NCBI GenBank assembly: GCA_021604805.1
Contig: BQJR01000004.1
Span: 513,794-577,793, forward strand
Origin: Planctomycetota bacterium
GTDB taxonomy: Bacteria > Planctomycetota > B15-G4
DNA length: 64,000 nucleotides
Reading direction: 5' to 3'
A model generated the notes under the pieces. That model was not told where the DNA came from, searched no databases, and saw nothing but the letters and a program-made list of their open reading frames with translations. Numbering within the stretch: position 1 is the stretch's first letter; each line of letters begins with the position of its first letter. This document shows positions 1 to 64,000 of this stretch, one piece after another. Position numbers and translations under genes: made by a program.

Positions 1-1053
1 CTCGGCCTGATCGTCCCCTGCCGCAACGAAGCACGCGTGATCGGGCGCAAGCTGCGCAACCTCGCGCTGGCGCGCTGGCCGAGCTGCGCACGCCCGCACC
101 GGCTGCTCATCCTGGATGACCACAGCGCCGACGACACGGCGGAGCGCGCGCGCGCCTTGTGCGAACAACTGTTCGCGGCGCGCGCGTCGGAGATCCACGC
201 TGAGGTGCTCGTGAACGCGCACGACCCCGGCAAGGTCGGCGCGCTCAACACCGCGCTCGAGACCTTGGGCGACGACGTCGACCTCGTGGTGCTCACCGAC
301 GCCGATGTCCTGATCGACGAACACGCGCTCACCGAACTCAGCGACTTCCTCGCACAACGCCCCGCCTTGGGCATGGCCTGCGCGCGCCAACAGTTCGCGG
401 AAACGCTGGGCGAAGACGGCCGAGCGCTCGCCCCCGGGCGCCTCGCGCTCACCGACGCGGCCGGCACCTACGACCGACTCACCGCCGCGGTGCGCGCCTG
501 GGAATCACGCGGTGGACGACTCTTCTCGGTGCACGGTCAGCTGCTCGCATGGCGCGCGTCGCTCGGGTTGCGCCCCACGCCCGGCATCGCCGCCGACGAC
601 CTCGAGTTGATGCTCGGCGTGCGCGCCGCGGGACTCGGCGTGGCGCTCGCCCCCGGCGCCGTGTTCGTGGAAGAGAAGCCGCCCGCCGGCGCCGGTCGCC
701 GCACGCAAGAGATTCGTCGCGCACGAGCTTATGTGCAGATCGCGCCGCGCTTCCGCGCCTCGCCCGGCAGCGGGTTGCTCACGCGCTTGCAGTTCGCGGC
801 CTACCGTTACCTACCGCTGAATGCGCCGTGGTTGCTGCCGGTGGTCGCGCTGCTCGGCCCGTCGCTGCTGATCTTCGGCTTGCGTTCCTTCACCGGGCTC
901 GTGATCGGCAACCTGCTCGCGCTGGCGGTGATCGTGTTCCTGTGGTCCCCCGCGGGGCGCAAGGCTGTGCGTCTGCTCACGATCATCTCCACGGCGAGGC
1001 GCATGCAAGCCATGGGTGAGCTGAGCGATCGCTGGGAGATGCCGCGCCCCTGA
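1..1053 (+). CDS. Family-2 glycosyltransferase, 5' end outside the window
   Basis: Frame 1 is open from nt 1 (LGLIVPCRNEARVI...), so the listed start at 37 is internal. Motifs seen are 'LLILDDHSADDT' and 'VVLTDADVLID' (GT2 nucleotide-sugar/DxD region). The C-terminus has hydrophobic helices (LLPVVALLGPSLLIFGL, LLALAVIVFLW). Confidence 0.8.
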   Translation, partial: LGLIVPCRNEARVIGRKLRNLALARWPSCARPHRLLILDDHSADDTAERARALCEQLFAARASEIHAEVLVNAHDPGKVGALNTALETLGDDVDLVVLTDADVLIDEHALTELSDFLAQRPALGMACARQQFAETLGEDGRALAPGRLALTDAAGTYDRLTAAVRAWESRGGRLFSVHGQLLAWRASLGLRPTPGIAADDLELMLGVRAAGLGVALAPGAVFVEEKPPAGAGRRTQEIRRARAYVQIAPRFRASPGSGLLTRLQFAAYRYLPLNAPWLLPVVALLGPSLLIFGLRSFTGLVIGNLLALAVIVFLWSPAGRKAVRLLTIISTARRMQAMGELSDRWEMPRP

Positions 1054-1136
1054 GTCGCGCGCGGTCGCTCGCGCAGTCCCGGCGCTCGGCAACTCCTGCG
1101 CGAGGTCTCGCCCGCACAGCGCCCGCCCTCGCACGC

Positions 1137-2516
1137 TCAGTCGATGACCTGCGCCCACCACGACGCTTGCTGGACGATCTCCAGAGTGTCGGCCACGGCA
1201 GCGCTGTTGCCGGCCAGGGGCAACTCACCCGGACCGAGCGTGGGCGCGTAGGTGCCGTAGATCTCACCCACGAGGTTGATCACCACGAGTTCGCCAGGCT
1301 GCACGTCCACCGTGCGACGGATCAAGCGCTGGCTGCGCCCTGTGAGTTGCAGCGCGAGTGAGTGCTCGCCGCGCGGCACGTTGAGCCGCAACGCACCGAG
1401 TGAGTTGGGCAGCAGCGACCAGCAGCGCGTGTCGGAGCCGGCCAACTCCGAGAGCCCCCAGTTGGTGATCAAGCCCGCGAAGAAGCCGGCGAGCGCGGCG
1501 TACTCCTGGTCGTTCTTGGAGTCGCTCGAGGCCTTCACCGACTCGCGCGCCGCTTTCGCCACACCCTCGGCCACGAGCGCGCGCCCCACGGCCTGGAAGA
1601 GCGCGGCCGCGAGCAGCGTGGGCAACTCTTGGTCGTAGCGCTGCGCCACGTGCTCACCGTAGTCGAAGAGCATCGGCACCTTGCCCTGATCGACGCCGTC
1701 GAGCTCCACGGACACGGCGTCGTAGAGCGCGGCGCGCTGCACGAGGTGCGGCACGTTGAGGCGGTGGATCGTGCTGCCTGCGGGGAAGACGTACTGAGTT
1801 TCGCGTCGGATCGGGGCCTGTCCGAGCTGCGCGATCACCACGACCATCGCGGGCTCCTCGCCCTCCACGAACTGCTGCCCCGCTGCGGGCTCGTGCTCGT
1901 TGAGCGAGGTGTCACCGGCTTCGCGTTGCGCGCCGGTGGCCTCGCCGAAGTCGCCGGACAGCTCGAGACTGAATCCGGCGAGCGCCCACGCGAAGGTGTT
2001 GGCGAAGCGCTCGTCCTCGCTCACGTCTTCCATGGTGACGAGATTGCGCATGCGCCGCGCTTCGATCTCCGCCCCGCCGACTTCGCCGCGCGCGAGGTAG
2101 TTGATCATGTTCTGCGTGTTGAGCATCACGCGCTCGGGCGGGCTCGCGCGCCACTTGGCGGCTTCTGGCGCGAAGGCGAACTCGGCGACTTCTTCGTAGC
2201 CGGCGCTGGTGTAGTCGAGTACTTCGAGGGAGTCGTCGACGCGTTCGAAGGCAGCGCTCGATTCTTCGTAGCGTTCCGCGGCTTGCAGCGCGATGCCGAG
2301 CTCGAGGCGCAGCAGTTGCTCGTCGTTGTCGCCCTCGGCTTCGGCGATCAAGCCTTCCAGCGTGGTCACGGCGCCGGCCACGTTCTGGCTGTAGAACTGC
2401 TTGTGCGCAACAGCCAGGCGCTCGTCGTAGTTAGCGCAGGCAGTCAGCGAACAAAACGCGGCGAGCACGCCAAGCATGACTGCGTGGCGGCTCGCCGTAG
2501 AGCGTCCCCAGATCAC
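1137..2516 (-). CDS. Lipoprotein of unknown function (COG3014-like)
   Basis: The N-terminus ...RHAVMLGVLAAFCSLTAC has a lipobox (LTAC). The protein is long and acidic, with helical repeat-like N-terminal sequence. It lies directly downstream of the LpoB-like gene with a 13-nt gap. An alternative start is the ATG at 2477. Confidence 0.65.
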   Translation of the reverse strand: MIWGRSTASRHAVMLGVLAAFCSLTACANYDERLAVAHKQFYSQNVAGAVTTLEGLIAEAEGDNDEQLLRLELGIALQAAERYEESSAAFERVDDSLEVLDYTSAGYEEVAEFAFAPEAAKWRASPPERVMLNTQNMINYLARGEVGGAEIEARRMRNLVTMEDVSEDERFANTFAWALAGFSLELSGDFGEATGAQREAGDTSLNEHEPAAGQQFVEGEEPAMVVVIAQLGQAPIRRETQYVFPAGSTIHRLNVPHLVQRAALYDAVSVELDGVDQGKVPMLFDYGEHVAQRYDQELPTLLAAALFQAVGRALVAEGVAKAARESVKASSDSKNDQEYAALAGFFAGLITNWGLSELAGSDTRCWSLLPNSLGALRLNVPRGEHSLALQLTGRSQRLIRRTVDVQPGELVVINLVGEIYGTYAPTLGPGELPLAGNSAAVADTLEIVQQASWWAQVID

Positions 2517-2529
2517 GATGCAGCCCGAT

Positions 2530-3111
2530 TCAGTCGGTGATCTGCTTGGTGATCGGCACCTCGCTCTGGAACACGCGGCGCGTGGTCGCGACCTCGGTGA
2601 CCTTCAAGAAGAGGTAGTACTGCACGCGCTTGCGGTCGCCCAACTTCTCGGTGGTTTCACCGATGCGGCCGTGCACGAAGTAGTGGATGCCGAACTCCTT
2701 GCCGAGTGCTGCGATCGTGGCGGAGTCGACATCGTCGCCGAGACTGCGCTTGCGCTCCCGCAGGATCGCGTCGGCAGCGAGGGTGTCGTTGGAGACCACG
2801 GCGAAGACGCCGTCGTTCACGAGCTTGGTCTCGAAGGACTCGATCAGGTTGCGCAACCCAGAGTCGATGTGCTCGCTGGTGTCATTGTCGATGCTCAGGA
2901 TCGCGATCTTGCGATCGGCCGAGTCGATGCTCATCGCGAACTTGCTGCTGTCGAACTCCTGGTACCAGGAGTCGAGTGCGCCTTCGAGGTCCACACGGTC
3001 GAGCTTGGTGCTGAGAGCGGCTTCGTCAGCTCCGGGGCCGCGCACGACCGAGGGCCCGAAACAGCCGGTGAGAAGTGCGCAGCAGGTCAGCAAGGTCAGC
3101 GTGCGAAACAT
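2530..3111 (-). CDS. LpoB/COG3417-family lipoprotein (penicillin-binding-protein activator-like fold)
   Basis: MFRTLTLLTCCALLTGC has a lipobox, and GGAG sits 7 nt upstream of the ATG at 3111. The body (ILSIDNDTSEHIDS...LVNDGVFAVVS...FGIHYFVHGRI...YYLFLKVTEV) follows the LpoB/FlgO-type pattern as I recall it. Confidence 0.7.
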   Translation of the reverse strand: MFRTLTLLTCCALLTGCFGPSVVRGPGADEAALSTKLDRVDLEGALDSWYQEFDSSKFAMSIDSADRKIAILSIDNDTSEHIDSGLRNLIESFETKLVNDGVFAVVSNDTLAADAILRERKRSLGDDVDSATIAALGKEFGIHYFVHGRIGETTEKLGDRKRVQYYLFLKVTEVATTRRVFQSEVPITKQITD

Positions 3112-3179
3112 GGTCGATCTCCACGACTCAGGCATTCGGGGTTCGGGTGACGAAGCAAAGTCGCCCCCCAGGGGGAAAC

Positions 3180-3833
3180 TCAGCGTGTGTCCACGAGCTC
3201 TTCGTTGGGGCGGCCCGTGATGTCGGCCAAGCAGGCTTCGGCGGCGGCCGCGGCTTCCTTGATCTCGTCGTCGCCGCCACCGAGGTAGAGCCGACCGTAG
3301 GCGCCGAAGGTCACGACCTCGAGCAGCCGGATGGGCGAGGCCTTCTCGGCCTCGTTGGCGGCCAGGATGGCGTAGCCCGCGGGGTGCGTTTCCAGGATGT
3401 AGAGCGCCTGGCCCTTGAGCAGCTGGTCGCCGTGGCGGAAGCGATTGATCAGCATGGTCTGGTACGGGCTCGTGCCCGTGATGATCTCGCTCGTGACCAC
3501 GCGCGGTTGCAGGCGGTCTTCCATCTCGAGGCCGAGGTCGTCGAGGATCGCTTCGCCGGCGGCGCGCACGTCGCCCTGGTTGAAGGAGTGCACCTCGAGC
3601 ACACCGAAAGCGCGCTCCACGATCTGCATGCCGGGGGTCACGTCGGCCGCTTTGAGCGCCTTGTCCGTGAGCCGGTTGATGGCGATGCCGGGCTGCACCT
3701 CCACGAACAGCGAGGCCTGTTCTTCGATGGGCAGGTAGCCCTGCGAGACCGTGGCGAGGAACGACGCCAGCTGCGGTTGCAGCACGTCGAGATACACGTA
3801 GGTCCGCAGCGAGATCTTGCGGGCGTCAGCCAC
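3180..3833 (-). CDS. Tandem BMC-domain shell protein, BMC-T double-stacking class (CcmP / CsoS1D / Haliangium BMC-T2-like)
   Basis: There are two BMC-like domains: 'LFVEVQPGIAINRLTDKALKAADV...GVLEVHSFNQGDVRAAGEAI' and 'LYILETHPAGYAILAANEAEKAS...GRLYLGGGDDEIKEAAAAAE'. Each is preceded by a ~35-aa pre-domain. The N-terminus 'LRTYVYLDVLQPQLASFLATVSQGYLP' closely resembles the CcmP and Haliangium BMC-T2/T3 N-termini as I remember them. The start is GTG with GGAGG 7 nt upstream. Confidence 0.85.
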   Translation of the reverse strand: MADARKISLRTYVYLDVLQPQLASFLATVSQGYLPIEEQASLFVEVQPGIAINRLTDKALKAADVTPGMQIVERAFGVLEVHSFNQGDVRAAGEAILDDLGLEMEDRLQPRVVTSEIITGTSPYQTMLINRFRHGDQLLKGQALYILETHPAGYAILAANEAEKASPIRLLEVVTFGAYGRLYLGGGDDEIKEAAAAAEACLADITGRPNEELVDTR

Positions 3834-3849
3834 CTTGGTGCCTCCTCTA

Positions 3850-3869
3850 TTACTGCCGGTCTTACTGCC
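3850..3869. promoter_or_regulatory. Direct repeat TTACTGCC-N4-TTACTGCC in the relatively AT-rich divergent region upstream of the BMC-T gene
   Basis: Read directly: TTACTGCC at 3850-3857 and at 3862-3869, a 12-bp period. It lies between the RBS of the BMC-T gene and the divergent lipoprotein gene. Function is unknown; it may be an operator or promoter element. Confidence 0.25.
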
Positions 3870-3963
3870 AATGGGTGCTGGGCCGCGCCCATGCCTGCGT
3901 CACATCGCACGCATCGAGCCGACATGCGGCCACGAGCTTTCCCATCGTAGCAAGACCGCTATC

Positions 3964-4932
3964 ATGTCGCGTCCCATGGGATCTCCACTCAGAAACACCC
4001 TCGCCCCGCTGCTCGCCGGCCTGCTGCTCACGGCCTGCGGCGGCTACGAAGCGAGCGAAACCGAGGCCTCCGCGCTGCCGCCCGGGAGCCTCGCCGGCAC
4101 GATCGAGCTGGGTCTCGACGCCGAACCCAGCGAGTTCGCCTCGCTGTTCGTGATGGCGCGCCGCGACCCGTCCAGCGCCCTGCCCGACCTGCTGCGCAAG
4201 TTCCCGGTGGATGCGCTGCCGCAGAGCTTCGTGCTCGACGCCCGGCATCTGCTGCGCGCGGGCAAGGTGAGCGGCACGTGGCACCTGAGCGCGCGGCTGG
4301 ATGCCGACGGCGAGTTGCTGCCCAGTCGTGACGACGTGGAAGCGCACCTCGGCCCGGTCGACACGGACACGAGCGGGCACGTGCTGCGGCTCGACACGCT
4401 CGTCACGCGCACGGTCACTCCCGACGACGCCGGCCTGCCGTCGAACCATCCGGCGCTGGGCGGCCCCGCCGAGATCGCCGCCGCCCCCGACGCCAGCGCG
4501 CTCCCCGGCGGTCACCCGCCCGTGGGTGGCGCGCCCAGCGGACACGAGTCTGCGGCACCCGCCGTGCCGCGCGAAGCAGGCCCACGCTTCGTCGGCCACG
4601 TGGAGCTCGGCCAGGACTTCGCGGCCAAGAACGGCAGCGGCACGCTCTTCCTGATGCTCAAGAGTTCCACCGCCGCACGTGGCATGCCGCGCGCCGCGAT
4701 GCGCATCGACAACCCACGCTTCCCGCTCGAGTTCGACATCGGCCCCGAGCACGTGCCGCTGCAAGTGGAGAACAAGGCCGACTTGCTCGCCGGCACGCTC
4801 TACCTCAGCGCGCGTCTCGACGCCGACGGCAACGCGCTCAGCAAAGACTCGGGCGACCTGGAGAGCGACGTGCTCGAAGTGCAGGCCGACCAAGACCCGA
4901 TTCATCTCGCGCTCGACAGGAGCCTCCCGTGA
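3964..4932 (+). CDS. Lipoprotein with an internally duplicated ~110-aa domain (CcmI/CycH C-terminal-like)
   Basis: MSRPMGSPLRNTLAPLLAGLLLTACGG has a lipobox. Two copies of a module end in 'LSARLDADGELLPSRDD' and 'LSARLDADGNALSKDSGD'. They are separated by a Pro/Gly/His-rich linker. Upstream codons of the listed ORF (3817-3963) look non-coding. Confidence 0.7.
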   Translation: MSRPMGSPLRNTLAPLLAGLLLTACGGYEASETEASALPPGSLAGTIELGLDAEPSEFASLFVMARRDPSSALPDLLRKFPVDALPQSFVLDARHLLRAGKVSGTWHLSARLDADGELLPSRDDVEAHLGPVDTDTSGHVLRLDTLVTRTVTPDDAGLPSNHPALGGPAEIAAAPDASALPGGHPPVGGAPSGHESAAPAVPREAGPRFVGHVELGQDFAAKNGSGTLFLMLKSSTAARGMPRAAMRIDNPRFPLEFDIGPEHVPLQVENKADLLAGTLYLSARLDADGNALSKDSGDLESDVLEVQADQDPIHLALDRSLP

Positions 4933-6239
4933 ACATCGCCATGGCCCGCGCGCACCGCGAAGCCTTCCTCTCCGCCATGGGCAGCGGCGCCGCCGTGTTG
5001 CGCACCGGCCCGGAGCTGGTGCGCAGCCGCGACACGCACTTCAGCTTCCGCCCCGACTCCGACTTCTGGTACCTCACGGCCTACCCCGAACCCGACGCCG
5101 TGCTCGTGCTGATCCCCGGCCGCAGCGAAGGCCAGATGGTGCTCTTCGTGCGCCCCCGCGATCCCGAGATGGAGACTTGGCACGGGCGACGCGCCGGTGT
5201 CGAAGGCGCGCGCGAGATCTACGGCGCCGACGAAGCCTTTCCCATCGCCGAGCTCGACACGCGCTTGCCGCAGCTGCTGCGCGGTGTCGACGAGCTGTAC
5301 TACAAGACCGGCAACGACGCCGACTTCGATCGCAAGCTGCTCGGGCACGTGCGCGACATGAACTTCAAGACGCGCGACGGCGTCACCGGGCCCGCGGCCT
5401 TCGTCGACCCGGGTTTGTTGCTGCACGAGATGCGCCTGTTCAAGTCGGACGACGAGCTCGACTACATGCGCAAGGCCGCCGAGATCACCGCCGAAGCGCA
5501 CGCCGCCGCCATGCGCACGCTCGCGCCCGGCGTGCACGAGTACGAGATCGAGTCGGTGGTCAACGGCACCTTCCGTTCGCACGGCGGATCGGGCCCCGGC
5601 TACACGTCGATCTGCGCGGGCGGCGACAACGCGAACATCCTGCATTACACGGTGAACAACGAACCCGTGCCCGACGGCGCCTGCCTGTTGCTCGACGCCG
5701 GCTGCGAGTACTCCGGCTACACCGCCGACGTCACGCGCTGCTTCCCGGCGAGCGGCACGTTCAGTTCCGCGCAGCGCGAGCTCTACCAAGTGGTGCTCGA
5801 CGCGCAGCTCGCCGCCGTGGAACACGTGAAGCCCGGTGTGACCTTCGAGTCGGTGCACGAAACCTCCACGCGCAAGCTCACCGAGGGCCTGATCAGCCTC
5901 GGCCTCGTGCGCGGCAGCGTGGACGAAGTGCTCGAAGACCGCAGCTTCCAACGCTGGACGATCCACAAGACCAGCCACTGGCTCGGCCTCGACGTGCACG
6001 ACGTGGGCAGCTACTTCGTCGACGGCACAGGCGGCAAGACCTCGCGCAAACTCGAGCCCGGCATGGTGCTCACGGTGGAACCCGGCATCTACATCCCCGC
6101 CGACGCCGAGCTCGCCGCCGAAGGCATGCGTGGCACCGGCATCCGCATCGAAGACGACGTGCTCGTCACCGAGAGCGGCCACGAAAACCTCACGGCCGCC
6201 ATCCCGAAGAGCATCTCCGAAGTGGAGGCAGCCTGTTGA
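4929..6239 (+). CDS. pepP: Xaa-Pro aminopeptidase (M24B)
   Basis: Motifs seen: 'HFSFRPDSDFWYLT', 'DAGCEYSGYTADVTRCFP', 'SHWLGLDVHD', 'VEPGIY', 'GIRIEDDVLV'. These are the M24B metal-ligand blocks. The GTG start overlaps the upstream stop (GTGA). Confidence 0.9.
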   Translation: MNIAMARAHREAFLSAMGSGAAVLRTGPELVRSRDTHFSFRPDSDFWYLTAYPEPDAVLVLIPGRSEGQMVLFVRPRDPEMETWHGRRAGVEGAREIYGADEAFPIAELDTRLPQLLRGVDELYYKTGNDADFDRKLLGHVRDMNFKTRDGVTGPAAFVDPGLLLHEMRLFKSDDELDYMRKAAEITAEAHAAAMRTLAPGVHEYEIESVVNGTFRSHGGSGPGYTSICAGGDNANILHYTVNNEPVPDGACLLLDAGCEYSGYTADVTRCFPASGTFSSAQRELYQVVLDAQLAAVEHVKPGVTFESVHETSTRKLTEGLISLGLVRGSVDEVLEDRSFQRWTIHKTSHWLGLDVHDVGSYFVDGTGGKTSRKLEPGMVLTVEPGIYIPADAELAAEGMRGTGIRIEDDVLVTESGHENLTAAIPKSISEVEAAC

Positions 6240-7423
6240 ACGATCCCCTGCTGCGCTGGCGCGAGGAGTTCCCGATCCTCGCGAACACCAACTATTTGGT
6301 GAATCACTCGCTGGGCGCCATGCCGCGCAAGGTGCGCGAGCGGCTCGCCGAGTACGCCGAGATGTGGGCCACGCGCGGCATTCGTTCCTGGGCGGAGGGT
6401 TGGTGGAGCTCGCCCGTCGACACGGGGAACCTGGTGGGCAAGATCCTCGACGCGCCCGAGAACAGCGTCGTCATGCACCAGAACGTGTCGGTGATCCAAG
6501 GCCTCGTGGCCTCGTGCTTCGACTTCATGACGCCGCGCAACAAGATCGTCTACACGGACATGAACTTCCCCACCGTGATGTACGTGTGGGAAGCGCAGCG
6601 ACGGCGCGGCGCGAAAGTCGTGTCGGTGCCGAGCCGCGACGGTGTCGGTGTCGAAACCCAAGACCTGCTCGACGCCATCGACGAACGCACGCTGCTCGTG
6701 CCGATCAGTCACGTGCTCTTCCAGACCGGCTTCAAGCAAGACCTCGAAGCCGTGATCGCGAAGGCGCACTCCGTGGGCGCGCTCGTGATGGCCGACTGTT
6801 ACCAGAGCACCGGCACCGTGCCCTTCTCGGTGCGCGAACTGGGCGTGGACATGGCCTGCGGCGGCTCGGTGAAGTGGCTCTGCGGCGGCCCCGGCGCGGG
6901 TTACCTCTACGTGAACCCGGAGCTGCGCGACACGCTCGAGCCCGCGCTCACCGGTTGGATGGCGCACGCCGAACCCTTCGCCTTCGAGCCCGGTTCACAA
7001 CGCTACGCCGACGACGCCACGCGCATGCTGCACGGCTCCCCCGCCGTGCCCGCGCTCTACGCCGCGCAGTCCGGCTACGAGATCATCGCCGAGGTCGGCG
7101 TGAAAGCGATCCGCGAGAAGAGCGAGCGCCAGACCACGCGCTTCCTCGAAGGCGCGCTCGAACGCGGCTTCACGTCCAAGTCGCCCACCGATGTTTCCAA
7201 GCGCGGCGGCACGATCACGGTGCAAGTCGAACACGCGCCCGCGGTCGTGAAAGCCCTCGCCGCGCGCGACATCCTGATCGACTGCCGCCCCGACGTGGGC
7301 CTGCGCGTCTCCCCGCACTTCTACACCAGCGACGACGAACTCGACGCCTGCCTCGACGCGATCAAGGAGATCCGCGACGAAGCGTTGTGGAAGCCGTTCG
7401 CGGAGCAGGCGAGCGTTTACTGA
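6236..7423 (+). CDS. kynU: Kynureninase-family PLP-dependent hydrolase
   Basis: 'YLVNHSLGAMP', the 'W...W' N-terminal block, 'DCYQSTGTVPF...VDMACGGSVKWLCGGPGAGYLYV' (PLP-lysine block), and 'GSPAVPALYA'. Only the last ~395 codons of the 914-codon ORF look coding. The TTG at 6236 overlaps the pepP stop, so the start is uncertain. Confidence 0.7.
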   Translation: MNDPLLRWREEFPILANTNYLVNHSLGAMPRKVRERLAEYAEMWATRGIRSWAEGWWSSPVDTGNLVGKILDAPENSVVMHQNVSVIQGLVASCFDFMTPRNKIVYTDMNFPTVMYVWEAQRRRGAKVVSVPSRDGVGVETQDLLDAIDERTLLVPISHVLFQTGFKQDLEAVIAKAHSVGALVMADCYQSTGTVPFSVRELGVDMACGGSVKWLCGGPGAGYLYVNPELRDTLEPALTGWMAHAEPFAFEPGSQRYADDATRMLHGSPAVPALYAAQSGYEIIAEVGVKAIREKSERQTTRFLEGALERGFTSKSPTDVSKRGGTITVQVEHAPAVVKALAARDILIDCRPDVGLRVSPHFYTSDDELDACLDAIKEIRDEALWKPFAEQASVY

Positions 7424-7615
7424 GGCAACCGGGCAAGGGGCGGGACCACTCCTCGCGCCGCGATTGACAGGCCCGGTGACCGCGGTACCGTGGCCGCATC
7501 GTGTGGGGCGAGACGGTCGGTAAGTCTCCGACAGCAACGTCACGTTCGACGCGGTGAACGCGCCGGGCAGCGCAGGACGACTCGGCGTGCATCCTTCTCC
7601 GGAGCCACGAGTCGC

Positions 7616-10171
7616 ATGCAGATCCTTCGAACGTCCGCGCGCCACATCGCCCGTCACGCACTCGGCGGCGCCGCGCTCGCCGCATTGCTCGCCGCCCCGC
7701 TGCAAGCGAACGATTCCTTCCTGGTGACGACCCCCGGCTCGCCGGGCACTGCTGGCCTCGTCCCCGAACTGGCCGGCAGCGGACCAGGGACGCCGGGCTC
7801 CACCACCAACTCACTGCGTCTCAGCGAAGCCCTCCCCGTCAGCGCCGCCGTGGCCGTGGTGGGCTTCAGCCAACTGGCCGCGCCGTTCAAGGGCGGCGTG
7901 CTCGGCCCCACGCCCGATTTCCTCCTCGTCGGGTTCGCGACCGACGCCGAGGGCACGCTCGAGGTCCCGTTCAGCATCCCGGCCTCGCTGCCCTTGGCGA
8001 CCCAGATCCTGACCCAGTTCTGGATCGCGGACGCCGGCGCGAGTGCGGGCTTTGCGTCGAGCAACTCGGTGCTCCTTCGCGTGCGCTCGCACGCGAGCCT
8101 CGAAGCTCTGTATCCCAGAGCCAGCTATCTGGTCGGCAACTCCCCGCGCGCCGTCGCGAGCGCCGACCTGAACGCCGACGGGGTGCTCGACCTCGTCGTC
8201 GCGAACCACCAGAGCAACTCGGTGTCGAGCCTGCTCGGCAAGCCAGCCGGCGGGTTCGAGGCCGCCAAGCACTTCCAGGCCGGCGACAACCCGAGCGCCG
8301 TCGCGATCCACGACCTCGACAACGACGGCGTGCCCGACCTCGCCGTGACGAACGAGGGTTCGGGCCAGGTGTCGGTACTGCGTGGCCTCGGCTTCGGCAA
8401 CTTCATGCCGCCGCAGGGCTTCGCGGCGGGCGACAAGCCACGCGGCGTGGCCGTGGGCGACTTCGACGGCGACGGCTGGGCCGACCTCGCCGTGGTGAGC
8501 GAGACCTCGCGCGACGTGGCCGTGCTCCGCGCCGACGGGCTCGGCGACTACGAGCTCTTCGATCGTCATCAGGTCGGCCAGAAGCCCAACTCGATCGTGA
8601 CCGCCGACTTCGACGGCGACGGCGCGCTCGACCTCGTCACGGCGAACTTCGACTCCGACGACATCTCGGTGCTGCTCGGCCTCGGCGACGGCACCTTCGC
8701 CACGCCCGTGCACACCGGCGTGGGCAACGGCGCCTACTTCCTCGCCGCCGACGACCTCGACGACGACGGGAACATGGACCTCGCCATCGCCGTGCGCGCC
8801 GGCGACAGCGTGCGCGCCTTCTACGGTCAGGGCGACGGCAGCTTCAACTCGATCTTCAACTCGCTGGTCGGCGACCAGCCCCACTCCGTGACCATCGCCG
8901 ACCTCGACGGCGACGGCACCCCCGAGCTCGTCACCACGAACATCGCCGACGAAACGCTCACCATCCTGCAGGCTCAGAACGGACTCTACGAAGCTGTGCA
9001 CACCTTCCCGATCGGGCCGACGCCCATCGCCGCCGTGTCGGGCGACTTCGCGGGCGACGGCGAGCTCGACCTCGCCGTCGTGTCACTCAACGGTAACAAG
9101 GTGTCCGTGTTGACCGGCGACGGCGCGCTGAGCTTCGACGAACACCCCACGGTCTTCGCCGGCGAAGCCACGAGGCGCGTGGTGTCCGGCGACATCAACG
9201 GCGACGGCCACACCGACCTCGTGGCGTTGCTCGTCGACGGCCCCGACAGCCTCGCGACCCTGCTGGGCGACGGCCTCGGCGGCTTCGGTGCCGCCACCAC
9301 GGTCTTGGACGCGGGCTTGATCTCCGACATCTGGCTCGCCGACCTCGACGGCGACGCCGTGCTCGACATCTTGTTCCACGAGTCGGCCTCCGGCATCGTC
9401 GGTGTCGCGCTAGGTGCCGGCGACGGCAGCTTCGGTACTGTGCAGCAGTCCACGACGCCCCCCACCGCCACGCGCCTCACGCTCGGCGACGTGAACCTCG
9501 ACGGTCTGCCCGACCTCGCGTTCCCCGTGAGCTCCACGATCAACATGGTCGGGGTGATGCTGAACGCCGGCGACGGCAGCTTCGGCGCGGCGCAGACCTT
9601 CGTGTCGGGCTTCGGCCCCACCGACTTGGCCATCGCCGACATGAACGGCGATGGGCTGCCCGACCTCACTGTGGCGAACGCGAACGCCGGGCGCGTCGTG
9701 GTGTTGCCGGGGCTGGGCGACGGCAGCTTCAGCGCGGCGCTGCCCGGGATCCTCGCGGACGGCGCGCCGCACACCATCAACATCGCCGATCTCGACGTCG
9801 ACGGTGTGCCCGACGCGCTCGTCGGCGTGGGCAACACGCTGCGTGTGATGCGCGGCCTTGGCGGCGGCGTGCTCGACGCCCCGCAGACGCTCACCGACCT
9901 CGTCGGCGCGCACCTCCAGATCGTCGACGTGAACGCTGACGGGATCGTGGACCTCGTGAGCTTCCTCGCGATCCAGCGGGACGTGCTCGTCACCGCGGGC
10001 CTAGGTGGCTTCGAGTTCGCGACGCCACAGTCGTTCTCCGTGGGTCCCGATCTCTACCAGGGTGTCGTCGACGACTGGAACAGCGACGGCGCCCCGGACA
10101 TCGCCGTCGCACTGGGCGACATCCGGCGGATCGCCCTGCTGTTCAACCAAGCGGGAGCCGACAAGCCGTAG
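7616..10171 (+). CDS. Secreted FG-GAP/VCBS repeat protein
   Basis: The signal peptide is MQILRTSARHIARHALGGAALAALLAAPLQA. More than 10 repeats of the 'DLNADGVLDLVVAN / DFDGDGWADLAVV / DLDGDGTPELVTTN' type are present. Confidence 0.85.
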   Translation: MQILRTSARHIARHALGGAALAALLAAPLQANDSFLVTTPGSPGTAGLVPELAGSGPGTPGSTTNSLRLSEALPVSAAVAVVGFSQLAAPFKGGVLGPTPDFLLVGFATDAEGTLEVPFSIPASLPLATQILTQFWIADAGASAGFASSNSVLLRVRSHASLEALYPRASYLVGNSPRAVASADLNADGVLDLVVANHQSNSVSSLLGKPAGGFEAAKHFQAGDNPSAVAIHDLDNDGVPDLAVTNEGSGQVSVLRGLGFGNFMPPQGFAAGDKPRGVAVGDFDGDGWADLAVVSETSRDVAVLRADGLGDYELFDRHQVGQKPNSIVTADFDGDGALDLVTANFDSDDISVLLGLGDGTFATPVHTGVGNGAYFLAADDLDDDGNMDLAIAVRAGDSVRAFYGQGDGSFNSIFNSLVGDQPHSVTIADLDGDGTPELVTTNIADETLTILQAQNGLYEAVHTFPIGPTPIAAVSGDFAGDGELDLAVVSLNGNKVSVLTGDGALSFDEHPTVFAGEATRRVVSGDINGDGHTDLVALLVDGPDSLATLLGDGLGGFGAATTVLDAGLISDIWLADLDGDAVLDILFHESASGIVGVALGAGDGSFGTVQQSTTPPTATRLTLGDVNLDGLPDLAFPVSSTINMVGVMLNAGDGSFGAAQTFVSGFGPTDLAIADMNGDGLPDLTVANANAGRVVVLPGLGDGSFSAALPGILADGAPHTINIADLDVDGVPDALVGVGNTLRVMRGLGGGVLDAPQTLTDLVGAHLQIVDVNADGIVDLVSFLAIQRDVLVTAGLGGFEFATPQSFSVGPDLYQGVVDDWNSDGAPDIAVALGDIRRIALLFNQAGADKP

Positions 10172-10204
10172 GCTGTCGGCGGAGTGGGTTGCATCGGGAG
10201 CGGG

Positions 10205-10239
10205 TGAGTGAGACGGGCGCAGTCGCAGCCCCTCACTCA
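10205..10239. terminator. Hairpin between convergent gene ends (8-bp stem TGAGTGAG / CTCACTCA, 19-nt loop)
   Basis: 10205-10212 pairs with 10232-10239. It overlaps the kynA stop codon and has no U-tract. A terminator role is inferred only from position. Confidence 0.35.
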
Positions 10240-11067
10240 GTCGCTCAACACCGTCCGCACCGCCCAAAGATCCGGGAAGGCCCGGCGGTTCAGCGTCGTG
10301 CGCAGATACCGGATCCCATCAAGGTTGCCGGTGGTGCCCTTGCCCGTGCCCGGCTTGTCGCCGATCTGACGCTCGACCATCATCACGTGGTGGCGTCGCC
10401 AGAGGATCAACTGCTCGTCGAGCTCCACGAGGCCTTCGAGCAACTCGTAGAGCGCGGGGTCGTTGTCCGGTTTGTCGTAGAGCACTTTGAGCGCGAGCAG
10501 GCTGCGTTCTTCGTCGGCTTCGCTGCGCTCGGCGCTGGGCGTGACCACGTCGAAACCGCGCTGGCGGAGCAGCTCGTAGGCGACCTCGTCGATCGACTCG
10601 GCCTCGAGGCGTTTGAGCAGCGCGGGGTGACGCGGGTCTTCGCGCGTGAACGCGGCCAGCGTGGCGTCTTTCAAACCGAGCATCGCTTCGACTTCGCGGA
10701 ACTGCACCGACTGGAAGCCGCTCGCGGGATTCAGCTTCTTGCGGAAGGCCATGAAGTCGGACGGGCGCATCGACTCGAGCACGTGGATCTGCTTCACGAG
10801 CACCTTGAAGATCTCCTGCACGCGACGCGACAGGCGCGTGGCGGTGTAGATCTCGGAGCTGCCACCGACCTTGAGCGCGGCGAGGATCGCGTCGAGCTCA
10901 TGCCGCACGAGCTTGAACCACAGCTCGTAGACCTGGTGCACGATGATGAACTGCAGCTCGTCGTGCGCTTCGGGAACGGTGAGACAATGCTGCTGATCGA
11001 GCAGCTCGGGCACCCGCAGGTACTCGGAGTAACGGATCGGTTCGCTGCCTTCGCTGCCGTAACCCAC
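10237..11067 (-). CDS. kynA: Tryptophan 2,3-dioxygenase
   Basis: 'YSEYLRVPELLDQQ', 'HDELQFIIVHQVYELWFKLVRHELD', 'GTGKGTTGNLDGIRYL'. These are characteristic bacterial TDO blocks. Confidence 0.9.
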   Translation of the reverse strand: MGYGSEGSEPIRYSEYLRVPELLDQQHCLTVPEAHDELQFIIVHQVYELWFKLVRHELDAILAALKVGGSSEIYTATRLSRRVQEIFKVLVKQIHVLESMRPSDFMAFRKKLNPASGFQSVQFREVEAMLGLKDATLAAFTREDPRHPALLKRLEAESIDEVAYELLRQRGFDVVTPSAERSEADEERSLLALKVLYDKPDNDPALYELLEGLVELDEQLILWRRHHVMMVERQIGDKPGTGKGTTGNLDGIRYLRTTLNRRAFPDLWAVRTVLSD

Positions 11068-11235
11068 GCTGCCCTACCTCACTCGTTGTCGCTCTCGCTC
11101 GCTGCGACCACGCTCGACACGCCGCCGAGTGTCCGCCGCAACGACACACGGCGCCGGGACGCGCACAGCATCCCGACGCCGCGTTGACGCGCCAGCCTAG
11201 GCATCGCCCAGGCTGGCGTCCATGCGCACTCGAAC

Positions 11236-12285
11236 TCAGTCTTCCTTGAACAGGTGCACGTCGCGCTGCGGGAAGGGAATCGAGATGCCTTCCTTGTCGA
11301 ACTCTTGCTTGAGCGCCTTGGTGAGGTCGAACTTCACCGCCCAGTAGTCGCCGGTCTTCGACCACGGACGCACCACGAAGTCGACCGTGGAATCACCCAG
11401 GTTGCTGACCTCGATCTGCGGCGCGGGGTCCTTGAGGACCAGCTCGTGCGCGGTGACGACGCGCTCGATGACCGCGCGGGCCTTGTCGATGTCGTCGCCG
11501 TAGCCGATGCCCATGGTCATGTCGACGCGACGCGTGTCCATGGCCGTGATGTTCGTGATCGTGCCGCCCCAGATCGAGCCGTTGGGCACGATCACCTTCT
11601 GGTTGTCGGGCGTCATCATCGTGGTCGACACGAGGGTCATGGCCGTGACCTTGCCGGTGGTGCCACCCGCGGTGACGACCTGCCCGATGTCGTACGGACG
11701 GTAGAGCAGGATCATGATGCCGGCCGCGAAGTTACCGAGCGTGTCTTGCAGCGCGAAGCCCACCACGAAACCGAGCACGCCGGCCGCAGCGAGGAAGGGC
11801 GCCACGTCGACACCGATGGTGCCGAGCGCCACGATCAAGCCGATGAAGAACACGACCTTGCGAACCGTGGTCGTGGCGAAGGTCTTGAGCAGGTCGGACA
11901 CGTTCAGCTTGGCGCCGGAGAGCGCCTTGCCCGTGAGGCCCGCGAGCGCGCCCGCCAAGATCTTGAAGACCAACAAGATCACGAAGAACATCAGCAACTT
12001 GAGCGCGAAGGCGGCGCCGTCTTCTTCGAGCCAGGTCATGCCCTTGTCGGTCCACTTGGTGACGAAGTCCACGGCGTCACCCGGGGAATCCAGGCCGATC
12101 GCGTCGCTGGCTTCCTCAGCGGCCTCGTCGGCAGCATCGGCTGCGTCTTGGGCGGCGTCGGCCGCGTTCTCGGCGGCGACTGCGGCGTCCTCGGCAGCGG
12201 CGGACGTGTCGGCATCCTGCGCCGACACCAGCGGATTGAACAGGGCGACGAGCAAGGTCGTCGACAACAAGAACATGCGCAACAT
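11236..12285 (-). CDS. MscS-family mechanosensitive channel with signal peptide and acidic Ala/Asp-rich N-terminal region
   Basis: 'GFVVGFALQDTLGNFAAGIMILLYRPYDIGQVV' (MscS TM3/beta-domain signature). The N-terminus is MLRMFLLSTTLLVALFNPLVSAQ, followed by DAA/EAA low-complexity sequence. Confidence 0.9.
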   Translation of the reverse strand: MLRMFLLSTTLLVALFNPLVSAQDADTSAAAEDAAVAAENAADAAQDAADAADEAAEEASDAIGLDSPGDAVDFVTKWTDKGMTWLEEDGAAFALKLLMFFVILLVFKILAGALAGLTGKALSGAKLNVSDLLKTFATTTVRKVVFFIGLIVALGTIGVDVAPFLAAAGVLGFVVGFALQDTLGNFAAGIMILLYRPYDIGQVVTAGGTTGKVTAMTLVSTTMMTPDNQKVIVPNGSIWGGTITNITAMDTRRVDMTMGIGYGDDIDKARAVIERVVTAHELVLKDPAPQIEVSNLGDSTVDFVVRPWSKTGDYWAVKFDLTKALKQEFDKEGISIPFPQRDVHLFKED

Positions 12286-12323
12286 ACGAAGACTCCAACG
12301 ATGAGTTCGGGGTGGGTGGTGCG

Positions 12324-12470
12324 GGGCGCCGATGAGCGTGGCGCGGAGACTGGTGTTGTGAGGGGAGGTGCAGGGCGCCGATGAACGTGGCGCGGAGACT
12401 GGTGTTGTGAAGGGAGGTGCAGCGCGCCGGAAATCGACGCGCGGAAACTGGTGCTGTTCGGGATCCTGCC
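12324..12470. repeat. Three tandem ~49-bp direct repeats in the divergent mscS / CoA-ligase intergenic region
   Basis: Units 12324-12372 and 12373-12421 differ at 2 positions (GGGCGCCGATGA[G/A]CGTGGCGCGGAGACTGGTGTTGTGA[G/A]GGGAGGTGCA). The third unit, 12422-12470, is degenerate. Confidence 0.8.
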
Positions 12471-12700
12471 GAGCGCCCGTGAGCGGCGCGCAGAGACAAC
12501 TCGCCGAAGCGATTCGCGGCTCAGCTCGGGGGCAAGAATCTAGCGAAAACGTCCCGCCTCACGCGAATCTGGACAGTTGCACACGAGGCGTCCACAGCCA
12601 GCTCGCGAGCAGCGCCCCCTCGACACCGGTCGCGAGGCCCGCGAGACTGTGCCGCAACCCGCCAACGGGTGGCGAGAAGCCCACGAGGAGATCCATCTCG

Positions 12701-14269
12701 ATGTTTCCCGAGCGCTTCAACCTGGCCCGCTACCTGCTCGAACACAACCTCGAGGCGGGCCGCGGCGACAAGCTCGCGCTGCGCTGGCGCGACGAGGCCC
12801 ACACCTACGCCGGGCTGTGCGCCGCCAGCAGCCGACTCGCGCGCGCGATGGTCGAGCTCGGCCTGCGACAGGAAGAACGCGTGCTCATCGCGCTCTCCGA
12901 TCGCCCCGAGTTCAGTCACGCCTTCTTCGGCACGCTGAAAGCGGGCGCCGTGTTCACGATGGTGAACCCGCTCAACGAAGAGGCCGCACTCGCCGACCTG
13001 CTCGAGTACACACGCGCGCGCATCGCCATCATCGACGCCGAGCTCGCGCCGGTCTTCGAGCGACTCGCGCCCAAGGCGCCGCACTTGTTGCACACGATCG
13101 TGGCCGGTGGCGCGAGCAGCAAAGAGCGCCCCGAACTCGCACACGGGCAACACGCCTTGCTCGACCTCGTGCAACAAGCGCCCGCCGGCGAGTTCTGCGT
13201 CGACACGCATCTGCACGACGTGGCGGGTTGGTTGTTCACGTCGGGAAGCACCGGGCGACCGAAGGCCGCGGTTCACTTCCACGAAGACTTCGCCTTCAAC
13301 GTGGAGCAGTACGCCAAGGGCGTGCTCGGCATCCACGAGAGCGACGTGACCGCCGGCGTGCCCAAACTGTTCTTCGGCTACGCCACGGGCACGAACCTGA
13401 TGTTCCCGTTCGCTGTCGGCGGGAGCACCGTGTTGTTCAGCGAACGCTCCACCCCCGAGCGTCTCTTCGATCTCATCGAAGAAGAGCGCCCCACGATCCT
13501 GACCTCGGTGCCGACCATGATCGGCCGCATGCTCGCGCTCGAAGAGGAAGCCAGCGCGCCGCGCGACTTGGCCAGCCTGCGCCTCGTATTGAGCGCCGGC
13601 GAGAAGTTGCCCGAAGCGCTGCAGGTGCGCTGGCAGGAGCGTTGCGGCGTGGAGATCCTGGATGGCATCGGCAGCGCCGAACTCTTCCATATCTACATCA
13701 GCAATCGCCCAGGTGCGGTGCGTCCCGGCAGCTTGGGCCAAGCCGTCCCCGGCTACGAACCCATGGTGGTCGATGAAGACGGTCGCGAGCTCCCCGCCGG
13801 CGAAACCGGCCGCTTGATCGTCCGCGGAGAATCAGCGGGGCTCTGCTACTGGCAGGCGCACGCGGCGAGCAAAGAAACCTTCCGCGGTGACACGGTGTGG
13901 AGCGGCGACCTCTTCCGTCGCGACGCGGATGGCTACTACTACTGCGAAGGCCGCGCCGACGAACTGCTCAAAGTCGGCGGCCGCTGGGTCGCCCCACACG
14001 AAGTCGAGGAGTGCCTGCTGCGCCACGATGCTGTGGCCCAAGCCGCCGTCGTCGGCTTCACCGACGGCGAAGGCCTCGTGAAACCGCGCGCCTTCATCGT
14101 GTGCCACGGCGGCCACAGCTCCGACGAGCTGCTCGCCGCCGCGCTGCAAACCTGGGTGAAGGAAGACCTCGCCCCGCACAAGTACCCACGCCGCGTGGAC
14201 TTCCTTGTGGACCTGCCGAAGAACGATCGCGGGAAAGTGAACCGGCGAGCGTTGCGCGAGTTGGAGTGA
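12701..14269 (+). CDS. Benzoate-CoA ligase-family aryl acid:CoA ligase (AMP-dependent synthetase)
   Basis: The N-terminus 'FNLARYLLEHNLEAGRGDKLAL' is typical of the benzoate/aminobenzoate-CoA ligase clade. Also seen: 'LFTSGSTGRPKAAVH', 'GDLFRRDADGYYYCEGRADELLKVGGRWV', 'PKNDRGKVNRRAL'. The ATG at 12701 was chosen; upstream codons span the tandem repeats. Confidence 0.85.
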   Translation: MFPERFNLARYLLEHNLEAGRGDKLALRWRDEAHTYAGLCAASSRLARAMVELGLRQEERVLIALSDRPEFSHAFFGTLKAGAVFTMVNPLNEEAALADLLEYTRARIAIIDAELAPVFERLAPKAPHLLHTIVAGGASSKERPELAHGQHALLDLVQQAPAGEFCVDTHLHDVAGWLFTSGSTGRPKAAVHFHEDFAFNVEQYAKGVLGIHESDVTAGVPKLFFGYATGTNLMFPFAVGGSTVLFSERSTPERLFDLIEEERPTILTSVPTMIGRMLALEEEASAPRDLASLRLVLSAGEKLPEALQVRWQERCGVEILDGIGSAELFHIYISNRPGAVRPGSLGQAVPGYEPMVVDEDGRELPAGETGRLIVRGESAGLCYWQAHAASKETFRGDTVWSGDLFRRDADGYYYCEGRADELLKVGGRWVAPHEVEECLLRHDAVAQAAVVGFTDGEGLVKPRAFIVCHGGHSSDELLAAALQTWVKEDLAPHKYPRRVDFLVDLPKNDRGKVNRRALRELE

Positions 14270-14306
14270 CGGCGTCGCGAGAGCACGCAACTCACAGGGG
14301 GATTGC

Positions 14307-15785
14307 ATGAAGCAGGCAAGTTGGTGGGTGGCAGCGCTCGTGATCAGCGCGTCGATCGGCATCTCGTGTGGGTCGAGTTCGCCCGGCGACGCGCAGCCTG
14401 AGTTCGACACGCAGAACTCAGACACCAGCACTTCGAATACCGATGCGGTCGACGCTCAGCCGACAGATGCAGACGCTCAGACCGCAATCGCGAGCGCCGC
14501 TCAGGCCGAGACCGCGAGCACCGATCAGGCCGACGGCGTCGCCGAGATCCGCGGCACGATTCTCGGCCCTGACGGCAACGCTCGCGCCGACGTGCGCGTC
14601 TGGCTCTGGCGCCCGCGACCGGACAACGAGTGGCCGCGCCGTCGCTTCACGCTCGCCCAACCGCCCGGCGAACCCGCGCCGCCGCCGGCTTGGATGTCGA
14701 TCGAGCACGTGACCACGAACACTGAGGGCGTGTTCGTGTTCCACGATCCGCCGCCCGGCGAGCTGCGCGTCACCGGCGGTTTCGGTGATGTCGAGTACGA
14801 GTCGCAAGTCGTCGCGGCCGCGCTCGTGCTGCAGGGCGCTCAGCGCGTCGACCTGGGCGTGATGCCCTTGGGCCGTGACCGTGAGCCGCAACGCCTGCGC
14901 TTCCAGGCTCAGCTCGACGGCGTGCCCGTAGATCCCGGCGAGGTCATCACGGACCCGGCGAGCTTCAAGCTCGGCGCGACCTTCCATGACGTCGGCGACT
15001 GGCCGATCACGGGCACCGCCAACGGGCACGGCTTCGACCGCGACGTGCTCGTGTACGGCTTGCCCGCGTCGCGCTGGCTGATCACTGTCGGTGGACAGAA
15101 CAAGCCGGGCTTCCAACGCGGACAGGTGTTCCCACCCACGAGCACGCCGCGCGCTTCGATCGTCGAGATGCCCGGCGCGCGCGTCGTCATTCCCGTCGAC
15201 TTCCGCACTGTAGTCAATGTCTCGTTGAACACGACCGTGCACGCCAAGATGCCCGCGCCCGAGAGCTTCGACGCGATCGTGTTCGACCAAGACCTCAGGA
15301 TGCTCCAGCGCGTCGAGCAACTTCACCCGGGTCCGTCGCCGCGCCCGAACTTCTACGCGCCCGCAGGTTCCTACGCGCTGGTGATCCGCGAAGCGCGCCC
15401 GGCCCCTGGCACGAACACCAAGCACGTGCTCGGCGTGAAGCATTTCGAGGTCAGCGCACCGGGCCCCGTGGATCTGCACGCCGAGCTGTCCGCAGGCTGC
15501 ACCCTGAAGGGCGTGGTGCTCGACTCACAAGGCGCGCCCATCGCCAACGTTCCGATCACGCTCTGGCCCGCCGGTTCGATGGCGGCGGCCCACCACGAGG
15601 CCCAACTCGGCGGCGCGCGCACCGATCACGCAGGCGCCTTCGAGATCACCGGCGCGCCTGCCCACGCAGCGCTCACACTGCAAGGCTATGGCACGGGCAG
15701 CTACACCCAGGTGGGAACGCTGCTGCAAACCGGCGAGCCCGGCAGCGTGCTCGACCTCGGCGACATCGGCGTGCCCGAAAACTGA
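14307..15785 (+). CDS. Lipoprotein with carboxypeptidase-regulatory-like beta-sandwich repeats
   Basis: MKQASWWVAALVISASIGISCG has a lipobox. 'IRGTILGPDGNARADVRVWLW' and 'LKGVVLDSQGAPIANVPITLW' are CarboxypepD_reg-like. No catalytic motif was seen. Confidence 0.65.
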   Translation: MKQASWWVAALVISASIGISCGSSSPGDAQPEFDTQNSDTSTSNTDAVDAQPTDADAQTAIASAAQAETASTDQADGVAEIRGTILGPDGNARADVRVWLWRPRPDNEWPRRRFTLAQPPGEPAPPPAWMSIEHVTTNTEGVFVFHDPPPGELRVTGGFGDVEYESQVVAAALVLQGAQRVDLGVMPLGRDREPQRLRFQAQLDGVPVDPGEVITDPASFKLGATFHDVGDWPITGTANGHGFDRDVLVYGLPASRWLITVGGQNKPGFQRGQVFPPTSTPRASIVEMPGARVVIPVDFRTVVNVSLNTTVHAKMPAPESFDAIVFDQDLRMLQRVEQLHPGPSPRPNFYAPAGSYALVIREARPAPGTNTKHVLGVKHFEVSAPGPVDLHAELSAGCTLKGVVLDSQGAPIANVPITLWPAGSMAAAHHEAQLGGARTDHAGAFEITGAPAHAALTLQGYGTGSYTQVGTLLQTGEPGSVLDLGDIGVPEN

Positions 15786-15842
15786 ACTTCGCCGGCGTTC
15801 GCGGCGATCGCTGGGCGTTCAGCGTTGCGTGCCGAGTTCCGT

Positions 15843-15870
15843 GCGAAGCGCGCTCAAGTACGCGCTTCGC
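15843..15870. terminator. Perfect 10-bp GC-rich hairpin between convergent genes
   Basis: GCGAAGCGCG (15843-15852), loop CTCAAGTA, CGCGCTTCGC (15861-15870). It lies between stops at 15785 (+) and 15886 (-). There is no U-tract. Confidence 0.5.
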
Positions 15871-15885
15871 CGCTGCGTAGCCCGC

Positions 15886-16560
15886 TCAGCTGTCCTCGCT
15901 CGGTGCGTCTTCCAGCGTGACGCGCGAGTCGTAGTACACGTCGTGGAAGCTGGCGTCGTCGTCGTAGGCCGGGTCCCAGGTCGTGAAGCCGCCCACGAAG
16001 TCGACGATCTCGCCGATGTTCACGAAGAGCCCGAACTGGATCACGGGGATCACGAACTCGGCGCCGATGCGGAAGCGGTCGAGCGTGGGCGGAGCGTTGA
16101 AGCCCCACAGGTTCACTTCGCTCGGGGGCTGGTTGCCGCGCGGGCCGGTGGCGTGGTCGTTGAGCGTGGTGATGTTCGCGAAGAGCACGTGCACGTCGGC
16201 GCGCTCGTGGTCGCCGTCGGGGTCTTCCTGTTCATCCCAGCTGAGCGAGCCGCGGCCGCCGTCGACACCGGCCACACCGAAGTGCAGGAACCACTTGGCC
16301 TGCTGGATCGTGGAGCGACGTCCGAACCACTCGCGGGTGTAACCCAGCGCAGCGAGACCCCCGCCGGCGCCGAAGTAGGTGGTGACTTCGGCCTTAGCAC
16401 CCACACCCACGCCCACGCCGTACTTCAGGTCGATGATGTCGGTGAGGTCCATCAGGCGATCGCCGCCGTAGTCGGCCACCGCGCAGGAAGACTGGGCCAA
16501 GGCCAGGCCGGCGATCAGCAGGCAGGCAAGCAGACGAGTGGGCTTCACGAAGAGGCGCAT
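15886..16560 (-). CDS. Lipoprotein, unknown function
   Basis: MRLFVKPTRLLACLLIAGLALAQSSC is a signal with lipobox. The body is Gly-rich and beta-like with an acidic C-terminus. The longer listed ORF (to 16815) has an Arg/Ser-rich, non-coding-looking N-terminus. Confidence 0.6.
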   Translation of the reverse strand: MRLFVKPTRLLACLLIAGLALAQSSCAVADYGGDRLMDLTDIIDLKYGVGVGVGAKAEVTTYFGAGGGLAALGYTREWFGRRSTIQQAKWFLHFGVAGVDGGRGSLSWDEQEDPDGDHERADVHVLFANITTLNDHATGPRGNQPPSEVNLWGFNAPPTLDRFRIGAEFVIPVIQFGLFVNIGEIVDFVGGFTTWDPAYDDDASFHDVYYDSRVTLEDAPSEDS

Positions 16561-16729
16561 GGGCAGGCGGGTCCGGCTCGGCAAGGAAGACGCTGAAGAA
16601 CGGGCGAAGCAGCGAGTATCGCGGTGCCGGGGGCCTCGGGCAAGCGCGACGGACGGCTGAGACGCCAGCGGGCGGCGCACCCGTCCCGCCGAGTAGACTC
16701 GCCGTCCCTGCCCCACGAGTGCCCCCTTC

Positions 16730-17476
16730 ATGACCGACCTCGCCAAGTTGAGCTGGACCGGCGTCGAGGCCCTGCTGGCCCGCGGCTGCGCGGCGATCCT
16801 GCCGGTGGGCGCCACCGAGGCTCACGGCCCGCACCTGCCGCTCGACACCGACGTGACCATCGCCCTGGGCATGTCCCGGCGCGCCGCCACCACGCTGCAG
16901 GCCCGCGGCCAAGCCGCCGTGGTGCTGCCGCCCTTGGCCTACTCGCTCACCGATTGGGCGGCGCCCTTCAGCGGCACCTTGGGGCTCACGGCCGACGAGG
17001 CGCGCACGCTGCTGCTGGCCGTGCTGCGCGGCGCGGCGCGCACCGGCTTCCGTCCGCTGGCCATCGCCAACGGGCATCTCGAGGCCGGCCACGTGGCCGT
17101 GCTGCGCGAGGTCGCCGCCACGATCCAAGAGGAGACGGGCGTGCCCGTGGCCTTCCCGGATGTGACCCGCCGCCGCCTCGCCGAGCGTCTCACCGACGAG
17201 TTCCGCTCGGGCGCCTGCCACGCAGGTCGCTACGAAGGCTCGCTCGTGCTCGCCGACGATCCCCAGAGCGTGGACGACGACGCCGCCGCGAAGCTCCCGC
17301 CCGTGAACAACTCGCTGGTCGACGCGCACCGCGCCGGCGCGCAGAACTTCGTCGAAGCCGGCGGCCCGCTCGCGTACTTCGGCGCCCCCGCGGAAGCCAG
17401 CGCCGAAGAAGGCCGCGCCACCTTCGAGTTGCTCGCCACGATGCTCGTGGAGTCGATCGACGAAGTCAGCAGCTGA
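16730..17476 (+). CDS. Creatininase-family amidohydrolase
   Basis: 'AILPVGATEAHGPHLPLDTD' and 'IANGHLE'. These are creatininase/MftE-family metal-binding blocks. Confidence 0.85.
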   Translation: MTDLAKLSWTGVEALLARGCAAILPVGATEAHGPHLPLDTDVTIALGMSRRAATTLQARGQAAVVLPPLAYSLTDWAAPFSGTLGLTADEARTLLLAVLRGAARTGFRPLAIANGHLEAGHVAVLREVAATIQEETGVPVAFPDVTRRRLAERLTDEFRSGACHAGRYEGSLVLADDPQSVDDDAAAKLPPVNNSLVDAHRAGAQNFVEAGGPLAYFGAPAEASAEEGRATFELLATMLVESIDEVSS

Positions 17477-20400
17477 CGCGCACGCGTTGGCCGTCGGCGA
17501 GGTAGAGCAGCGATGCGGAGACCGCGCTCGCTTCCAGTTGCAACAAAGCGACGAGTGCGTCGCAGTAGCGCTGCATCTGGCTGCGGTGCGCCGCTTGCGT
17601 GACGAGGTCGTCGGCGGCGGGCGCGCGGCCGGTCTTGAAGTCGATCACTTCGGCGGAGAGCGCGCGGCCGTCGGGGGCGCGTGACACGTGCACGCGATCG
17701 AAACGACCGTTGCTCGGGGCGCCTTGCTCGTCGCGGAACTGGAAAGCGCGCTCGCGCCAGAGTTCGAGGCTCGGAGTGCTCCCGCTCGATGCAGCCGACG
17801 CGCGCGGCCTGCCAGCCGCATGCAACTCATCGGACGCGCTGTCCAGCGTGAGCACGGCACGCACCTCGGGGGCGCGCAGGCAGGCGAGGAAGCTGCGCCA
17901 TTCGTCGCGGAGTGCGAGCCGGGTCGTGTCGGCGCCATCGCCGAGCAGCGCCGCGAGCGCGAGGGCCTGCGCGTGCTCGGCGTCGAACTCGGGCGCGCCG
18001 TCGGCGTCGAGCCAGGTGAGCTCTTCACACCAGGCGTGCCAGACCAGCCCGCGCAGACGCGCTTCTTCCGAGTGCGTGGACCACGTGTCGGGATCACCCA
18101 GCGCTTGGGTGGACGCGATCCAGCGTGCGGCGTAGGTGTTCGTGTCGCGGTCGGCGTCGAGCGAGGCGTGGGCGTCCGTCGCGGTGTCGGCGCTCGCGGT
18201 GGGCGTTGCGCGCGCCGCTGGCGTGGTGGGCACAGCTGACGTGTCGGGCGCGGCGGGGACGTGGTCGTCGGACGGCGCTTGCCACGTCGACTCCCACTCG
18301 CTGAGGTCCACGGCTTCGCTGATCAGGCCGGCGTAGCTGCGCGCGGGCTTGCCACGTTCGGCGTCGGGCAGCACGAGTTCCAGGCGCGTGCGCGCTCGCG
18401 TGAGCGCCACGTAGAGACTGCACAGATCGCCTTCCGCGCTGCGCGCCGTGGCTTCGTGCAAGCGCTGGCTGAGCGTGGCGTGTTGCTCGATCCACGCGAT
18501 GCTGCCGCCGATCCAAACGCGTTCGATGCGCGCGAAAGGATCGCTGCGCTGCACCAGCGGTGAGGCCTCGCGGTTGAAGGACACGCCTTCGAGTTCAGGC
18601 AGCACGACCGTGTCGAAGGCCAAGCCCTTCGACTTGTGGATCGTGAGCACTTGCACGCCTTGCGCGTCGGGGTGCGCCACGGCTTCGCTCTCCACGCGCG
18701 CGAGGAAATCGGCCAAGCGCAGGTCGGGCAGTTCATCGTGACGCTCGGCGAGCTCCACGAGTTGACCGAGTCGTACGTCGTCCCAGGTGCTCACCGACTC
18801 GTGGGCCTCGAGCAGGGCGCGCAGCTCTTCCACGAGGCCGGCCGTGCCGCGCAGAGCCCAACGCTGGCGCAGCGCGGCGGCCAAGGCGTCGTCGGCTTCG
18901 GCGCGTGCTTCGGCGAGCGCGCGCGGGTCGACCTGAGCTCCGGCGCGTGCTTCGGCATCCACGTCGGTGTCGGCCTGCGCTTCGGGAACGAGGCCCAGCG
19001 CGGCGCCCAGCGGCGTGAGTTCCAGGTGCAGACGCGCGAGGCCGTCGCCAGGGTGCTCGGCGAAGCGCAGCGCAGACAGCAGCACGCGCACGGCGTTCGA
19101 GTCGGTGAGCGGCGCGCCGCCTGCGCCGCCCGCCGGCACCCCTTCGGCACGCAAGGCCTGCAGCATCTGCGCGACGGGTTTGTTCGTGCGCAGCAGCACG
19201 CCGATGCTGCGTTCGGGTTCGCGCTCGCGAAGCGCGGCGATGCGTTGCGCCGTGAAGCCTGCGAGCAACTCGCGACGTTGGTCGGCGGAGGCGTCGTCGC
19301 AAGGCACGCGATGCACGCGCACGCAGCCTTCGAGGTCGGGCTTGGCGGCGCGCGGCGTCACCCAGCGCTCGAGCCAGAGTGCACGCGCGGCGCGCAGGCC
19401 GGGGTCGTTGTCGAAGACCGAGCAGCGATCCAAGTGGGAGAACACGGCCTGCACGAAGTCGAGCAGCTCGGGCGCCGAGCGGTAGTTGTGTTCGAGCCCG
19501 GAACTCCGCAGATCGTGGCGCTCAGCGAGACCCGCGAGCAACCGCGAATCCCCACCGCGGAAGGCGTAGAGCGATTGCTTGAGATCACCGACGGCCACCA
19601 ACGAGCCGAGCTCGCGCGCGGCCAACAACGGTTGCACGAGTTGCTCGAACACACGCCACTGCAGCGGCGAGGTGTCCTGGAACTCGTCGAGCAGGAGGTG
19701 CTGCAGCTGCGCTTCGGTGCGGTGCGCGAGCAAGGCCGGCGAGAGCGAACCGACGCGTTCCAAGGCGCGCGGCAAGTCGTCGAAGCGCAGGGCACCTGCG
19801 GCGCGCTTGGCGGCGGTGTACATCTCGTGGAAGCGCGCGAGCAGGGAGCCCATCGCACGCGTGCGTCGGGCGAGCTCTGCCTCGAGGAACAACAAACCTG
19901 CTGCGATCAACGCGCGCAGACTCTCGCGCAGCGGCGGCGTGAAGTCGGCGCGCGCGAACTGCGCGTCGTCGAGCAGGGCCCGCTCGCTCATCGTGTGTTC
20001 GAGCAGCGCGCGCCAGTTCTCTTCGGCGAGGGCTTCGAGCAAGGCCGTGCGCGCCTTCACGAAACCCGAGACCTCGGTGCCCTTGCTCTTCGTGACCGGC
20101 AAAGGCGCCTCGGCGAAGGCCGCGACGAGTTGCGCGAGGCGAGCTTCGTCCGGCAAGTCGCTGGGTTCGGGCGGCGCGAAGGCGTCGGGTGCCGCGTCGA
20201 GCCAGAGCTCATAGGTCGACGCGATGTCGTCTTGCAGACTCTCGTGCGTGGCGCGCGCACCTTCGGCACCGGCGCCGCGCCAGGCGCGCAACAACTCGAG
20301 CAGCTCTTCGCGATCGCTCTCGGCGAGCAAGCGCGAGAGCACTTGCTCGCGCAGGCGTTGATCCTCGGCCGCGTCCACGAGTCGCCAGTCGGGGGGCAAC

Positions 20401-20759
20401 TCCAACTCGGCGCCGAAAGCCTGGGCGAGACGACCGAAGAAGGCGTCGAGCGTTTCCACGTGCAGCGGATCGCCGCCGCGTAGGAGCGCCAGCAGGAGCG
20501 CCACGCAAGCCTCGCGACGGGGCAGCTCCCCGTCGGCGCCGGCAGGGAGCTGCGCGCGCGAAGCTTCGTCGTCGAGCGCGTGGAGCAGGCGTTCGTGCAG
20601 GCGCTCCGAGATCTCACCGGCCGCCTTGCGCGTGAAGGTCGTGCCCAGAACGGAACTGGGTTCCGTGCCGCCGAGCAGCAGCGCGAGCAGTTGCTGACTC
20701 AACGCGTGCGTCTTGCCCGTGCCCGCCGACGCGAGCATGACTTCGTGCCGACCACTCAT
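17466..20759 (-). CDS. addA: UvrD/Rep-type helicase-nuclease, AddA-like
   Basis: 'ASAGTGKTHAL', 'DEFQDTSPLQW', 'VGDLKQSLYAFRGGD', 'NYRSAPELL', 'TIHKSKGLAFDTVVLP', 'LYVALTRARTRLELV'. The C-terminus has PD-(D/E)XK ('VIDFKTGR...QMQRY'). The start overlaps the addB stop (ATGA). Confidence 0.85.
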   Translation of the reverse strand: MSGRHEVMLASAGTGKTHALSQQLLALLLGGTEPSSVLGTTFTRKAAGEISERLHERLLHALDDEASRAQLPAGADGELPRREACVALLLALLRGGDPLHVETLDAFFGRLAQAFGAELELPPDWRLVDAAEDQRLREQVLSRLLAESDREELLELLRAWRGAGAEGARATHESLQDDIASTYELWLDAAPDAFAPPEPSDLPDEARLAQLVAAFAEAPLPVTKSKGTEVSGFVKARTALLEALAEENWRALLEHTMSERALLDDAQFARADFTPPLRESLRALIAAGLLFLEAELARRTRAMGSLLARFHEMYTAAKRAAGALRFDDLPRALERVGSLSPALLAHRTEAQLQHLLLDEFQDTSPLQWRVFEQLVQPLLAARELGSLVAVGDLKQSLYAFRGGDSRLLAGLAERHDLRSSGLEHNYRSAPELLDFVQAVFSHLDRCSVFDNDPGLRAARALWLERWVTPRAAKPDLEGCVRVHRVPCDDASADQRRELLAGFTAQRIAALREREPERSIGVLLRTNKPVAQMLQALRAEGVPAGGAGGAPLTDSNAVRVLLSALRFAEHPGDGLARLHLELTPLGAALGLVPEAQADTDVDAEARAGAQVDPRALAEARAEADDALAAALRQRWALRGTAGLVEELRALLEAHESVSTWDDVRLGQLVELAERHDELPDLRLADFLARVESEAVAHPDAQGVQVLTIHKSKGLAFDTVVLPELEGVSFNREASPLVQRSDPFARIERVWIGGSIAWIEQHATLSQRLHEATARSAEGDLCSLYVALTRARTRLELVLPDAERGKPARSYAGLISEAVDLSEWESTWQAPSDDHVPAAPDTSAVPTTPAARATPTASADTATDAHASLDADRDTNTYAARWIASTQALGDPDTWSTHSEEARLRGLVWHAWCEELTWLDADGAPEFDAEHAQALALAALLGDGADTTRLALRDEWRSFLACLRAPEVRAVLTLDSASDELHAAGRPRASAASSGSTPSLELWRERAFQFRDEQGAPSNGRFDRVHVSRAPDGRALSAEVIDFKTGRAPAADDLVTQAAHRSQMQRYCDALVALLQLEASAVSASLLYLADGQRVRVSC

Positions 20760-23668
20760 GCGTCGGCCTCCGGCAAGAGTGGACCGAGCGAGCGCGTGCG
20801 CGGTCCGCCCACGAGTCCTAGCCCCGAAAGCGCGCGCAAGCTGGGGTCGTCGGCGAGGAAGCGACCCGCGCCCAAGGCGGCGATTTCGCCGGCCCGCAAA
20901 CGACGCACGATCTCGCCCGCCGTGGCGCGCGCGTGGGCGAGGTCTTCAGCGTTCCACTTGGCGAGCATCACGGCCTTGCTGGCGGCCGACTTGGGCAACA
21001 CGAAGTAACCCAGGGCAGGATCGCCGAAGCGTTCGCGCTCCGAGTCCAGTTCAGCGACGAGCTCGAGATAGAGCGGCAGCTGCAGCTTCTTCCACGCGCC
21101 GCGCTTGCCGCCGTGGTCCTTGTCGGGGCTGTCGCCCGACTCACCGGTCTTGTAGTCGAGCAGCATCCACTCGCCGGTGGACGCGTTGACGTCGATGCGA
21201 TCGATGCGCCCGCGCAGCGCGATCTGCTCGTTGCCCAGGCGCACGACGACCGGGCGCGTGGGCTTCCACTCCACGTGCGCGATGCGCCAACCCGCCGCGG
21301 CGTGCGCGGCCTGCGCGCGCGCGAAGTGGCCCAGTCGCCAACCGAGTTGGTGCAACTGCACGCTCACGGCGGGCGCGACCTCGGCGCCGAACCGACGCGC
21401 GCGCAGCTGCTCGAGCGCCTCGTCGAACCAGGCCGTGAGCGCTTCGGGATCGCTGCTGTCGCGCAACTCGGAGCGACCGAAGTTCTCGAGCAACTCGTGC
21501 GCGAGCGAACCGAAGGCGCCGCCGTCGAGTTCGTGGGCGCTGTCGTCTTGCCCGCGGCGCCGCAAGATGCGCTCCACGTAGCATTGATAGGGCGAGGCCA
21601 GGAAAGCGTCGAAGTCGGTGACGCTCAGGCTCTCGATCTCGGGCGCGCTGCCAGCCACCAAGGGTGTGGGCGGCGTCACGCTCGGGGTTTCGGGCGCCGC
21701 GTCGACAGCAGGCAAGGGCGCCAAGGCTCGGTGCGCGGCCGCGAGCGCCTGCGCGTCGTCGCCGGCGAAGGCCAAGCGGCTCGTGCGCAAGGGATCGCCC
21801 TCGCGACCTTGCCGACCCGAGTGCAGGCGCAGGTCCACGCCGCGTTCGAGCGCGCACAACAAGGCCCAGTGATCGCGCGCTGAACGCGCCGCCGTGTGCG
21901 GCAGGCCCAGCTCCTGACACAAACCGTCGGGCAACCACGCGTGTCGACGCGACATCGCGGGCAAGCTGCCTTCGTTGAAGCCGGCCAGCAACACGGCGCG
22001 CGCGCTGGAGAAGGCGAGGTCGCCCACGCCGAGCGCATCCAGCGCCGTGCCTTGCACACGCTCTTCAACGGTGGCGTCGGCGAGCGCTTCTTCGATGCGT
22101 TGCAGCAACTCAGCCGGCGCGAAGCTCGCGTGGCTCGGGAGCTCTTCGGCTTGCTCGAGCATCTCGCGCAGACGCCCGGCCGCTGGCCCCCCGAGCAGCT
22201 CCGCGCCCGCCTCGCACGTGCACAACGTCGCCAACGCACGGCGCAGCGCCGCCACGAGTTCGACGGCGGGACGCGGCGCGTCACGCCCGAACACGCCGAG
22301 CAACTCGCCCAACGCGTCGCGACCGGCCTTCAGCGCGCGTGCGCGTGCCTTGCTCTCGTCGACACGCCTCGCACGCGACGCGTCTTCGCCCGTCTCGTGC
22401 ACGAGCTCACGCCAATGCCGCGGCAAGCTCGCGGGCAGGTGCGCCTCGCGGTAAGCATCCAGCGGGCGCACCAAACTGCTGAGACCGCGCGCGCGGAACC
22501 ACGCCTCGAAGGCGGGCTGCCGCACGAGCGCCGCGAAGCTCGCTGCGCTGCGCCGCTCGAGATGCTCGCGCAACGCGGCCAAGCAACGCGCCAGGGGTGA
22601 ACGCCGCCACGGACGACCACCCGCGTCGCGCAGAGCGAAACCACGTGTGGAGAGTCGTCGGCGCACGGGCGCGTGCAGCTCGCGGTCGGGCAAGCACAGC
22701 ACGAGCTCGTCGCGCGCCGCGAGCTCGGGGCGCGCGTCGACCTCACGCAGGAGCGCATCGGCTTGCGCGGCGGGATTCTCGTGCACCGTCCAGCGCTCGA
22801 GCAACTCGGGCAGGGCGTGCGCAGCCAGCGCCTCGGGTTGCAGACGCCCCCACGCGTCGTGCAGCTCGGCGGCGCGCGCGCTCTCGCCGGGCAGCAGGAT
22901 GTCGATGCGTTCCACACGCCGCGCGAGCTGACGTTCGAGCAGCGGCGACACGTCGACCACACCGACCAACACCACACGTGGCACGGCGCGCGCCGGCAGG
23001 TCGAGGCTCTGGCGACGCCGTTCGTGCGGATCGCTCAGCCCCGCCGACGCCAGCTCGCGCAGCACGCGGCGCTGCAAGTCGGCGAAGAGCAACCAACGCT
23101 CGCCGTCGGGACCGATGCTGTCGCGCGCCTCGGCCACGTCGGTGCCGTCGAGGTCGGCGGCGGCGAGGTCGGCGTGCAGCGCGCGCAACTTCGCGGCCAC
23201 GCTGCGACGCGCGCCCGGCGAGTCGGCCTGTTCGGGGAGCAACAACGCACGCGCCGCGTCGGGCAGCGACTCGAGCGCGCGTTGCCACTCGTGACTGCGC
23301 AGCAAGCGCCCCGCCACCGGCGCGATCTGCGTGGCGAGCTCCGGCTCGCGCACCAGCTCGGGGAGCGTGGGCCGCGCCAACAGATCGCCGAGCTGCCCCA
23401 CCGTGAGCAACTCAGGCCACGCGTCACTGCTCCCCTCGGCGACACCGGTTTGCAGCACCGAGAGGAGCGCCGCGTGCGCGCGAGCTCCCGGCAACACCAC
23501 CCACGCGCCCGCGAGTTCGTCCGCGGGCAGCTGCTCTCGCAACCAGCGCGCGACGAGCTGCGGGAACAGATCGTCGCAACCCAAGAAGTGGCGCTGCGGT
23601 CCGTCGGTCGGGTTGACCGGAGGATCCGACGAGTCGAAAGGCAGCGGAGCAGTGGTGTCGTTCCCCAC
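20756..23668 (-). CDS. addB: AddB-like PD-(D/E)XK nuclease subunit (no Walker A seen)
   Basis: The C-terminal nuclease block is 'RGRIDRIDVNASTGEWMLLDYKTGE...LQLPLYLELV'. The gene is large and translationally coupled upstream of addA. I saw no GKT/S P-loop. Confidence 0.75.
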   Translation of the reverse strand: MGNDTTAPLPFDSSDPPVNPTDGPQRHFLGCDDLFPQLVARWLREQLPADELAGAWVVLPGARAHAALLSVLQTGVAEGSSDAWPELLTVGQLGDLLARPTLPELVREPELATQIAPVAGRLLRSHEWQRALESLPDAARALLLPEQADSPGARRSVAAKLRALHADLAAADLDGTDVAEARDSIGPDGERWLLFADLQRRVLRELASAGLSDPHERRRQSLDLPARAVPRVVLVGVVDVSPLLERQLARRVERIDILLPGESARAAELHDAWGRLQPEALAAHALPELLERWTVHENPAAQADALLREVDARPELAARDELVLCLPDRELHAPVRRRLSTRGFALRDAGGRPWRRSPLARCLAALREHLERRSAASFAALVRQPAFEAWFRARGLSSLVRPLDAYREAHLPASLPRHWRELVHETGEDASRARRVDESKARARALKAGRDALGELLGVFGRDAPRPAVELVAALRRALATLCTCEAGAELLGGPAAGRLREMLEQAEELPSHASFAPAELLQRIEEALADATVEERVQGTALDALGVGDLAFSSARAVLLAGFNEGSLPAMSRRHAWLPDGLCQELGLPHTAARSARDHWALLCALERGVDLRLHSGRQGREGDPLRTSRLAFAGDDAQALAAAHRALAPLPAVDAAPETPSVTPPTPLVAGSAPEIESLSVTDFDAFLASPYQCYVERILRRRGQDDSAHELDGGAFGSLAHELLENFGRSELRDSSDPEALTAWFDEALEQLRARRFGAEVAPAVSVQLHQLGWRLGHFARAQAAHAAAGWRIAHVEWKPTRPVVVRLGNEQIALRGRIDRIDVNASTGEWMLLDYKTGESGDSPDKDHGGKRGAWKKLQLPLYLELVAELDSERERFGDPALGYFVLPKSAASKAVMLAKWNAEDLAHARATAGEIVRRLRAGEIAALGAGRFLADDPSLRALSGLGLVGGPRTRSLGPLLPEADA

Positions 23669-23692
23669 GACGCCAGACTAGTGCTCCCCGCG

Positions 23693-24841
23693 TCAGCCCT
23701 CAATGCCGCGCTGACGACGAGCTCGCTGGGCCGCACGCCGCGCCGCGTTCTGCGCCTCCTGGTCGAGCTCCTCCGCGGCGGCGCGCGGGCTGAGCGGCGC
23801 GTGCAAGTAGATCGACTTGCGCAACTGCGCTTCCCAGAGCGGCGCCATCGGCGTGCCTTCCAAGCGCATGTCGCCCCAGTTCTCCAAGCCGACGTGCTCG
23901 CGGAAATCGCGGTTGCTGTAGCAGAAAGCGCGGATCACCGGGTAGCGACGGATCAGGTCGAAGAAGGGCTGGAACCAGAGGCGCCAAGTGTTGCGATCGT
24001 GGATGTCGAGCTTGCTGGGCGCGGCCTCCGGCAGCATCACGGGTTTGCCGCGCGCGCGTGCGTCGCGCAGGAAGTCCACCACCCTCGCGCGCAGGTCGGT
24101 GTGCGACAGGTCGGCATAGAAGATGTCGATCGACCACCAGTCGACCCAGGCATCACCGGGGTACCAGAGTTCGAAGTCGGGCTGCACGTCGCGCAAGGCC
24201 TTGTAGCTCCACATGTGGATCGCGTTCTCCACGCCAGCGGCACGGAAGCGTTCCACGATGTAGCGGTAGGCCTTGACGAACTCGCGCGGCTGATGCCCGA
24301 TCTTGGGCACGTTGACCTCGGGCGCGATGCGCAGGAACACCGGGCGCCCCGCTTGTCGCACGAGCTCGACGAGCTGGTCGAGCTTGGTGTCGAAGTGGCC
24401 GGCGGTCACGTCGGCGCCGAGGCCGCGCATCTGATCGTTGCCGAGCGAGGCGCGGAAAGAGATCGAGAGCACGGGCAGGCGCGTGGCGTGGTGCTGCATG
24501 TAGCCGCGTAGGTCGTCGACCAAGTCGTCGAAACTCACGCGCTCGGTGGGCGCCAGGTTCACGCCCATGCGCACCAACATCGGCGGCGTGGCCGGGAAGG
24601 CGTTCACGTAGCCCTCGACCTCGCGCGGGTTCCACATCGGGCCCACGCCGTGCAGCACGTGATCGAGCTTGCCGGTGCGCAGGGTCTCGAGGCCGTAGGT
24701 GCGCACCGGCGCGCGCGCGTCGGGGGGCTCAGCGCCCGGCGCGAGGTACGTGACCGGCACCGAAACAGACTCACTCGATGCGTTCGGCGACGCGCACCCG
24801 AGCGCGGCACCGAGACCCAGCAGCGACAACATGCGCAACAT
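23693..24841 (-). CDS. Lipoprotein glycoside hydrolase, clan GH-A (GH26/GH5-like)
   Basis: MLRMLSLLGLGAALGCAS has a lipobox. 'VFLRIAPEVN' is acid/base-Glu-like, 'WYPGDAWVDWWSIDIFY' was also seen, and 'KPVMLPEAAP' is nucleophile-Glu-like. The family assignment is tentative. Confidence 0.6.
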   Translation of the reverse strand: MLRMLSLLGLGAALGCASPNASSESVSVPVTYLAPGAEPPDARAPVRTYGLETLRTGKLDHVLHGVGPMWNPREVEGYVNAFPATPPMLVRMGVNLAPTERVSFDDLVDDLRGYMQHHATRLPVLSISFRASLGNDQMRGLGADVTAGHFDTKLDQLVELVRQAGRPVFLRIAPEVNVPKIGHQPREFVKAYRYIVERFRAAGVENAIHMWSYKALRDVQPDFELWYPGDAWVDWWSIDIFYADLSHTDLRARVVDFLRDARARGKPVMLPEAAPSKLDIHDRNTWRLWFQPFFDLIRRYPVIRAFCYSNRDFREHVGLENWGDMRLEGTPMAPLWEAQLRKSIYLHAPLSPRAAAEELDQEAQNAARRAAQRARRQRGIEG

Positions 24842-24943
24842 TCAGCGCCTCCTCGAGAGCGGCCGCGACGAAGTCGTCGCGCACAGAGACCACGTGAAAC
24901 AAGCCTCGAGAGCGCAGGTGACGCTCAGCCCGGTGTGCTCAGC

Positions 24944-26911
24944 TCAGCCCGGCGAGCCTTCGCCCGGCGCGAGCAGCTCGCCCACGAGCTTCGCGAAGCG
25001 CGAGGGGTCGCTCAGCTGACTGCCTTCGGCGAGCAGAGCCTGTCCGTGCACGAGCTCGAGGAACTGGTGGAAGCGCGGGCTGTCGGCGTCGGCAGCGTGC
25101 AGTTCCTTGAGGCGCGACACCACCGGGTGCGACGGGTTCAGCTCGAGCACACGCTTGTTCGCCGGCACTTGCTGACCGCTCGCGCGCAACATGGCTTCGA
25201 GCTGCGGCGACAGGCCACCCTCGGCGCCCACGAGCACCGCGGGGCTCTCCTTGAGGCGGCTGGAGAGGCGCACCTTCGACACGTAGTCGTCGAGCGAAGC
25301 TTGCGCGGCGCCGAGCAGACCTTCGAGTTCCTTCTCCTGCTCTTCGCGCTCGCTCTTCTGTTCGTCGGTTTCGGCGGCGGCGTCACCCTGTTCGAGCGAA
25401 CGCAGCGGCTTGCCTTCGAACTCGTTGAGGCGCTGCACGACCCACTCGTCGACCGGGTCGACCAGGAACAAGACTTCGTGTCCCTTGCCGGACACGGCCT
25501 CGAGGTGCGGCGACTTCTCCACCGAATGACGGTCGGCGCCGGTGACGTACCAGATGGCTTCCTGGTCGGGCTCCATGCGGTCCACGTACTCGGCGAGCGT
25601 GCAGGGCTCGGCACCCTTGCTCGTCTGCCACAAGCACACCTTGGCGAGCTCGGCGCGGTGGGCGTCGTCGATGTAGAGGCCTTCTTTCAGCACCGAGCCG
25701 AAGGCCGTCCAGAACTCCGCGTAGGTCTCGCGCTCCTTCTTGAGCATCTCGCCGAAGGTGTCGAGCAGCTTCTTCACGAGGCGCTTGCGAATCTGCGCGA
25801 TCTGGCGGTTGTGCTGCAGCGTTTCGCGCGAAACATTGAGCGGCAGGTCGCTGCTGTCGACGAGCCCGCGCACGAAGCGCAGCCAGCCGGGCAGCAACTC
25901 TTCGCACTCGGCCATGACGAAGACCTTCTTCACGTACAGGCTGAGGCGCGAGGCCTGCTTGCTCGGGTCGAGGATCTCGGCGTTGCGCTGCGTGGGCAGG
26001 TAGAGCAGCGCCGTGTATTCGTGGGTGCCTTCCGCGCGGAAGTGGATCGTGCGCAGCGGCTTGTTCCAGTCGTGCGTGAGGTGCGAGTAGAACTCGTCGT
26101 AGTCGCTCTGCTCGATCTCGTTGCGCGGGCGCACCCAGAGCGGCTTGCGCGAGTTGAGCGTCTGCAGCTCGGTGACCGTGGTGGGTTCTTCGTCGCCCTC
26201 CTTGGTTTCCGTGCGCTCGACTTCCATCTGCACGGGGTGCTCCACGAAGTCGGAGTACTTCTTCACGATCGTGCGCAGCGCGTACTCGTCGGTGAAGTCG
26301 GCGTGCTCGGACTCGGGGTCGGCGTCGCGCAGCAGCAAGGTGATGCGTGTGCCCACGCTTTCCTTGTCAAAGCTCTCCACGGAGAACTCGCCGTCGCCCT
26401 TGCTCGACCAGCGCGTGGCCTCGGTCTCACCGAGCCTGCGGGTCTCGAGCTCGACCTCGTGCGCGACCATGAAGGCGCTGTAGAAGCCCACGCCGAACTG
26501 GCCGATGAGTTCCGGCGCGGACTCGGTGGCGACGTCCTCACTCTTGCCCTTGCCCTTCTTCGTGGCGGTCTTGCTGGCGCGCAACTGCTCGAGGAAGGCG
26601 CGCGTGCCCGAGCGCGCGATGGTGCCGATGTTGTCCACCAGCTCCTGACGGCTCATGCCGATGCCGTTGTCTTCGATGATCAGCTTGCGACCTTCGGGGT
26701 CGCGTTCGAGACGGATCTGCGGCTCCCAGTCGTTGTCGCGCAAGGCCTCGTCGCTGAGGGCGGCCACGCGGCGCTTGTCGATGGCGTCGGAAGCGTTGCT
26801 GATCAACTCGCGCAGGAAGATCTCCTTGTGCGAGTAGAGCGAGTGGATCATCAGATCCAGGAGTTCGCTGGTTTCGGCTTGGAAGCGGTGGGTTTCAGCT
26901 TGGGCGGTCAT
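24944..26911 (-). CDS. htpG: Molecular chaperone HtpG (Hsp90)
   Basis: 'FQAETSELLDLMIHSLYSHKEIFLRELISNASDAIDK' and 'GQFGVGFYSAFMVA'. The ATG at 26911 was chosen; the 78 upstream codons of the listed ORF look non-coding. Confidence 0.95.
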   Translation of the reverse strand: MTAQAETHRFQAETSELLDLMIHSLYSHKEIFLRELISNASDAIDKRRVAALSDEALRDNDWEPQIRLERDPEGRKLIIEDNGIGMSRQELVDNIGTIARSGTRAFLEQLRASKTATKKGKGKSEDVATESAPELIGQFGVGFYSAFMVAHEVELETRRLGETEATRWSSKGDGEFSVESFDKESVGTRITLLLRDADPESEHADFTDEYALRTIVKKYSDFVEHPVQMEVERTETKEGDEEPTTVTELQTLNSRKPLWVRPRNEIEQSDYDEFYSHLTHDWNKPLRTIHFRAEGTHEYTALLYLPTQRNAEILDPSKQASRLSLYVKKVFVMAECEELLPGWLRFVRGLVDSSDLPLNVSRETLQHNRQIAQIRKRLVKKLLDTFGEMLKKERETYAEFWTAFGSVLKEGLYIDDAHRAELAKVCLWQTSKGAEPCTLAEYVDRMEPDQEAIWYVTGADRHSVEKSPHLEAVSGKGHEVLFLVDPVDEWVVQRLNEFEGKPLRSLEQGDAAAETDEQKSEREEQEKELEGLLGAAQASLDDYVSKVRLSSRLKESPAVLVGAEGGLSPQLEAMLRASGQQVPANKRVLELNPSHPVVSRLKELHAADADSPRFHQFLELVHGQALLAEGSQLSDPSRFAKLVGELLAPGEGSPG

Positions 26912-27092
26912 CGTGAATCCGTGTCCTGAGCGGTGCGTGAGGACCGCGCATTGTAACGACGCGGGCAGGCCTGCGGCGAGTCGTGCGAGCGGGCCGGCCC
27001 GATGCGCTGAGCGGGCGACCGACACGCGCGGCGTGGGCCGCTGGCGGACCGCAGGCCGAGATCCCGCACTGGAGGCAGCGGCCGTGCCGAAG

Positions 27093-27108
27093 GGAGACGC
27101 GCGTCTCC
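27093..27108. promoter_or_regulatory. Perfect 16-bp palindrome GGAGACGCGCGTCTCC upstream of the tail-collar gene
   Basis: Read directly. It lies 43 bp upstream of the ATG at 27151, in the htpG/tail-collar divergent region. Function is unknown; it may be an operator or a hairpin. Confidence 0.3.
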
Positions 27109-27150
27109 GCATCCGTCGCTCGAACTGGCCCCACTCAGGAGGCAAAGCCC

Positions 27151-27768
27151 ATGAAGACGCTCAGCAAGACGCTCTCGATCCCCGTTCTCGCCGCCACGCT
27201 GGCGCTGGCCTCCTTCAGCGCGCTGGCCCCCGAAGCGTCTCCGGCGCGCTTCGGCAACGACCCCTTCATCGGGGAGGTGGCGCTCTTCGCGGGCAACTTC
27301 CCGCCACGCGGTTGGGCTTTCTGCGACGGCCAGCTGCTCTCGATCCCCCAGAACTCAGCGCTCTTCTCGATCCTCGGCACGACCTATGGCGGCGACGGTC
27401 GCAGCACCTTCGCGCTGCCCGATCTGCGCGGTCGCGTGGCCGTGCATCCAGGAACCGGCCCCGGCCTGACCACGCGCAAGCTGGGTCAACGCCTGGGCTC
27501 GGAAGCCACGCACATCACGATCGCCCAGATGCCGACGCACAGCCACAACCTGCGCGCCTTCAGCAAGGCCGGCACGAACGACTCCCCCGCCGGCGACGTG
27601 CTCGCCAACGCGGGCACGCGCTTCTATTCGCCCGAAACCCCCAACGTGGACATGAACGGCACCGCGATCTCGAACGCGGGGGGTGGCCAGTCGCTTTCGC
27701 TGCTGCAGCCCTCGCTCGGCCTGAACTACATCATCGCCTTGCAGGGCACCTTCCCCGCGCGCCAATGA
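27151..27768 (+). CDS. Phage-tail-collar domain protein (MdpB/COG4675-like) with signal peptide
   Basis: 'FIGEVALFAGNFPPRGWAFCDGQLLSIPQNSALFSILGTTYGGDGRSTFALPDLRGR' and 'MPTHSHN'. AGGAGG lies 9 nt upstream of the ATG at 27151. Confidence 0.85.
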   Translation: MKTLSKTLSIPVLAATLALASFSALAPEASPARFGNDPFIGEVALFAGNFPPRGWAFCDGQLLSIPQNSALFSILGTTYGGDGRSTFALPDLRGRVAVHPGTGPGLTTRKLGQRLGSEATHITIAQMPTHSHNLRAFSKAGTNDSPAGDVLANAGTRFYSPETPNVDMNGTAISNAGGGQSLSLLQPSLGLNYIIALQGTFPARQ

Positions 27769-27917
27769 GCGGAGCAGCGGGACAGCCACAGGGATCGAGG
27801 CTCGGGCGAGGCGGCCAGGCCGACGGCCCCGTCCACGCGCCGATTTGAGAGAATCCCGAGCGCCCCTGCGAACATCCGGGGCACCTCTCACACGCACTCC
27901 CTCCCGAGATCCCCAAC

Positions 27918-29021
27918 ATGTTCCGCTCACTCTGGGCCGCGTCGTCGCTGGCCCTGCTGGCGGCCTTGAGTTCGCCCGCCGCAGCGCTGCAAGCCGAGCA
28001 GGTCGACGAGCTCCCCGGCTACTACCAGTTCTACAAGCGCACCGGCGACATGGCCGAGCTCGAAGCCGAGCGCACCTTCGCCGCGGCCATGGAGGCCGGC
28101 GAGTACGAAGCGCTGCACCCCGGCACGCCGCTCGTGGACCTCGCGCTGCCCACGGCCAACGGTGTCGACCTGCGCATCCGGCGCAACCTGGGCAAGCGCA
28201 ACACGCTGCTCGTCACCTTCCGATCGTGGTGGTGACTGTTCTGCATGAGGCAGCTCGTGCAGCTGCATGATTCACTTCCGATCTTCGACGCGCTCAACAC
28301 CGACATCATCGCCGTGGCTCTCGAGGAGAGTGACCCGGCCAAGCTCAGCCGCATCCCGAAGCTCGTGGGCGACAAGATCACCTACGTGGCCAACGCCAAG
28401 GGGCGCGCCGACGGCAAACTCCCCAAGACATCGGCGCTGCTGATCGACCGCGACGGCATCGTGCAAACCGTGTTGCCGGGCATCGTGCAAGCGCGCGCGC
28501 CCACGCGTTTGATCCTCGACGAGCTGGCCGCGATGACCGGTGTCACGATCCCTTCGCGCGAGGAGATCAGCGACGACCCCGACGCCGGGCCGATCAGCGT
28601 GCGCTGGGCCTGGTCGCATGACAGCGTGGGGCCCGACGAGCCGCTCAAGCTGATCTTCATGCCCGAGTTGGGCGAGGGCGTCACGCTCGCGGCCGCGGGC
28701 GAGAACCAACTGACGGCGTCGGTCGAGCTGCCGGAAGGTCTCGAGTTGGTCACCGACTTCACGTTGCCCAAGGGCGAGGCGCCCGACGGCATCCGCGGCG
28801 TGGCGAGCGTGTATCGCCGCGACGTTCCGCTCGGCGCGCTCGAGCTGCGCGGCACCGAAGCGCTCAGCGACGGCGAGGCGATCGTGCGCGTCACGCTGAC
28901 CTCGTCGATGTGCACCAAGCGCGGCTGCCACACGCCCGAAGCCGTCGTCTACGAGCTACCGATCCGCACGAACGCTTCGGCCAAGCGGCGCGGCGAGCTC
29001 TTCAACTGGGCGAGTTGGTGA
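27918..29021 (+). CDS. Candidate selenoprotein: secreted thioredoxin-fold redoxin (U-x-x-C) fused to a DsbD-alpha-like domain; in-frame TGA at 28233-28235
   Basis: ORFs 27918..28235 and 28245..29021 share one frame. The junction reads ...LLVTFRSWW-TGA-LFC-MRQLVQLH...IIAVALEE, which is the redoxin layout with TGA in place of the first active-site Cys. G/C-saturated third positions continue across the TGA. The signal peptide is MFRSLWAASSLALLAALSSPAAALQA. The C-terminal 'SSMCTKRGCHTPEAVVYELPI' is DsbD-N-like. Confidence 0.75.
28244..28269 (+). promoter_or_regulatory. Candidate bacterial SECIS hairpin
   Basis: The hairpin starts 9 nt after the UGA. 28244-28246 (CAU) pairs with 28267-28269 (AUG). 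A GAG bulge follows. 28250-28255 (GCAGCU) pairs with 28261-28266 (AGCUGC). The apical loop is CGUGC and contains GU. It was folded by eye only. Confidence 0.55.
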
Positions 29022-29062
29022 GCATCCCGCAGGAGGAGCGCGCGAGTCGCTAGGATCGGGCG

Positions 29063-31447
29063 ATGCCCGTGACTGCCTCGCGCCTCCTCCTGCGGTTTCG
29101 TCTGCTCGCCGCGCTCGCGCTCGGTGCGCTCGGCGTGGGTTGCGGCCCCAGCGCGCCGCCGCCCGACTTGTTGCGGCTCGACTCGCAGCTCCTGCCCGAT
29201 CTCCAGCTCACGCCGCCGGATGCGGCAGCAGCGAGCGCCGAGCTCTTGGCGAGTTGGCCGGCAGCTTCGGGCGCGCCGCTCCGCTTGCACCGCGTGCAGC
29301 CGCTGGGCGACGGCGGGTTGCGACTCACGGAAGCCCCCGAGCGCGAGGCCTTTGCGCTCAAGGCGTCGCGCATCCTGCTGCTGGACGCCGCACCTGGCGA
29401 GCTGCTGCGCGTGGAGGTCGAGTTCGAAGGCCTCGGCCCGACGCGCGTGATCGGCGGCATCACGAGCTTGCCCGAACGCTTGCGCGCCGGTGACACGCGC
29501 GCGGGCAGGTCGGCGCAAGGCCTGCTGCGCGCCGTGCGCGACGACGCGCGTCCGCTCCCCACCGAAGTCGCGGGAACGGTGCAGCTCGCGCGCGCGCTGC
29601 ACCGGATGCCCGCGGATCACACACAGCTGGCCGTGATGCTCAAGGGCAGCGCGGAGCCGGCCCGCCTGTTGGCCGTGCGCGTGGAGCGCCTGTCACTCAC
29701 GGAGTACCTGGCCGAAGATCTCCCGCGCGTGCACGAGATCAAGCCGCAGGCCCAGGTGCTCTCACGCGCGCTGCGTCTGGAACGCGACGTACGCCGCGGT
29801 CTGCGCCTCGACCCCGACACGATCTGGCGCTGGCGACTCCCCGCACACGAACGCGCTTACCGTTTCGAAGCCGCGCTCGGCCTCGCCCCGCGACACGTCG
29901 CGCTCGGCGGGAAGCTGCATCTGCGGGTGCTCGCCGATGGCGCAACGCTCTTGGACCGCGAACTCAGCGGGAGCGCCGACCTGAGCGTGTCGGCGTGGAC
30001 GCCGCTGCGCGCGGAGTTGCCCGTCGGGACACGCACGCTCGAAGTGCACGCCAGCTGGCCCAGCGGCGACGGCCCGCTCGCCATGCTCGCGCACCCGCGC
30101 TTGCGTCGCGCCGAACTCGAAGCGCCGCCGAACCTGCTCGTGATCAGCCTCGACACGCTGCGCTCGGATCGCCTCGGAGCCTACGGCGGCCCCGCACCCA
30201 GCGCGCACCTCGATGCCTTCGCCGCGCAGAACCTGATGTTCACGCGCGCCTACGCACCCTCGGCCTACACGCTCCCCGGACACGCCAGCCTGCTCAGCGG
30301 GCAGCTCCCCGCGCTGCACGGTGCGCGCGATCTCAAAGACAAGGTCGACGCCGAACGCACGCCGCTGCTCGCGCCGAACTTGGCCGCGCAAGGCTACGTG
30401 ACCGCGGCCTTCACCGGCGGCGGCTTCCTCTCCACGAGCTTCGGCTTCGGCGCCGGCTTCGACCGCTTCGCGCACAACGACCCATGCTGGCCGGTGGACA
30501 CACAACGCGGGCAGCAGCTGCTCGGCCTCCCCGATGAAGGCGCTTACGAACTCGCCCTGCTGCAGCGCTCAGGCGTGGATCAGCTCGCCGCCTGGCTCCA
30601 CGCACAACCGCCGGGCGCACCCTTCTTCGCGCTCGTCCACACCTACGCCACGCACAACTACGCGCCCAATCAACGCTGGCTCGAACGCGCAGGATTGCTC
30701 GACGACGACGGCGCCGAACGCCCGTTCTCCCACGCCGAGAGCAAAGCCTTCCACGCCGGCCAACTCGAGCTGCGCGACGCCGTGTACGAGCAGTTCGCCG
30801 CGCACTACGACGCCAGCATCGGCATGGCCGACGACTTCGTGGGCACGCTGCTCGACGCGCTCGAACGCAGCGGGCACGCGCAGGACACCGTGGTCGTGAT
30901 CACCTCGGATCACGGCGAAGAGCTCGGCGAACACGATCGCTTCGGACACGGCCGGTCGCTGCGCGAAGGTGTCACGCGCGTGCCGCTGCTGGTGCGCGTG
31001 CCCGGCCGCGCCGCCGCACGCATCGAAGACAGCGTGAGCTTGGCCGACGTCGCACCGTGGTTGCTCCGCCTGCTCGGCCAGCCCGTGGACCCGCGCATGC
31101 AAGCGCCGCCGGCCCTGGCGCCCGACACGCTCGACCCGCCCACGCGGCACACCACGCTGCTCGACCTCGGCGCCGGCTCGATCGACCTCTGGGCGCTGCG
31201 CGAGGGCGATCACAAACTCGTGTTCGACGCCGCCCGCGACAACTGGCAACTCTTCGACCTCGCGAGCGCACAAGGCGAGCACCGCGACGTGTCGTCGGAG
31301 GAGCCCGAGGTGCTCGACGCGCTGCGTCACAAACTCGAGGGCTACCGCGCGCTGGCCGAAGCGCGCGAAGCCGCGGGCGAAGGCCTGCTCGATCCCGAGA
31401 CGCGCCGGCAGCTCGCGCAACTCGGCTACCTCGACGGGGACGACTGA
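29063..31447 (+). CDS. Lipoprotein, alkaline-phosphatase-superfamily (sulfatase/NPP-like) hydrolase with ~330-aa N-terminal extension
   Basis: LLAALALGALGVGCG has a lipobox. Also seen: 'NLLVISLDTLRSDRLGAYGG', 'SAYTLPGHASLLSG' (Thr at the nucleophile position, not Cys/Ser), 'VVITSDHGEELGEH', and a C-terminal 'LAQLGYLDGDD'. Confidence 0.8.
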   Translation: MPVTASRLLLRFRLLAALALGALGVGCGPSAPPPDLLRLDSQLLPDLQLTPPDAAAASAELLASWPAASGAPLRLHRVQPLGDGGLRLTEAPEREAFALKASRILLLDAAPGELLRVEVEFEGLGPTRVIGGITSLPERLRAGDTRAGRSAQGLLRAVRDDARPLPTEVAGTVQLARALHRMPADHTQLAVMLKGSAEPARLLAVRVERLSLTEYLAEDLPRVHEIKPQAQVLSRALRLERDVRRGLRLDPDTIWRWRLPAHERAYRFEAALGLAPRHVALGGKLHLRVLADGATLLDRELSGSADLSVSAWTPLRAELPVGTRTLEVHASWPSGDGPLAMLAHPRLRRAELEAPPNLLVISLDTLRSDRLGAYGGPAPSAHLDAFAAQNLMFTRAYAPSAYTLPGHASLLSGQLPALHGARDLKDKVDAERTPLLAPNLAAQGYVTAAFTGGGFLSTSFGFGAGFDRFAHNDPCWPVDTQRGQQLLGLPDEGAYELALLQRSGVDQLAAWLHAQPPGAPFFALVHTYATHNYAPNQRWLERAGLLDDDGAERPFSHAESKAFHAGQLELRDAVYEQFAAHYDASIGMADDFVGTLLDALERSGHAQDTVVVITSDHGEELGEHDRFGHGRSLREGVTRVPLLVRVPGRAAARIEDSVSLADVAPWLLRLLGQPVDPRMQAPPALAPDTLDPPTRHTTLLDLGAGSIDLWALREGDHKLVFDAARDNWQLFDLASAQGEHRDVSSEEPEVLDALRHKLEGYRALAEAREAAGEGLLDPETRRQLAQLGYLDGDD

Positions 31448-31450
31448 GTC

Positions 31451-32182
31451 ATGCGCCCGCCGCCCTTGGGCAACCGCCGCCGCCGCGACGAACTCATGGA
31501 CGACCCCGCGCTCGACGCGGCGCGTCATCACGAGGCGCTCGAGGGCCTGGCGCGCCTGCACCGCGCGAGCTTCACGGCGCGTCGCATCTGGTCGCGGCTG
31601 GCACCCTTGGCCCGCACGCAAGACACACCGCTGCGCGTGCTCGACGTGGCCTGCGGCGGCGGCGAGTTGCTCGTGGATCTCGCGCAGCGCGCGCGTCGTG
31701 CCGGTCTCGAACTGGAAGCGTGGGGTTGTGATCGGAGCGACGTCGCCCTGCAACACGCCGAGAACGCCGCGCAGCGTGCCGGACTGTCCGCGCATTTCCT
31801 GCAAGCCGACGTGCTGCACGAGCTGCCGCTGCACACACCCGACGGCGCTCCCTACCACGTGATGCTGAACTCGCTGTTCCTGCACCACATCTCCGAGACC
31901 GAAGCCTTCCATTTGCTCACGCGCCTGCGCGAGCACGCCACGCGCGCGGTGCTGGTGCACGACCTGCTGCGCTCGCGCGCGGGTTGGCGCTGGGCCTGGC
32001 TCGGCTCGCGTTGCCTCACGCGTTCGCCGGTGGTGCGTCACGATGCGCTGGCCTCGGTGGAGTCCGCCTTCAGCTACAGCGAGCTCGGCTTCCTGTTCGG
32101 TCGCGCCGGCATGCACCGCAATCAAACCCGAGTCTGGACGCCGTGGCCCGCGCGACTGCTCGCGCTCTGGCAACGACCGTGA
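31451..32182 (+). CDS. Class I SAM-dependent methyltransferase
   Basis: 'VLDVACGGGELLVDLA' is the SAM motif I. The start is 3 nt after the upstream stop, and the stop overlaps the next start (GTGA). Confidence 0.8.
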   Translation: MRPPPLGNRRRRDELMDDPALDAARHHEALEGLARLHRASFTARRIWSRLAPLARTQDTPLRVLDVACGGGELLVDLAQRARRAGLELEAWGCDRSDVALQHAENAAQRAGLSAHFLQADVLHELPLHTPDGAPYHVMLNSLFLHHISETEAFHLLTRLREHATRAVLVHDLLRSRAGWRWAWLGSRCLTRSPVVRHDALASVESAFSYSELGFLFGRAGMHRNQTRVWTPWPARLLALWQRP

Positions 32183-33375
32183 CGCGAACTCCGATCCTGG
32201 TGGTGGGCGGCGGACCGGCGGGCGCGCTCGCGGCGCGCGGCTTGGCCTTGCGCGGGCAACGCGTGGCCTTGATCGAAGCTCGCTCACAGGCCCATGACAA
32301 AGTGTGCGGCGCCTGCTTGCACCCCGAGGCCGTGCGCGAACTCGATCGCGCCGGGCTCGGGCAGCTGCTCGAACACGCGCAGGAGTTGAGCTCACTCGAG
32401 CTCTTCCGCAACGCACGACGGGTGCGCTTGCAGGTGGCGCTCGGCCGCGTGTTGTCGCGTCGTGCGCTGGACGAAGCGCTTTTGCTCGCCGCAGTCCACG
32501 CCGGCGTGGAGCTGCGCCGCGGACACAGCGCGGTCTCGCTCACGACCCGTCACGACGGCGTGGAGCTCGACGTGCGCGCGCCCACCGGTGAGGTCGCACG
32601 CGAGCACGCCTCCGTGGTGTTGCTCGCGAACGGGCTCGGCAACCTACGCGTGTCGAGCAGCGCCGGCCCGAGCGCCTCGCGCGCCGCGGCGGGAAGCGCA
32701 CCGACATCGCGCGCCACGACAGCGAGCAGGGCGTCAGCGGGCGCACGTGCGCGTCGACCGGCGCGGGCGCGGCGTTTGGGCGCGGGCGCGATCCTCCCGG
32801 CGTCCGCTCCCGGGCCCGAGCGCGGCCTGCTGCAGATGTTCGTCGCGCCGGAGGGCTACATGGGCGTCGTGCGCCTGGAAGACGACCGCCTCGACCTCGC
32901 CGCCGCCTTCGATGCCGAAGCCTTGCGCAACGCGGGCGGCGCCGCCGACCTGGCCGCGCGACTGTTCGCGCGCGCCGACCATGCGCTGCACGAGTTCGCA
33001 GGCCGCGCGCGTTGGCGAGGCACGCCCGCGCTCGCGCGACCGGAAGCACCCACGCTGCAGCACGTGCTCCCGCTCGGCGACGCCGCCGGCTCCGTGGAAC
33101 CCTTCACCGGCGAGGGCCTGCGACGCGCCTTCGTCCAAGCGAACGCCGTGGTGGAGCACACGCTCGACGCCGTTGCCGGGAACGGGCAAGCCGCCGCTCG
33201 CTGGGCCCGCACGCGACGCGAGCTGTTGCGCGCGAACACCGCGCGCGTGAACCGTCTCGCTGGAGCCCTGCGACATCCGCGCGTGGTGGCTTTGGGCGTG
33301 GGGCTGGCGTCGCTCTGGCCCGCGGCTGCCGAGCGCGTCGCGGGAAGCTTGCACGGCCGAACGGTGCTGCGATGA
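32179..33375 (+). CDS. FAD-dependent oxidoreductase (geranylgeranyl-reductase/hydroxylase-like); the central ~130 nt has the codon signature of another frame
   Basis: 'ILVVGGGPAGALAARGLALRGQRVALIE' is a Rossmann GxGxxG; 'LLANGLGN' and 'GYMGVVRLED' were also seen. Residues encoded by ~32643-32775 are S/A/R/T/P low complexity. See the finding on the frame anomaly. Confidence 0.7.
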   Translation: MTRTPILVVGGGPAGALAARGLALRGQRVALIEARSQAHDKVCGACLHPEAVRELDRAGLGQLLEHAQELSSLELFRNARRVRLQVALGRVLSRRALDEALLLAAVHAGVELRRGHSAVSLTTRHDGVELDVRAPTGEVAREHASVVLLANGLGNLRVSSSAGPSASRAAAGSAPTSRATTASRASAGARARRPARARRLGAGAILPASAPGPERGLLQMFVAPEGYMGVVRLEDDRLDLAAAFDAEALRNAGGAADLAARLFARADHALHEFAGRARWRGTPALARPEAPTLQHVLPLGDAAGSVEPFTGEGLRRAFVQANAVVEHTLDAVAGNGQAAARWARTRRELLRANTARVNRLAGALRHPRVVALGVGLASLWPAAAERVAGSLHGRTVLR

Positions 33376-34427
33376 GCGCCGCGCTGCTCGGCTTCGGCGC
33401 GGCCTGGCCGCCCCACGAACTCAGCGCCGCGCGTTGCGTCGAGTTGCTCGCGAGCTGCACGCGCGTGCCCGAACGCACGCTCCGCGCACTCGTGCGTCGC
33501 TCGGGCGTGAACACACGTCGCGTGGTGCTCCCGACCGAGGGCGAAGCGGGCTTGCGCGAACTGCTGCAGAGCGAAGCCCCCCGCGGCCCCGGCACCGCGC
33601 GTCGCATGCAACTGTTCGCGCAACACGCGCCGCCGCTCGCCGAAGCCGCCGCGCGCGAGGCCTTGCTCGAGGCCCGAGTCCACGCCGGCGCGATCACCCA
33701 CCTCGTGTGCGTGAGTTGCACCGGTTTCGTGGCGCCCGGCCTCGACCACGCGTTGAGCACCGCGCTCGCGCTGAGCCCCGACGTGCAGCGCACCCAGGTC
33801 GGCTTCATGGGTTGCCACGGCGCGCTCAACGGGCTGCGTGTGGCCCAGGCCTTCGCCGAACAGAACGCACGTCATCGCGTGCTCTTGGTGGCCGTGGAGC
33901 TGTGCAGCCTGCACGTCCAGACGGATCCCGACAACGCGCAACTCGTGTCCAACCTGCTCTTCGGCGACGGCGCCGCCGCGGTGCTGCTCGCTTCCGAAGG
34001 GAACGGGCCGCGTCACGTGGGCGGCGCCAGTCACTTACTGCCCGACAGCGCTGAGCTCATGAGCTGGCGCATCGGCGACGCGGGTTTCGAGATGGGCCTC
34101 TCTGCCGAAGTGCCGGCCGTGCTGCGCGCGACCCTGCGCCCTTGGGTCGACGCGCAACTCGCCGCCCACGCGCTCACCCGCAACGACGTCGGTGCTTGGG
34201 CGGTGCACCCCGGCGGCCCGCGCATCCTCGACGCCGTGGAGCAGGCGCTCGAGCTCCCGCGCCGCGCACTCGCTGCCTCGCGTGAGTTGCTCGCCACGCG
34301 CGGCAACATGTCGTCGCCCACGGTGCTCATGTTGCTGCGCGGGTTCGCCGCAGCCGACACGCCGCGCCCGTGGGTGGTGCTGGCCTTCGGGCCCGGGCTC
34401 AGCGCGGAACTGGCGTTGCTGACGTAG
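33372..34427 (+). CDS. Type III polyketide synthase (chalcone/stilbene synthase family)
   Basis: The catalytic triad contexts are 'VSCTGFVAPG' (Cys), 'WAVHPGGPRIL' (His) and 'GNMSSPTVL' (Asn). The ATG overlaps the upstream stop (ATGA). Confidence 0.9.
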   Translation: MSAALLGFGAAWPPHELSAARCVELLASCTRVPERTLRALVRRSGVNTRRVVLPTEGEAGLRELLQSEAPRGPGTARRMQLFAQHAPPLAEAAAREALLEARVHAGAITHLVCVSCTGFVAPGLDHALSTALALSPDVQRTQVGFMGCHGALNGLRVAQAFAEQNARHRVLLVAVELCSLHVQTDPDNAQLVSNLLFGDGAAAVLLASEGNGPRHVGGASHLLPDSAELMSWRIGDAGFEMGLSAEVPAVLRATLRPWVDAQLAAHALTRNDVGAWAVHPGGPRILDAVEQALELPRRALAASRELLATRGNMSSPTVLMLLRGFAAADTPRPWVVLAFGPGLSAELALLT

Positions 34428-34496
34428 GCACGCGTCGGCACGCGTTGGCACGCGTCCGCACACGTGGGCGCGCGTCGGTCGGCGTCGGCGCGCGTC
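34427..34496. repeat. Seven tandem 10-bp units (GGCACGCGTC and variants) filling the whole space between two convergent stop codons
   Basis: The units are GGCACGCGTC GGCACGCGTT GGCACGCGTC CGCACACGTG GGCGCGCGTC GGTCGGCGTC GGCGCGCGTC. The first G overlaps the TAG of the PKS gene, and the last bases overlap the MarR stop. Confidence 0.85.
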
Positions 34497-35007
34497 AGCT
34501 TGTGGGCGGGAGTTCGCCTTCCAGCTCTGCCAGCAGCCGCCGCAGGATGCGTTCCAGGCTGGTGCGATCCCGCTCGGGCAAGTTCGCCACGGCGCTCGTG
34601 GCTTCGTCGAAGCGCGCTTCGAGGGCGCTGTCGACCGTGGCGAGGCCCTGCTCGGTGAGCGACACGCGCACGCCGCGCCGATCTCCGGGCTGCGCTTCAC
34701 GGCGCACGAGGCCGGCCGCCTCGAGCCGGTCGATGCGGTTCGTCATCGCGCCGGGAGTGAGCAGGATCGTGCGACTCAGCTCGGTAGGCGTGAGCCGGTA
34801 GGGCGCACCTTGGCGACGCAGCGTGGCGAGCACGTCGAAAGAGGACAGCGCCAGCTCGTGGGGCTCGAGCGCCTGCCCGACGCGCCGCTCCAGGAGCTTG
34901 CCGAGCAGCAGCAGGCGCCCCACCACACCGAAGCCTCCGGTGTCGAGATCGGGCCGCTCCGTTGCCCATTGAGCCTGAATCGCGTCGATGCGGTCGTTCT
35001 CGGTCAT
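34495..35007 (-). CDS. MarR-family transcriptional regulator
   Basis: 'FDVLATLRRQGAPYRLTPTELSRTILLTPGAMTNRIDRLEAAGLVRREAQPGDRRGVRVSLTEQG' is a winged HTH. The ATG at 35007 is preferred; codons 35008-35037 are rich in A/T at third positions. Confidence 0.85.
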   Translation of the reverse strand: MTENDRIDAIQAQWATERPDLDTGGFGVVGRLLLLGKLLERRVGQALEPHELALSSFDVLATLRRQGAPYRLTPTELSRTILLTPGAMTNRIDRLEAAGLVRREAQPGDRRGVRVSLTEQGLATVDSALEARFDEATSAVANLPERDRTSLERILRRLLAELEGELPPTS

Positions 35008-35046
35008 GCGGCCCGTTCTACTCGATCTTCCTTCCACATAAAACTA

Positions 35047-35085
35047 TTTGACGTCGAAACTCCTGTGGGTACTTTGACATCGAAC
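35047..35085. promoter_or_regulatory. Direct repeat TTTGAC(G/A)TCGAA(A)C x2, candidate MarR operator/promoter in an AT-richer divergent region
   Basis: TTTGACGTCGAAAC at 35047-35060 and TTTGACATCGAAC at 35073-35085, a 26-bp period. The first copy is a near-palindrome around GACGTC. The region lies between marR (-) and the MBL gene (+). Confidence 0.4.
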
Positions 35086-35159
35086 TACCTGTCGCGAGCG
35101 GGGGCGCTGCTCCCGCGTCGCATCGACCTCGCCTCGTCCCCCCAAACTCGGAGCCCACC

Positions 35160-35966
35160 ATGACCCGCTTCCTCTGCATCACCTGCGGCACGCAGTACGC
35201 CGACCGCGCAACGCCCCCCGAGCACTGCGCGATCTGCGAAGACGACCGCCAGTACGTGGGGCACGACGGTCAACGCTGGACCACGCACGCAGAAGTCGTC
35301 GAGAACCACACGCTGCGCATGGAACAACACGCAGGCCTGCTCGCGCTGGGCGTGACGCCCAGCTTCGCCATCGACCGACGCTCCTTCCTGCTCCCCACCG
35401 ACGCCGGCAACCTCCTCTGGGAGGCCCAGTGCATGGTGAACGACGAGGCCGTGGCGCGCCTGCGCGAACACGGCGGCGTGGACAAGATCGTGATCTCGCA
35501 CCCGCACTTCTACTCGGCGATGGTCGAGTGGAGCGAAGCCCTCGACGACGCGCCGATCCTCTTGCACGAAGCCGACACCGAGTGGATCCAGTTCCCGCAC
35601 CGCTCGATCGAGACCTGGTCCGGCGACACGCTCGCGCTCTCCGAGAGCGTGACGCTGATCCGTTGCGGCGGACACTTCACCGGCAGCACCGCGCTGCACT
35701 GGAGCGAGGCGCCGCGCGGTGGCGGAGCGCTCTTCTCCGGCGACGCGCTGCAAGTCGCCGCCGACCGTCGGCACGTGTCCTTCATGTACAGCTACCCGAA
35801 CATGGTCCCGATGCGGACCAGCAACGTGCAGCGCATGCGCGATCGCCTCGCGCCGTACGAGTTCGAGGACGTGTTCGGCTACACCTGGGGCTCCGACATC
35901 CGCGGCGGTGCTCGTGCCGCTGTCGACGCTTCCTACGAGCGCTACTTGGCCGCCGTGCTCGGCTAG
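35160..35966 (+). CDS. MBL-fold metallo-hydrolase with N-terminal Cys4 zinc-ribbon-like motif
   Basis: 'CITCGTQYADRATPPEHCAICED' is a CxxC...CxxC motif. 'KIVISHPHFYSAM' is a degenerate HxHxDH block. It is divergent from marR. Confidence 0.8.
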   Translation: MTRFLCITCGTQYADRATPPEHCAICEDDRQYVGHDGQRWTTHAEVVENHTLRMEQHAGLLALGVTPSFAIDRRSFLLPTDAGNLLWEAQCMVNDEAVARLREHGGVDKIVISHPHFYSAMVEWSEALDDAPILLHEADTEWIQFPHRSIETWSGDTLALSESVTLIRCGGHFTGSTALHWSEAPRGGGALFSGDALQVAADRRHVSFMYSYPNMVPMRTSNVQRMRDRLAPYEFEDVFGYTWGSDIRGGARAAVDASYERYLAAVLG

Positions 35967-35982
35967 CCCGGCGCCGCGTGGG

Positions 35983-36804
35983 TCAGCTCGCGCTGGCCGC
36001 GGCGCCCGCGTCGCCAGGTGCTCCTGGCGCTTCGGGCAGACGACCTTCGAGCGCTTCGCTGATCACGTGCTTGGTCGTGTCGTGGAAGTTCTTGCGCAAC
36101 ATCCAGCGCAGGAACTCGGGCTCTTGCTCCACGAGTTCGGCCAGCGCGCGGCCGCGGAACTTGCTGAAGCCGAGCACGGCCTTGCCGTCGCGCCAGAGGA
36201 CCTTGCCTTCGGCGTCGAGCGCGTCGGGCGGGGCTTGTTGGGCCCAGGCCGAGAGGCCGCTGGGATCGCGCGGCAGATCATCGTGCTCGCGCAGCTGACC
36301 GATGAGCACGTCGGCGGCGGCCTCGGCGTCGGCGGCGGCGCTGTGCGCGTCTTCCAGTTCACGACCGGCGTAGCGCTTGGTGGCGGCGCCGAGCGTGCGC
36401 GGATCGAGACGCATGTAGAGCTGGAAGCTGTCGATGACCGCCGTGCCGCCCTCGGGGAACTCGTGCCCCGCGCGACGGAACTCCTCGCGCAGCAACGGCA
36501 CGTCGTACTTGACCACGTTGAAGCCGGAGAGATCGCAGCCCGCGAAGTACGCGAGCAGTTCGGCGGCGAGATCTTCGAAGCGCGGGCAGTCGGCCACGTC
36601 GGCATCGGTGATGTGATGCACAGCGATGGCTTCGGCGGGGATCTTGCGACCGGGGTTCACGCGCCAGGTGCGCGCGCTCCGCGTGCCGTCGACCTCGAGC
36701 TTCACACAGCCGACCTCCACGATGCGGTCGGTGAGCGTGTCGACACCCGTGGACTCGAGGTCGAAGACCACGAGCGGGCGAGAGAGCTGGAGCGGCGCAG
36801 ACAT
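35983..36804 (-). CDS. DEDDh 3'-5' exonuclease (DnaQ-like) with C-terminal extension
   Basis: 'LVVFDLESTGVD' (Exo I), 'FNVVKYDVPLL' (Exo II) and 'HSAAADAEAAADV' (Exo III, H-x4-D). Confidence 0.85.
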   Translation of the reverse strand: MSAPLQLSRPLVVFDLESTGVDTLTDRIVEVGCVKLEVDGTRSARTWRVNPGRKIPAEAIAVHHITDADVADCPRFEDLAAELLAYFAGCDLSGFNVVKYDVPLLREEFRRAGHEFPEGGTAVIDSFQLYMRLDPRTLGAATKRYAGRELEDAHSAAADAEAAADVLIGQLREHDDLPRDPSGLSAWAQQAPPDALDAEGKVLWRDGKAVLGFSKFRGRALAELVEQEPEFLRWMLRKNFHDTTKHVISEALEGRLPEAPGAPGDAGAAASAS

Positions 36805-36856
36805 GGGAACCTCCGGAAGTGAGCGCCGATCCTAACCGCGCGGACGCCTCCGGCGC

Positions 36857-37792
36857 TCAGCTCGCCTCGCCTACCAAGCCGTTGCTCGCGCTGAAACCTG
36901 CGGGCGCTGCGGGATCCGCGATCCAAGTCTGGAAGAAGATCTCGAAACCGGCGGGCACGCCGGCGGGCCAGGTGGCCGGGAGCGTCCAGCCGCCGCCGGC
37001 GTTCACGGGGGGCGCGTTGCTGATGAAGTCGGGGCTGGGGACGAGCGTGCCCTGCTTGAAGGCCAGGCTGAGGTTGCTCGTGCCGAAGACCACGAAACTC
37101 TGCGCGCCGGGCAAGGCGTTGCTGAGCGTGAGACCGACGGGCGCACCCGCTGCGAGTTCACCGAAGCCGTCGAGCACGGGCGGGAGTTCGGCGCTGCCGG
37201 CGAGACCGAGACCGAGGTCGAGCCAGCTCACGGGTTGCAGCGTCACGCTGGCCACGATGCGCAGCGCGGTGATCGGCGCGGTCACGGTGCCGAAGGGCGT
37301 GTCGACGACGGTGCTGCCGAGCGTCACGTCGACCAGATTGAAGTAGCCCTTGCCGCTGGCGTCGAGGCCGAAGCTGAAGGTGCCGGCCACGGCGGTGGGC
37401 TCCGGCGGCTCGGGCACGATCACGTCGAAGTCGAGCAAGGCCAGCGGCGCGGGTCCGGCGAAGTTCGCGGCGACGACGAGTTGTTCCGGCGGGATCTCGT
37501 CGGTGACGTCGACCGTGATGGGAATGATCACCGTGGCCGTGACTTCCACCATCTCGATCGTGACCACCGACTCGTAGGCGAAGGCATTCGGATCGACGCT
37601 CGTGGGCGAGACCCAGTTCACGTCGCCGCCGGTGGTCGTCTCGTCGATGGTCCAGCTGACGGCGCTGCCGAGCGCAGGCGTGAGCGCAGCACCGAGCAGC
37701 GCTTCGTGCGACACGGCGCTCGGCGCCTGCTGCGCAACGGCCGACATGCTGAGGGTCGCGAGGAGTCCGAGTCCGAGGGCGAGGCTGCGCAT
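36857..37792 (-). CDS. Secreted protein of unknown function sharing a C-terminal ~90-aa module with the FG-GAP protein at 7616
   Basis: The signal peptide is MRSLALGLGLLATLSMSAVAQQ. The C-terminal 'LSNALP...FKQGTLVPSPDF...FQTWIADPAAPAGFSASN' parallels 'LSEALP...FKGGVLGPTPDF...TQFWIADAGASAGFASSN' at 7814-8083. Confidence 0.65.
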   Translation of the reverse strand: MRSLALGLGLLATLSMSAVAQQAPSAVSHEALLGAALTPALGSAVSWTIDETTTGGDVNWVSPTSVDPNAFAYESVVTIEMVEVTATVIIPITVDVTDEIPPEQLVVAANFAGPAPLALLDFDVIVPEPPEPTAVAGTFSFGLDASGKGYFNLVDVTLGSTVVDTPFGTVTAPITALRIVASVTLQPVSWLDLGLGLAGSAELPPVLDGFGELAAGAPVGLTLSNALPGAQSFVVFGTSNLSLAFKQGTLVPSPDFISNAPPVNAGGGWTLPATWPAGVPAGFEIFFQTWIADPAAPAGFSASNGLVGEAS

Positions 37793-37843
37793 GCTGTTCT
37801 CCGGTGGGCGCGCGGGTTGCGCGGGGCCTCGGAGTCTACACGG

Positions 37844-38398
37844 CTACGGCGCGACCTGTTGCGCGCGCCAGCCTCCGGGGCTCAGCAAGTAAGTCGGGTG
37901 CATGAGCTGCGTGGCGGGATACAGCTCGTCGCGGTCGTATTGGAAGCCCAGGCCGGTGAGGATCGCCTTGGACGCGGCGCCCTCGGGGTGATGCCCGGCG
38001 AAGAGTTCGTCGACCTCCATCTCTTCGAAGGCGCGACGCAGCACGCGCGCGGCGGCTTCCTTGGCGAGCCCTCGCCCCCAGAACTCGGGACGCAGGTGGT
38101 AGCCCGTTTCGAGACGACCCCGCGCGAGGTCTTTCGGGCGCACGCCCGCGCAACCCACGTGACGACCGGTGCTGCGCTCGAACATCGGCCAGTACTGGTA
38201 GCCGTGTTCTTGTTGCAGCGAAATCTCGAGCGTCAGTCGCGCGCGCACCTCGTCGGGCGAGAACACGCCGTTCACGTGTAGGTGCTGCATCACGCGCGGG
38301 TCGCCCCAGAGCGCGCTGGCGAGATCGAGGTCGTCAGCGCGCCACCAACGCCACGCGAGGCGCTCGCTCTCGAACAACCACTTGTCTTGCGTCGACAT
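37844..38398 (-). CDS. GNAT-family N-acetyltransferase (RimJ/RimL-like)
   Basis: 'GYHLRPEFWGRGLAKEAAARVLRRAFEEMEVDELFAGHHPEGAASKAILTGLGF' is the acetyl-CoA-binding R/Q-x-x-G-x-G/A block. Confidence 0.85.
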   Translation of the reverse strand: MSTQDKWLFESERLAWRWWRADDLDLASALWGDPRVMQHLHVNGVFSPDEVRARLTLEISLQQEHGYQYWPMFERSTGRHVGCAGVRPKDLARGRLETGYHLRPEFWGRGLAKEAAARVLRRAFEEMEVDELFAGHHPEGAASKAILTGLGFQYDRDELYPATQLMHPTYLLSPGGWRAQQVAP

Positions 38399-38425
38399 GT
38401 CACGCCTCCCCGCGTGCCGTGAGAC

Positions 38426-38620
38426 TCACTGCCGGCGCACGCGGGCCGCGCGACGGCGGCGCAGCAACCAGACACCGGCAAGCGTGAGCGCGAAGGCCGC
38501 GAGCGTGACCGGGAGGTGCGCCGGCTCGAGCAGCCAGTGCCAGGCGCTGTGCTGCAAGGCGGGCTCCCCGTGGCCGTCGTGAACGAGGGCGAGCGACGAG
38601 AGGATCGAGTGGGACCACAT
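38426..38620 (-). CDS. Small (64 aa) His-rich single-pass membrane protein
   Basis: The sequence is MWSHSILSSLALVHDGHGEPALQHSAWHWLLEPAHLPVTLAAFALTLAGVWLLRRRRAARVRRQ. GAGGAG lies 7 nt upstream of the ATG. Third codon positions are almost all G/C. There is a TM helix followed by an Arg cluster. The longer listed ORF (to 39037) looks like a shadow of the + strand gene. Confidence 0.55.
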   Translation of the reverse strand: MWSHSILSSLALVHDGHGEPALQHSAWHWLLEPAHLPVTLAAFALTLAGVWLLRRRRAARVRRQ

Positions 38621-38690
38621 GGCAAACTCCTCGGTTGGTCCACCCAGCGTGCCCGCGCGACGCGCGTCAACGCAAGCCCCGGAGCTCCCC

Positions 38691-39419
38691 ATGCAGCACG
38701 ACCAGCGCGTCTTCAACTCGCCTCTCTGCATCGAGCACGCGCGCAGCCTCCTGAGTGTGCTCGATCCGCAAGACGCCTTCACCGCGCTCGACGTGGGCTG
38801 CGCGCGCGGGGAGCTGCTCGCGCTCTGGATGGAGCTCGGCGGTGGGCGCTGCTTCGGCGTGGACCCCGATCGCTCCGAGACCGCCCTCGCGCGGCGGCGC
38901 CTGGCGCGCTTCGCCGATCGCGTGCGCTTGCAGACCGCCCCCATCGCCGAGGCCGAGCTCCCCGGCGCGTTCGACGTGGCGATGTGCCTCGGCGCCACCC
39001 ACGCCTTCGGTGGCGTGGGCGATGCGCTGCGCGCCACCTACGTGGCGCTCGCGGAACTGCTGCGGCCCGGCGGTCGCATGCTCATCGGTCACGGTTTCTG
39101 GAAGCAGACGCCCGCGCCTGAGTACCTCGCCGCCACCGGCATCGACCCGGCCGAGTTGTGCAGCCACGCCGAGAACCTCGAGCTCGGCGAATCCCTCGGC
39201 CTGCGCACGCTCTACGTGAGCGCCAGCAGCACGAGCGAGTGGGACGCCTTCGAAGCGGGCTCAGGGTTGGCCGCCGAGCGTCGCCTGGATCTGCAACCCG
39301 ACGATCCCGAAGCGCAGGCGCTCGCGGAACGACGTCGTGCGTGGCGGCGCGCCTCCCTGCGCTGGGGCCGCGACACGATGGGCTTCGGCTTCTACGTGTT
39401 CGAGACGCCGCGCAGCTGA
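38691..39419 (+). CDS. Class I SAM-dependent methyltransferase
   Basis: 'ALDVGCARGELLALW' (motif I) and 'LRPGGRMLIG'. GGAG lies 6 nt upstream of the ATG at 38691. Confidence 0.8.
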   Translation: MQHDQRVFNSPLCIEHARSLLSVLDPQDAFTALDVGCARGELLALWMELGGGRCFGVDPDRSETALARRRLARFADRVRLQTAPIAEAELPGAFDVAMCLGATHAFGGVGDALRATYVALAELLRPGGRMLIGHGFWKQTPAPEYLAATGIDPAELCSHAENLELGESLGLRTLYVSASSTSEWDAFEAGSGLAAERRLDLQPDDPEAQALAERRRAWRRASLRWGRDTMGFGFYVFETPRS

Positions 39420-39441
39420 CGCGCGCCGCGCGGGCCTGTGC

Positions 39442-40128
39442 TCAGCGCGTCGCGCGGGTGGAGTCGGCGAAACTCACCGAGCGCAGCGTCACGAAGCGGT
39501 GCTCGGCGGTGACGGCGGGTTCGGCGCAGCGCGGCAGCAAGCGGCGCGTGAAGTGCGGACCGTCGAGCACCCAGGTGTGGTACTCGCCGTTCTCGCCGCA
39601 AGCGTCGACCAGGCCGGCCGCGTGATCGGCTTCGAGTTGCGCGAGCAAGCCGGCATCCAAGCGTTGGCCAGCGAGCGCGCCGTCGCGGTAGCTGCGCTCG
39701 GCGAGGGACACGAAGACTTCGTAGCCGTCGCGCACGAGGCGCCGCAAATGGGGCACACGCTCTGCGCCCCACAGCGGGCGCCACACGTCGCACAGCCCGC
39801 GCGCGCGTTCCTCGATCCAGTTCGAGTGGCCGTCGACCTCGGCGATGTCACCGGTGATCAGAGTGCGCACGCCGTCGTCGCGCAACTCGGCGATGGCGCG
39901 CTCGTAGCCTTGCTCGAAGGGTTCGCGCACCACACGACGTTCGTGCGGCCAAGGCAGGGCGGCGGCCTGCGCCTCGATGAGCGCCAAGGGGTGCGCCTTG
40001 AAGTCGGGTTCGCCGGCGGGCACGAAGGTCACGAGGCGCAGCTCGGCGAAGCGCTCTGCGGCTTCAGCCAGCGCCACGGCGGAGTCCTTGCCGCCCGTCC
40101 AGAGAACCGCCGCGGGTGAATCACTCAT
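39442..40128 (-). CDS. PP-loop ATP pyrophosphatase, Dph6/MJ0570-related (COG2102-like)
   Basis: 'AAVLWTGGKDSAVAL' is an SGGKDS-type PP-loop. 'ACGENGEYHTWVLDGP' is a conserved C-terminal block of this family as I recall it. Confidence 0.75.
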   Translation of the reverse strand: MSDSPAAVLWTGGKDSAVALAEAAERFAELRLVTFVPAGEPDFKAHPLALIEAQAAALPWPHERRVVREPFEQGYERAIAELRDDGVRTLITGDIAEVDGHSNWIEERARGLCDVWRPLWGAERVPHLRRLVRDGYEVFVSLAERSYRDGALAGQRLDAGLLAQLEADHAAGLVDACGENGEYHTWVLDGPHFTRRLLPRCAEPAVTAEHRFVTLRSVSFADSTRATR

Positions 40129-40292
40129 GCGCGCCAGGATGCCTGGACGAAAGGCGAATTGCGCGTCCCGGCAGCTTCGCCACGCTGCGGTATCCTTCAG
40201 AGCGCGAGGCGCACCCGAAGCGTCTCCAGGCACGAACCCGCCACGCGCGATGCAGCTCCGGAGCTCAGCGCGACCATCGAGAGATCACCGGC

Positions 40293-42545
40293 ATGCGCGC
40301 ACCGCTTCTTCTGAGCACTGTGTTCCTCAGCCTCGCTGCGCTCGCCACGGCGCAGCACGCCCCGCGCACGAGCAAGGCACCGCACAGCGCCGCGCCACAG
40401 AGCGAACGCAGCGTGCAGCTCACGGAACTCGACATCACGGTGATCGACCGACGCGTGTTGCAGGCCGACGGTCGCGTGCTGCGACACACCACGCTCCCCG
40501 ACGGCACGCACGTGGACCTCGATGCCCTGCGCGCCGAAGACCACGCGCTCGGTCTGTCGCGACGCGGCAAACTCACTCCCGCGCTCAGCGCCGCCGTGGA
40601 CGCCCTCGCCCCCGACGAGCGCATCCAAGTGGCCTTCTGGCTCACCGAACCCGCCGACGGCCGCGACCTCGGCGCCGAGTTGCGCGCGCGCGTGCGCGGC
40701 GTGGATTCCGAAGACATGCGCGTGGCCCTCGACGCCGCGCGCACGCTGAACATGGCCGCCGCCGCCGAACGTTACGCGGCGCCCAACCGCGCCTTCGCCG
40801 ACGTCGTGGAGCTGCTGGGCGGCGAGGTCGTCCACGAAGGTGAGTTCTGGCCGCTGCTCATCGCGGAGCTCAACGAGAGCAGCTTGCGCGAGTTGGCCAA
40901 CGACCCGCGCGTCGACGAGGTCTACCTCAGCCAGCGCGAATGGATGCACGAAGGCGACAACGCCCAAGGCACCCTGCGCACACCCTTCGTGTGGGACCAA
41001 GGCGTGACCGTGGGCGGCGGTGTGCGCGTGCTCGTGAACGACACCGCACAAGTGCAAGTCGGCAACTCCTTCTTGCCGGCCGTGATCGCGCTGAACAGCT
41101 CGGGCACCGGCTCGCACGCCACGGGCGTGGCCGGCAACATCGCGAACTTCCACCCCACCTACCAAGCCGCGGCGCACACGCTCGACAAGCTCTACACAGC
41201 CGGCGGCAGCGGCGACACGAACGCTCCGATCATCTGGGGCGACGCGATCGCGCAGGGCATCGACTTCGGCAACTGCTCCTGGTGGAACGGTCTCAAGGGT
41301 TCCATCGCCTTCCTCGACCGCTTCTTCGACCACACGATCCGCAACCACGGCGTGATGATGTTCAAGTCGAACGGGAACCAAGGCAGCACGAGCTCGCCTT
41401 ACGGGACCACGCCCGGCCAGGGCTACAACATGACCTGCTCCGGCGCCTACCTCGACCAGGACAACATCGGTTGGGAGTCCGACGAGATGTCGAGCACGAG
41501 CTCGTACTGGGATCCGCTGGAAGGTCACACCAAGCCGGAGATCGCGAGCCCGGGCACCTGCGTCACGACCACGGGCACGGGCGGCACCGGCTTGCAGACC
41601 TGCTTCGGCGGCACGTCGTCGGCGAGCCCGCTCACCACGGGCTTGGCCACGCTGCTCGCCGGCGGTGAACCGCAACTGCTCGCCGAGATGACCAGCGTCA
41701 AAGCGATCCTGATGGCTTCGGCTTGGCACAACATCGAGGGCGACGCGCTGCTCTCGGAGAAGGATGGCGTGGGCGGCCTGCACGCGCCTGCGGCCTGGGC
41801 CATCGTGCGCGACGAACAATGGTGGCACGACGAGGTCGTCGACGCGGACTTCGCGGGCGGCACGCTCGACATCGACATGCCCTTGCTCGCCGGCGAAGAG
41901 ACCCGCGTCGTGGCGCTCTGGTTCAGCAACCCGAACGACGCGCTCTCCACCGACGTGCTCGAGCTCGACGTCGACATGTCGATCTTGGATCCCGACGGCC
42001 TGCCCGTGGCCAGCTCGATGAGCGCCGCGAACCCCTTCGAGATCGCGTCCTTCGTGAGCGCGAAGAGCGGCACCTACACCGTGCGCCTGAGCAAGCAGCG
42101 CTTCGACGGCGACAGCGAGCCGCTGTCAGTGGCCTGGAGCACGCGCAACGACACGTCGACCGCGCGCATCGGCTTGGCGCCCTTCAGCGACGACTTCGCC
42201 GCGGGCAACACCGTGATCTTCCAGCTGCACGAAGAGTTCGAAGGCCCCGGGCGACTCTACTTCGCGTGGGCTTCGCTGAGCGGCAAGCCCGGCATCGCGC
42301 TGCCCGACGGCCTCACCGGCTTCCCGGTGGCGCTCGACATGGTGGGCAACTTCATCGTGAACGAACCCGGCTTCATCGGCTTCCTCGACGGCGCGGGCAG
42401 CGCCACCTTCGGACTCCAACTCCCGAACGGCCCGGCCATCGTGGGCCTCGAGCTGCACATGGGCGCCGCGATCCTGGGCCCGAGCACGATGGTGAGCGAC
42501 GTGTACACCATCGCCGACGAGGTCGTGCTGACCGTGGCACCCTGA
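40293..42545 (+). CDS. Secreted subtilisin-family (S8) serine peptidase with C-terminal beta-rich domains
   Basis: The signal peptide is MRAPLLLSTVFLSLAALATAQ. The catalytic contexts are Asp 'VRVLVNDTAQ', His 'GTGSHATGVAGNIA' and Ser 'FGGTSSASPLTTGLATLL'. Confidence 0.85.
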   Translation: MRAPLLLSTVFLSLAALATAQHAPRTSKAPHSAAPQSERSVQLTELDITVIDRRVLQADGRVLRHTTLPDGTHVDLDALRAEDHALGLSRRGKLTPALSAAVDALAPDERIQVAFWLTEPADGRDLGAELRARVRGVDSEDMRVALDAARTLNMAAAAERYAAPNRAFADVVELLGGEVVHEGEFWPLLIAELNESSLRELANDPRVDEVYLSQREWMHEGDNAQGTLRTPFVWDQGVTVGGGVRVLVNDTAQVQVGNSFLPAVIALNSSGTGSHATGVAGNIANFHPTYQAAAHTLDKLYTAGGSGDTNAPIIWGDAIAQGIDFGNCSWWNGLKGSIAFLDRFFDHTIRNHGVMMFKSNGNQGSTSSPYGTTPGQGYNMTCSGAYLDQDNIGWESDEMSSTSSYWDPLEGHTKPEIASPGTCVTTTGTGGTGLQTCFGGTSSASPLTTGLATLLAGGEPQLLAEMTSVKAILMASAWHNIEGDALLSEKDGVGGLHAPAAWAIVRDEQWWHDEVVDADFAGGTLDIDMPLLAGEETRVVALWFSNPNDALSTDVLELDVDMSILDPDGLPVASSMSAANPFEIASFVSAKSGTYTVRLSKQRFDGDSEPLSVAWSTRNDTSTARIGLAPFSDDFAAGNTVIFQLHEEFEGPGRLYFAWASLSGKPGIALPDGLTGFPVALDMVGNFIVNEPGFIGFLDGAGSATFGLQLPNGPAIVGLELHMGAAILGPSTMVSDVYTIADEVVLTVAP

Positions 42546-42575
42546 CGCGCCGGTCGCGCGCGCCGCAGCGAGCGC

Positions 42576-43190
42576 TCAGCTCAACGGCGCGCCGTCGAAG
42601 GTGTCGAAGCGCACGACCTCGGACATCGGCAGGCGTCCGCTGGGACGCGCGGCGCTGGTGCCCTTGCCGAGCGTGATCATCATCACGGGCACGTGATCGG
42701 CGGGGATGTTGAGCACCTCCGACACGCGCTTGGGATCGAAGCCGATCATGGGGCAGGTGTTCAGGCCGAGGGATTGCGCGGCGAGCATGAGCGTCATGGC
42801 GGCGAGCGATCCGCTGCGGATGGCCTCGTCGCGCTGCAGGCTCTCGTTGCCTGCATAGAAGCCGCCGATCATGGGCGTCATCTTGGCGGCGACGTCTTCG
42901 CCGGCTTCGGTCCAGATGCGCTCGGCGTCGTCGTGCGCGGCGAGCTTGCCGCACACGATCACGTCGATGGAGGCCTCGCCCACATGCGACTGGTGCCAGG
43001 ACGCCGCCTTGAGCGCTTGCTTCAGCTCGGCGTCACGCACCATCACGAAGCGCCAGTGTTGCAAGTTGAAGGAGCTCGGCGTGCGCAAGGTGAGTTCCAT
43101 GAGCTCGCGCAACGTGGCTTCGTCGATCACGTGGTCGGGGTCGTAGCTCTTCACGCTGCCGCGTTCGCGGATGGCCTGGCTGAGTTCCAT
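42576..43190 (-). CDS. Nitroreductase-family FMN oxidoreductase
   Basis: 'IRERGSVKSYD', 'RTPSSFNLQHWRFVMV', 'SLGLNTCPMIGFD'. Only the last 204 codons of the 502-codon ORF look coding. Confidence 0.9.
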   Translation of the reverse strand: MELSQAIRERGSVKSYDPDHVIDEATLRELMELTLRTPSSFNLQHWRFVMVRDAELKQALKAASWHQSHVGEASIDVIVCGKLAAHDDAERIWTEAGEDVAAKMTPMIGGFYAGNESLQRDEAIRSGSLAAMTLMLAAQSLGLNTCPMIGFDPKRVSEVLNIPADHVPVMMITLGKGTSAARPSGRLPMSEVVRFDTFDGAPLS

Positions 43191-43319
43191 GATGAGGGTC
43201 TCGGGGGGGAGAACGGGTGCGTGGTTGTAACCGCTGCGCGCGCATGGGTTCCACGCCGAGCCGCTGGGGAAGGCGCGCGCGTCGTCTAAACTGCGCGCCG
43301 TTCCTCCCGAGGCTCCACC

Positions 43320-45623
43320 ATGCACACAGCTTGCTGCCACCTCGTCGCGGCGCGCCGGTTTCGTTTCGGCGCGACGACTCCAGGACGCCGTGACGCGCGG
43401 ACTCCCGAGCGCGTCGTCGTGCAGGCTCCAGGGGGCCATGTCGCGCTGACTCCGGGGCACTTCGTCGCGCGGGCTCCAGAGCGCTTCCTCGCGCGGATCC
43501 GCATCGGGCTGCTCAGCGTGGTCTCGTTCGCGACACTCGGCGCGGTGCTGAATGCACAAGCCGGCGAGCTGCCGGAGCAGGAGCGCGACGGCCGTGTGTG
43601 GTCCTTTGCCGCGGACCCCGGTGAGCTCGACGGCCTCTCGCAACTCGGTGACGAGTCCGACGACCTGCCGCGCCCCGTGCTCCTCGCCGGCGACGCCGAT
43701 GCCGACGGCGACGGCGTGCCCGACCTCGCGATCGCCTCGCCCGGCACCGACGAAGTCCGCGTGCACTCGGGCAAGACCGGCGCGCTGCTCAGCACCCTCG
43801 CCAACCCGTCCCCCGGGCTCACCTTCGGGCGCGAGATCGCCTTCGCCGGCGACACCAACGGAGATGGCCGCAGCGAGATCCTGATCGGCTTCGGCGCGGA
43901 ACTCGGCGGCGCGCTGTCCACGGGCGGCGGCGCCGAGGGAGTCTCCGACCGCGGTGTGCAGCTCTTCGCGCTCGAAGGTGGCGACGCCCTGCACACACTC
44001 GATGAGATCGACGACGCGCTCGCCTTCTGCGGCCTCGGCGATGTCAACGGCGACGGCTTCTCCGACTACGCCGTCGCGCGGCACGACTCACCGATGGGCA
44101 TGCGCAGCGTGGAAGTGCGCTCGGGCGCCACGTCGGCCGTGATCCGCACGCACAGTCAGCTCATCGACGACAACGCCTTCCTCGACTTCGGCGCGCGCGT
44201 GGCCGGCGTGGGCGACCTGAACGCCGACGGCGTGCCCGACCTCGCCGTGTCTGCGCCCGGAGCCGAGCTCGCCATCGACGAAGGCGGCGCGCTACCGCTC
44301 GCGGGTCGCGTGCTCGTGTACTCGGGCGCGAACGGCAGCGAGCTGCTCGACATCGCGGGCCCCGCCGGCGGCGCGCGCTTCGGCCTCGCGTTGCGCGCCG
44401 CCGGTGACCTGAACGGTGACGGCACCCGCGACCTGGTCGCCTTCAGCCAGAGCGAGAACCCCTTCGAGCTGCTCACCGGGAGCGTGCACGCCGTGTCGGG
44501 CTCCGACGGGAGCGAACTCTTCCAGGTGCAGAGCTCGCTGGCCACGTCGGGCTCCGATGCGGCTGGCAACATGCTCGGTTCCGGCCGCTTGGTGGATGCC
44601 TGCGGCGCGGGCGATGTGAACGGCGATGGCTTCGACGACGTCGTCGCCGCCGTGATGCTCGACGCCGGTCTCGACGCGCCGGCCCTGCGTGTGTTCTCCG
44701 GTGTCGACGGGAGCTTGCTGCGCGGCCTCGCGCTGCCCGACGGCGAAGGCGTCGTGCTCGTCTCGCCCGCCGGAGACCTGAACGGCGACGGTCACGCCGA
44801 GCTCGCCGTGACCACGCGCGGAGCAGGCGGCGCGGCCGGTCTCGCGCAGGTCGTGTTCGGCGGCGACCCGTGGTTCGGCACGCTCGGCGACCGCGTGCAG
44901 CACATCACCAGCCCCGACGCGAGCGACGCGTTCTTCTTCGCAGCCGTGAAGGGCACGCGCCTCAAAGCCGCGCTCAAACGCCTGAAGCAAGGCACGCTGC
45001 TCCCCGCGCTCGACGTGATCGGCCCGCTCCCGTTCACCGACTCACTGATCGGCGAGCAGCCGCTGCTCGCTGCGAACGGCAAGTCGGTGAAGTTGCCCAA
45101 GAACTTCACGCTGCCCGACACCGGCGTCTATCGCATCGAGGTCTCGGCGGGTGACGGCAACGCAGGCGCCTACCAACTCAAAACGAGCGGCGGCAAACCG
45201 AAGGTGTCCGGCGTGATCGACGCCGGCGGCCCCGACGACGAGCCCCCGGTGGTGCTGCCGGGCCAGAAAGTGATCGGCACAGTGGAAGCAGGCGAGGTCA
45301 CCTCCACCGTGGTCCCCGCCGTAGCCGGTTCCGAAATCACCATCACCGTGAAGCGCGGCAAGGGCAGCGCCCTCAACCCCGAGTTCGGCCTGCTCTTCCA
45401 AGGCGTCACCGACCTGATCTTCATCTTCCCCGAAGGCACCGCGATCAACCCCAAGACCGCCCGAGTCAAAAAGTTCACCCTCCCCGAAACCGGCCTCTAC
45501 CGCATCGAAGTCAGCGGCGCCAACAACAGCGCCGGAACCTTCACCCTCCGCACAAAACAAAAGCCCCCAAAAGGCAAAACAAAGTCAAAGCTGCCCACCC
45601 CCCTAAACCAAACACCCCAATAG
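43320..45623 (+). CDS. FG-GAP repeat protein with two C-terminal PPC-like beta-sandwich domains (start uncertain)
   Basis: 'DADADGDGVPDLAIASPG', 'DTNGDGRSEILIG', 'DLNADGVPDLAVSAPG', 'DVNGDGFDDVVAA'. The C-terminal duplicated blocks are 'FTLPDTGVYRIEVSAGDGNAGAYQLKT' and 'FTLPETGLYRIEVSGANNSAGTFTLRT'. The hydrophobic signal-like segment (LLSVVSFATLGAVLNAQA) sits ~60 aa after the listed ATG. Confidence 0.75.
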   Translation: MHTACCHLVAARRFRFGATTPGRRDARTPERVVVQAPGGHVALTPGHFVARAPERFLARIRIGLLSVVSFATLGAVLNAQAGELPEQERDGRVWSFAADPGELDGLSQLGDESDDLPRPVLLAGDADADGDGVPDLAIASPGTDEVRVHSGKTGALLSTLANPSPGLTFGREIAFAGDTNGDGRSEILIGFGAELGGALSTGGGAEGVSDRGVQLFALEGGDALHTLDEIDDALAFCGLGDVNGDGFSDYAVARHDSPMGMRSVEVRSGATSAVIRTHSQLIDDNAFLDFGARVAGVGDLNADGVPDLAVSAPGAELAIDEGGALPLAGRVLVYSGANGSELLDIAGPAGGARFGLALRAAGDLNGDGTRDLVAFSQSENPFELLTGSVHAVSGSDGSELFQVQSSLATSGSDAAGNMLGSGRLVDACGAGDVNGDGFDDVVAAVMLDAGLDAPALRVFSGVDGSLLRGLALPDGEGVVLVSPAGDLNGDGHAELAVTTRGAGGAAGLAQVVFGGDPWFGTLGDRVQHITSPDASDAFFFAAVKGTRLKAALKRLKQGTLLPALDVIGPLPFTDSLIGEQPLLAANGKSVKLPKNFTLPDTGVYRIEVSAGDGNAGAYQLKTSGGKPKVSGVIDAGGPDDEPPVVLPGQKVIGTVEAGEVTSTVVPAVAGSEITITVKRGKGSALNPEFGLLFQGVTDLIFIFPEGTAINPKTARVKKFTLPETGLYRIEVSGANNSAGTFTLRTKQKPPKGKTKSKLPTPLNQTPQ

Positions 45624-45873
45624 CAGTCGCAGTCGCAGTCACAGTTGCAGTTGCAGCGCAGCCACAGTCGCTGCCGCTGTGCAGTTGCCGTTGCCGTTGC
45701 AGTTGCCGTCGCTGTCTGTCCCAGCGTCACCGGCCGTGTCACGGCGGCGCGCGCCGGGGAACGCTGCGAAGGAATGTTCGAGCCGAAGGCGAGCCATTCC
45801 TTCGCAGCGTTCCCCAGGCAGCGCCGCACGAGGCCCGTCCCGAGTGCGCCAGCCCCGAGTGCGCCAGCCCCTT
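45624..45873 (+). repeat. Composite long-hairpin intergenic repeat, copy A (reference orientation)
   Basis: A hexamer array (CAGTCG/CAGTTG/GTTGCC) spans 45624-45718. A perfect 21-bp inverted repeat follows: GGGGAACGCTGCGAAGGAATG (45756-45776) and CATTCCTTCGCAGCGTTCCCC (45795-45815), with an 18-nt loop. The outer flanks GCGGCGCGCGCC / GGCAGCGCCGC extend the stem. CGAGTGCGCCAGCCC occurs twice at 45841-45870. The element fills the whole gap between the two convergent stop codons. Confidence 0.85.
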
Positions 45874-47742
45874 TCACCCCCGATAAACCGCCACCACCTC
45901 GTCCTCCAAAATCGCCGCCCCAAACGCCGCCTCCAACGTGCCCTGCAACGCCTGCACCTGCCCCGCCCCCCGCGTCCGCTCCTCGAGATGCCCCCACTGA
46001 CGCACGTGCATCAACTCCTCGCGCGCAAAGCAGAACGGCGCCCAGATCACGCCCTTGGGCCCTTCGAGTGCAGCACGCTTCCGCGGCACGAGCTTGTGCA
46101 ACACCACGATGTTCACCCGCGACGCCTGCATCTGTGCGCGCAACGCGGCGACACGCCCGCGAGCGAGTTGCGCTTCAGCGGCTTGCCAGGCATCGGTCGC
46201 GGCGCGCTGTTCGGGGCCCAGCGCGAGGTCGGTCACGTAGCCCTGCGCCACGGGGTGACCGTGCACGGTGGCGAGGTGATTCACGCGCGCTTCTTGTGAG
46301 CCGCCGAGCACGGGCAGGTGCACCACGCCTTGCACGTCGCGTTCCACGGCGAGCAACTCGATGGCCTCCGACGGCGACACGTCGAAGGTGCGCACCGGCG
46401 CGGGCGCGAACTCGAGCGCCATGAGCAACACGGCGCCGGCCATGAACACGCGGTGCGGACGCCCGGGCCCTGAGCGTCGACTCCAAGTTCCCCAGCACGA
46501 CGCGAGCAGGATCGCCACGCAGAACTGCACGAGCAACAGGAAGCGATCGGGTTTGCGGAGCATGGAGAACAGCGGCAAGTCCACGAGCGCCGCCGACGGC
46601 AAGGCGCTGCCCGTGCTCTCGCCACCGATGCTCAGCGTGGGTCCGAGACTCATCACGAGGAACACGAGCGCGAGCACGAGCCAGTAACTCTGCTTGAACA
46701 GCCCGCGCCACCCGAGCGCGAGGAAGAGCAGCGTGCTCCAACCCAACATCGTCGGCCAGGAGACGAGCCACTCTTCGGGCGGCCCCTTCCACAAGAAGCC
46801 GAGCAGGTCGTTGCTGCGCATCGCGGCACGGCCGCTTTCCGACGCGGCGTCGCCGGCTCCCGCGCCCGACAACATCGCGGAGATCAACGGCCAAGCCACG
46901 AGCGCCACGGCAGCGGCGGCCGCCACGCCAGCGCCCACGAGACGCTTTGCGCCTGTGAGCCAAGGTGTTTCCGGCGACCACCACTTGCCGCCGAGCACCA
47001 ACAGCGCGCCAAGCCCGCCGGCGTACACGAGGTAGTACTCGGAGGTGGCCGCGAGCCAAGCCGCCGAGAGCGCCACGCCGAGCATGCGTCCCGCGCCACC
47101 GCGTCGCCAGCAACACACCATCGCCCAGACGGCGAGCGGCAAACCCTCCATCGAACCCAGGTTGAGCTGCGCGAAGTAATAGAGGTGGAAGGGCGCGTGC
47201 GCGTAGAGCACGCCGGCCAGGATCGCGCCGGCACGACACCCGGTGAGTTCGCGCGCGAGCTGACACATGGCGAAGCCCGCCAAGGTCATGTGCAACAAGA
47301 GCAGCCACTTGAAGGCGTCGTGCGGGGAGCCGAGTTGCGAGAGCTCGCCGCCGAGCAGAGCGTTGCCCGGCGAGAGCGTGTGCCGCGCGAGGTCGACGCC
47401 GCGCGGCCAGTGCAGCGCCTGGGTCTCGAAGGGCGAGATGCCTTGCTCGACGACCGCCTCGTGCATCCACCAGAAGTTCCAAGTGTTGACGAAGTAGTCG
47501 CCGCGTCGCGCCACGGCCTGGTCGGGGGACCACGCGAGCGGCCATGTGAGCAACACCGCGAGCGCCGCGAAGAGCGCGAACTCCTTCAGGCGCGGGAGGA
47601 AGCCGGCACCCGGTGCGAGCGCGCAACTCCCGTCGCCGGGGGCGGGCTCGCCGGCAACGACGCCGCTCGCGGAAGACTCCAGCGCTCCGGGCGACGCAGC
47701 GGACGCGGCATCCGGCGCGGGCTCCTGCGGCGCGTCACTCAT
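45874..47742 (-). CDS. Large polytopic membrane protein, GT-C/YfhO-like (putative lipid-linked-sugar-dependent glycosyltransferase)
   Basis: About 12 hydrophobic segments. The N-terminal loop 'DYFVNTWNFWWMHEAV...HWPRGVDL' resembles GT-C/YfhO-type proteins, and there is a C-terminal soluble domain. The ATG at 47742 shares one base with the upstream stop (TGATG). The family call is tentative. Confidence 0.7.
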   Translation of the reverse strand: MSDAPQEPAPDAASAASPGALESSASGVVAGEPAPGDGSCALAPGAGFLPRLKEFALFAALAVLLTWPLAWSPDQAVARRGDYFVNTWNFWWMHEAVVEQGISPFETQALHWPRGVDLARHTLSPGNALLGGELSQLGSPHDAFKWLLLLHMTLAGFAMCQLARELTGCRAGAILAGVLYAHAPFHLYYFAQLNLGSMEGLPLAVWAMVCCWRRGGAGRMLGVALSAAWLAATSEYYLVYAGGLGALLVLGGKWWSPETPWLTGAKRLVGAGVAAAAAVALVAWPLISAMLSGAGAGDAASESGRAAMRSNDLLGFLWKGPPEEWLVSWPTMLGWSTLLFLALGWRGLFKQSYWLVLALVFLVMSLGPTLSIGGESTGSALPSAALVDLPLFSMLRKPDRFLLLVQFCVAILLASCWGTWSRRSGPGRPHRVFMAGAVLLMALEFAPAPVRTFDVSPSEAIELLAVERDVQGVVHLPVLGGSQEARVNHLATVHGHPVAQGYVTDLALGPEQRAATDAWQAAEAQLARGRVAALRAQMQASRVNIVVLHKLVPRKRAALEGPKGVIWAPFCFAREELMHVRQWGHLEERTRGAGQVQALQGTLEAAFGAAILEDEVVAVYRG

Positions 47743-49214
47743 CAGCGGGCCGTCGAACGAGCGAAGAGGATCGGTCCCCAACTGCCGCCCGAGCGGAGTT
47801 CCCAGCGGAAGAGCTTCTTGGCGAGGCCTGGCGCGATCACGTTCAGGAAGGGCGAGCCGTGGTAGACCGAGCCGAAGGTCTCGATGGCGAAGCCGTTGCG
47901 CTCCAGCGCCGCGCGCAGTCGCTTCGGGTGGAAGCGGCAGATGTGTTGCGCGCCGCCGCCCATCTCGGCGCCGCCACCGAAGCGGTCCACGATCCATTCG
48001 AGCATCGGCCAGGTGCTGCGGTAGTTCGGCGTGGTGAGCAGCAGCTGTCCGCCCGGCGCGAGCATGCGTCGCAACTCACTCAGATAGAGGTCGACGGTGT
48101 CTTCGGGCAGGTGCTCGATGACCTCGAGCACGACCACCTTCTGGAACGAACCCGACGCGAAGGGCAGCTGCGTGATGTCGGCGGCCACGCAGCGCACACC
48201 GACACCGCCGTCGCTCGCCAATCCGCGCAGGTAATCCATGGTGGCCGGGTTGCGGTCGGTGGCGTAGGAGAAGCCCACGCGCTCGGCGGTGCGCGTGGGG
48301 ATGTCGCTCGAACCGGCGCCGACTTCGAGCACGCGATCGGTGGGCAGGAACTCGAGTTGGTCCTCGACCATCGGCCACTTCTGCGCGTGCCAGAAGCGCT
48401 GCACGGGGTGGCCGTGCTCGCGCGCGTGGTGCTGGTAGTTCTTGGCGAAGCGGTCGGCGAGCACGCCGCTGCGACGCAGGCGTTTCACCTTGGCGCGCAC
48501 TGCCCACAGGCGACGCAGCATGCGCCACCCGTCGCGGAACAACTTCACCGTGCTCGGCTGATGTCGGTAGACGAGCACCACCGGCAACTCGGCGATCTCC
48601 TGGTTGCTCAGCTCGAGCAGCGCGAGGATCTCGAGGTCGAAGGCGAAGCGATCGGCTTCCACTTGCGGGAAGAGTTCGCGCGCCACCTCGCCGCGGTAGG
48701 CCTTGAAGCCGGCCTGGATGTCCTGCACGTGCAGGCCGAGCATGCGTCGCGTGATCCAGCCGAACACGCCGCCGACCACGTGTCGACGCCCCACGTAGGC
48801 GAAGTCTCGCGGGTTGAGTTGGAAGCGCGTGTTGGGGTCGCGACGGTTGGCGATGCTCGCGCCGGCGCCCGCGATGAGCGCGTCGAGGAAGGCTTCGGCG
48901 TCGTCGAGCGAGTAGGTGGCGTCGGCATCCACGGTGAGCACGTACTCGCCGAGCGACGCGGCCACGGCAGTCTTGAGCGCGGCGCCCTTGCCGCGGTTCT
49001 CGTCGTGCGTGAGCACACGACACTCGGGATGACTGCCCGCCCAGGCCTCGAGGATCAGCGCGGTGTCGTCGCTGCTGCCGTCGTCGACGGCGATCACTTC
49101 GCAAGGGCGACGCAAGCGCTGGATGAGCGCGTGCACCTCGTCGAGGGTCTGCGTGAGACGCGCCTCGCCGTTGTACACGGGCAACACGATCGTGAGGTGC
49201 AGGGGCTCAGCCAT
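47742..49214 (-). CDS. Fusion of Dpm1-like family-2 glycosyltransferase and class I SAM methyltransferase
   Basis: The N-terminal half has 'LTIVLPVYNGEARL', 'VIAVDDGSSDDT', 'RGKGAALKTA', 'VLTVDADATY', 'QAGFKAYR'. The C-terminal half has 'VLEVGAGSSDI' and 'LAPGGQLLLTTPN'. The start overlaps the upstream gene by 8 nt (ATGGCTGA). Confidence 0.85.
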   Translation of the reverse strand: MAEPLHLTIVLPVYNGEARLTQTLDEVHALIQRLRRPCEVIAVDDGSSDDTALILEAWAGSHPECRVLTHDENRGKGAALKTAVAASLGEYVLTVDADATYSLDDAEAFLDALIAGAGASIANRRDPNTRFQLNPRDFAYVGRRHVVGGVFGWITRRMLGLHVQDIQAGFKAYRGEVARELFPQVEADRFAFDLEILALLELSNQEIAELPVVLVYRHQPSTVKLFRDGWRMLRRLWAVRAKVKRLRRSGVLADRFAKNYQHHAREHGHPVQRFWHAQKWPMVEDQLEFLPTDRVLEVGAGSSDIPTRTAERVGFSYATDRNPATMDYLRGLASDGGVGVRCVAADITQLPFASGSFQKVVVLEVIEHLPEDTVDLYLSELRRMLAPGGQLLLTTPNYRSTWPMLEWIVDRFGGGAEMGGGAQHICRFHPKRLRAALERNGFAIETFGSVYHGSPFLNVIAPGLAKKLFRWELRSGGSWGPILFARSTAR

Positions 49215-50643
49215 CGGAGTCGGCACCGCCCTTCGGGGAGTCGTTCGCGCCGTCGTCCGGGTCGACGAAGTCGTCGTCGCCACCGAGGTAACCGAGCGCG
49301 CTCAACTGCTCGCCCGTGTCGCCGCTCGTGTCTTGCAAGCGGGCCTCGAACTTGATGCCGCTCGGCGACGCCGCACGCGTGAGCGCGCCGAGTTGCTGCT
49401 TGCCCACGCCGCCGGACAAGGCCTGCAGCTCGCGCGGATCGACGGCCAAGTCGTAGGCGTCGGCACCATCGCGACGCGGCACGCGCACGCCGCCGAGCAG
49501 CACGCGCCTCACGACTTTCACGTCGCCCTCGATGAGCGCATCGGTGTGCCACTTGAAGGCCGACATGCTCGCGTAGAGCGGGCGGTCAGGCGTGGGCGTG
49601 TCGGGCGTTCGTCCTGCGGCGACGGTTTCGATCCAGGGATGCCACGAGAAGCCCGGCAGCGTGATCGGCTGGCCCGCGCGCGACACGCCGATCCAGTCGA
49701 GCAGCGTGGGCAGCACGTCGACCGCGCTGGCAGCATGCGGCACGCGCACACCGGCGGGCACCGGCGCGCCCTGCAGCACCATGAGCGGCACGCGTAGGTT
49801 GAAGTCGTGCATGGTCTTCTTGCGGCGACGGAACTGTTCGCCGCGGCCCACGCTCTCGTCGTCGCCGAGGTCCTGGCCGTGATCGCTGGTGAGCACGAAC
49901 AACAGGTCGCCGTCGTAGCGCGCGCTGAAGAACTCGTGCAGCTCGGCGATCTTGTCGTCGATCCAACGCACGGAACTCGTGTAGTCGTGCTCGAAGGGCG
50001 CGTGGTCCCAGGGGCCGTGCACGTCGATGAAGTGCACGTAGGTGAACTCGTGTTCGGCCACGTCGCGCTGCGACCAGTGCGCGATCACTTCGGGGTTCAC
50101 CGTGTCGGCGAACATGTCGGTGGTCCAGGCACTGGGTTTGCCGGCCCCGTGCTTGCCACGCTTGTTCCCGAGGTCGTTGATGAAGGCGTCGATCTCGTAG
50201 TGGTCGAAGCCCTCGTGGAAGGAGTTCCACGTGTTCAAGAAAGGGTTCGTGACGAAGCCCGCCGTGGCGAAGCCGGCCTCGCCGAGCGTTTCGTGGAGCA
50301 GCTCGATCTCGGGGTCGAAGGTGAGCAGCTGGTTGCCGCGGTCGGTGCCGTTGGCGCCGTGCTGCTGCGGGTAGAGGCCCGAGAACAGGCTCAGCACCGA
50401 GGGGTACGTCCACGGGGCGGTGGAGCGCATGCGCTCGAACGTCACGCCGCGCTCGGCCAGCGCCGTCACGCGCGGCATCTCGGCGGCGGCGGTGTCGGCG
50501 CGCAGCTGGTCCACGAGCACCAGCACCACGCCGCGCGGGGCATCGTGGCTCAAGGCTGGCGCGGTGGACTCAGGGTGCGCAGGCCCGCACGCGACCAGGC
50601 AGCTGGCAGCAACGAGCAGGCGGAGCACGGGCGACGCGATCAT
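49207..50643 (-). CDS. Lipoprotein, alkaline-phosphatase-superfamily (sulfatase/NPP-like) hydrolase, paralogue of 29063..31447
   Basis: MIASPVLRLLVAASCLVACG has a lipobox. Also seen: 'VVLVLVDQLRADT', 'APWTYPSVLSLFSG' (Thr nucleophile position), 'FVLTSDHGQDLGDD', and a C-terminal 'LSALGYLGGDDD'. Confidence 0.8.
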   Translation of the reverse strand: MIASPVLRLLVAASCLVACGPAHPESTAPALSHDAPRGVVLVLVDQLRADTAAAEMPRVTALAERGVTFERMRSTAPWTYPSVLSLFSGLYPQQHGANGTDRGNQLLTFDPEIELLHETLGEAGFATAGFVTNPFLNTWNSFHEGFDHYEIDAFINDLGNKRGKHGAGKPSAWTTDMFADTVNPEVIAHWSQRDVAEHEFTYVHFIDVHGPWDHAPFEHDYTSSVRWIDDKIAELHEFFSARYDGDLLFVLTSDHGQDLGDDESVGRGEQFRRRKKTMHDFNLRVPLMVLQGAPVPAGVRVPHAASAVDVLPTLLDWIGVSRAGQPITLPGFSWHPWIETVAAGRTPDTPTPDRPLYASMSAFKWHTDALIEGDVKVVRRVLLGGVRVPRRDGADAYDLAVDPRELQALSGGVGKQQLGALTRAASPSGIKFEARLQDTSGDTGEQLSALGYLGGDDDFVDPDDGANDSPKGGADSDG

Positions 50644-50762
50644 CGAGGCAAGCTTATCAGCCAGACGGGCGCGAGCCGCGTCGAGGAAAGAGCCGCGCGA
50701 ACGCTCGGCCAGGGAGGGTCCGGGCGCCCGCGCGGCAACCGTAGGCAGGGGTCGCTCCCGAC

Positions 50763-51299
50763 CTACGGCAAGTAGAAGATCCCGGTGGCGGGGTCGAGGG
50801 CGAGCACGCGCAGGCTGTCGCCCGCGCGCAGCGTCACGCCGCCGCCGGCGAGTGGCACGCCTTGGGAGTCGAAGATCGCGGCCTTGCCGGCGCTGCCGAA
50901 GTCCGCAGAGCTGATGTCGACGCCGCCGCCGAAGGTCGAGCCGCGCGCGTCCACGACCCAAGCGCTCTGGGTGAGCGGGTCCTGCACGAGGGCGCCGCGT
51001 TCGTCCACGATGCCGAGTCGATCACTGGAGACGTCGAAGAGCACGCCGTGCGGCTCGTGTGTGCTGCGCGCCAGCTCGCGGGCGCGCGCCGCAGCCTCGC
51101 GCACCTGCATCTCCATGACCTCGAGCAGGTGTTCGTGACGGGCAGTGCTGTTCAGACCCACCACGCCCGCGAGCACACCGAAGATCGCCAGAACCACCAG
51201 CAACTCGGCGAGCGTGAACCCGTCCGCGCGGAGCCGCGCGCGCAGGCGCCGCGCCGAACACGCGGCAGGCGCGTTGCCAGGCAGGTCGGGCGGAGTCAT
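50763..51299 (-). CDS. Prepilin-type N-terminal methylation-domain protein (GspH/FimT-like pseudopilin), solitary
   Basis: 'RADGFTLAELLVVLAIFGVLAGV' is the G/FTLxE prepilin cleavage-methylation motif plus a hydrophobic helix. Only the last 178 codons of the listed ORF look coding. Confidence 0.75.
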   Translation of the reverse strand: MTPPDLPGNAPAACSARRLRARLRADGFTLAELLVVLAIFGVLAGVVGLNSTARHEHLLEVMEMQVREAAARARELARSTHEPHGVLFDVSSDRLGIVDERGALVQDPLTQSAWVVDARGSTFGGGVDISSADFGSAGKAAIFDSQGVPLAGGGVTLRAGDSLRVLALDPATGIFYLP

Positions 51300-51510
51300 G
51301 TGGGTGCGTCTCCCTTGTGGTTCGGAGACCGCCGTGGGGCGCTCGCGAGATGTTGCCGTGGTCTGCGTTCTGCACTCTCTCTCCCCCGCAGGTCTCGCGC
51401 CGTGTTGCCGCGCCTCGCGAGAGGCTCTTGGGGTCTGGACGCTCCTGTCGACCGCAGGTAGGGGTGAGTTGAGCACCCACTGACCCGACTGCGCGCGCGG
51501 CCCTCGGCAA

Positions 51511-52860
51511 GTGACTGCTAAGCTGTCGCGACCCAATGACAGGAGAGCAGCTTTGCGTATCCCCCTCTTGCTGAGCTTGGCCCTCGGCCTCGCAGTCAGC
51601 GACGCTTCGAGCGCGCAGGAAGCGCCCGTGGCCTTCACCGGCGCGCGCCTCATCCCGATCGCGGGGCCTGAGATCGCCGACGGCGTGCTCGTGATCCACA
51701 ACGGCCGGATCACCGCGCTGGGCGGCGCCGACACGCCGATCCCGCTGGACGCCACCAGCGTGGACGCGAGCGGTCGCGTGATCATGCCCGGCCTCGTCGA
51801 CACACACAGCCACGTGGGCGAGCCCTGGGGCGGCGATGCCAGCGGCCCGCTGCACCCCGCCGTGCGCGTGATCGACAGCCTCAACGTGCGTCACCCGTCG
51901 ATCCAGCGCGCGCAGGCGGGCGGCATCACGGTCGCGAACCTGATGCCCGGTTCAGGTCACTTGATGAGCGGGCAGACGGCCTACCTCAAGTTGCGCGACG
52001 GTCGCAGCCTCAACGACTTGCTGCTGCGCCACGAAGACGGCCGCGCCATGGGCGGCATGAAGATGGCCAACGGCACGAACAGTCAGCGCGACGCGCCTTT
52101 CCCCGGCACGCGCGGCAAGTCGGCCGCACTGGTGCGCGAGTTGTTCACCAAGGCGCAGGCCTACGCGGCCAAGAAAGAGCGCGCGGGCGACGACGTCGAG
52201 AAGCAACCCGAGCTCGACCTCGAGATGGAAGCGCTGCTCGAAGTGCTCGACGGCCGACGCGTGGTGCACCATCACACCCATCGCCACGACGACATCATGA
52301 CCGTGCTGCGCCTGGCCGATGAGTTCGGCTTCCGCGTGGTGCTGCAGCACGCCAGCGAAGCCTGGAAGGTCGCCGACGAGATCGCGGCGGCCGGCGTGCC
52401 CGCGTCGGTGATCCTGATCGACTCGCCGGGCGGCAAGCTCGAAGCCGCCGACATGAACTGGGCGACGGCGGGCGTGCTCGAGAAGGCCGGCGTGGACGTC
52501 GCCATGCACACCGACGACGCCATCCTCGACAGCCGCATCTTCCTGCGCTCGGCCGCGCTGGCGCACCGCGCAGGCATGTCGCGCGAAGGCGCGCTGGCCT
52601 CGGTCACGCTCGCCGGCGCCAAGATGCTCGAGCTCGACGACCGCCTCGGCTCGCTCGAAGTCGGCAAGGACGCCGACCTCGTGGTGCTCAGCGGCGACCC
52701 GCTCAGCACCTACACGCACGTCGAACAAACGTGGATCGACGGCGAGCAGGTGTTCGACCTGAGTCAGGAACAAGACCGGCTGTGGGCCACCGGCGGTTGG
52801 GGTGCCAGCGAAGGCTCGGGCCCGCCCCCACACATGTGCTGCTTCGGGAGGATCAAGTGA
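51511..52860 (+). CDS. Secreted amidohydrolase-family metallo-hydrolase
   Basis: 'VIMPGLVDTHSHVG' is the HxH metal motif; 'HHTHRHDDI' and 'VAMHTDD' were also seen. A signal-like N-terminus is present. The start is uncertain. Confidence 0.85.
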   Translation: MTAKLSRPNDRRAALRIPLLLSLALGLAVSDASSAQEAPVAFTGARLIPIAGPEIADGVLVIHNGRITALGGADTPIPLDATSVDASGRVIMPGLVDTHSHVGEPWGGDASGPLHPAVRVIDSLNVRHPSIQRAQAGGITVANLMPGSGHLMSGQTAYLKLRDGRSLNDLLLRHEDGRAMGGMKMANGTNSQRDAPFPGTRGKSAALVRELFTKAQAYAAKKERAGDDVEKQPELDLEMEALLEVLDGRRVVHHHTHRHDDIMTVLRLADEFGFRVVLQHASEAWKVADEIAAAGVPASVILIDSPGGKLEAADMNWATAGVLEKAGVDVAMHTDDAILDSRIFLRSAALAHRAGMSREGALASVTLAGAKMLELDDRLGSLEVGKDADLVVLSGDPLSTYTHVEQTWIDGEQVFDLSQEQDRLWATGGWGASEGSGPPPHMCCFGRIK

Positions 52861-54185
52861 TGACGACTTCACGGAACTCGGCGGCGCGCCTCGGCGCTCG
52901 CACGATCGCTGCACTTGGTGTGACCGCGCCACGCGGCGCTCGCACGGTCGCGGCCTTCCCCGCAGCCGCGCGTCTCGGCGCGTGCCTGGCGCTGCTCTTG
53001 CTCGCAGCGCGCGTGTCGTCGCAGGACATCGCCGTGCGCGGCGAGCTCGTGCACACCATGGCCGGCGATCCGATCGCGAACGGCGTGGTGGTCATTCGCG
53101 GCGGCAAGATCGCGGCGGTCGGCCCCGCGGCGTCGACACCGATTCCTGAAGGCTTCGAAGTGCTCAGCGCCTCCGTGGTCGTGCCCGGCTTGATCGACGC
53201 GCACGCCACCGTGGGCCTCACCGGTTGGCTCAACCAGGACGACGACCAGGATCACTTCGACGCCAGCGCCGCGCTGCAACCCGAACTGCGTGCGGTCGAC
53301 GCCTACAACGCGCGCGATCCGCTCGTGGGCTGGTTGGCGAGCTTGGGCGTGACCACGGTGCACACCGGTCACTCACCGTCGGCGGTGATCTCGGGCCAGA
53401 GCTTCATCGCGAAGACGCGCGGCGGCACCGTGGCCGATGCCGTGCTCGTGCCCGCGGCGATGGTCTGCGCCACGCTCGGCGAGCAAGCCGCGACGGGTGA
53501 GGGCAAAGCGCCCGGTTCGCGCAGTCGTGCGGCGGCGATGTTGCGTCAAGCGCTGCTCGACGCGCAGGCCTACGCCGACAAGCGCGGAAACGACGACGAG
53601 AGCAAGCGCCCCGACCGCAACCTGCGCCACGAAGCGATGGCGCGCGTGTTGTCCGGCGAGCTGCCGCTGCTCGTCACGGCGCACCATCACCAAGACATCT
53701 CGACCGCGCTGCGACTGGCCGAGGAGTTCGGCTTCCGGCTCGTGCTCGACGGCGCCGCCGAAGCGCACCAGTTGCTGCCCGAGATCAAGGCGGCGGGCGT
53801 GCCCGTGATCCCGCACCCGGCGATGGTGCGCGCTTGGGGAGCGACCTCACCCTTCGCGAACGCGTCGATGGAACTGCCGCACTTGTTGCTAGAGGCCGGC
53901 ATCCCGATGGCGCAGCAGAGCGGCTTCGAAGACTACGTGCCGAAGGTGCGCGTGGTCTTGCTCGAGGCCGCCGTGGCCGGACGCTGGGGTCTCACGTTCG
54001 AACAGAACCTGGCGTCGATCACGCGCGAAGCCGCTGAGTTGCTCGGCATCAGCGACAAGGTCGGCACGCTCGAAGTCGGCAAGCACGGCGACCTCGCGCT
54101 CTACGACGGCGACCCCTTCGAGTACGTCACGCACTGCGTGGGCACGGTGATCGAAGGCGAAGTCGTGAGTGACATCGTGCGCTGA
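52860..54185 (+). CDS. Secreted amidohydrolase-family metallo-hydrolase (paralogue of the upstream gene)
   Basis: 'VVVPGLIDAHATVG' and 'VTAHHHQDI'. The ATG at 52860 shares a base with the upstream stop (TGATG). Confidence 0.85.
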   Translation: MTTSRNSAARLGARTIAALGVTAPRGARTVAAFPAAARLGACLALLLLAARVSSQDIAVRGELVHTMAGDPIANGVVVIRGGKIAAVGPAASTPIPEGFEVLSASVVVPGLIDAHATVGLTGWLNQDDDQDHFDASAALQPELRAVDAYNARDPLVGWLASLGVTTVHTGHSPSAVISGQSFIAKTRGGTVADAVLVPAAMVCATLGEQAATGEGKAPGSRSRAAAMLRQALLDAQAYADKRGNDDESKRPDRNLRHEAMARVLSGELPLLVTAHHHQDISTALRLAEEFGFRLVLDGAAEAHQLLPEIKAAGVPVIPHPAMVRAWGATSPFANASMELPHLLLEAGIPMAQQSGFEDYVPKVRVVLLEAAVAGRWGLTFEQNLASITREAAELLGISDKVGTLEVGKHGDLALYDGDPFEYVTHCVGTVIEGEVVSDIVR

Positions 54186-54270
54186 GTTCACCGGCGCGAC
54201 GCCCTTGCGAGAGCGTGGTCAGCGAGTCACCCTGAGCACTTCGCCAATCCAGGCGCACAGGGGATCTGTC

Positions 54271-55032
54271 ATGAGCGACCAAACCGCCAACCTCGCAGTG
54301 TTCATCGACCTCGAGAACCTCGCCATCGGCGTGCGCGAGGACAAACTCGGCAAGTTCGACGTCGAAGTCGTGATGCGGCGCCTGGTCGAGAAGGGCAACA
54401 TCATCGTGCGCAAGGCCTACGCCGACTGGTCGCACTTCGAGGAGTACAAACGCCCGCTGCACGAGGCCGGCGTGGAACTCATCGACATGCCCGGCAGCAA
54501 GCTCACCGGCAAGAACAGCGCCGACATCAAGATGGTGGTCGACGCGCTGGAGATGGCCTTCACGCGTCAACACATCGACGTGTTCGCGCTCTGCACCGGC
54601 GACTCCGACTTCTCGCCGCTGGCCAGCAAGCTGCGCGAGAACGGCAAGCGCACCATCGGCATCGGCGTGAAGAAGAGCACGAGTCGCATCCTGAAAGACT
54701 CCTGCGACGAGTTCATCTACTACGACGACCTCGCCAAACCGCGCACCAAGAAACGCGGCGGCAAGATCTCGAAGCTCCCCCAGAAGACCCGCGAAGGTTT
54801 CGACCTGCTGCTCGACGCGGCGCGCGCGCTGCAACGCGAGAACAAGGACCTCAACAGCTCGCTCGTGAAGGACACGATGAAGCGCATGCAGCCGCAGTTC
54901 AACGAGGAGTACCACGGCTACAGCAGCTTCGGAAAGCTCCTCGAAGACGCGCAGGCTCACAAGCTGATCAGGCTGGGCACGAACCCGAAGAGCAAGACCT
55001 GGGTCATCGAGGAAGTGCTCGAAGACGGGTGA
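54271..55032 (+). CDS. NYN (LabA-like) ribonuclease-domain protein with C-terminal OST-HTH/LOTUS domain
   Basis: 'LAVFIDLENLAIG', 'GKNSADIKMVVDAL', 'ALCTGDSDFSPLASKLRENGKRTIGIG'. The C-terminal 'VKDTMKRMQPQFNEEYHGYSSFGKLLEDAQ' is LOTUS-like. Confidence 0.85.
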   Translation: MSDQTANLAVFIDLENLAIGVREDKLGKFDVEVVMRRLVEKGNIIVRKAYADWSHFEEYKRPLHEAGVELIDMPGSKLTGKNSADIKMVVDALEMAFTRQHIDVFALCTGDSDFSPLASKLRENGKRTIGIGVKKSTSRILKDSCDEFIYYDDLAKPRTKKRGGKISKLPQKTREGFDLLLDAARALQRENKDLNSSLVKDTMKRMQPQFNEEYHGYSSFGKLLEDAQAHKLIRLGTNPKSKTWVIEEVLEDG

Positions 55033-55210
55033 CTGCCGGACTGCGGCTGGCGCACTCGTCACGGGCCTCGGCCGGCGCTGCCTGGGGATGGGCGCTGCCG
55101 GACTGCGGCTGGCGCACTCGTCACGGGCCTCGGCCGGCGCTGCCTGGGGATGGGCGCTGCCGGACTGCGGCTGGCGCACTCGTCACGGGCCTCGGCCGGC
55201 GCTGCCTGGG
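55033..55210. repeat. Perfect 62-bp tandem repeat, 2.9 copies
   Basis: The unit is CTGCCGGACTGCGGCTGGCGCACTCGTCACGGGCCTCGGCCGGCGCTGCCTGGGGATGGGCG. It starts at 55033, 55095 and 55157, and the copies are identical where they overlap. The array starts immediately after the NYN gene stop. Confidence 0.9.
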
Positions 55211-55290
55211 AAGCGCTGCGAGAGGAATGGCTCGCCTGCGGCTCGAACATTCCTTCGCATCGCTTCCCGGCGCGCGCCGGAGTGGACGGG
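55033..55290 (-). repeat. Composite long-hairpin intergenic repeat, copy B (inverted relative to A)
   Basis: The hairpin arms are GGGAAGCGCTGCGAGAGGAATG (55208-55229) and CATTCCTTCGCATCGCTTCCC (55248-55268). The loop GCTCGCCTGCGGCTCGAA is the reverse complement of the copy A loop with 1 change. The ACTGCGGCTGGCGCACTC motif occurs 3 times within the 62-bp array. Confidence 0.85.
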
Positions 55291-55469
55291 GGGAACTGCA
55301 CCAGCCGGTTTCGGGGTCGCCTGAAGAAGAACGGTGTTTGCGCGTGAGGTACTCCGCCGCGTGACGGTTCATCGCCAGCGCTCATGTCCGTGTCGACTCA
55401 AACGGCAATGCGCGCTCCACGCCGCGACGGCGCAGCTCCCACCGCAAGCGGTTCGCCGCTCGCGATGCA

Positions 55470-55502
55470 CGGCTCACGGCTCGCAGTTCGCAGTTCGCTG
55501 TC
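55470..55502. repeat. Heptamer array (CGGCTCA CGGCTCG CAGTTCG CAGTTCG CTGTC)
   Basis: Read directly. It lies between repeat copies B and C. Confidence 0.6.
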
Positions 55503-55559
55503 TTTCCCCCGCGAGCAAGCACTGATCCCACCGAGTGTCGCAAGCGCCAGCACGCGTCT

Positions 55560-55749
55560 CGCAGCCGCAATCGCTGTCTGCTGTTTGCTGTTCCCGGCGC
55601 CACCGATTCCGTCACCGGCGGTGCGCGCCGGGGAACGCTGCGAAGGAATGTTCGAGCGAAGCGAGCCATTCCTCTCGCAGCGTTCCCCAGGCAGCACCGC
55701 CCGAGGCCCGCAACAAGTGCGCCAGCGCAGTTCAGCAGTTCAGCTGTTC
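55560..55749 (+). repeat. Composite long-hairpin intergenic repeat, copy C
   Basis: The arms are GGGGAACGCTGCGAAGGAATG (55630-55650) and CATTCCTCTCGCAGCGTTCCCC (55667-55688, one extra C). Then come AGGCAGCACCGCCCGAGGCCCG, AAGTGCGCCAGCGCAGTT and GCAGTTCA x2. The tail overlaps the last codons of the VOC gene. Confidence 0.8.
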
Positions 55750-56555
55750 GCCCCCGAGCAGTCCTTCCCACCAACCGCAACAGGATCATGCTGGAACAAA
55801 CAAACGTGCGCCCCCGTCGGGTCCGCGATCATCGTGAACTGTCCGACTTCGGGGATCGGCATCACCGGCACGACCGTCGTCGCACCGAGTTCCATCGCCT
55901 TCGCGAGCGACGCGTTCACGTCGATCACGTTCACGTAGTTCATCCAGTGCGGGGGCGCTTCGCCGGCTTCGGGCGGCAGTTGCATGCAGCCGCCGGTGTG
56001 CTTGTCGCCCTTCATCCACATGGTGTAAGTGCCCATCTCGCCCATGTCGGTGTCTTGGATCTCCCAGCCGAACAGCTTGGTGTAGAAGGCTTTGGCGCCG
56101 GCTGTGTCGGTGGTCATCAGCTCGGTCCAGCAGAAGGCGTGGTTGTCCATGTCGCCGAGCGGCGTGCCGCAGCGCTTGCCTTCCTGGAAGGCTGAGAGCG
56201 CGGCGCCTTGCGGGTCGGCGAACACGACCATGCGGCCCACGTCGGGGATGTCCATCGGCGGCATGAGCACCTTGCCGCCGAGCTCGGTGACCTTGGCGGC
56301 GGTGGCGTCGACATCGGCGGAACGCACGTAGGGCATCCAGTGCGACGGCACACCTTCGAACATCGGGCCGGACATGCCGTAGAGGCCGCCCACGTCTTTA
56401 CCGTCGAGTTTGAGTTCGTGGTACGTGCCGTGCTCACCCATGTCCTTCGGTTCGGATGTCCAACCGAAGAGCGCGCCGTAGAACGCGAGCGCCGCGTCGG
56501 CATCGGTGGTGGCGAGCTCGAACCAGCAGAAGCGTCCGGGTTCAGCGTTGGTCAT
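55740..56555 (-). CDS. Two-domain VOC (glyoxalase/bleomycin-resistance/dioxygenase) family protein
   Basis: Internal duplication: 'FCWFELATTDADAALAFYGALFGW' and 'FCWTELMTTDTAGAKAFYTKLFGW'. 'HWMPYV' and 'HWMNYV' were also seen. Confidence 0.85.
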   Translation of the reverse strand: MTNAEPGRFCWFELATTDADAALAFYGALFGWTSEPKDMGEHGTYHELKLDGKDVGGLYGMSGPMFEGVPSHWMPYVRSADVDATAAKVTELGGKVLMPPMDIPDVGRMVVFADPQGAALSAFQEGKRCGTPLGDMDNHAFCWTELMTTDTAGAKAFYTKLFGWEIQDTDMGEMGTYTMWMKGDKHTGGCMQLPPEAGEAPPHWMNYVNVIDVNASLAKAMELGATTVVPVMPIPEVGQFTMIADPTGAHVCLFQHDPVAVGGKDCSGANS

Positions 56556-56827
56556 GGGGTCTCTCCGAGAAACGGCGCGCGCCTGCGGCCGGTGTCGTGA
56601 CGTGAAGGATCGAGCGCGACAGGAAACGCGCGCGAGCGCGGCGAGTCTACACCGCAGTCATCACAGCGTGGGCGCGCAGCCTGACGCAAGCAGCGCGGCG
56701 CCGCCAGGAACTGTCGCATTCCTTCAAGCGGGGTCCTGTGACCACAAGAGTTGACGCGCAGTCGGCGACCATTGCGCGCGCCAAGGCGTGTTGCGCGCGT
56801 TGGCGGACGGCACCGTGCACGCGTGAC

Positions 56828-56867
56828 ACTGCGGAACTGCGGCACTGCGGCACCGCGACACCGCGAA
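56828..56867. repeat. Octamer array ACTGCGGA ACTGCGGC ACTGCGGC ACCGCGAC ACCGCGAA
   Basis: Read directly, just downstream of the acs stop. It shares the ACTGCGGC string with the motif of repeat copies B and D. Confidence 0.6.
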
Positions 56868-56901
56868 ACGGTGGCGGCATGGCAGCGCCACACACCGCGA
56901 C

Positions 56902-58842
<1,941 letters not shown>

Positions 58843-58931
58843 CTCGCGCTCTCCTGCGGGGGACATCGGGCTGAGGAGAATACCAAGCTCGCGCGCCCTG
58901 GTAGGATCGCCCGCCTCTCGAGGAGACCACC

Positions 58932-59894
58932 ATGTTCCGCATCGTGCTGCCCTGCGCCTTGCTCGCTTCACTGTTCCTGTTGCCGGCCGCGTCGCCGAGC
59001 AGGCAAGACCCCACACAGGTCGAGCTGCAAGTCGTGGAACTCACCGACAAGCTCTCAGTGATCATGGGCATGGGCGGCAACATCGGCGTGTATCACGGCA
59101 GCGACGGCGTGCTCATGGTCGACGACCAGTTCGCCAGCCTGAGCGATCGCATCCTGGCCAAGCTCGCCACGATCAGCGACGGCGACTTGCGCTTCCTGGT
59201 CAACACGCACTGGCACTGGGACCACTCCGAAGGCAACGAGAACATGGCCGCCGCGGGCGCGCTCATCGTGGCGCACGAGAACGTGCGCGCGCGCATGAGC
59301 GTCGACCAGGTGATGCCGGCCTTCAATCGCACCGTGGAAGCCTCGCCCGAGAGCGCGCTTCCGGTGATCACCTACGCCGACGGCCTCAGCTTCCACTGGA
59401 ACGGTGGACGCGTGAACTTGAAGCACATGGGAGCCGGCCACACCGACGGCGACTCGATCGTGCACTTCGTCGACGAGAACGTGCTGCACACGGGCGACCT
59501 GTTCTTCCACGGCATGCTGCCCTTCATCGACCTCGGCAGCGGCGGCAGCGTCGACGGCATGATCGACGGCGTGCGCAGCGCACTCGCACTCGCAAACGAC
59601 GACACCCAGATCATCCCGGGCCACGGCCCCGTGGCGAGCAAAGCCGACCTGCAGACCTATCTCGACATGCTCGTCGACGTGCGCACGCGCCTCAACTCGA
59701 ACCTCGAAGCGGGCTTCACCGTGGAAGAGTTGGTGGCCTTCAAGCTGCTCAAGCATCTCGAGGCCGACTACGGCGGCGGCTTCATGAGTGTCGACCAGTT
59801 CACCGGCATCGCGGCCTCGAGCTTGCTGCGCGCGATGAACGCGCGCGAGGCTGGCGACGCCGCACTGAGCGACACCGACAGCGAGCAGGGCTGA
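58932..59894 (+). CDS. Secreted MBL-fold metallo-hydrolase
   Basis: The signal peptide is [21 protein letters not shown]. '[13 protein letters not shown]' is the HxHxDH motif; 'GAGHTDGDS' was also seen. Confidence 0.85.
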
Positions 59895-59935
59895 ACGTAG
59901 CGGGGAGCGTTGCGCGCGAAGCAAGCGGCAACGTC

Positions 59936-60613
59936 TCAGCGTTCCGCGACCAGCAGCCAGCGGCCATCGCGCGGCGTGTCGAGCGCGGCGCAACGCCAAC
60001 CGGCGCGCGCCAACTCGTGCTGCACGAAGTCCGCGTGCGGCCACAACCAATCGTAGGGCGCGCCGACCGAGCCGTCGTACTCGAGGTGCTGGCGTGAGAC
60101 GCCGCAATCGGCCTCGTCCGGGGGACCGCGCCCGTCGACGATCCAGCGCCCGCCCGGGCGCAGCACACGCGCGGCGTCTTCCGCGAGCCAAGCCAGACCT
60201 TCGACGTCGCCGGCGAGTCCGATGCCGTGCATGAGCAGCAGCAAACTGTCGCAGCAGGCGTCGGGCGCTTCGGCGAGTGAGCCGAGCTGCACGTCCTGCA
60301 CGCCGCGTGCGCGCATCACGCTGACCGCGTGGCTGTCGACGTCGTAGGCGCGCACGCGCAGGCCGCGCGCCTGCAACGCGAGCGCGTGGCAACCGGCGCC
60401 CGCGCCCAGGTCGAGCACGTCACCGCGAGCGGCTTGCAGCGCACTGTGCTCCCAGTCGTCGAAGTCGGCGGGCTCCCGGAAGAAGTGCGCCGCGTCGAGC
60501 CTTTCCACGTCGCCACCGTGAACGTGCACCTCGATCGGCCCCGCGGACGCACCGCGCCACTCGTCACGCAACGCACGCCCTTGCGGTTCCCACGGCGCGA
60601 GCTGGCCGGTCAT
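59936..60613 (-). CDS. Class I SAM-dependent methyltransferase
   Basis: 'VLDLGAGAGCHALALQARG' (motif I) and 'LRPGGRWIV'. Confidence 0.8.
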   Translation of the reverse strand: MTGQLAPWEPQGRALRDEWRGASAGPIEVHVHGGDVERLDAAHFFREPADFDDWEHSALQAARGDVLDLGAGAGCHALALQARGLRVRAYDVDSHAVSVMRARGVQDVQLGSLAEAPDACCDSLLLLMHGIGLAGDVEGLAWLAEDAARVLRPGGRWIVDGRGPPDEADCGVSRQHLEYDGSVGAPYDWLWPHADFVQHELARAGWRCAALDTPRDGRWLLVAER

Positions 60614-60837
60614 CGCGTCGGCGCCCTCATTGTTCCCGCGTGTGGTGCGCGAGCGTCGAGTCGACCAGGTCGCAGGCGCCCCGCGAGTCCTCGTGCTTCA
60701 CAAAGGCCATGTTGTGGTCCCCCGTGGGTCGGAATCGTGAGGCTGTGAGTCTAGCGACTCCACTGGCGTGAACGATCTCGCTGGAAGCCGAGGGCTACAG
60801 CTGCGCATCCTGTCGGCCCTTCGAGCATGGAGTCCGC

Positions 60838-61716
60838 GTGACGCGCCCCGCTGCCATCCTTCCTCCCGCACCGATCGAGCGCCGTAGGTGGGCGGAGCGC
60901 GCAGACAGCCCCTCGCGTGCCGCCCGCTCGACACCGGCGCTCCGCCGCGCGACGTCGAGTCACATCGCGCTGGGAGCGGTGGCGGCATGCGCGCTCGTGC
61001 TCGACGCCTGCAGCGGGTTGCCGCCGCGCGCCACCGCGCAACGTTCGAGTTTCGCCACCGACTCGGTCACGACACGGGCGGGCACGGTCGAACTCGAACT
61101 CGGCGGCGGGCTGGGTCCTCGCAGCGACCGCGATCTCGTCACGGCCGTGAAGTACGGGCTCGACGACTTCACCGAGGTCTACGTCTGCGGAAGCCCGTAC
61201 CTACGCGCGCGCGTGAGCGGCGAAACACTCCGCGGCCGCAGCGCCACCGACCTGGGCTGGCGTCACCGCTTCTACGAGAGCGAAGACATGGCCGCGGGCG
61301 TGCAAGCGATCGCGCGCATCGCACACGGCAGTGAACACGAGGGGCTCGCCGGCCGCGAGAACGACTACTTCCTCGCGGGCATCCTCGACAGCTACGGCGA
61401 GCACATCGGCATCACGGCCTTCTACCAGCTCGGTTCACTCGGCGCGTCGGGCGAGCAGCGCGACACACAACACGCGCTCTCCGTGATCGCGGGCGCCGCG
61501 CTCAGCGAGCAGCTCGACGCCTTCACCGAGGTCTTCGGCGAGTTCACCCACGCGCGCAGCGCGAACCCCGTGGCCGCGCAGCTCGGCGTGGCTTGGAACC
61601 GCAGCGCAAACGTGATCTGGGACCTCGCGTTGCAGCGCGGGCTCAACGACGACGGCGGTCACACACGGGTGTTCTTTGGCGTGACTTGGAACTTGGGGGC
61701 GCTGAGCGACGGGTAG
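60838..61716 (+). CDS. Putative outer-membrane beta-barrel transporter (MetA-pathway/phenol-degradation-like family); start uncertain
   Basis: Alternating beta-strand-like pattern: 'GTVELELGGG', 'GWRHRFYES', 'FYQLGSL', 'AAQLGVAWN', and a C-terminal 'RVFFGVTWNLGAL'. The N-terminus has 'ALVLDACSG', which is lipobox-like. The family call is tentative. Confidence 0.55.
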   Translation: MTRPAAILPPAPIERRRWAERADSPSRAARSTPALRRATSSHIALGAVAACALVLDACSGLPPRATAQRSSFATDSVTTRAGTVELELGGGLGPRSDRDLVTAVKYGLDDFTEVYVCGSPYLRARVSGETLRGRSATDLGWRHRFYESEDMAAGVQAIARIAHGSEHEGLAGRENDYFLAGILDSYGEHIGITAFYQLGSLGASGEQRDTQHALSVIAGAALSEQLDAFTEVFGEFTHARSANPVAAQLGVAWNRSANVIWDLALQRGLNDDGGHTRVFFGVTWNLGALSDG

Positions 61717-62020
61717 GTGTCGTGCGCGAGGGGGCCTTGAACTGCGGCTGGCGCACTCAGGGAGGGCCTTGAACTGCGGCTGGCGCACTCGGGGAGGGCC
61801 TTGGCCGGCGCTGCCTGGGAAGTGTTGCGAGAGGAATGGCTCGCTGCGCTCGAACATTCCTTCGCAGCACTTCCCGGCGCGCGCCGTGGTGGCTCGCTCG
61901 CGGGGGCGACGGGGACAGCTGCTGCGGCTGTGACAGAAACGGCGACTGCAACGGCCACGGCAACGGCCACTGCAACGGCCACTGCAACGGCCACTTCAAC
62001 AGCAACTACAACTGCAGCTG
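61717..62020 (-). repeat. Composite long-hairpin intergenic repeat, copy D (inverted relative to A)
   Basis: A 32-bp tandem GGGCCTTGAACTGCGGCTGGCGCACTC[A/G]GGGA occurs 2.3 times (61732-61803). The hairpin arms are GGGAAGTGTTGCGAGAGGAATG (61817-61838) and CATTCCTTCGCAGCACTTCCC (61855-61875). A 12-mer/hexamer array (GGCCACTGCAAC)n spans 61941-62020. Confidence 0.85.
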
Positions 62021-62058
62021 GGGAGCGATTCTCTTGCGGCGCTCCTGCTGCTGCGCTG

Positions 62059-62508
62059 TCAGACCCCGAACTGTTTGAGGTGGTGGCAGAAGTGCTTGTA
62101 GGCCAGCCGTCCCCACTGATCGCCGCTGAGTGGGCCGAAGATCGGGTGCTTGCCCGTGAGTGGCAGCGGGCCGTTCTCCACGAGCGCGTCGAGCTCGCCG
62201 AGCAAGGCCTCGCGCTGCGCCTCGAACTCTTCGGCGTTCACCTCGGGCGTGAGGTAGGCGGGCGCCTTGACACCCTTCGGCAGCGGGATCGGGCCGATGA
62301 AAGCCCAGGCGATGAGCGAACGGTAGAGGCTGCTGCCGGGCGCCTTGCGCTGCGCATCGGGGTAGGCCAGCTGCAAGGCCTCGCGCAAGTGCCGCATGAG
62401 ACGCGCGGCGTCGAGCTTGCCCCAGCGCGGTTGCGTGTCGGGCGTGACCGCCGCCAGCCGCGCGTTGAGTTCGTCGAGCGAACCACCTTGGAACACGCTG
62501 CGCGTCAT
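62059..62508 (-). CDS. DinB-superfamily protein (DUF1569-like)
   Basis: 'PRWGKLDAARLMRHL' and the C-terminal 'HPIFGPLSGDQWGRLAYKHFCHHLKQFGV' are typical of DUF1569 as I recall it. The gene starts 4 nt after the glgC stop. Confidence 0.8.
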   Translation of the reverse strand: MTRSVFQGGSLDELNARLAAVTPDTQPRWGKLDAARLMRHLREALQLAYPDAQRKAPGSSLYRSLIAWAFIGPIPLPKGVKAPAYLTPEVNAEEFEAQREALLGELDALVENGPLPLTGKHPIFGPLSGDQWGRLAYKHFCHHLKQFGV

Positions 62509-62512
62509 CGCT

Positions 62513-63787
62513 TCAGATCACCGTGCCGTCGGGGATGACGGCGTCCTTCGGGATGATCACGATGCCGTCGCGGATGTAGTAGTTGTCGCCGTCGGCATCG
62601 AGCACGTTGGCCGCGTTCTCGATGCGCACGCCAGCGCCGATGCGGCAGTTCTTGTCGAGGATCGCGCGGCGGATGAGCGTGCCTTCACCGACGCCCAAGG
62701 GCGGCATGGCGCGCGCGGCGCAGGCGGCGCGTTCGGTTTCGGTCTCGTAGACATCGTTGCCCATCACGAGCGCGCCGTCGAGTTCCACGCCGTCGTGCAG
62801 GATCGAACGGATGCCGACCACCGAGCCTTCGATCTTCGCGCGTCCGATGATGCAACCTTCGGTGACGAGCGAGCGCGTGATCTGTGCCTCGTTGAAGCGC
62901 GTGGGCGAGAGGAAGCGCGGGCGCGTGTAGAGCGGGAACTCGGGATCGTAGAGCGCGAACTGACCGGGCTCGGCCAGCGCCAGGTTAGCGCGGTAGAACG
63001 AACCGATCGTGCCGATGTCTTCCCAGTACCCGCTGAAGTAGTGCGCCGCCACGCGGTAGCGATCGAGCGCAGCCGGGATGATCTCCTTGCCGAAGTCGTT
63101 GGCTTCGGGATGCGCGGCGAGCAACTCGTCGAGCACCCATGGCGAGAAGACGTAGATGCCCATGCTGGCGAGGTAGGGCGCGCCGAGTTCTTCGCCGTCG
63201 GCGGCGGCCGGCATGGTGTCCACGCGCATGGCGTGCAGCGCGTCGCCCTCGGGCTTCTCGGCGAAGCGCGTGACCATGCCCTCGGCATCGGCGTGCAGCA
63301 GGCCGAAGCTGCTGGCGAACTCCTCGGCCACCGGGCACACGGCGATGGTCACGTCGGCGTGACTCTCTTCGTGGCGACGGATGAAGCCCTCGTAGTTCAT
63401 GCGGTAGAGGTGATCACCGGCCAGGATCAACACGTGCTTCGTCTTGCCGTCGCGCACGTGACGCAGCGAACGGCGCACGGCATCGGCGGTGCCCTGGAAC
63501 CAGTTGCGGTTGCCCTGGGTCTGCTCCGCCGCGATCACCTCGACCAAGCTGCCCGAGAGCACACCGAAGTGATACGTGCGGCTGATGTGACGGTTGAGCG
63601 AGGCCGAGTTGAACTGCGTGAGCACGTGCATCCGCGTGATGCCGGAGTTGATGCAGTTGCTCAGCGGGATGTCGATCAGACGGATGCGGCCCGCGACGGG
63701 AACGGCGGGCTTGGCGCGGTCGCGCGTGAGCGGGAAGAGGCGCGAGCCTTGCCCGCCCCCCATGATCACGGCGGTGACGTCTTTCAA
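62513..63787 (-). CDS. glgC: Glucose-1-phosphate adenylyltransferase
   Basis: 'VIMGGGQGSRLFPLTRDRAKPAVPVAGRIRLIDIPLSNCINSGI', 'WFQGTADAV', 'FSGYWEDIGTI'. The TTG at 63787 was chosen because it overlaps the upstream stop (TTGA). The listed ATG at 63874 would overlap the upstream gene by ~90 nt. Confidence 0.9.
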   Translation of the reverse strand: MKDVTAVIMGGGQGSRLFPLTRDRAKPAVPVAGRIRLIDIPLSNCINSGITRMHVLTQFNSASLNRHISRTYHFGVLSGSLVEVIAAEQTQGNRNWFQGTADAVRRSLRHVRDGKTKHVLILAGDHLYRMNYEGFIRRHEESHADVTIAVCPVAEEFASSFGLLHADAEGMVTRFAEKPEGDALHAMRVDTMPAAADGEELGAPYLASMGIYVFSPWVLDELLAAHPEANDFGKEIIPAALDRYRVAAHYFSGYWEDIGTIGSFYRANLALAEPGQFALYDPEFPLYTRPRFLSPTRFNEAQITRSLVTEGCIIGRAKIEGSVVGIRSILHDGVELDGALVMGNDVYETETERAACAARAMPPLGVGEGTLIRRAILDKNCRIGAGVRIENAANVLDADGDNYYIRDGIVIIPKDAVIPDGTVI

Positions 63788-64000
63788 GGAATCCAGTCTG
63801 CGACGAACACGTTGGTCTCGCCGTGCTCGCTGCCGTTGCGGTTGCTCGCGAAGGCCAACTTGCTGCCGTCCCACGAGAACATCGGGAAGCCGTCGAAGCT
63901 CTCGTCGTTGTGCGTGATGCGCTCGGGCTCGCCACCGTCGAGCGACACCATCCAGATGTCGAAGATGCGTCCGCTCTCGCTGCCGATGTTGCTGGCGAAC
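63784..64000 (-). CDS. C-terminal fragment of a PD40/TolB-like beta-propeller protein (5' end outside window)
   Basis: The minus-strand translation from 63999 is FASNIGSESGRIFDIWMVSLDGGEPERITHNDESFDGFPMFSWDGSKLAFASNRNGSEHGETNVFVADWIP*. This is the PD40 repeat pattern. The fragment is not in the ORF track because it lacks a start in the window. Confidence 0.7.
   Translation of the reverse strand, partial: FASNIGSESGRIFDIWMVSLDGGEPERITHNDESFDGFPMFSWDGSKLAFASNRNGSEHGETNVFVADWIP

Follow-up and report, generated by a model that had tools for sequence, protein, structure and literature searches.

A gene for a microcompartment (BMC) shell protein that stands by itself raises the question of whether it belongs to a compartment at all and, if so, to which one. 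The gene in question lies on the minus strand, at 3180..3833, of the stretch of DNA analysed here (the window, 64,000 nucleotides from a Planctomycetota MAG). The initial annotation took it to be either a satellite of a compartment encoded elsewhere or a BMC-T protein employed outside a canonical shell. It had found no other shell gene in the window, and this absence extends to the whole of the 589-kb contig, C4. A genome-wide scan for PF00936, PF03319 and signature enzymes, which it had proposed as a check, nevertheless locates a main locus on contig C1 and a satellite with BMC-P and aldolase genes on contig C3, and thereby bears out the first of the two readings. The window gene very probably encodes a shell tile of the BMC-Tdp class, orthologous to HO-T3 (Hoch_3341), with the other parts of the compartment encoded elsewhere in the genome.

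The reading frame, taken from the list of open reading frames and its translation, is intact and encodes an HO-T3-like satellite shell protein of 217 amino acids. Its coordinates are exactly those first assigned, on a strand that had been left unstated. Translation starts with GTG at 3833 and ends with TGA at 3182-3180; the N-terminal string quoted at the outset corresponds to residues 9-35, LRTYVYLDVLQPQLASFLATVSQGYLP. A strong Shine-Dalgarno sequence, GAGGAGG, can be read off 7 nt upstream of the start codon (3841..3847, minus strand). A promoter scan around the gene yielded no promoters. Directly after the stop codon, a consensus scan marks a weak terminator-like hairpin (3163..3179, minus strand) that is not above chance, two such sites having been found against 1.5 expected in shuffles.

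Profile searches, sequence, fold and gating residues all agree with the class first proposed and fully support the assignment of the protein to the CcmP/CsoS1D type of BMC-T proteins (BMC-Tdp), whose double stacking is expected here by analogy. PF00936 matches it in two stretches, at 31.4 bits (Pfam gathering cut-off, 24.5), and the best stretch covers residues 144-202 in the second domain. In phmmer searches of the PDB, the protein aligns over its full length and essentially without gaps to every solved BMC-Tdp. The score is 279 bits with HO-T3 (5v76), 245 with HO-5816 (HO-T2), 219/218 with CcmP, 207 with CsoS1D of H. neapolitanus, 185 with CsoS1D of Prochlorococcus and 157/152 with the RMM proteins. 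The N-termini of CcmP and HO-T2, which the initial annotation had cited for comparison, agree with these PDB alignments.

The AF2 model, a monomer built on a 35-sequence alignment, has a mean pLDDT of 92.6. Its top Foldseek match is again 5v76 (Haliangium ochraceum BMC-T HO-3341; TM 0.93/0.98, rmsd 1.0 Å). Most of the Tdp chains listed match it with TM values of 0.87-0.93 and three 5l39 chains with 0.83-0.85, as against only 0.33-0.36 for Tsp chains (EutL, PduB). In the model the order beta-alpha-beta-alpha-beta-beta-alpha occurs twice, in residues 8-100 and 111-203. The protein had been described as two BMC-like domains, each preceded by a pre-domain of about 35 amino acids. The two domains stand, but the pre-domains are not separate entities. 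Indeed, the recurrence of the same secondary-structure order, together with the Foldseek matches to Tdp chains, indicates that what was taken for pre-domains are beta-alpha elements translocated by the circular permutation of both BMC domains. According to DSSP of the model, the first of these (residues 8-100; 3534..3812, minus strand) is composed of E8-15, H20-29, E40-47, H51-62, E66-72, E77-83 and H86-100, and carries the gating hairpin. The second (residues 111-203; 3225..3503, minus strand) is defined by Pfam and the model together.

In SeCcmP, Glu69 and Arg70 close or open the pore (PMC5853799). The window protein aligns to SeCcmP (5lsr) without gaps at an offset of +4, which places the equivalent pair at Glu73-Arg74, in the motif VERAFG; the two codons, GAG CGC, are at 3612..3617 (minus strand). 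This pair, for which the initial annotation had advised looking, is invariant in all 82 aligned Tdp sequences, and the BMC catalog describes the Tdp gating residues as universally conserved (PMC8217296). Altogether 29 columns are invariant across the 82 homologues, and the window protein keeps every invariant residue of the family. Taken with dN/dS values of 0.08 and 0.25 to the two nearest orthologues, these columns indicate that the gene is far beyond what chance would produce.

If the protein behaves like its solved relatives, three chains would assemble into a trimer of pseudo-hexameric shape, and two such trimers would stack face to face, enclosing an inner chamber within the resulting barrel. 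A central pore about 14 Å wide in each trimer would be gated by the conserved pair Glu73/Arg74. Such double rings may take the places of hexamers at some facet positions of a metabolosome shell, where larger metabolites or cofactors could pass through them as through an air lock. We infer the trimer and the face-to-face double ring from the 64-67% identity to 5v76 and from the HO shell structures; expression, incorporation into a shell, stacking and gating of the window protein are likewise presumed from orthologues in that range of identity. Placing the tile gene apart from the main operon might allow its dose to be set independently and the permeability of the shell to be tuned. That a satellite position serves independent regulation is a proposal of the BMC catalog (PMC8217296).

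The orthology with HO-T3 is documented by phylogeny. Eighty loci with relatives of the gene were fetched, and solitary genes were distinguished from in-locus genes by the presence of BMC-H, BMC-P or Ts genes within ±6 kb. In a maximum-likelihood tree of 82 Tdp sequences (IQ-TREE), the BMC-T(dp) phylogeny that the initial annotation had called for, the window protein groups with Hoch_3341, that is HO-T3. Their clade, with UFBoot 100 / SH-aLRT 98, contains 33 sequences: 32 solitary genes and Hoch_3341 itself. The solitary or in-locus state requires 4 changes on the tree, versus about 27 when the labels are shuffled. The solitary genes of this clade span several phyla, and all 31 of the 31 genomes that carry them also encode BMC-P, with between 2 and 7 copies each and three as the commonest number. 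In the tree file of the catalog Hoch_3341 is labelled '5V76 HO-T3 || bmcType=HO (sat)' (PMC8217296). By its placement with Hoch_3341, the window protein belongs with the HO-T3-like satellite Tdp proteins, a group that takes in the catalog HMM 'Tdp_swampGreen_ccmPlike-HoT3like' and basal relatives. Two positions vary between this clade and the rest of the tree. Residue 37 (codon 3723-3725) is Glu in 31 of the 33 satellite T3-clade members and Pro or Ala in other Tdp proteins; residue 120 (codon 3474-3476) is Gly in 32 of the 33 and Asn or His in the others.

The genome encodes a second Tdp protein in its main locus, of 209 amino acids and 60% identical to the window protein. In the tree, this paralog clusters with in-locus planctomycete genes and not with HO-T2. 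Its phmmer scores are 260 bits to HO-T2 and 237 to HO-T3, whereas those of the window protein are reversed (279 to HO-T3, 245 to HO-T2). Both types of gene also occur together within single MAGs: CAZYQW01 has a solitary gene (L017) and a main locus with the gene order of the window genome (L031), and JACQVV01 carries the two types at L018 and L037. Among 40 relatives examined, the family of the window genome (16 genomes, 13 genera) has an orthologue of the window gene in every genome, at 75-88% identity. The paralog is present in 14 of these 16, always on another contig or, in one case (G045), 3.9 Mb off on the same contig. The presence throughout the family, the distal placement and the dN/dS values mark the window gene as a stably maintained, selected and always-distal component of the shell gene set.

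The genome from which the window is taken (4.47 Mb in 11 contigs, 89% complete) contains one BMC-H, one Ts, two Tdp, five BMC-P, one AldDH and one class II aldolase gene. The main locus lies outside the window, on the minus strand of C1 at G000:C1:892654-901170 (L011 8652-17171), with the genes from AldDH to DUF711 at about 892.6-899.3 kb. Its genes are ordered GDH-like, AldDH, BMC-H, Tdp, two BMC-P, Ts, a Cys-rich protein, an ACT/PDU_like protein and DUF711; the GDH-like gene, upstream of AldDH, belongs to the Glu/Leu/Phe/Val-dehydrogenases. The AldDH identifies the compartment as a metabolosome. Its Aldedh domain begins at about residue 22 and is followed by a low-complexity C-terminal extension of about 140 amino acids, and the N-terminal encapsulation peptide that is a mark of the HO type is not found on it. 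The second satellite, on the plus strand at G000:C3:313563-315498 (L012 7564-9502), consists of three tandem BMC-P genes and then the class II aldolase (PF00596). Together with the two BMC-P of C1, these bring the total to five, above the 'triplet' of the HO and FRAG types. No PduL-type PTAC is found in the genome.

The combination of a main locus elsewhere and orthology to a known satellite, HO-T3, is the one that the initial annotation itself had said would reduce the finding to an ordinary satellite locus, and this is what the locus is. The novelty implied for a solitary gene accordingly falls away. The window gene is a further example of a structurally solved class with a catalogued satellite placement, and matters little as a discovery. 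Its value is that of a marker: a lone Tdp gene of the T3 clade is a reliable sign that the same genome encodes a fragmented metabolosome at other loci, as in all 31 genomes of the cross-phylum set, and within the window family the orthologue is kept in 16 of 16.

The likeness of the window protein to HO-T3 (PDB 5V76) is not limited to the bit score, TM values and shared clade mentioned above. The two are of the same length class, align over their full length without gaps, are 64% identical in the structural alignment and have the same gating Glu-Arg pair. HO-T3, too, is encoded alone, with a main locus elsewhere that comprises a second Tdp, a Ts, one BMC-H and an AldDH. According to the catalog, HO shells are made of one H, three P, two Tdp and one Ts, the CcmP-like Tdp being on a satellite (PMC8217296). 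The HO type is further expected to have a main-locus Tdp of the CsoS1D-like clade. The window genome has the same numbers of H, Tdp and Ts, but five BMC-P instead of three, and the Tdp of its main locus falls outside the HO-T2 clade. The hosts also differ, a myxobacterium in the case of HO and a Planctomycetota MAG here. Further, the main locus of the window genome has another gene order and additional GDH-like, ACT, DUF711 and Cys-rich genes, and its AldDH is extended at the C-terminus. The compartment served by the window gene has an HO-like shell set, but it is not encoded by a textbook HO locus.

Closer in host are the planctomycete types FRAG5 and FRAG8, which combine split loci with 'HoT3like' satellite Tdp proteins (PMC8217296, Supplementary Data 2). 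One satellite Tdp protein of a planctomycete has already been catalogued as 'ccmPlike-basalHoT3like' (PMC8217296). With these types the window genome shares the planctomycete host, the distribution of shell genes over multiple loci, a triplet of BMC-P genes, a Ts along with two Tdp that belong to the CcmP major clade, and an AldDH with a C-terminal extension. In contrast, FRAG5 has two BMC-H and keeps the SPU enzymes pfam01791/pfam02502 at its shell loci, whereas the window genome has one BMC-H and its DeoC elsewhere. The only DeoC-family aldolase (PF01791) of the genome is encoded on the minus strand at G000:C4:386177-386875, some 130 kb away from the window and not close to shell genes. A check for an extension resembling an encapsulation peptide turned up a lead of only about 45 amino acids on the N-terminal side of its domain, which does not convince.

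The genes around the satellite have no relation to BMCs. Downstream and co-directional with it (minus strand) are genes for an LpoB-like lipoprotein of 201 amino acids (PF13036; 2530-3135), separated from the stop codon of the shell gene by 44 bp, and for a 459-aa protein without a Pfam hit (1137-2516); a GT2 glycosyltransferase gene lies at 37-1053. On the other side is the gene for a CycH-Ig-like lipoprotein (~3964-4932), and the divergent side also holds those for aminopeptidase P (PepP, 4929-6239) and a kynureninase-like enzyme (~6170-7423). The next gene, on the plus strand (7490-10171), encodes an FG-GAP/VCBS-repeat protein of 893 amino acids, with at least 10 repeats and a signal-peptide-like N-terminus, and is unrelated to the shell gene. 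Synteny in the family, examined at 19 loci, extends over the entire block. Clustering of the ORFs within 3.5 kb on either side of solitary T3-clade genes, at 33 loci, brought out no partner gene common across phyla; the neighbours show lineage-specific synteny only. In Myxococcota, the setting of the solitary HO-T3-like genes is consistent: upstream are genes for ScpB and for a pseudouridine synthase of the RluB type, and the genes that follow directly downstream encode TldD/PmbA metallopeptidases (L020, L023, L025, L026, L041, L051, L061, L080 and L090). The satellite is therefore found beside peptidase genes in both lineages, PepP in the window family and TldD/PmbA in Myxococcota, which is probably a coincidence.

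These surroundings invite two other explanations of the gene. One is that the shell gene forms an operon with the LpoB-like and 459-aa genes, both taken as envelope lipoprotein genes, tying a gated pore protein to envelope biology. The three genes are indeed co-directional, with the 44-bp gap already mentioned, and about 12 of the 16 genomes of the family show the same arrangement. However, the adjacency is limited to this one family and, even there, the closest relative (L013, 88% identity), with its 459-aa homologue on another contig, lacks it, as do L104 and L105. The spacer between the shell gene and the LpoB-like gene varies from 44 to 1119 bp, and the hairpin after the shell gene, albeit at chance level, resembles a terminator. 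The divergent PepP/kynureninase side is kept at least as well (PepP in 16 of 16 family loci), as inherited gene order predicts, and no neighbour family is common across phyla, the Myxococcota flanks being ScpB/RluB and TldD/PmbA. We consider such an operon quite unlikely, and on the evidence of this synteny the lipoprotein adjacency is best seen as inherited gene order. The other explanation is that of a BMC-Tdp working outside any shell, perhaps as a gated barrel on its own or as a scaffold, to which the lack of any further shell or cargo gene on the 589-kb contig and the unrelated neighbours would lend themselves. It is contradicted by the full shell set elsewhere in the same genome, by the occurrence of BMC-P in each of the 31 genomes with solitary genes of the clade, and by the presence in this clade of HO-T3, a listed component of the HO shell (PMC8217296) with related HO shell structures in the PDB. 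This second possibility of the initial annotation, not borne out by BMC-P occurrence and HO-T3 orthology, is less likely still than the operon and can be regarded as highly improbable.

Two further readings concern the identity of the protein and not its surroundings. CcmP of the beta-carboxysome and CsoS1D of the alpha-carboxysome share with it the fold, the stacked-trimer family and the gating residues, and the best NCBIfam model is indeed 'beta-carboxysome protein CcmP' (NF053796, 266.2 bits), with 52% identity to SeCcmP. Nonetheless, 266.2 bits falls short of the 340 required by the equivalog cut-off for that model, cyanobacterial CcmP is in a different clade of the tree, and the main locus, with its AldDH, is that of a metabolosome. 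A search of the genome (89% complete) for the RuBisCO large subunit (PF00016) gave no match. The protein also differs from CsoS1D in that the N-terminal extension of the latter, about 75 amino acids, is missing, the alignment beginning at CsoS1D residue 76. The score under the equivalog cut-off and the lack of RuBisCO lead us to reject the proposal that the protein is a beta-carboxysome CcmP and the shell part of a CO2-fixing compartment, the chance of which is negligible. Nor is there much more to be said for a redundant duplicate of the main-locus Tdp that is drifting towards loss. The 60%-identical paralog makes the idea conceivable, but the gene evolves with dN/dS of 0.08-0.25, has lost none of the invariant family residues, is kept in all 16 genomes of the family and belongs to a clade found across several phyla; the likelihood of this reading is minimal. 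A satellite tile of the HO-T3 type thus remains the preferred reading of the window gene.

Of more interest is the main locus on C1, with DUF711, ACT and Cys-rich proteins as candidate cargo, and this is the sole part with some potential for novelty. Other Planctomycetota (L031, L038, L108) have the same core, AldDH through DUF711. In the searchable main text and supplements of the 2021 BMC catalog (PMC8217296), DUF711/pfam05167 and pfam13740 are absent, and a literature search for DUF711 together with a microcompartment gave no match. It is possible, though rather doubtful, that C1 represents a planctomycete metabolosome type without a description in the parts of the 2021 catalog that could be searched, and that its chemistry is linked to amino acids. 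The core of this putative type would tentatively be AldDH with its C-terminal tail, H, Tdp, P, P and Ts, then the Cys-rich repeat protein, the ACT protein and DUF711. The version present in the window family might, with the same reserve, be distinguished by the added Glu/Leu/Phe/Val-dehydrogenase gene and the lack of a PduL-type PTAC. Should the type be new, the HO-T3-like tile would become the gate, under its own regulation, of a compartment with new chemistry.

Two proteins of the C1 locus have a feature in common. The Cys-rich protein of 171 amino acids and the ACT protein (L011 10555-11070 and 10016-10558, respectively, minus strand) share an N-terminal segment of about 45 amino acids, M..R.ILT.ADV...TP.ARD.A...G.QI, with a weak match to the Pfam family PDU_like. 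The 171-aa protein also contains Cys-rich repeats of the pattern CTGACGGxCAGGC. These might serve as a site for a metal or a cluster, or as a module for targeting to the shell.

What the first reader, a model, noticed from the sequence alone, without database searches (positions are those of the whole stretch)
27918..29021. In-frame TGA at the CxxC position of a secreted thioredoxin-fold protein: candidate U-x-x-C selenoprotein fused to a DsbD-alpha-like domain
ORFs 27918..28235 and 28245..29021 are in the same frame. They are separated only by TGA (28233-28235) plus three codons.

Read through, the junction is ...GKRNTLLVTFRSWW-[TGA]-LFC-MRQLVQLHDSLPIFDALNTDIIAVALEE... This is the canonical redoxin/AhpC-TSA layout: beta strand, Trp, C-x-x-C, helix, then a second strand 'IIAV'. 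The TGA sits exactly where the N-terminal catalytic Cys belongs.

G/C-saturated third codon positions run uninterrupted on both sides of the TGA. That argues the whole 367-codon frame is under coding constraint.

Nine nt downstream a hairpin can form. CAU 28244-46 pairs with AUG 28267-69, a GAG bulge follows, GCAGCU 28250-55 pairs with AGCUGC 28261-66, and the apical loop is CGUGC with GU. This is the place and general shape expected for a bacterial SECIS.

The N-terminus is a signal peptide, so the product would be periplasmic. The C-terminal half carries 'SSMCTKRGCHTPEAVVYELPI', reminiscent of the redox Cys pair of the DsbD N-terminal domain. That would make this a fused two-module thiol/selenol relay.

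Standard gene callers would start at ATG 28245 and lose the signal peptide and the active site.
Basis: partly seen in the sequence, partly recalled or inferred. Interest (0 to 1): 0.8.

Follow-up and report, generated by a model that had tools for sequence, protein, structure and literature searches.

The report
Secreted selenoprotein mis-annotated as two genes
Two adjacent "genes" are almost certainly one gene for an exported redox protein whose catalytic residue is selenocysteine, encoded by a conserved in-frame TGA and an RNA hairpin; it belongs to a rare, uncatalogued family fused to a DsbD-alpha-like domain.

Summary
ORFs 27918-28235 and 28245-29021 form one 367-codon frame interrupted only by TGA 28233-35. 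The same TGA is present in all 20 distinct two-domain relatives whose DNA I read (28-76% protein identity, 46-74% GC). Both sides are conserved, and the N-terminal side is the better conserved. The only full-length database homologue has Cys there (WWCLYC against WW-TGA-LFC). ResA and TlpA structures align their N-terminal active-site Cys to this column.

It is 97.9% paired in 20 sequences, has two compensatory pairs, and its synonymous sites are frozen. It is broken in the Cys form. TGA ends 41 of 47 window genes, so the codon is not reassigned.

The C-terminal domain is DsbD-alpha-like. Eleven of 14 members match Pfam DsbD_N, the only PDB profile hits are DsbD-alpha, and the best fold matches are DsbD-N and ScsB-N.

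Not shown: the Sec machinery (absent from the window), the electron donor, and the substrate.

Thioredoxin-fold UxxC selenoproteins are a well-known kind. This fusion architecture is not in NCBIfam or in the 2026 list of 119 families.

The parts
27918..29021 (+). Complete selenoprotein gene: 367 codons including Sec106, terminated by TGA 29019-21
   Evidence: Single frame with one internal TGA. The same organisation is found in 20 distinct loci. The AhpC-TSA hit spans the TGA.
27918..27986 (+). Predicted Sec-type signal peptide (MFRSLWAASSLALLAALSSPAAA | LQ)
   Evidence: Read directly from the sequence: Arg3, a hydrophobic core and an A-x-A site. All full-length members have an equivalent N-terminus. 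No predictor was run.
28008..28049 (+). Conserved N-terminal motif ELPGYYQFYKRTGD (P33, G34, Y35 and G43 invariant in the 7 full-length members)
   Evidence: Alignment A5. Function unknown.
28122..28463 (+). Thioredoxin-fold domain of the ResA/TlpA/AhpC-TSA type
   Evidence: Pfam AhpC-TSA covers aa 69-182: 22.9 bits for the window protein, below the cut-off of 26, and 7 of 7 family members match with best E 6e-11. PDB profile hits are ResA 2H1B (E 5e-7) and TlpA 1JFU.
28233..28235 (+). In-frame TGA, predicted Sec106
   Evidence: TGA in 20 of 20 distinct Sec-form two-domain loci and in the sister families L023 and L024/L025. TGC in the one Cys form, L006.
28233..28244 (+). U-L-F-C redox motif (UxxC)
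   Evidence: Aligned with the C-x-x-C of ResA/TlpA. C109 is invariant.
28250..28266 (+). SECIS-like upper stem-loop: GCAGCU (28250-55), loop CGUGC (28256-60), AGCUGC (28261-66)
   Evidence: It is the RNAalifold consensus. It is 97.9% paired in 20 sequences, against at most 52% for slid controls. Two pairs show compensatory changes, and no shuffle out of 500 reaches the covariation score. Stem codons have frozen synonymous sites. The stem is broken in the Cys form.
28244..28269 (+). Possible lower stem (CAU 28244-46 with AUG 28267-69) flanking the upper hairpin; weak support
   Evidence: 72% of cells paired. The middle pair is A-U, C-G or G-C in 8 sequences and mismatched in 10 of 18.
28581..28988 (+). 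DsbD-alpha-like (DsbD_N-like) beta-sandwich domain, a divergent member
   Evidence: The AF2 model has pLDDT 87.9 and is all-beta here. Foldseek top hits are DsbD-N 6DPS (E 1e-4) and ScsB-N 6C29. Family-level Pfam DsbD_N matches 11 of 14 members, but not the window sequence itself. The PDB profile hits only DsbD-alpha.
28911..28928 (+). Cys332-x4-Cys337 pair (CTKRGC, followed by H-T-P-E)
   Evidence: Both Cys are invariant in the 14-member alignment A8. They align with E. coli DsbD C103/C109, YQGCADAGFCYPPE.
28989..29018 (+). Conserved C-terminal tail RGELFNWASW (W364 and W367 invariant in A5; the protein ends in Trp)
   Evidence: Alignments A5 and A8. Function unknown.

Best explanation
Gene: 27918-29021 is one gene for a secreted selenoprotein.

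Recoding (inferred mechanism): During translation, UGA 28233-35 is decoded as selenocysteine by SelB and Sec-tRNA(Sec). SelB is recruited by the SECIS stem-loop at 28250-28266. That hairpin lies inside the codons for the conserved helix R-Q-L-V-Q-L, and its G/U-containing apical loop begins 20 nt after the UGA.

Product: The signal peptide is removed, leaving a periplasmic or extracytoplasmic two-domain protein.
- The N-terminal domain is a ResA/TlpA-like thioredoxin fold. Its active site is Sec106-Leu-Phe-Cys109.
- The C-terminal domain is a DsbD-alpha-like beta-sandwich carrying Cys332-x4-Cys337.

Catalysis (inferred): The selenolate is the attacking nucleophile in thiol-disulfide exchange and cycles through a Se-S bond with Cys109. 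In the window-type and canonical members, the alpha-like Cys pair probably exchanges electrons with the UxxC site or with a membrane DsbD/CcdA/ScsB-type donor encoded elsewhere. That would make the protein a soluble reductive-pathway module.

Shown computationally: gene continuity, conservation of the TGA, the Cys/Sec pair, the conserved hairpin, and the identity of both domains.

Inferred: actual Sec insertion, export, the direction of electron flow, and the substrate. I put about 0.85 on "genuine Sec-encoding gene" and about 0.4 on the intramolecular relay.
For: TGA conservation: The TGA is conserved with the same flanks (WW-TGA-x-[FY]-C-[MLV]RQLV) in 20 distinct loci. These come from Planctomycetota, Hydrogenedentota and unclassified MAGs or metagenomes at 46-74% GC.

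Coding on both sides: The N-terminal part is more conserved than the C-terminal part.

Cys homologues: The Cys-containing homologue P0011 has WWCLYC. ResA and TlpA Cys align to the same column.

Database truncation: 31 hits among 1.84 billion representatives, and almost all begin at the residue just after the UxxC motif.

Hairpin: It is the RNAalifold consensus. It is 97.9% paired, with compensatory G-C to A-U and C-G to G-C changes, and no shuffle out of 500 reaches the covariation score. Codon entropy is 0 bits at Leu107 and Leu113, against 0.98-1.81 bits at other conserved Leu columns. The loop codon Val114 is free. The stem is disrupted in the Cys form. The loop always contains G. [quoted passage not shown]

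TGA as a normal stop: TGA terminates 41 of 47 window ORFs, including this gene.

No independent downstream gene: Codon 110 is Leu in many members, so there is no conserved start codon after the TGA.

Domains.

Phylum-level plausibility: Complete Sec machinery is documented in several Planctomycetes (PMC4807772).
Against: - No selA, selB, selD or tRNA-Sec lies in the 64-kb window or in any fetched flank. The decoding capacity of this genome is therefore untested.
- No Rfam SECIS model matches.
- The hairpin's thermodynamic stability is not exceptional for 70% GC.
- Much of the stem overlaps strongly conserved amino acids. Compensatory events are few: 3 cells in 2 pairs.
- Only one Cys form exists within the family.
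- Against an obligatory relay, five members or subclades lack the alpha-domain Cys pair.
- No CcdA/DsbD-type partner is a conserved neighbour.
- The window protein itself fails the Pfam DsbD_N model and is below threshold for AhpC-TSA.
Confidence: 0.8

Rival explanations
1. The gene is a genuine selenoprotein, but it is not a dithiol relay. The UxxC thioredoxin-fold domain acts on its own, for example as a Prx-like peroxidase or a specific disulfide or metal reductase. The DsbD-alpha-like domain serves only for docking or substrate binding.
For: A subclade (L007/L011, L019, L022, P0011, P0019) has lost the alpha-domain Cys pair but keeps UxxC or CxxC. Single-domain and other-architecture relatives carry the same Sec/SECIS module without DsbD_N. 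No DsbD/CcdA neighbour is conserved. AhpC-TSA and peroxiredoxin structures are among the hits.
Against: The Cys pair is retained in most members, including the window protein. It sits at the position of the redox-active C103/C109 of DsbD. The motif is W-U-x-x-C as in ResA/TlpA, not the peroxiredoxin PxxxTxxC.
Confidence: 0.3
2. The UGA is recoded, but not as Sec. The conserved hairpin and the UGA-C context stimulate near-cognate read-through (Trp or Cys), or act as a regulated termination/read-through switch.
For: UGA is followed by C in 17 of 18 two-domain sequences. From general knowledge, UGA-C is a weak termination context. Sec machinery was not observed.
Against: The recoded position is exactly the catalytic Cys column of a CxxC motif, and the only alternative codon seen there is Cys. 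That is the classical Sec signature. The position and shape of the hairpin match bacterial SECIS elements. Trp at a CxxC nucleophile position would inactivate the protein.
Confidence: 0.06
3. These are two real separate genes. A small secreted 105-aa protein ends at TGA, and an independent 258-aa protein starts at ATG 28245. This is how every database annotates the locus.
For: All database entries are called this way. The ATG lies 9 nt after the stop in the window.
Against: The split would cut a thioredoxin fold in two and delete its active site. The downstream start is not conserved: codon 110 is CTA, CTG or CTC in many members, and gene callers then pick various later starts. The 258-aa product would lack a signal peptide although DsbD-alpha domains are periplasmic. 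The Cys form is one continuous 427-aa protein.
Confidence: 0.04
4. The locus is a pseudogene, or the TGA is a sequencing or assembly error for TGC/TGT.
For: A single-base change from TGY would give TGA.
Against: The identical TGA occurs in 20 independent assemblies from different samples and phyla. Purifying selection is visible on both sides, and no other stops or frameshifts are present.
Confidence: 0.01

Closest known systems
Prx-like thiol:disulfide oxidoreductase and related thioredoxin-fold UxxC selenoproteins (Pfam PF00578 / PF08534 / cd02966 rows of Table 1 in PMC13188914; first described in the prokaryotic and Sargasso Sea selenoproteome studies)
   Same: AhpC-TSA/Redoxin-type thioredoxin fold. 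Sec is the N-terminal residue of a UxxC redox motif. The SECIS hairpin lies immediately downstream inside the coding region. Such genes are usually mis-annotated as truncated ORFs.
   Different: Here the module follows a signal peptide and a conserved LPGYY motif, and it is fused to a C-terminal DsbD_N-like domain with its own Cys pair. No curated NCBIfam selenoprotein model reaches threshold; the best is SelL_rel_redox at 25 bits against a cut-off of 120. The family is almost entirely Sec-form, whereas these known families mostly have abundant Cys homologues. I could not retrieve the reference sequences of the listed families, so direct orthology was not tested.
ResA / TlpA / CcmG (DsbE): extracytoplasmic thiol-disulfide reductases of the cytochrome c and copper-protein maturation pathways
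   Same: These are the best sequence matches among solved structures (ResA 2H1B E 5e-7, TlpA 1JFU). They share the W-C-x-x-C active-site layout, extracytoplasmic location and the reductive direction.
   Different: They use Cys, are membrane-anchored or stand-alone single domains, and receive electrons from a separate DsbD/CcdA. Here the nucleophile is Sec and a DsbD-alpha-like domain is covalently attached.
DsbD (alpha-beta-gamma) and ScsB periplasmic N-terminal domains
   Same: The C-terminal domain has the DsbD_N fold and the Cys pair in the ...QAC-x4-C-x-P-P... context. In DsbD an Ig-like alpha domain and a thioredoxin-fold gamma domain exchange electrons, so the same two folds are combined in this protein.
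   Different: There is no transmembrane beta domain, so the protein cannot import electrons by itself. The domain order is reversed (thioredoxin fold first, alpha last). The thioredoxin fold is ResA/TlpA-like rather than gamma-like. The window subfamily has lost the GWHVY motif and fails the Pfam model. Some members lack the Cys pair.
[quoted passage not shown]
   Same: It is the only DsbD-related entry in the current selenoprotein catalogue.
   Different: It has a different architecture (rhodanese domain, UxxxxU motif, 2 Sec). The window protein and its relatives give no NCBIfam hit to it.

Membership tests
Bacterial selenoprotein gene (Sec-encoding UGA) | In-frame TGA conserved among different homologous sequences, with coding conservation on both sides | tested here: met
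   20 distinct loci carry TGA at the same column. N-part identity is 62-79% and C-part 55-74% among close orthologues.
Bacterial selenoprotein gene (Sec-encoding UGA) | Cys-containing homologues aligned at the TGA column | tested here: met
   P0011/L006 has WWCLYC (TGC) within the family. The ResA/TlpA active-site Cys aligns to the column. Only one Cys form exists inside the family itself.
Bacterial selenoprotein gene (Sec-encoding UGA) | SECIS stem-loop immediately downstream of the UGA with a small apical loop containing G | tested here: met
   A 6-7 bp stem at +18..+34 with a loop of 3-5 nt that always contains G. It is the RNAalifold consensus, 97.9% paired, with 2 compensatory pairs and frozen synonymous sites. 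No Rfam model matches. bSECISearch was not available.
Bacterial selenoprotein gene (Sec-encoding UGA) | selA, selB, selC (tRNA-Sec) and selD present in the same genome | not testable with these tools
   They are absent from the 64-kb window and from all fetched flanks. Some Planctomycetes are reported to have the full set (PMC4807772).
Bacterial selenoprotein gene (Sec-encoding UGA) | Selenium actually incorporated (75Se labelling or mass spectrometry) | not testable with these tools
   This needs an experiment.
Bacterial selenoprotein gene (Sec-encoding UGA) | UGA otherwise functions as a stop in the genome (no reassignment) | tested here: met
   41 of 47 window ORFs end in TGA, including this gene. 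No other credible in-frame TGA was found.
AhpC-TSA / Redoxin thioredoxin-fold (PF00578, PF08534); ResA/TlpA-like | Match to the family HMM above the curated threshold | tested here: inconclusive
   The window protein scores 22.9 bits against a cut-off of 26 (E 8.6e-5). Relatives match 7 of 7 at E below 0.01, best 6e-11. P0011 has a precomputed AhpC-TSA hit. The profile against PDB finds ResA at E 5e-7.
AhpC-TSA / Redoxin thioredoxin-fold (PF00578, PF08534); ResA/TlpA-like | C-x-x-C (here U-x-x-C) at the N-terminus of helix 1, after a beta-strand and Trp | tested here: met
   The alignment to ResA shows this layout. The AF2 model shows a helix directly after the motif and then the strand IIAVA.
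DsbD_N (PF11412, DsbD-alpha) | Match to the Pfam HMM | tested here: not met
   The window C-terminal domain and its two close orthologues give no Pfam hit. Eleven of 14 aligned family members do, with best E 5.4e-15. Membership of the window domain is therefore by transitive homology only.
DsbD_N (PF11412, DsbD-alpha) | Ig-like beta-sandwich fold resembling solved DsbD-alpha structures | tested here: met
   The AF2 model has pLDDT 87.9. Foldseek ranks 1-4 are DsbD-N 6DPS (E 1e-4, TM by target about 0.5) and ScsB-N 6C29. TM-scores are moderate, and generic beta-sandwiches follow closely.
DsbD_N (PF11412, DsbD-alpha) | Redox Cys pair in the ...C-x(4-5)-C-x-P-P... context near the C-terminal strand | tested here: met
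   C332-TKRG-C337-HTP is invariant in A8 and aligns with DsbD C103/C109. Spacing is 4 residues, against 5 in E. coli.
DsbD (full-length alpha-beta-gamma electron transporter) | Transmembrane beta domain (DsbD/CcdA, PF02683) linking the periplasmic domains | tested here: not met
   No such domain is in the 367-aa protein. None is encoded in the window, and none is a conserved neighbour.

The most novel reading that the evidence does not exclude
This is a previously uncatalogued family of exported proteins that almost always uses Sec. A selenol/thiol ResA/TlpA-like module and a DsbD-alpha module are fused into a soluble "mini-DsbD", that is, a new type of periplasmic electron relay. The Sec/SECIS thioredoxin module has also been combined with different partner domains in sister families. 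Sec would be there to speed or bias inter-domain disulfide exchange.
Probability: 0.35. Interest if true: 0.65.

Novelty: new variant of a known kind. Interest (0 to 1): 0.5.

Why it matters
- Annotation: every public copy of this gene is split into two meaningless ORFs. The active site and the signal peptide are lost from protein databases. Recognising the family allows those entries to be corrected, and a family model could be built from alignments A5/A6.

- Selenium biology: the family adds an exported member to the bacterial selenoproteome, centred on Planctomycetota. Unusually, Sec forms vastly outnumber Cys forms (20 to 1 among the loci read here).

- Envelope redox biology: a thioredoxin-fold domain covalently linked to a DsbD-alpha domain is a natural single-chain version of the DsbD alpha-partner complexes. 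It could be a convenient system for studying how Sec changes inter-domain electron transfer.

- Limits: it does not change how Sec decoding or DsbD-type pathways are understood.

Tried and rejected
- Window MFE hairpin (CUGCAUGAG/CUCGUGCAG, loop GCAG): rejected as the functional element. It is only 70-80% paired, and three pairs are broken in most divergent members.

- Rfam at gathering and at permissive thresholds: only noise, no SECIS family.

I worked instead from the post-TGA part plus database proteins.

- First AF2 run with 4 sequences: poor (pLDDT 53). The second run with 25 sequences was good.

- First genome-contig scan: it found nothing because my U-to-C substitution put TGY into the search pattern. 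Repeating it with X at that column gave 13 loci.

- Pfam and NCBIfam on the window's C-terminal domain alone: nothing.

- Conserved gene neighbours across 17 loci: none.

- sel genes, tRNA-Sec and CcdA/DsbD in the window and flanks: none.

- Other in-frame TGA genes in the window: the remaining candidates are antisense or off-frame artefacts of a 70% GC genome.

- Literature: no mention of a DsbD_N-fused selenoprotein. BSepDB text gave nothing specific.

- Taxon of the window organism: not established. The closest named relatives of the protein are at most 38% identical.
Full report
**1. The observation**

The window sequence is as described. ORF 27918-28235 (105 aa) and ORF 28245-29021 (258 aa) share a frame. 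They are separated by TGA 28233-35 followed by CTG TTC TGC. The read-through is ...GKRNTLLVTFRSWW-[TGA]-LFC-MRQLVQLHDSLPIFDALNTDIIAVALEE...

Third-position GC is 0.92 in the upstream ORF and 0.90 in the downstream ORF. A weak Pfam AhpC-TSA match covers residues 69-182, so it crosses codon 106 (E 8.6e-5, 22.9 bits against a cut-off of 26).

**2. Is it more than chance? Comparative evidence**

A word-indexed search of 5.8 billion proteins found only four relatives. All were annotated at 254-258 aa, which is the downstream ORF only. Their contigs show the same arrangement: an upstream ORF of about 105 aa, a 9-nt gap and the same frame. The TGA sits in the identical context.

Among these orthologues the N-terminal part is 62-79% identical to the window. 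The part after the TGA is 55-74% identical. The upstream ORF is therefore under at least as much protein-level constraint as the downstream one.

An exhaustive HMMER scan of 1.84 billion cluster representatives used a profile of the post-TGA part. It found only 31 proteins.
- Nearly all start at profile position 1 to about 24 and at their own residue 1. They are truncated at or just after the same spot.
- The single exception, P0011 (427 aa), is continuous and reads ...TQAWWCLYCMRQLVE... It has Cys where the window has TGA. Its codon is TGC.

I read DNA for four further divergent members (L005, L007, L008, L009). I also read 13 loci from species-representative genomes, of which 12 are new and L011 is the L007 contig. 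Most are Planctomycetota MAGs, including Phycisphaerales and Planctomycetales. One is Hydrogenedentota and some are unclassified.

Every one has TGA at the column, in the context WW-TGA-[LW]-[FY]-C-[MLV]-R-Q-L. Counting the window, that is 20 distinct TGA loci against one Cys form. The regions around these loci range from 46% to 74% GC.

**3. Alternative trivial explanations**

- Sequencing error or pseudogene is excluded by this conservation.
- Genome-wide reassignment of TGA is excluded. TGA terminates 41 of 47 predicted genes in the window, including this gene and its three close orthologues.
- Two independent genes is very unlikely.
  - The split would bisect a thioredoxin fold and remove its active site.
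  - Codon 110 is ATG only in some members. In others it is CTA, CTG, CTC or GTG, and gene callers then choose assorted downstream starts.
  - The Cys form is a single polypeptide.

**4. The RNA element**

Folding the window sequence alone gives a 9-bp hairpin (CUGCAUGAG/CUCGUGCAG, loop GCAG). Its energy is ordinary for this composition (z = -1.35). That hairpin is not conserved. It is 69.8% paired in 18 sequences, and three pairs are broken in most divergent members.

It is what RNAalifold predicts de novo on the 18-sequence alignment. In members with Glu at codon 115 a seventh pair (C24-G28) forms and leaves a triloop. In the window subfamily (Gln, CAG) the loop is the pentamer CGUGC.

I added the two sister-family sequences, giving 20 distinct rows.
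- The 7-bp stem is paired in 97.9% of cells. Slid controls reach 20-52%.
- Two pairs carry compensatory double changes. G21-C31 becomes A-U in the 46%-GC locus L012, through synonymous CAG to CAA and CUG to UUG. C24-G28 becomes G-C in L023 and L024.
- The covariation score is 0.103, against 0.049 +/- 0.014 in shuffles. None of 500 shuffles reaches it.

Synonymous sites tell the same story.
- Leu107 is CTG in 17 of 17 sequences, and Leu113 is CTC in 18 of 18 (0 bits).
- Leu116 is CTG or TTG, both of which keep the pair (0.31 bits).
- Six other equally conserved Leu columns carry 0.98-1.81 bits.
- The loop codon Val114 uses GTG, GTT and GTC (1.06 bits).

In the Cys form the corresponding codons are GUC GAA GUG, and the stem is broken. 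The loop always contains G. It begins 20 nt (pentaloop) or 21 nt (triloop) after the A of UGA.

[quoted passage not shown] From my own knowledge of the E. coli fdhF element, the essential loop G23/U24 sits at almost the same distance. Here it is G25/U26.

Rfam has no matching model. I regard that as uninformative.

**5. The protein**

*N-terminus.* MFRSLWAASSLALLAALSSPAAA|LQ has the features of a Sec-type signal peptide. Every full-length member has an equivalent. This was read by eye; no predictor was run. An invariant LPGYY motif follows.

*Thioredoxin-fold domain.* It matches Pfam AhpC-TSA in 7 of 7 full-length members (best E 6e-11) and Redoxin in 6 of 7. Among solved structures it matches ResA best (2H1B, E 5e-7), then TlpA. 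In those alignments the TGA column coincides with the N-terminal active-site Cys of W-C-x-x-C.

*Structure model.* The AF2 model of the post-TGA part has mean pLDDT 87.9 with a 25-sequence alignment. It shows the helix that starts at the motif, the IIAVA strand, and an all-beta C-terminal domain.

*C-terminal domain.*
- The window sequence and its two close orthologues do not match any Pfam model.
- Eleven of 14 aligned family members match DsbD_N (PF11412), with best E 5.4e-15.
- The family profile's only PDB hits are five DsbD-alpha structures (3PFU, 1JPE, 1L6P, 5NHI, 1JZD; E 0.005-0.08).
- In those hits the invariant Cys pair aligns with DsbD C103/C109, YQGCADAGFCYPPE.
- Independently, Foldseek ranks Neisseria DsbD-N (6DPS, E 1e-4) and ScsB-N (6C29, E 3e-4) first among 350,542 chains for the window model. 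TM-scores are moderate, about 0.5 normalised by target.

The window subfamily has lost the GWHVY motif and has a 3-residue deletion, but it keeps C-x4-C-x-x-P. The protein ends in a conserved ...W-x-x-W.

**6. Mechanism**

*Shown in silico:* a single gene, a conserved UGA at the catalytic position, a Cys/Sec pair, a conserved hairpin of SECIS type, and two identified domains.

*Inferred from established knowledge of bacterial Sec decoding (SelB, tRNA-Sec, SECIS) and of ResA/TlpA/DsbD chemistry:*
- Sec106 is inserted co-translationally.
- The protein is exported.
- The selenolate attacks substrate disulfides and is resolved by Cys109.
- The alpha-like Cys pair mediates electron exchange with the UxxC centre or with a membrane donor.

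*Which direction is more likely?* In canonical systems DsbD-alpha donates electrons to CcmG/TlpA-type proteins. The likelier direction is therefore donor, then alpha-like domain, then U106/C109, then substrate. This is speculative for three reasons.
- No CcdA/DsbD/ScsB gene is in the window or conserved nearby.
- A subclade (L007/L011, L019, L022, P0011, P0019) has lost the alpha-domain Cys pair.
- Sister families carry the same Sec/SECIS module without DsbD_N.

The UxxC centre is therefore the constant catalytic element, and the relay is an optional addition.

**7. What could not be tested**

No selA, selB, selD or tRNA-Sec is in the window or in any flank. The Sec-decoding capacity of the source genome is therefore unknown, and so is the organism itself.

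At phylum level the trait is documented. Several Planctomycetes carry complete Sec-insertion gene sets and selenoproteins (PMC4807772).

**8. Comparison with what is known**

Thioredoxin-fold UxxC proteins are the commonest class of bacterial selenoproteins. The 2026 compilation of 119 families lists these (PMC13188914):
- Prx-like thiol:disulfide oxidoreductase (PF00578, UxxC);
- thiol:disulfide interchange protein (PF13098);
- a UGC-containing TlpA family;
- Redoxin family protein (PF08534).

By domain content, the N-terminal module of this protein belongs with those. I could not retrieve their reference sequences to test orthology.

No listed family has a DsbD_N fusion. No NCBIfam model reaches threshold for any of seven members; the best is SelL-related redox protein, far below its cut-off. 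Text searches found no description of such a fusion.

The near-absence of Cys forms (1 in 21) is also atypical. In the Sargasso Sea study, most selenoprotein families occurred sporadically against widespread Cys homologues.

**9. Verdict**

This is a genuine candidate selenoprotein that is systematically mis-annotated. It is a new architectural variant within a well-known kind.

Interest is moderate. It is valuable for annotation and as a model for Sec in envelope redox relays, but it is not conceptually surprising.

Noticed in passing
L023:1-477; L024:1-486; L025:1576-2658: Sister families carry the same Sec/SECIS thioredoxin module in other architectures. L023 reads YRAHW-TGA-PYCVRQLVQL. L024/L025 read YRRST-TGA-GQCMKQLVQL, with AhpC-TSA at E 1.5e-16. 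Neither has a C-terminal DsbD_N domain. L025 instead has a beta-rich N-terminal extension of about 200 aa with a signal peptide and no Pfam hit, annotated as a separate 246-aa gene. Both keep the GCAGCU/AGCUGC stem.
   Followed up: partly
window 28008-28049 and 28989-29018: Two family-invariant features have no known role. One is the LPGYY motif just after the signal peptide. The other is a C-terminus that always ends ...W-x-x-W-COOH.
   Followed up: no
L007/L011, L019, L022, L006 (P0011), P0019: A subclade of the family has lost both Cys of the DsbD-alpha-like domain while keeping UxxC. The only Cys-for-Sec member (P0011) lies in this subclade.
   Followed up: partly
window 31451-34427 (+), with MarR at 34495-35037 (-): This is a small biosynthetic cluster of a methyltransferase, an FAD-dependent monooxygenase and a type III polyketide synthase (Chal_sti_synt domains). 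The annotation comes from the identical contig L004.
   Followed up: no
whole window: Stop-codon usage is extremely skewed: 41 TGA, 6 TAG and 0 TAA among 47 predicted ORFs at 70% GC. The high GC also creates long spurious antisense ORFs, for example 24650-26929 (+) opposite htpG.
   Followed up: partly
window 3183-3833 (-), 7490-10168 (+), 23693-24841 (-), 29063-31447 (+), 43320-45620 (+), 49210-50961 (-): The gene content includes a BMC-domain protein, two large FG-GAP repeat proteins, a GH26 glycosidase and two sulfatases. This is reminiscent of Planctomycetota-like polysaccharide degraders. The taxon of the window was not established.
   Followed up: no
window 28245 vs 28257: The database protein identical to the window (P0001, 254 aa) was called from GTG 28257 rather than ATG 28245. 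Across the family, gene callers pick different arbitrary starts downstream of the TGA.
   Followed up: yes
window 28236 (and the same position in the relatives): The base after UGA is C in 17 of 18 two-domain sequences, and Leu107 is always CTG. This suggests constraint on the immediate 3' context of the recoded stop as well as on the hairpin.
   Followed up: no

What the first reader, a model, noticed from the sequence alone, without database searches (positions are those of the whole stretch)
45624..45873. Composite long-hairpin intergenic repeat family (4 copies in 64 kb), always between convergent gene ends
The same ~110-nt core occurs four times:
- A, 45624-45873, + orientation
- B, 55033-55290, inverted
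- C, 55560-55749, + orientation
- D, 61717-62020, inverted

The core is GGCGCGCGCC-GGGGAACGCTGCGAAGGAATG-(16-18 nt loop TTCGAGC..GCGAGC)-CATTCC(T)TCGCAGCGTTCCCC-AGGCAGCGCCG..GAGGCCC. In copy A the 21-bp arms are perfectly complementary. The flanks GCGGCGCGCGCC / GGCAGCGCCGC can extend the stem beyond 30 bp.

One side of the core carries 1-3 copies of the motif GAGTGCGCCAGCC(GCAGT). The other side carries hexamer/12-mer arrays (CAGTYG, GTTGCC / GGCCACTGCAAC).

Every copy lies in a gap between stop codons of convergent genes. These three gaps are the only long non-coding stretches in the window. Copy A fills its gap completely, from the TAG at 45621-23 to the minus-strand stop at 45874-76.

No transposase, integrase or RT is nearby. 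The architecture is REP/BIME- or MITE-like, but I do not recognise the sequence as a described family. Possible roles are a bidirectional terminator or mRNA 3'-end stabiliser, a protein-binding nucleoid site, or a non-autonomous mobile element.
Basis: seen in the sequence. Interest (0 to 1): 0.7.

Follow-up and report, generated by a model that had tools for sequence, protein, structure and literature searches.

The report
Long-hairpin intergenic repeat family
Four copies of a ~110-base repeat that folds into a very stable ~34-base-pair hairpin fill the gaps between tail-to-tail genes in an uncultured marine bacterium; it is an undescribed family of a familiar kind of small non-coding repeat, gained and lost between close relatives, and most likely marks or protects transcript ends.

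Summary
A covariance model finds exactly four copies in the window (105-114 bits; the next hit scores 19). All four lie in three gaps between convergent genes. The shared core is 110-116 nt at 85-91% identity and folds into a 34-bp hairpin. Across six copies, 10 of 34 pairs carry compensatory double changes and none a one-sided change. Each copy also has a tail motif, GAGTGCGCCAGCC, duplicated 1-3 times with unit lengths of 15, 32 and 62 nt. GCNGTY simple-repeat arrays flank the core.

The source is NCBI MAG 'Planctomycetota bacterium DHS20C15'. Relatives show gain and loss. Site A is empty in one relative (4 nt between the stops, against 250). Site D holds an unrelated small ORF in another. 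The site after the NYN gene is occupied in two lineages and empty in two.

There is no Rfam match, no match in GTDB representative genomes, and no transposase within 26 kb. No TIR or GTAG tag is present, and target duplications could not be assessed.

Verdict: a new family of REP/Correia/ERIC-like non-autonomous repeats. It probably acts as a bidirectional 3'-end hairpin, but this function is inferred. Interest is modest.

The parts
45624..45873 (+). Copy A, whole element. It fills the entire gap between the FG-GAP gene stop (TAG 45621-23) and the membrane-protein gene stop (45874-76).
   Evidence: The orthologous junction in relative L010 is only 4 nt.
45623..45716 (+). Copy A: GCNGTY hexamer array, about 16 units.
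   Evidence: TRF; pattern scan, 37 matches against 6.7 expected.
45742..45837 (+). Copy A: hairpin core with perfect 21-bp upper arms. The stem extends to about 33 bp, followed by the CGAGGCCCG tail.
   Evidence: CM 104.7 bits. RNA fold -79.7 kcal/mol, z = -7.1. DNA fold -44.6 kcal/mol.
45839..45871 (+). Copy A: 15-nt tandem unit x2.2 carrying GAGTGCGCCAGCC twice.
55033..55290 (-). Copy B, whole element, inverted. It starts directly after the NYN gene stop.
55033..55210 (-). Copy B: 62-nt tandem unit x2.9 at 100% identity. Each unit holds the 3' lower-stem strand, CGAGGCCCG and the GAGTGCGCCAGCC motif.
   Evidence: TRF score 356.
55186..55282 (-). Copy B: hairpin core.
   Evidence: CM 108.3 bits; fold.
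55291..55559 (.). Spacer between the head-to-head copies B and C. It has no convincing gene and contains short GCAGTTC/GCTGTY runs.
   Evidence: ORF 55382-55789 has no Pfam hit.
55560..55749 (+). Copy C, whole element. It ends at the glyoxalase gene stop (55740-42).
55616..55710 (+). Copy C: hairpin core.
   Evidence: CM 114.1 bits; fold -75.5 kcal/mol, z = -6.9.
55715..55727 (+). Copy C: a single degenerate tail motif, AAGTGCGCCAGCG, followed by GCAGTTCA x2.
61717..62058 (-). Gap holding copy D, inverted, between the 292-aa ORF stop and the DinB_2 gene stop.
   Evidence: Relative L003 has an unrelated 400-nt filler with a 100-aa ORF here.
61732..61803 (-). Copy D: 32-nt tandem unit x2.2 carrying GAGTGCGCCAGCC twice.
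61795..61889 (-). Copy D: hairpin core.
   Evidence: CM 108 bits; fold.
61938..62012 (-). Copy D: 12-mer array (AACGGCCACTGC on the + strand, which is GCAGTG GCCGTT in element orientation) x6.2. It is 87-92% similar to part of copy A's array.

Best explanation
This is a previously uncatalogued family of small, non-autonomous, structured intergenic repeats. It is analogous to REP/BIME, Correia and ERIC elements and occurs in an uncultured lineage that NCBI labels Planctomycetota (MAG DHS20C15).

Anatomy of one element, in its own orientation:
- a (GCNGTY)n array;
- a ~40-nt flank;
- a ~86-nt hairpin with a 34-bp stem, conserved single-base bulges and a small GNA-capped apical stem;
- the tail CGAGGCCCG;
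- 1-3 copies of GAGTGCGCCAGCC;
- sometimes another array.

Shown: copies are gained and lost at gene 3' ends between related genomes, and the hairpin is kept intact by fully compensated changes on both arms.

Inferred: the elements sit between the stops of convergent genes, so both strands are transcribed into them. Either transcript would form a stem of -70 to -84 kcal/mol. The most likely effect is a bidirectional 3'-end structure that halts or pauses read-through into the antisense of the neighbouring gene. It would also protect the 3' ends from exonucleases, or present a long dsRNA substrate for RNase III. This genome's other convergent gaps carry unique GC-rich hairpins without U-tracts, so the repeat would fill the same niche.

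The mode of spread (trans-acting enzyme or recombination) is unknown.
For: Repeat family:
- Four copies at 105-114 bits, with nothing else above 19 bits.
- Core 110-116 nt at 85-91% identity.
- A fifth full copy in JGI contig L002. Partial copies at the ends of L006/L007 and L008.

Structure:
- 34 pairs, with 98.9% of cells paired.
- 10 pairs show changes on both sides, against 3.7 +/- 1.3 in shuffles (0 of 500 reach it). Versions with the 3' partner slid by 1-3 columns give 0-2.
- No pair shows a one-sided change.
- Both strands fold, z = -2.7 to -7.1.

Gain and loss:
- Site A: 250 nt in the window against 4 nt in syntenic L010.
- Site D: L003 is collinear on both sides, but the filler is unrelated.
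- NYN site: occupied in the same orientation in L006/L007 and L008. It is unoccupied in L005 (65-nt gap) and L012 (21-nt gap).

Position:
- All four copies lie in three of about twelve convergent junctions.
- The elements abut stop codons.

Genome context:
- Other convergent gaps carry unique hairpins without T-runs.
- Canonical terminators are not enriched, 9 found against 8.9 expected.
- No mobile-element genes were found in 20 neighbouring ORFs.

Analogy: in E. coli, REPs act as partial terminators and mRNA stabilisers in 3'UTRs. REPs between convergent genes there correlate with higher expression of both genes (bioRxiv 10.64898/2026.03.23.713779). REPs in many genomes sit between unidirectional or convergent ORFs (PMC3733652).
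Against: - There are no transcript data, so termination or stabilisation is pure inference.
- No U-tract follows either arm. The hairpin is therefore not a canonical intrinsic terminator, and whether a bare hairpin stops this organism's RNA polymerase is unknown.
- Only about 74 kb of the source genome could be examined. The genome-wide copy number and positional bias are unknown. All four copies lie within 16.4 kb, none lies in the first 45 kb, and none lies in the 10 kb to the right of the window.
- The L002 copy lies upstream of a gene start.
- Full Watson-Crick compensation without G-U intermediates can also arise without selection. Intrastrand template switching in quasi-palindromes would produce it (my own knowledge). 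Covariation therefore does not prove an RNA role.
- The conserved tail motif, its repeated independent duplication and the arrays are not explained by a simple terminator model.
Confidence: 0.55

Rival explanations
1. Purely selfish or neutral mobile DNA. A non-autonomous element is mobilised in trans, for example by an HUH/Y1 (RAYT or IS200/IS605-like) or other recombinase that recognises the hairpin with its conserved bulges and the tail motif. It is seen at convergent 3' ends only because insertions there are the least harmful. The hairpin is conserved for the enzyme, not for the host.
For: - Presence or absence at three sites among relatives.
- Asymmetric features conserved in four to six copies: a bulged base in the 3' arm, an A bulge in the lower stem, an invariant apical sequence and the tail CGAGGCCCG plus motif.
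- No TIRs, as expected for elements that move through hairpins in single-stranded DNA. Target duplications could not be assessed.
- Fully symmetric compensation.
Against: - No candidate enzyme lies within 26 kb, and the rest of the genome could not be searched.
- No GTAG/CGTC tag lies at the hairpin foot.
- Copies differ by 9-15%, so there is no sign of recent bursts.
- The NYN site is occupied in three diverged lineages, in the same orientation. This fits long retention.
Confidence: 0.3
2. A DNA-level site. The palindrome extrudes as a cruciform, or the tail motif and arrays bind a nucleoid, topoisomerase or recombination protein, as gyrase and IHF bind at E. coli BIMEs. This would organise supercoiling domains between converging transcription units.
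For: - Pairing is required on both strands, with no G-U/A-C asymmetry.
- The stable ssDNA hairpin folds at -33 to -45 kcal/mol.
- The exact 13-nt motif was duplicated independently three times, with different unit lengths of 15, 32 and 62 nt. This suggests that motif number matters.
- Convergent transcription builds up positive supercoils between such genes (my own knowledge).
Against:
- A recent E. coli study found no chromosome-compaction role for a model REP.
- The tandem duplications may simply be slippage next to a replication-stalling hairpin.
Confidence: 0.1
3. A family of small-RNA genes with their own promoters.
For: - A highly structured, conserved core.
- The forward orientation scores far higher than the antisense in the covariance model. 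This only reflects how the model was built.
Against: - No sigma-70-like promoter in the region.
- No Rfam match, even at E <= 1.
- The hairpin is symmetric on both strands.
- Orientation alternates relative to neighbouring genes.
- The elements abut stop codons, leaving no room for a promoter at site A.
Confidence: 0.03
4. Integron attC-like or other site-specific recombination sites marking gene cassettes.
For: An imperfect palindrome about 90 nt long, with conserved extrahelical bases, at gene 3' ends. It resembles chromosomal attC (VCR) repeats.
Against: - No integrase nearby.
- No RYYYAAC / GTTRRRY core sites at the stem foot.
- Orientation alternates + - + -.
- The copies are separated by multi-gene blocks of housekeeping genes that are syntenic in relatives lacking the element.
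Confidence: 0.01

Closest known systems
REP / BIME / REPIN elements (E. coli, Pseudomonas; GTAG- and CGTC-tagged families)
   Same: - Dispersed extragenic palindromes at gene 3' ends, enriched between convergent or co-directional genes.
- Variable between strains.
- Some copies occur as inverted pairs (B and C are head-to-head).
- Proposed to act as terminators and mRNA stabilisers.
   Different: - REPs are 20-40 nt with a GTAG or CGTC tag and a RAYT partner.
- Here the hairpin is about 86 nt with a 34-bp stem, and no tag.
- No RAYT is in view.
- There are extra modules: the tail motif and the arrays.
- The B-C spacing is about 330 nt, not a tight REPIN doublet.
Correia / NEMIS elements of Neisseria
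   Same: - Intergenic repeats of about 100-150 nt that fold into long hairpins when transcribed.
- They are co-transcribed with neighbouring genes, cleaved by RNase III, and can act as terminators or affect mRNA stability (my own knowledge).
   Different: - Correia elements have 26-nt terminal inverted repeats, a TA target duplication and an IHF site. They are AT-richer.
- No TIR is present here.
- There is no sequence similarity.
ERIC / IRU elements of enterobacteria
   Same: An imperfect palindrome of about 127 nt, in transcribed intergenic regions, with presence or absence varying between species (my own knowledge).
   Different: - No sequence similarity.
- ERIC lacks tandemly duplicated tail motifs and hexamer arrays.
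BOX elements of Streptococcus pneumoniae
   Same: Modular, composite intergenic repeats in which one module (boxB) varies in copy number, with predicted stable secondary structure (my own knowledge).
   Different: - Different modules and sequence.
- BOX has an A-B(n)-C architecture, with pairing between boxA and boxC rather than one long central hairpin.
Hairpin-only ('I-shaped') and bidirectional terminators
   Same: A GC-rich stem without a U-tract between convergent genes in a high-GC genome. One symmetric hairpin can serve both directions (my own knowledge; one search lists such literature).
   Different: - Those are unique sequences with stems of 5-15 bp.
- This is a 34-bp repeated element with conserved non-stem modules.
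- Termination by U-less hairpins is itself disputed.

Membership tests
REP (repetitive extragenic palindrome) / REPIN | Short palindrome of 20-40 nt | tested here: not met
   The hairpin spans about 86 nt with 34 pairs. The REP definition is from PMC3733652.
REP (repetitive extragenic palindrome) / REPIN | Conserved GTAG or CGTC tetranucleotide at the foot of the stem | tested here: not met
   There is no GTAG. CGTC appears upstream in B and C only, at variable distance, and is absent in A and D.
REP (repetitive extragenic palindrome) / REPIN | Associated RAYT (Y1 transposase) gene flanked by REPs in the genome | not testable with these tools
   None was found among 20 ORFs at 38-64 kb. The rest of the 588,845-nt contig and the MAG could not be read.
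REP (repetitive extragenic palindrome) / REPIN | High copy number (tens to hundreds per genome) | not testable with these tools
   Four copies in about 74 kb were examined. Contigs of five other assemblies end in or next to the hairpin. That is compatible with a multi-copy element, but palindromy alone could also cause it.
[quoted passage not shown] | Terminal inverted repeats at the element ends | tested here: not met
   The ends of A (CAGTCGCAGTC... and ...GCGCCAGCCCCTT) are not complementary. The inverted repeat is internal.
[quoted passage not shown] | Target-site duplication flanking the insertion | tested here: inconclusive
   Empty (L010) and filled (window) versions of site A were compared. 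The flanking codons have diverged too far to define a duplication.
[quoted passage not shown] | Related autonomous IS sharing the ends | not testable with these tools
There were no core matches in plasmids or viral contigs.
Integron attC site | R''/R' core sites (RYYYAAC ... GTTRRRY) and a nearby intI with a same-orientation cassette array | tested here: not met
   No core sites. No integrase. Orientations alternate.
Canonical intrinsic (Rho-independent) terminator | GC-rich hairpin followed by a U-tract | tested here: not met
   No T-run follows either arm on either strand. The scan lists no site at any of the four hairpin cores (its only two sites inside the elements, at 55561-55577 and 61958-61942, are small stems in the flanking arrays), and totals equal the shuffled expectation.
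Any Rfam RNA family | Score at or above the family's gathering threshold | tested here: not met
   0 hits at gathering thresholds over the whole window. Only chance-level hits to the arrays at E <= 1.

The most novel reading that the evidence does not exclude
The hairpin (with its conserved extrahelical bases and invariant apex), together with the GAGTGCGCCAGCC tail motif that has been independently amplified three times, is the recognition module of an as-yet-unknown trans-acting protein. That protein could be a new hairpin-directed recombinase or transposase that moves the element as single-stranded DNA. Alternatively, it could be a dedicated DNA- or RNA-binding insulator or termination factor whose occupancy is tuned by motif copy number. 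Either reading would make this a new element-plus-factor system in a poorly studied phylum, not just another passive palindrome.
Probability: 0.12. Interest if true: 0.6.

Novelty: new member of a known kind. Interest (0 to 1): 0.33.

Why it matters
Small structured intergenic repeats are well studied in a few proteobacteria and firmicutes but hardly at all in uncultured lineages of this kind. The paper searches made here found REP families reported from Planctomycetes but nothing resembling this element.

This family gives a concrete, model-searchable element (R1) with clear filled and empty orthologous sites. It can therefore be used in three ways:
- to study how high-GC bacteria without canonical terminators end convergent transcripts;
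- as a strain-typing and rearrangement marker;
- as a warning for assemblers, because five independent short-read contigs end in or next to it.

It does not overturn any current view. Its value is as a new, well-delimited example with unusual modularity.

Tried and rejected
- The exact-pattern scan of GTDB representative genomes gave one hit, in an Aminobacter coding region with no extended arms. I judged it chance. The source species is therefore not among the representatives.
- The JGI metagenome scan gave one true copy only.
- The viral-contig scan with a degenerate pattern gave 0 hits.
- Plasmid blastn matched only the hexamer array, to unrelated simple repeats in Enterobacter, Neisseria, Streptomyces and others. 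This is low-complexity similarity, not homology.
- Three exact-protein look-ups failed because the start codons were guessed wrongly. The region left of the window was therefore never seen.
- A coding reading of the arrays was considered. On the antisense strand they read as NNC codons, (N-G-H/N-C)n, within ORFs that start at the ATG in the hairpin (for example 61836-62078). I rejected it because the reading frame between the ATG and the array differs between A and D, and the start codon lies inside a 34-bp stem (read and translated by eye).
- The literature search for the MAG name found nothing.
- The REP-survey paper mentions Planctomycetes families, but no genus I searched for was named.
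- More distant relatives showed no copy and no comparable hairpin. This covers L004, L010, L011 and L012, about 75 kb in total.

Full report
**1. Observation**

- The 21-nt arm occurs five times at up to 3 mismatches, against 0 expected in 100 shuffles. In copy A it is present on both strands without mismatch.
- The repeat finder recovers the family as inverted and direct pairs of 43-108 nt at 83-91% identity. It also recovers A's own 33-nt arms at 88% complementarity.
- I built covariance model R1 from the four copies plus one metagenomic copy. It scores the four cores at 105-114 bits: A 45742-45837(+), B 55186-55282(-), C 55616-55710(+), D 61795-61889(-).
- The next-best hit in the 64-kb window scores 19 bits, so there are exactly four copies. 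All lie within 16.4 kb.
- Pairwise blastn puts the shared core at 110-116 nt and 85-91% identity. Outside it, only the simple-repeat arrays resemble one another.

**2. Anatomy**

In element orientation, each copy consists of:
- a (GCNGTY)n array, strong in A and D;
- a weakly conserved flank of about 40 nt (GCTGTY-CCCRKCGYCNCCG...);
- the hairpin;
- the invariant tail CGAGGCCCG;
- the motif GAGTGCGCCAGCC.

The motif:
- Its exact form occurs 7 times in the window, and only inside the elements. C has one degenerate copy.
- It has been tandemly duplicated independently in three copies, with different unit lengths: 15 nt in A, 32 nt in D, and 62 nt at 100% identity in B.

The hairpin:
- It has 34 pairs, an A bulge in the lower stem and a bulged C/T in the 3' arm. 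That second bulge is absent only in A, which is why A's arms are perfect.
- It has an invariant apex, TTCGAGC-(C)GNA(G)-GCGAGC, that forms a small capped stem.
- As RNA, the regions fold at -62 to -84 kcal/mol on either strand (z = -2.7 to -7.1). As DNA, the four window cores fold at -33 to -45 kcal/mol.

**3. Structure is conserved, not just sequence**

Across six copies, 98.9% of cells form standard pairs. Ten of 34 pairs carry changes on both sides, against 3.7 +/- 1.3 in shuffles (0 of 500 reach the observed value). Versions with the 3' partner slid by 1-3 columns give only 0-2 such pairs. No pair varies on one side only.

Examples of compensated changes:
- GGGGAACG:CGTTCCCC in A and C;
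- GGGAAGTG:CACTTCCC in D;
- GAGGGCG:CGCCCTC in L002;
- GGAATG:CATTCC changed to GAAGTG:CACTTC in L008.

The absence of G-U intermediates means that pairing is maintained on both strands. That fits three situations:
- transcription from both sides;
- a DNA-level hairpin or cruciform;
- non-selective palindrome correction by template switching (my own knowledge).

Covariation alone therefore does not prove an RNA role.

**4. Context**

The flanking genes are real and convergent:
- FG-GAP repeat protein(+) and a 622-aa membrane protein(-) around A;
- NYN(+) and glyoxalase(-) around B and C;
- a 292-aa ORF(+) and DinB_2(-) around D.

A crude GC3-based gene map gives about a dozen convergent junctions. 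The nine without the element are 16-100 nt. Several of those carry unique GC-rich hairpins without T-runs.

Canonical hairpin-plus-T-run terminators are no more frequent than in shuffled sequence, 9 against 8.9. No copy has a T-run.

None of 20 ORFs between 38 and 64 kb has a transposase, integrase or RT domain.

The claim that these are the only long non-coding stretches is not exact. For example, 56556-56901 is a 346-nt gap between co-directional genes.

**5. Source and relatives**

The membrane protein is 100% identical to 'MAG: hypothetical protein DHS20C15_32980 [Planctomycetota bacterium]', on a 588,845-nt NCBI contig. Named homologues of other genes are Planctomycetota MAGs (GlgC, about 75%) and Myxococcota MAGs (NYN, about 65%). 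I therefore take the phylum only as NCBI's label.

Orthologous sites:

| Site | Window | Relatives |
|---|---|---|
| A | 250-nt gap, fully occupied | L010 (Logan SRR15505515; syntenic over window 41.7-52.4 kb at 68-82% nt identity): the two stop codons are 4 nt apart |
| D | element D | L003 (Logan SRR14610180): collinear at 86% and 75% nt identity on the two sides, but the 400-nt filler is unrelated and encodes a 100-aa ORF |
| NYN | B and C | L006/L007 (82% protein identity) and L008 (80%): a related hairpin in the same orientation as B, starting at the stop codon, with the contigs ending inside it |
| NYN | B and C | L005 (94%): a 65-nt gap, then a different gene. L012 (72%): a 21-nt gap to the acetyl-CoA synthetase gene. 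Neither has the element |

No copy or comparable hairpin was found in about 75 kb from more distant relatives.

A Logan assembly of the source genome itself (L009) ends 21 nt past hairpin D. The 10 kb beyond the right edge of the window has no further copy.

The one complete metagenomic copy (L002) starts at the contig end and lies about 145 nt upstream of a lipoprotein-like gene start. The convergent rule is therefore not universal.

**6. Databases**
- Rfam: no hit at gathering thresholds. Only chance hits to the arrays at E <= 1.
- GTDB representative genomes: one chance hit.
- Viral contigs: none.
- Plasmids: only low-complexity matches to the hexamer array.
- Literature searches found no description.

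**7. Interpretation**

Shown:
- a dispersed, modular repeat family;
- a hairpin maintained by compensated changes;
- gain and loss at gene 3' ends among relatives;
- no autonomous machinery nearby.

Inferred: function. The best-supported reading is a REP/Correia-like, non-autonomous element that forms a very stable stem-loop when transcribed from either convergent gene. That stem-loop would limit read-through, protect 3' ends, or both. A near-perfect dsRNA of 34 bp is also a plausible RNase III substrate (my own knowledge). E. coli REPs have recently been shown to act as partial terminators and mRNA stabilisers. Between convergent genes they are associated with higher expression of both genes, and REPs generally favour convergent or co-directional gaps.

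Rivals:
- Purely selfish DNA, tolerated at 3' ends and mobilised in trans by a hairpin-recognising enzyme. It is favoured by the conserved bulges, apex and tail.
- A DNA-level protein or cruciform site. It is favoured by the symmetric pairing and by the repeated independent amplification of the 13-nt motif.

sRNA-gene, attC and coding readings were considered and are unlikely. The reasons are the lack of promoters and core sites, the alternating orientation, and the non-conserved reading frames.

**8. Membership and novelty**

The element fails the defining features of REPs (length, GTAG/CGTC tag) and of canonical terminators (U-tract). It lacks the terminal inverted repeats of MITEs, and target-site duplication could not be judged. 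It works like these families but belongs to none of them by sequence or by diagnostic features.

It is a new family of a well-known kind. The unusual details are the very long stem, the independently amplified tail motif and the flanking GCNGTY arrays.

A specialist would not be surprised by its existence. Interest is modest (0.33) unless a dedicated partner protein is found.

Noticed in passing
window 12314-12460: A 49-nt unit repeated x2.9 (86% matches), each unit holding a small GCGCC...GGCGC hairpin. It lies at a divergent gene junction and may run into the 5' end of the downstream + strand ORF. It could be an array of regulator-binding sites or a leader structure.
   Followed up: partly
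window 34423-34496: A 10-nt tandem repeat (CGTCGGCACG x7.4) fills a convergent gap and folds into a long hairpin (-52.6 kcal/mol). This is a different way of making a stem between convergent genes in the same genome.
   Followed up: partly
window 56825-56869: An 8/16-nt array (CACTGCGG x4.9; the reverse complement contains GCAGTG) lies about 30 nt downstream of the acetyl-CoA synthetase stop, with no hairpin core. GCAGT-type arrays therefore also occur at 3' ends outside the element. This may be a remnant of a lost copy or a general property of the genome.
   Followed up: no
window 10172-10236: The unique hairpin in this convergent gap carries GCGCAGTCGCAGCC in its loop, again the GCAGTC unit.
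   Followed up: no
window 45624-45720 (- strand) and 61836-62078 (+ strand): Read antisense to the element, the arrays are runs of NNC codons (DSDGNCNGNGNC; NGDCNGHGNGHCNGHC). They lie in ORFs that start at the ATG inside the hairpin. The frame between the ATG and the array is not conserved between A and D, so I judged them non-coding, but the perfect 3-nt periodicity is striking.
   Followed up: partly
window 45624-45716 against plasmid records: The GCAGTY hexamer array gives 74-94% blastn matches to simple repeats in unrelated bacteria (Enterobacter, Geoalkalibacter, Neisseria, Burkholderia, Sinorhizobium, Streptomyces). Some of those lie inside annotated hypothetical proteins. This type of hexanucleotide repeat is widespread.
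   Followed up: no
window 55033 (NYN stop); loci L005, L011, L012: Synteny among relatives breaks exactly at the NYN stop codon. The next gene is glyoxalase in the window, a 969-aa gene in L005, acetyl-CoA synthetase in L012 and a 107-aa gene in L011. This junction is a rearrangement hot spot, and the repeat may contribute to that.
   Followed up: partly
L003 5445-5747: In the closest relative at site D, a 100-aa predicted membrane ORF occupies the place of the element. It has no homologue anywhere in the window (tblastn).
   Followed up: partly
L002:1, L006:8083, L007:2399, L008:2796, L009:12014: Five independent short-read contigs (JGI and Logan) end inside or within about 20 nt of the hairpin. 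Either the element is multi-copy in those genomes or the long palindrome itself breaks de Bruijn assemblies. Either way, the family is under-sampled in metagenome assemblies.
   Followed up: partly
window 45747-45756, 55272-55281, 61879-61888: The 5' lower stem is the self-complementary 10-mer GGCGCGCGCC. It is alternating CG, so Z-DNA-prone, and contains GCGCGC. It is conserved in A, B and D, and differs by one base in C and L002.
   Followed up: no
window 7490-10171 and 43320-45623: Two large FG-GAP/VCBS-type repeat proteins. The first has a 147-nt periodicity over about 14 repeats. Their D-x-D-G-D coding repeats account for most of the direct-repeat families that the repeat finder reports.
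   Followed up: no
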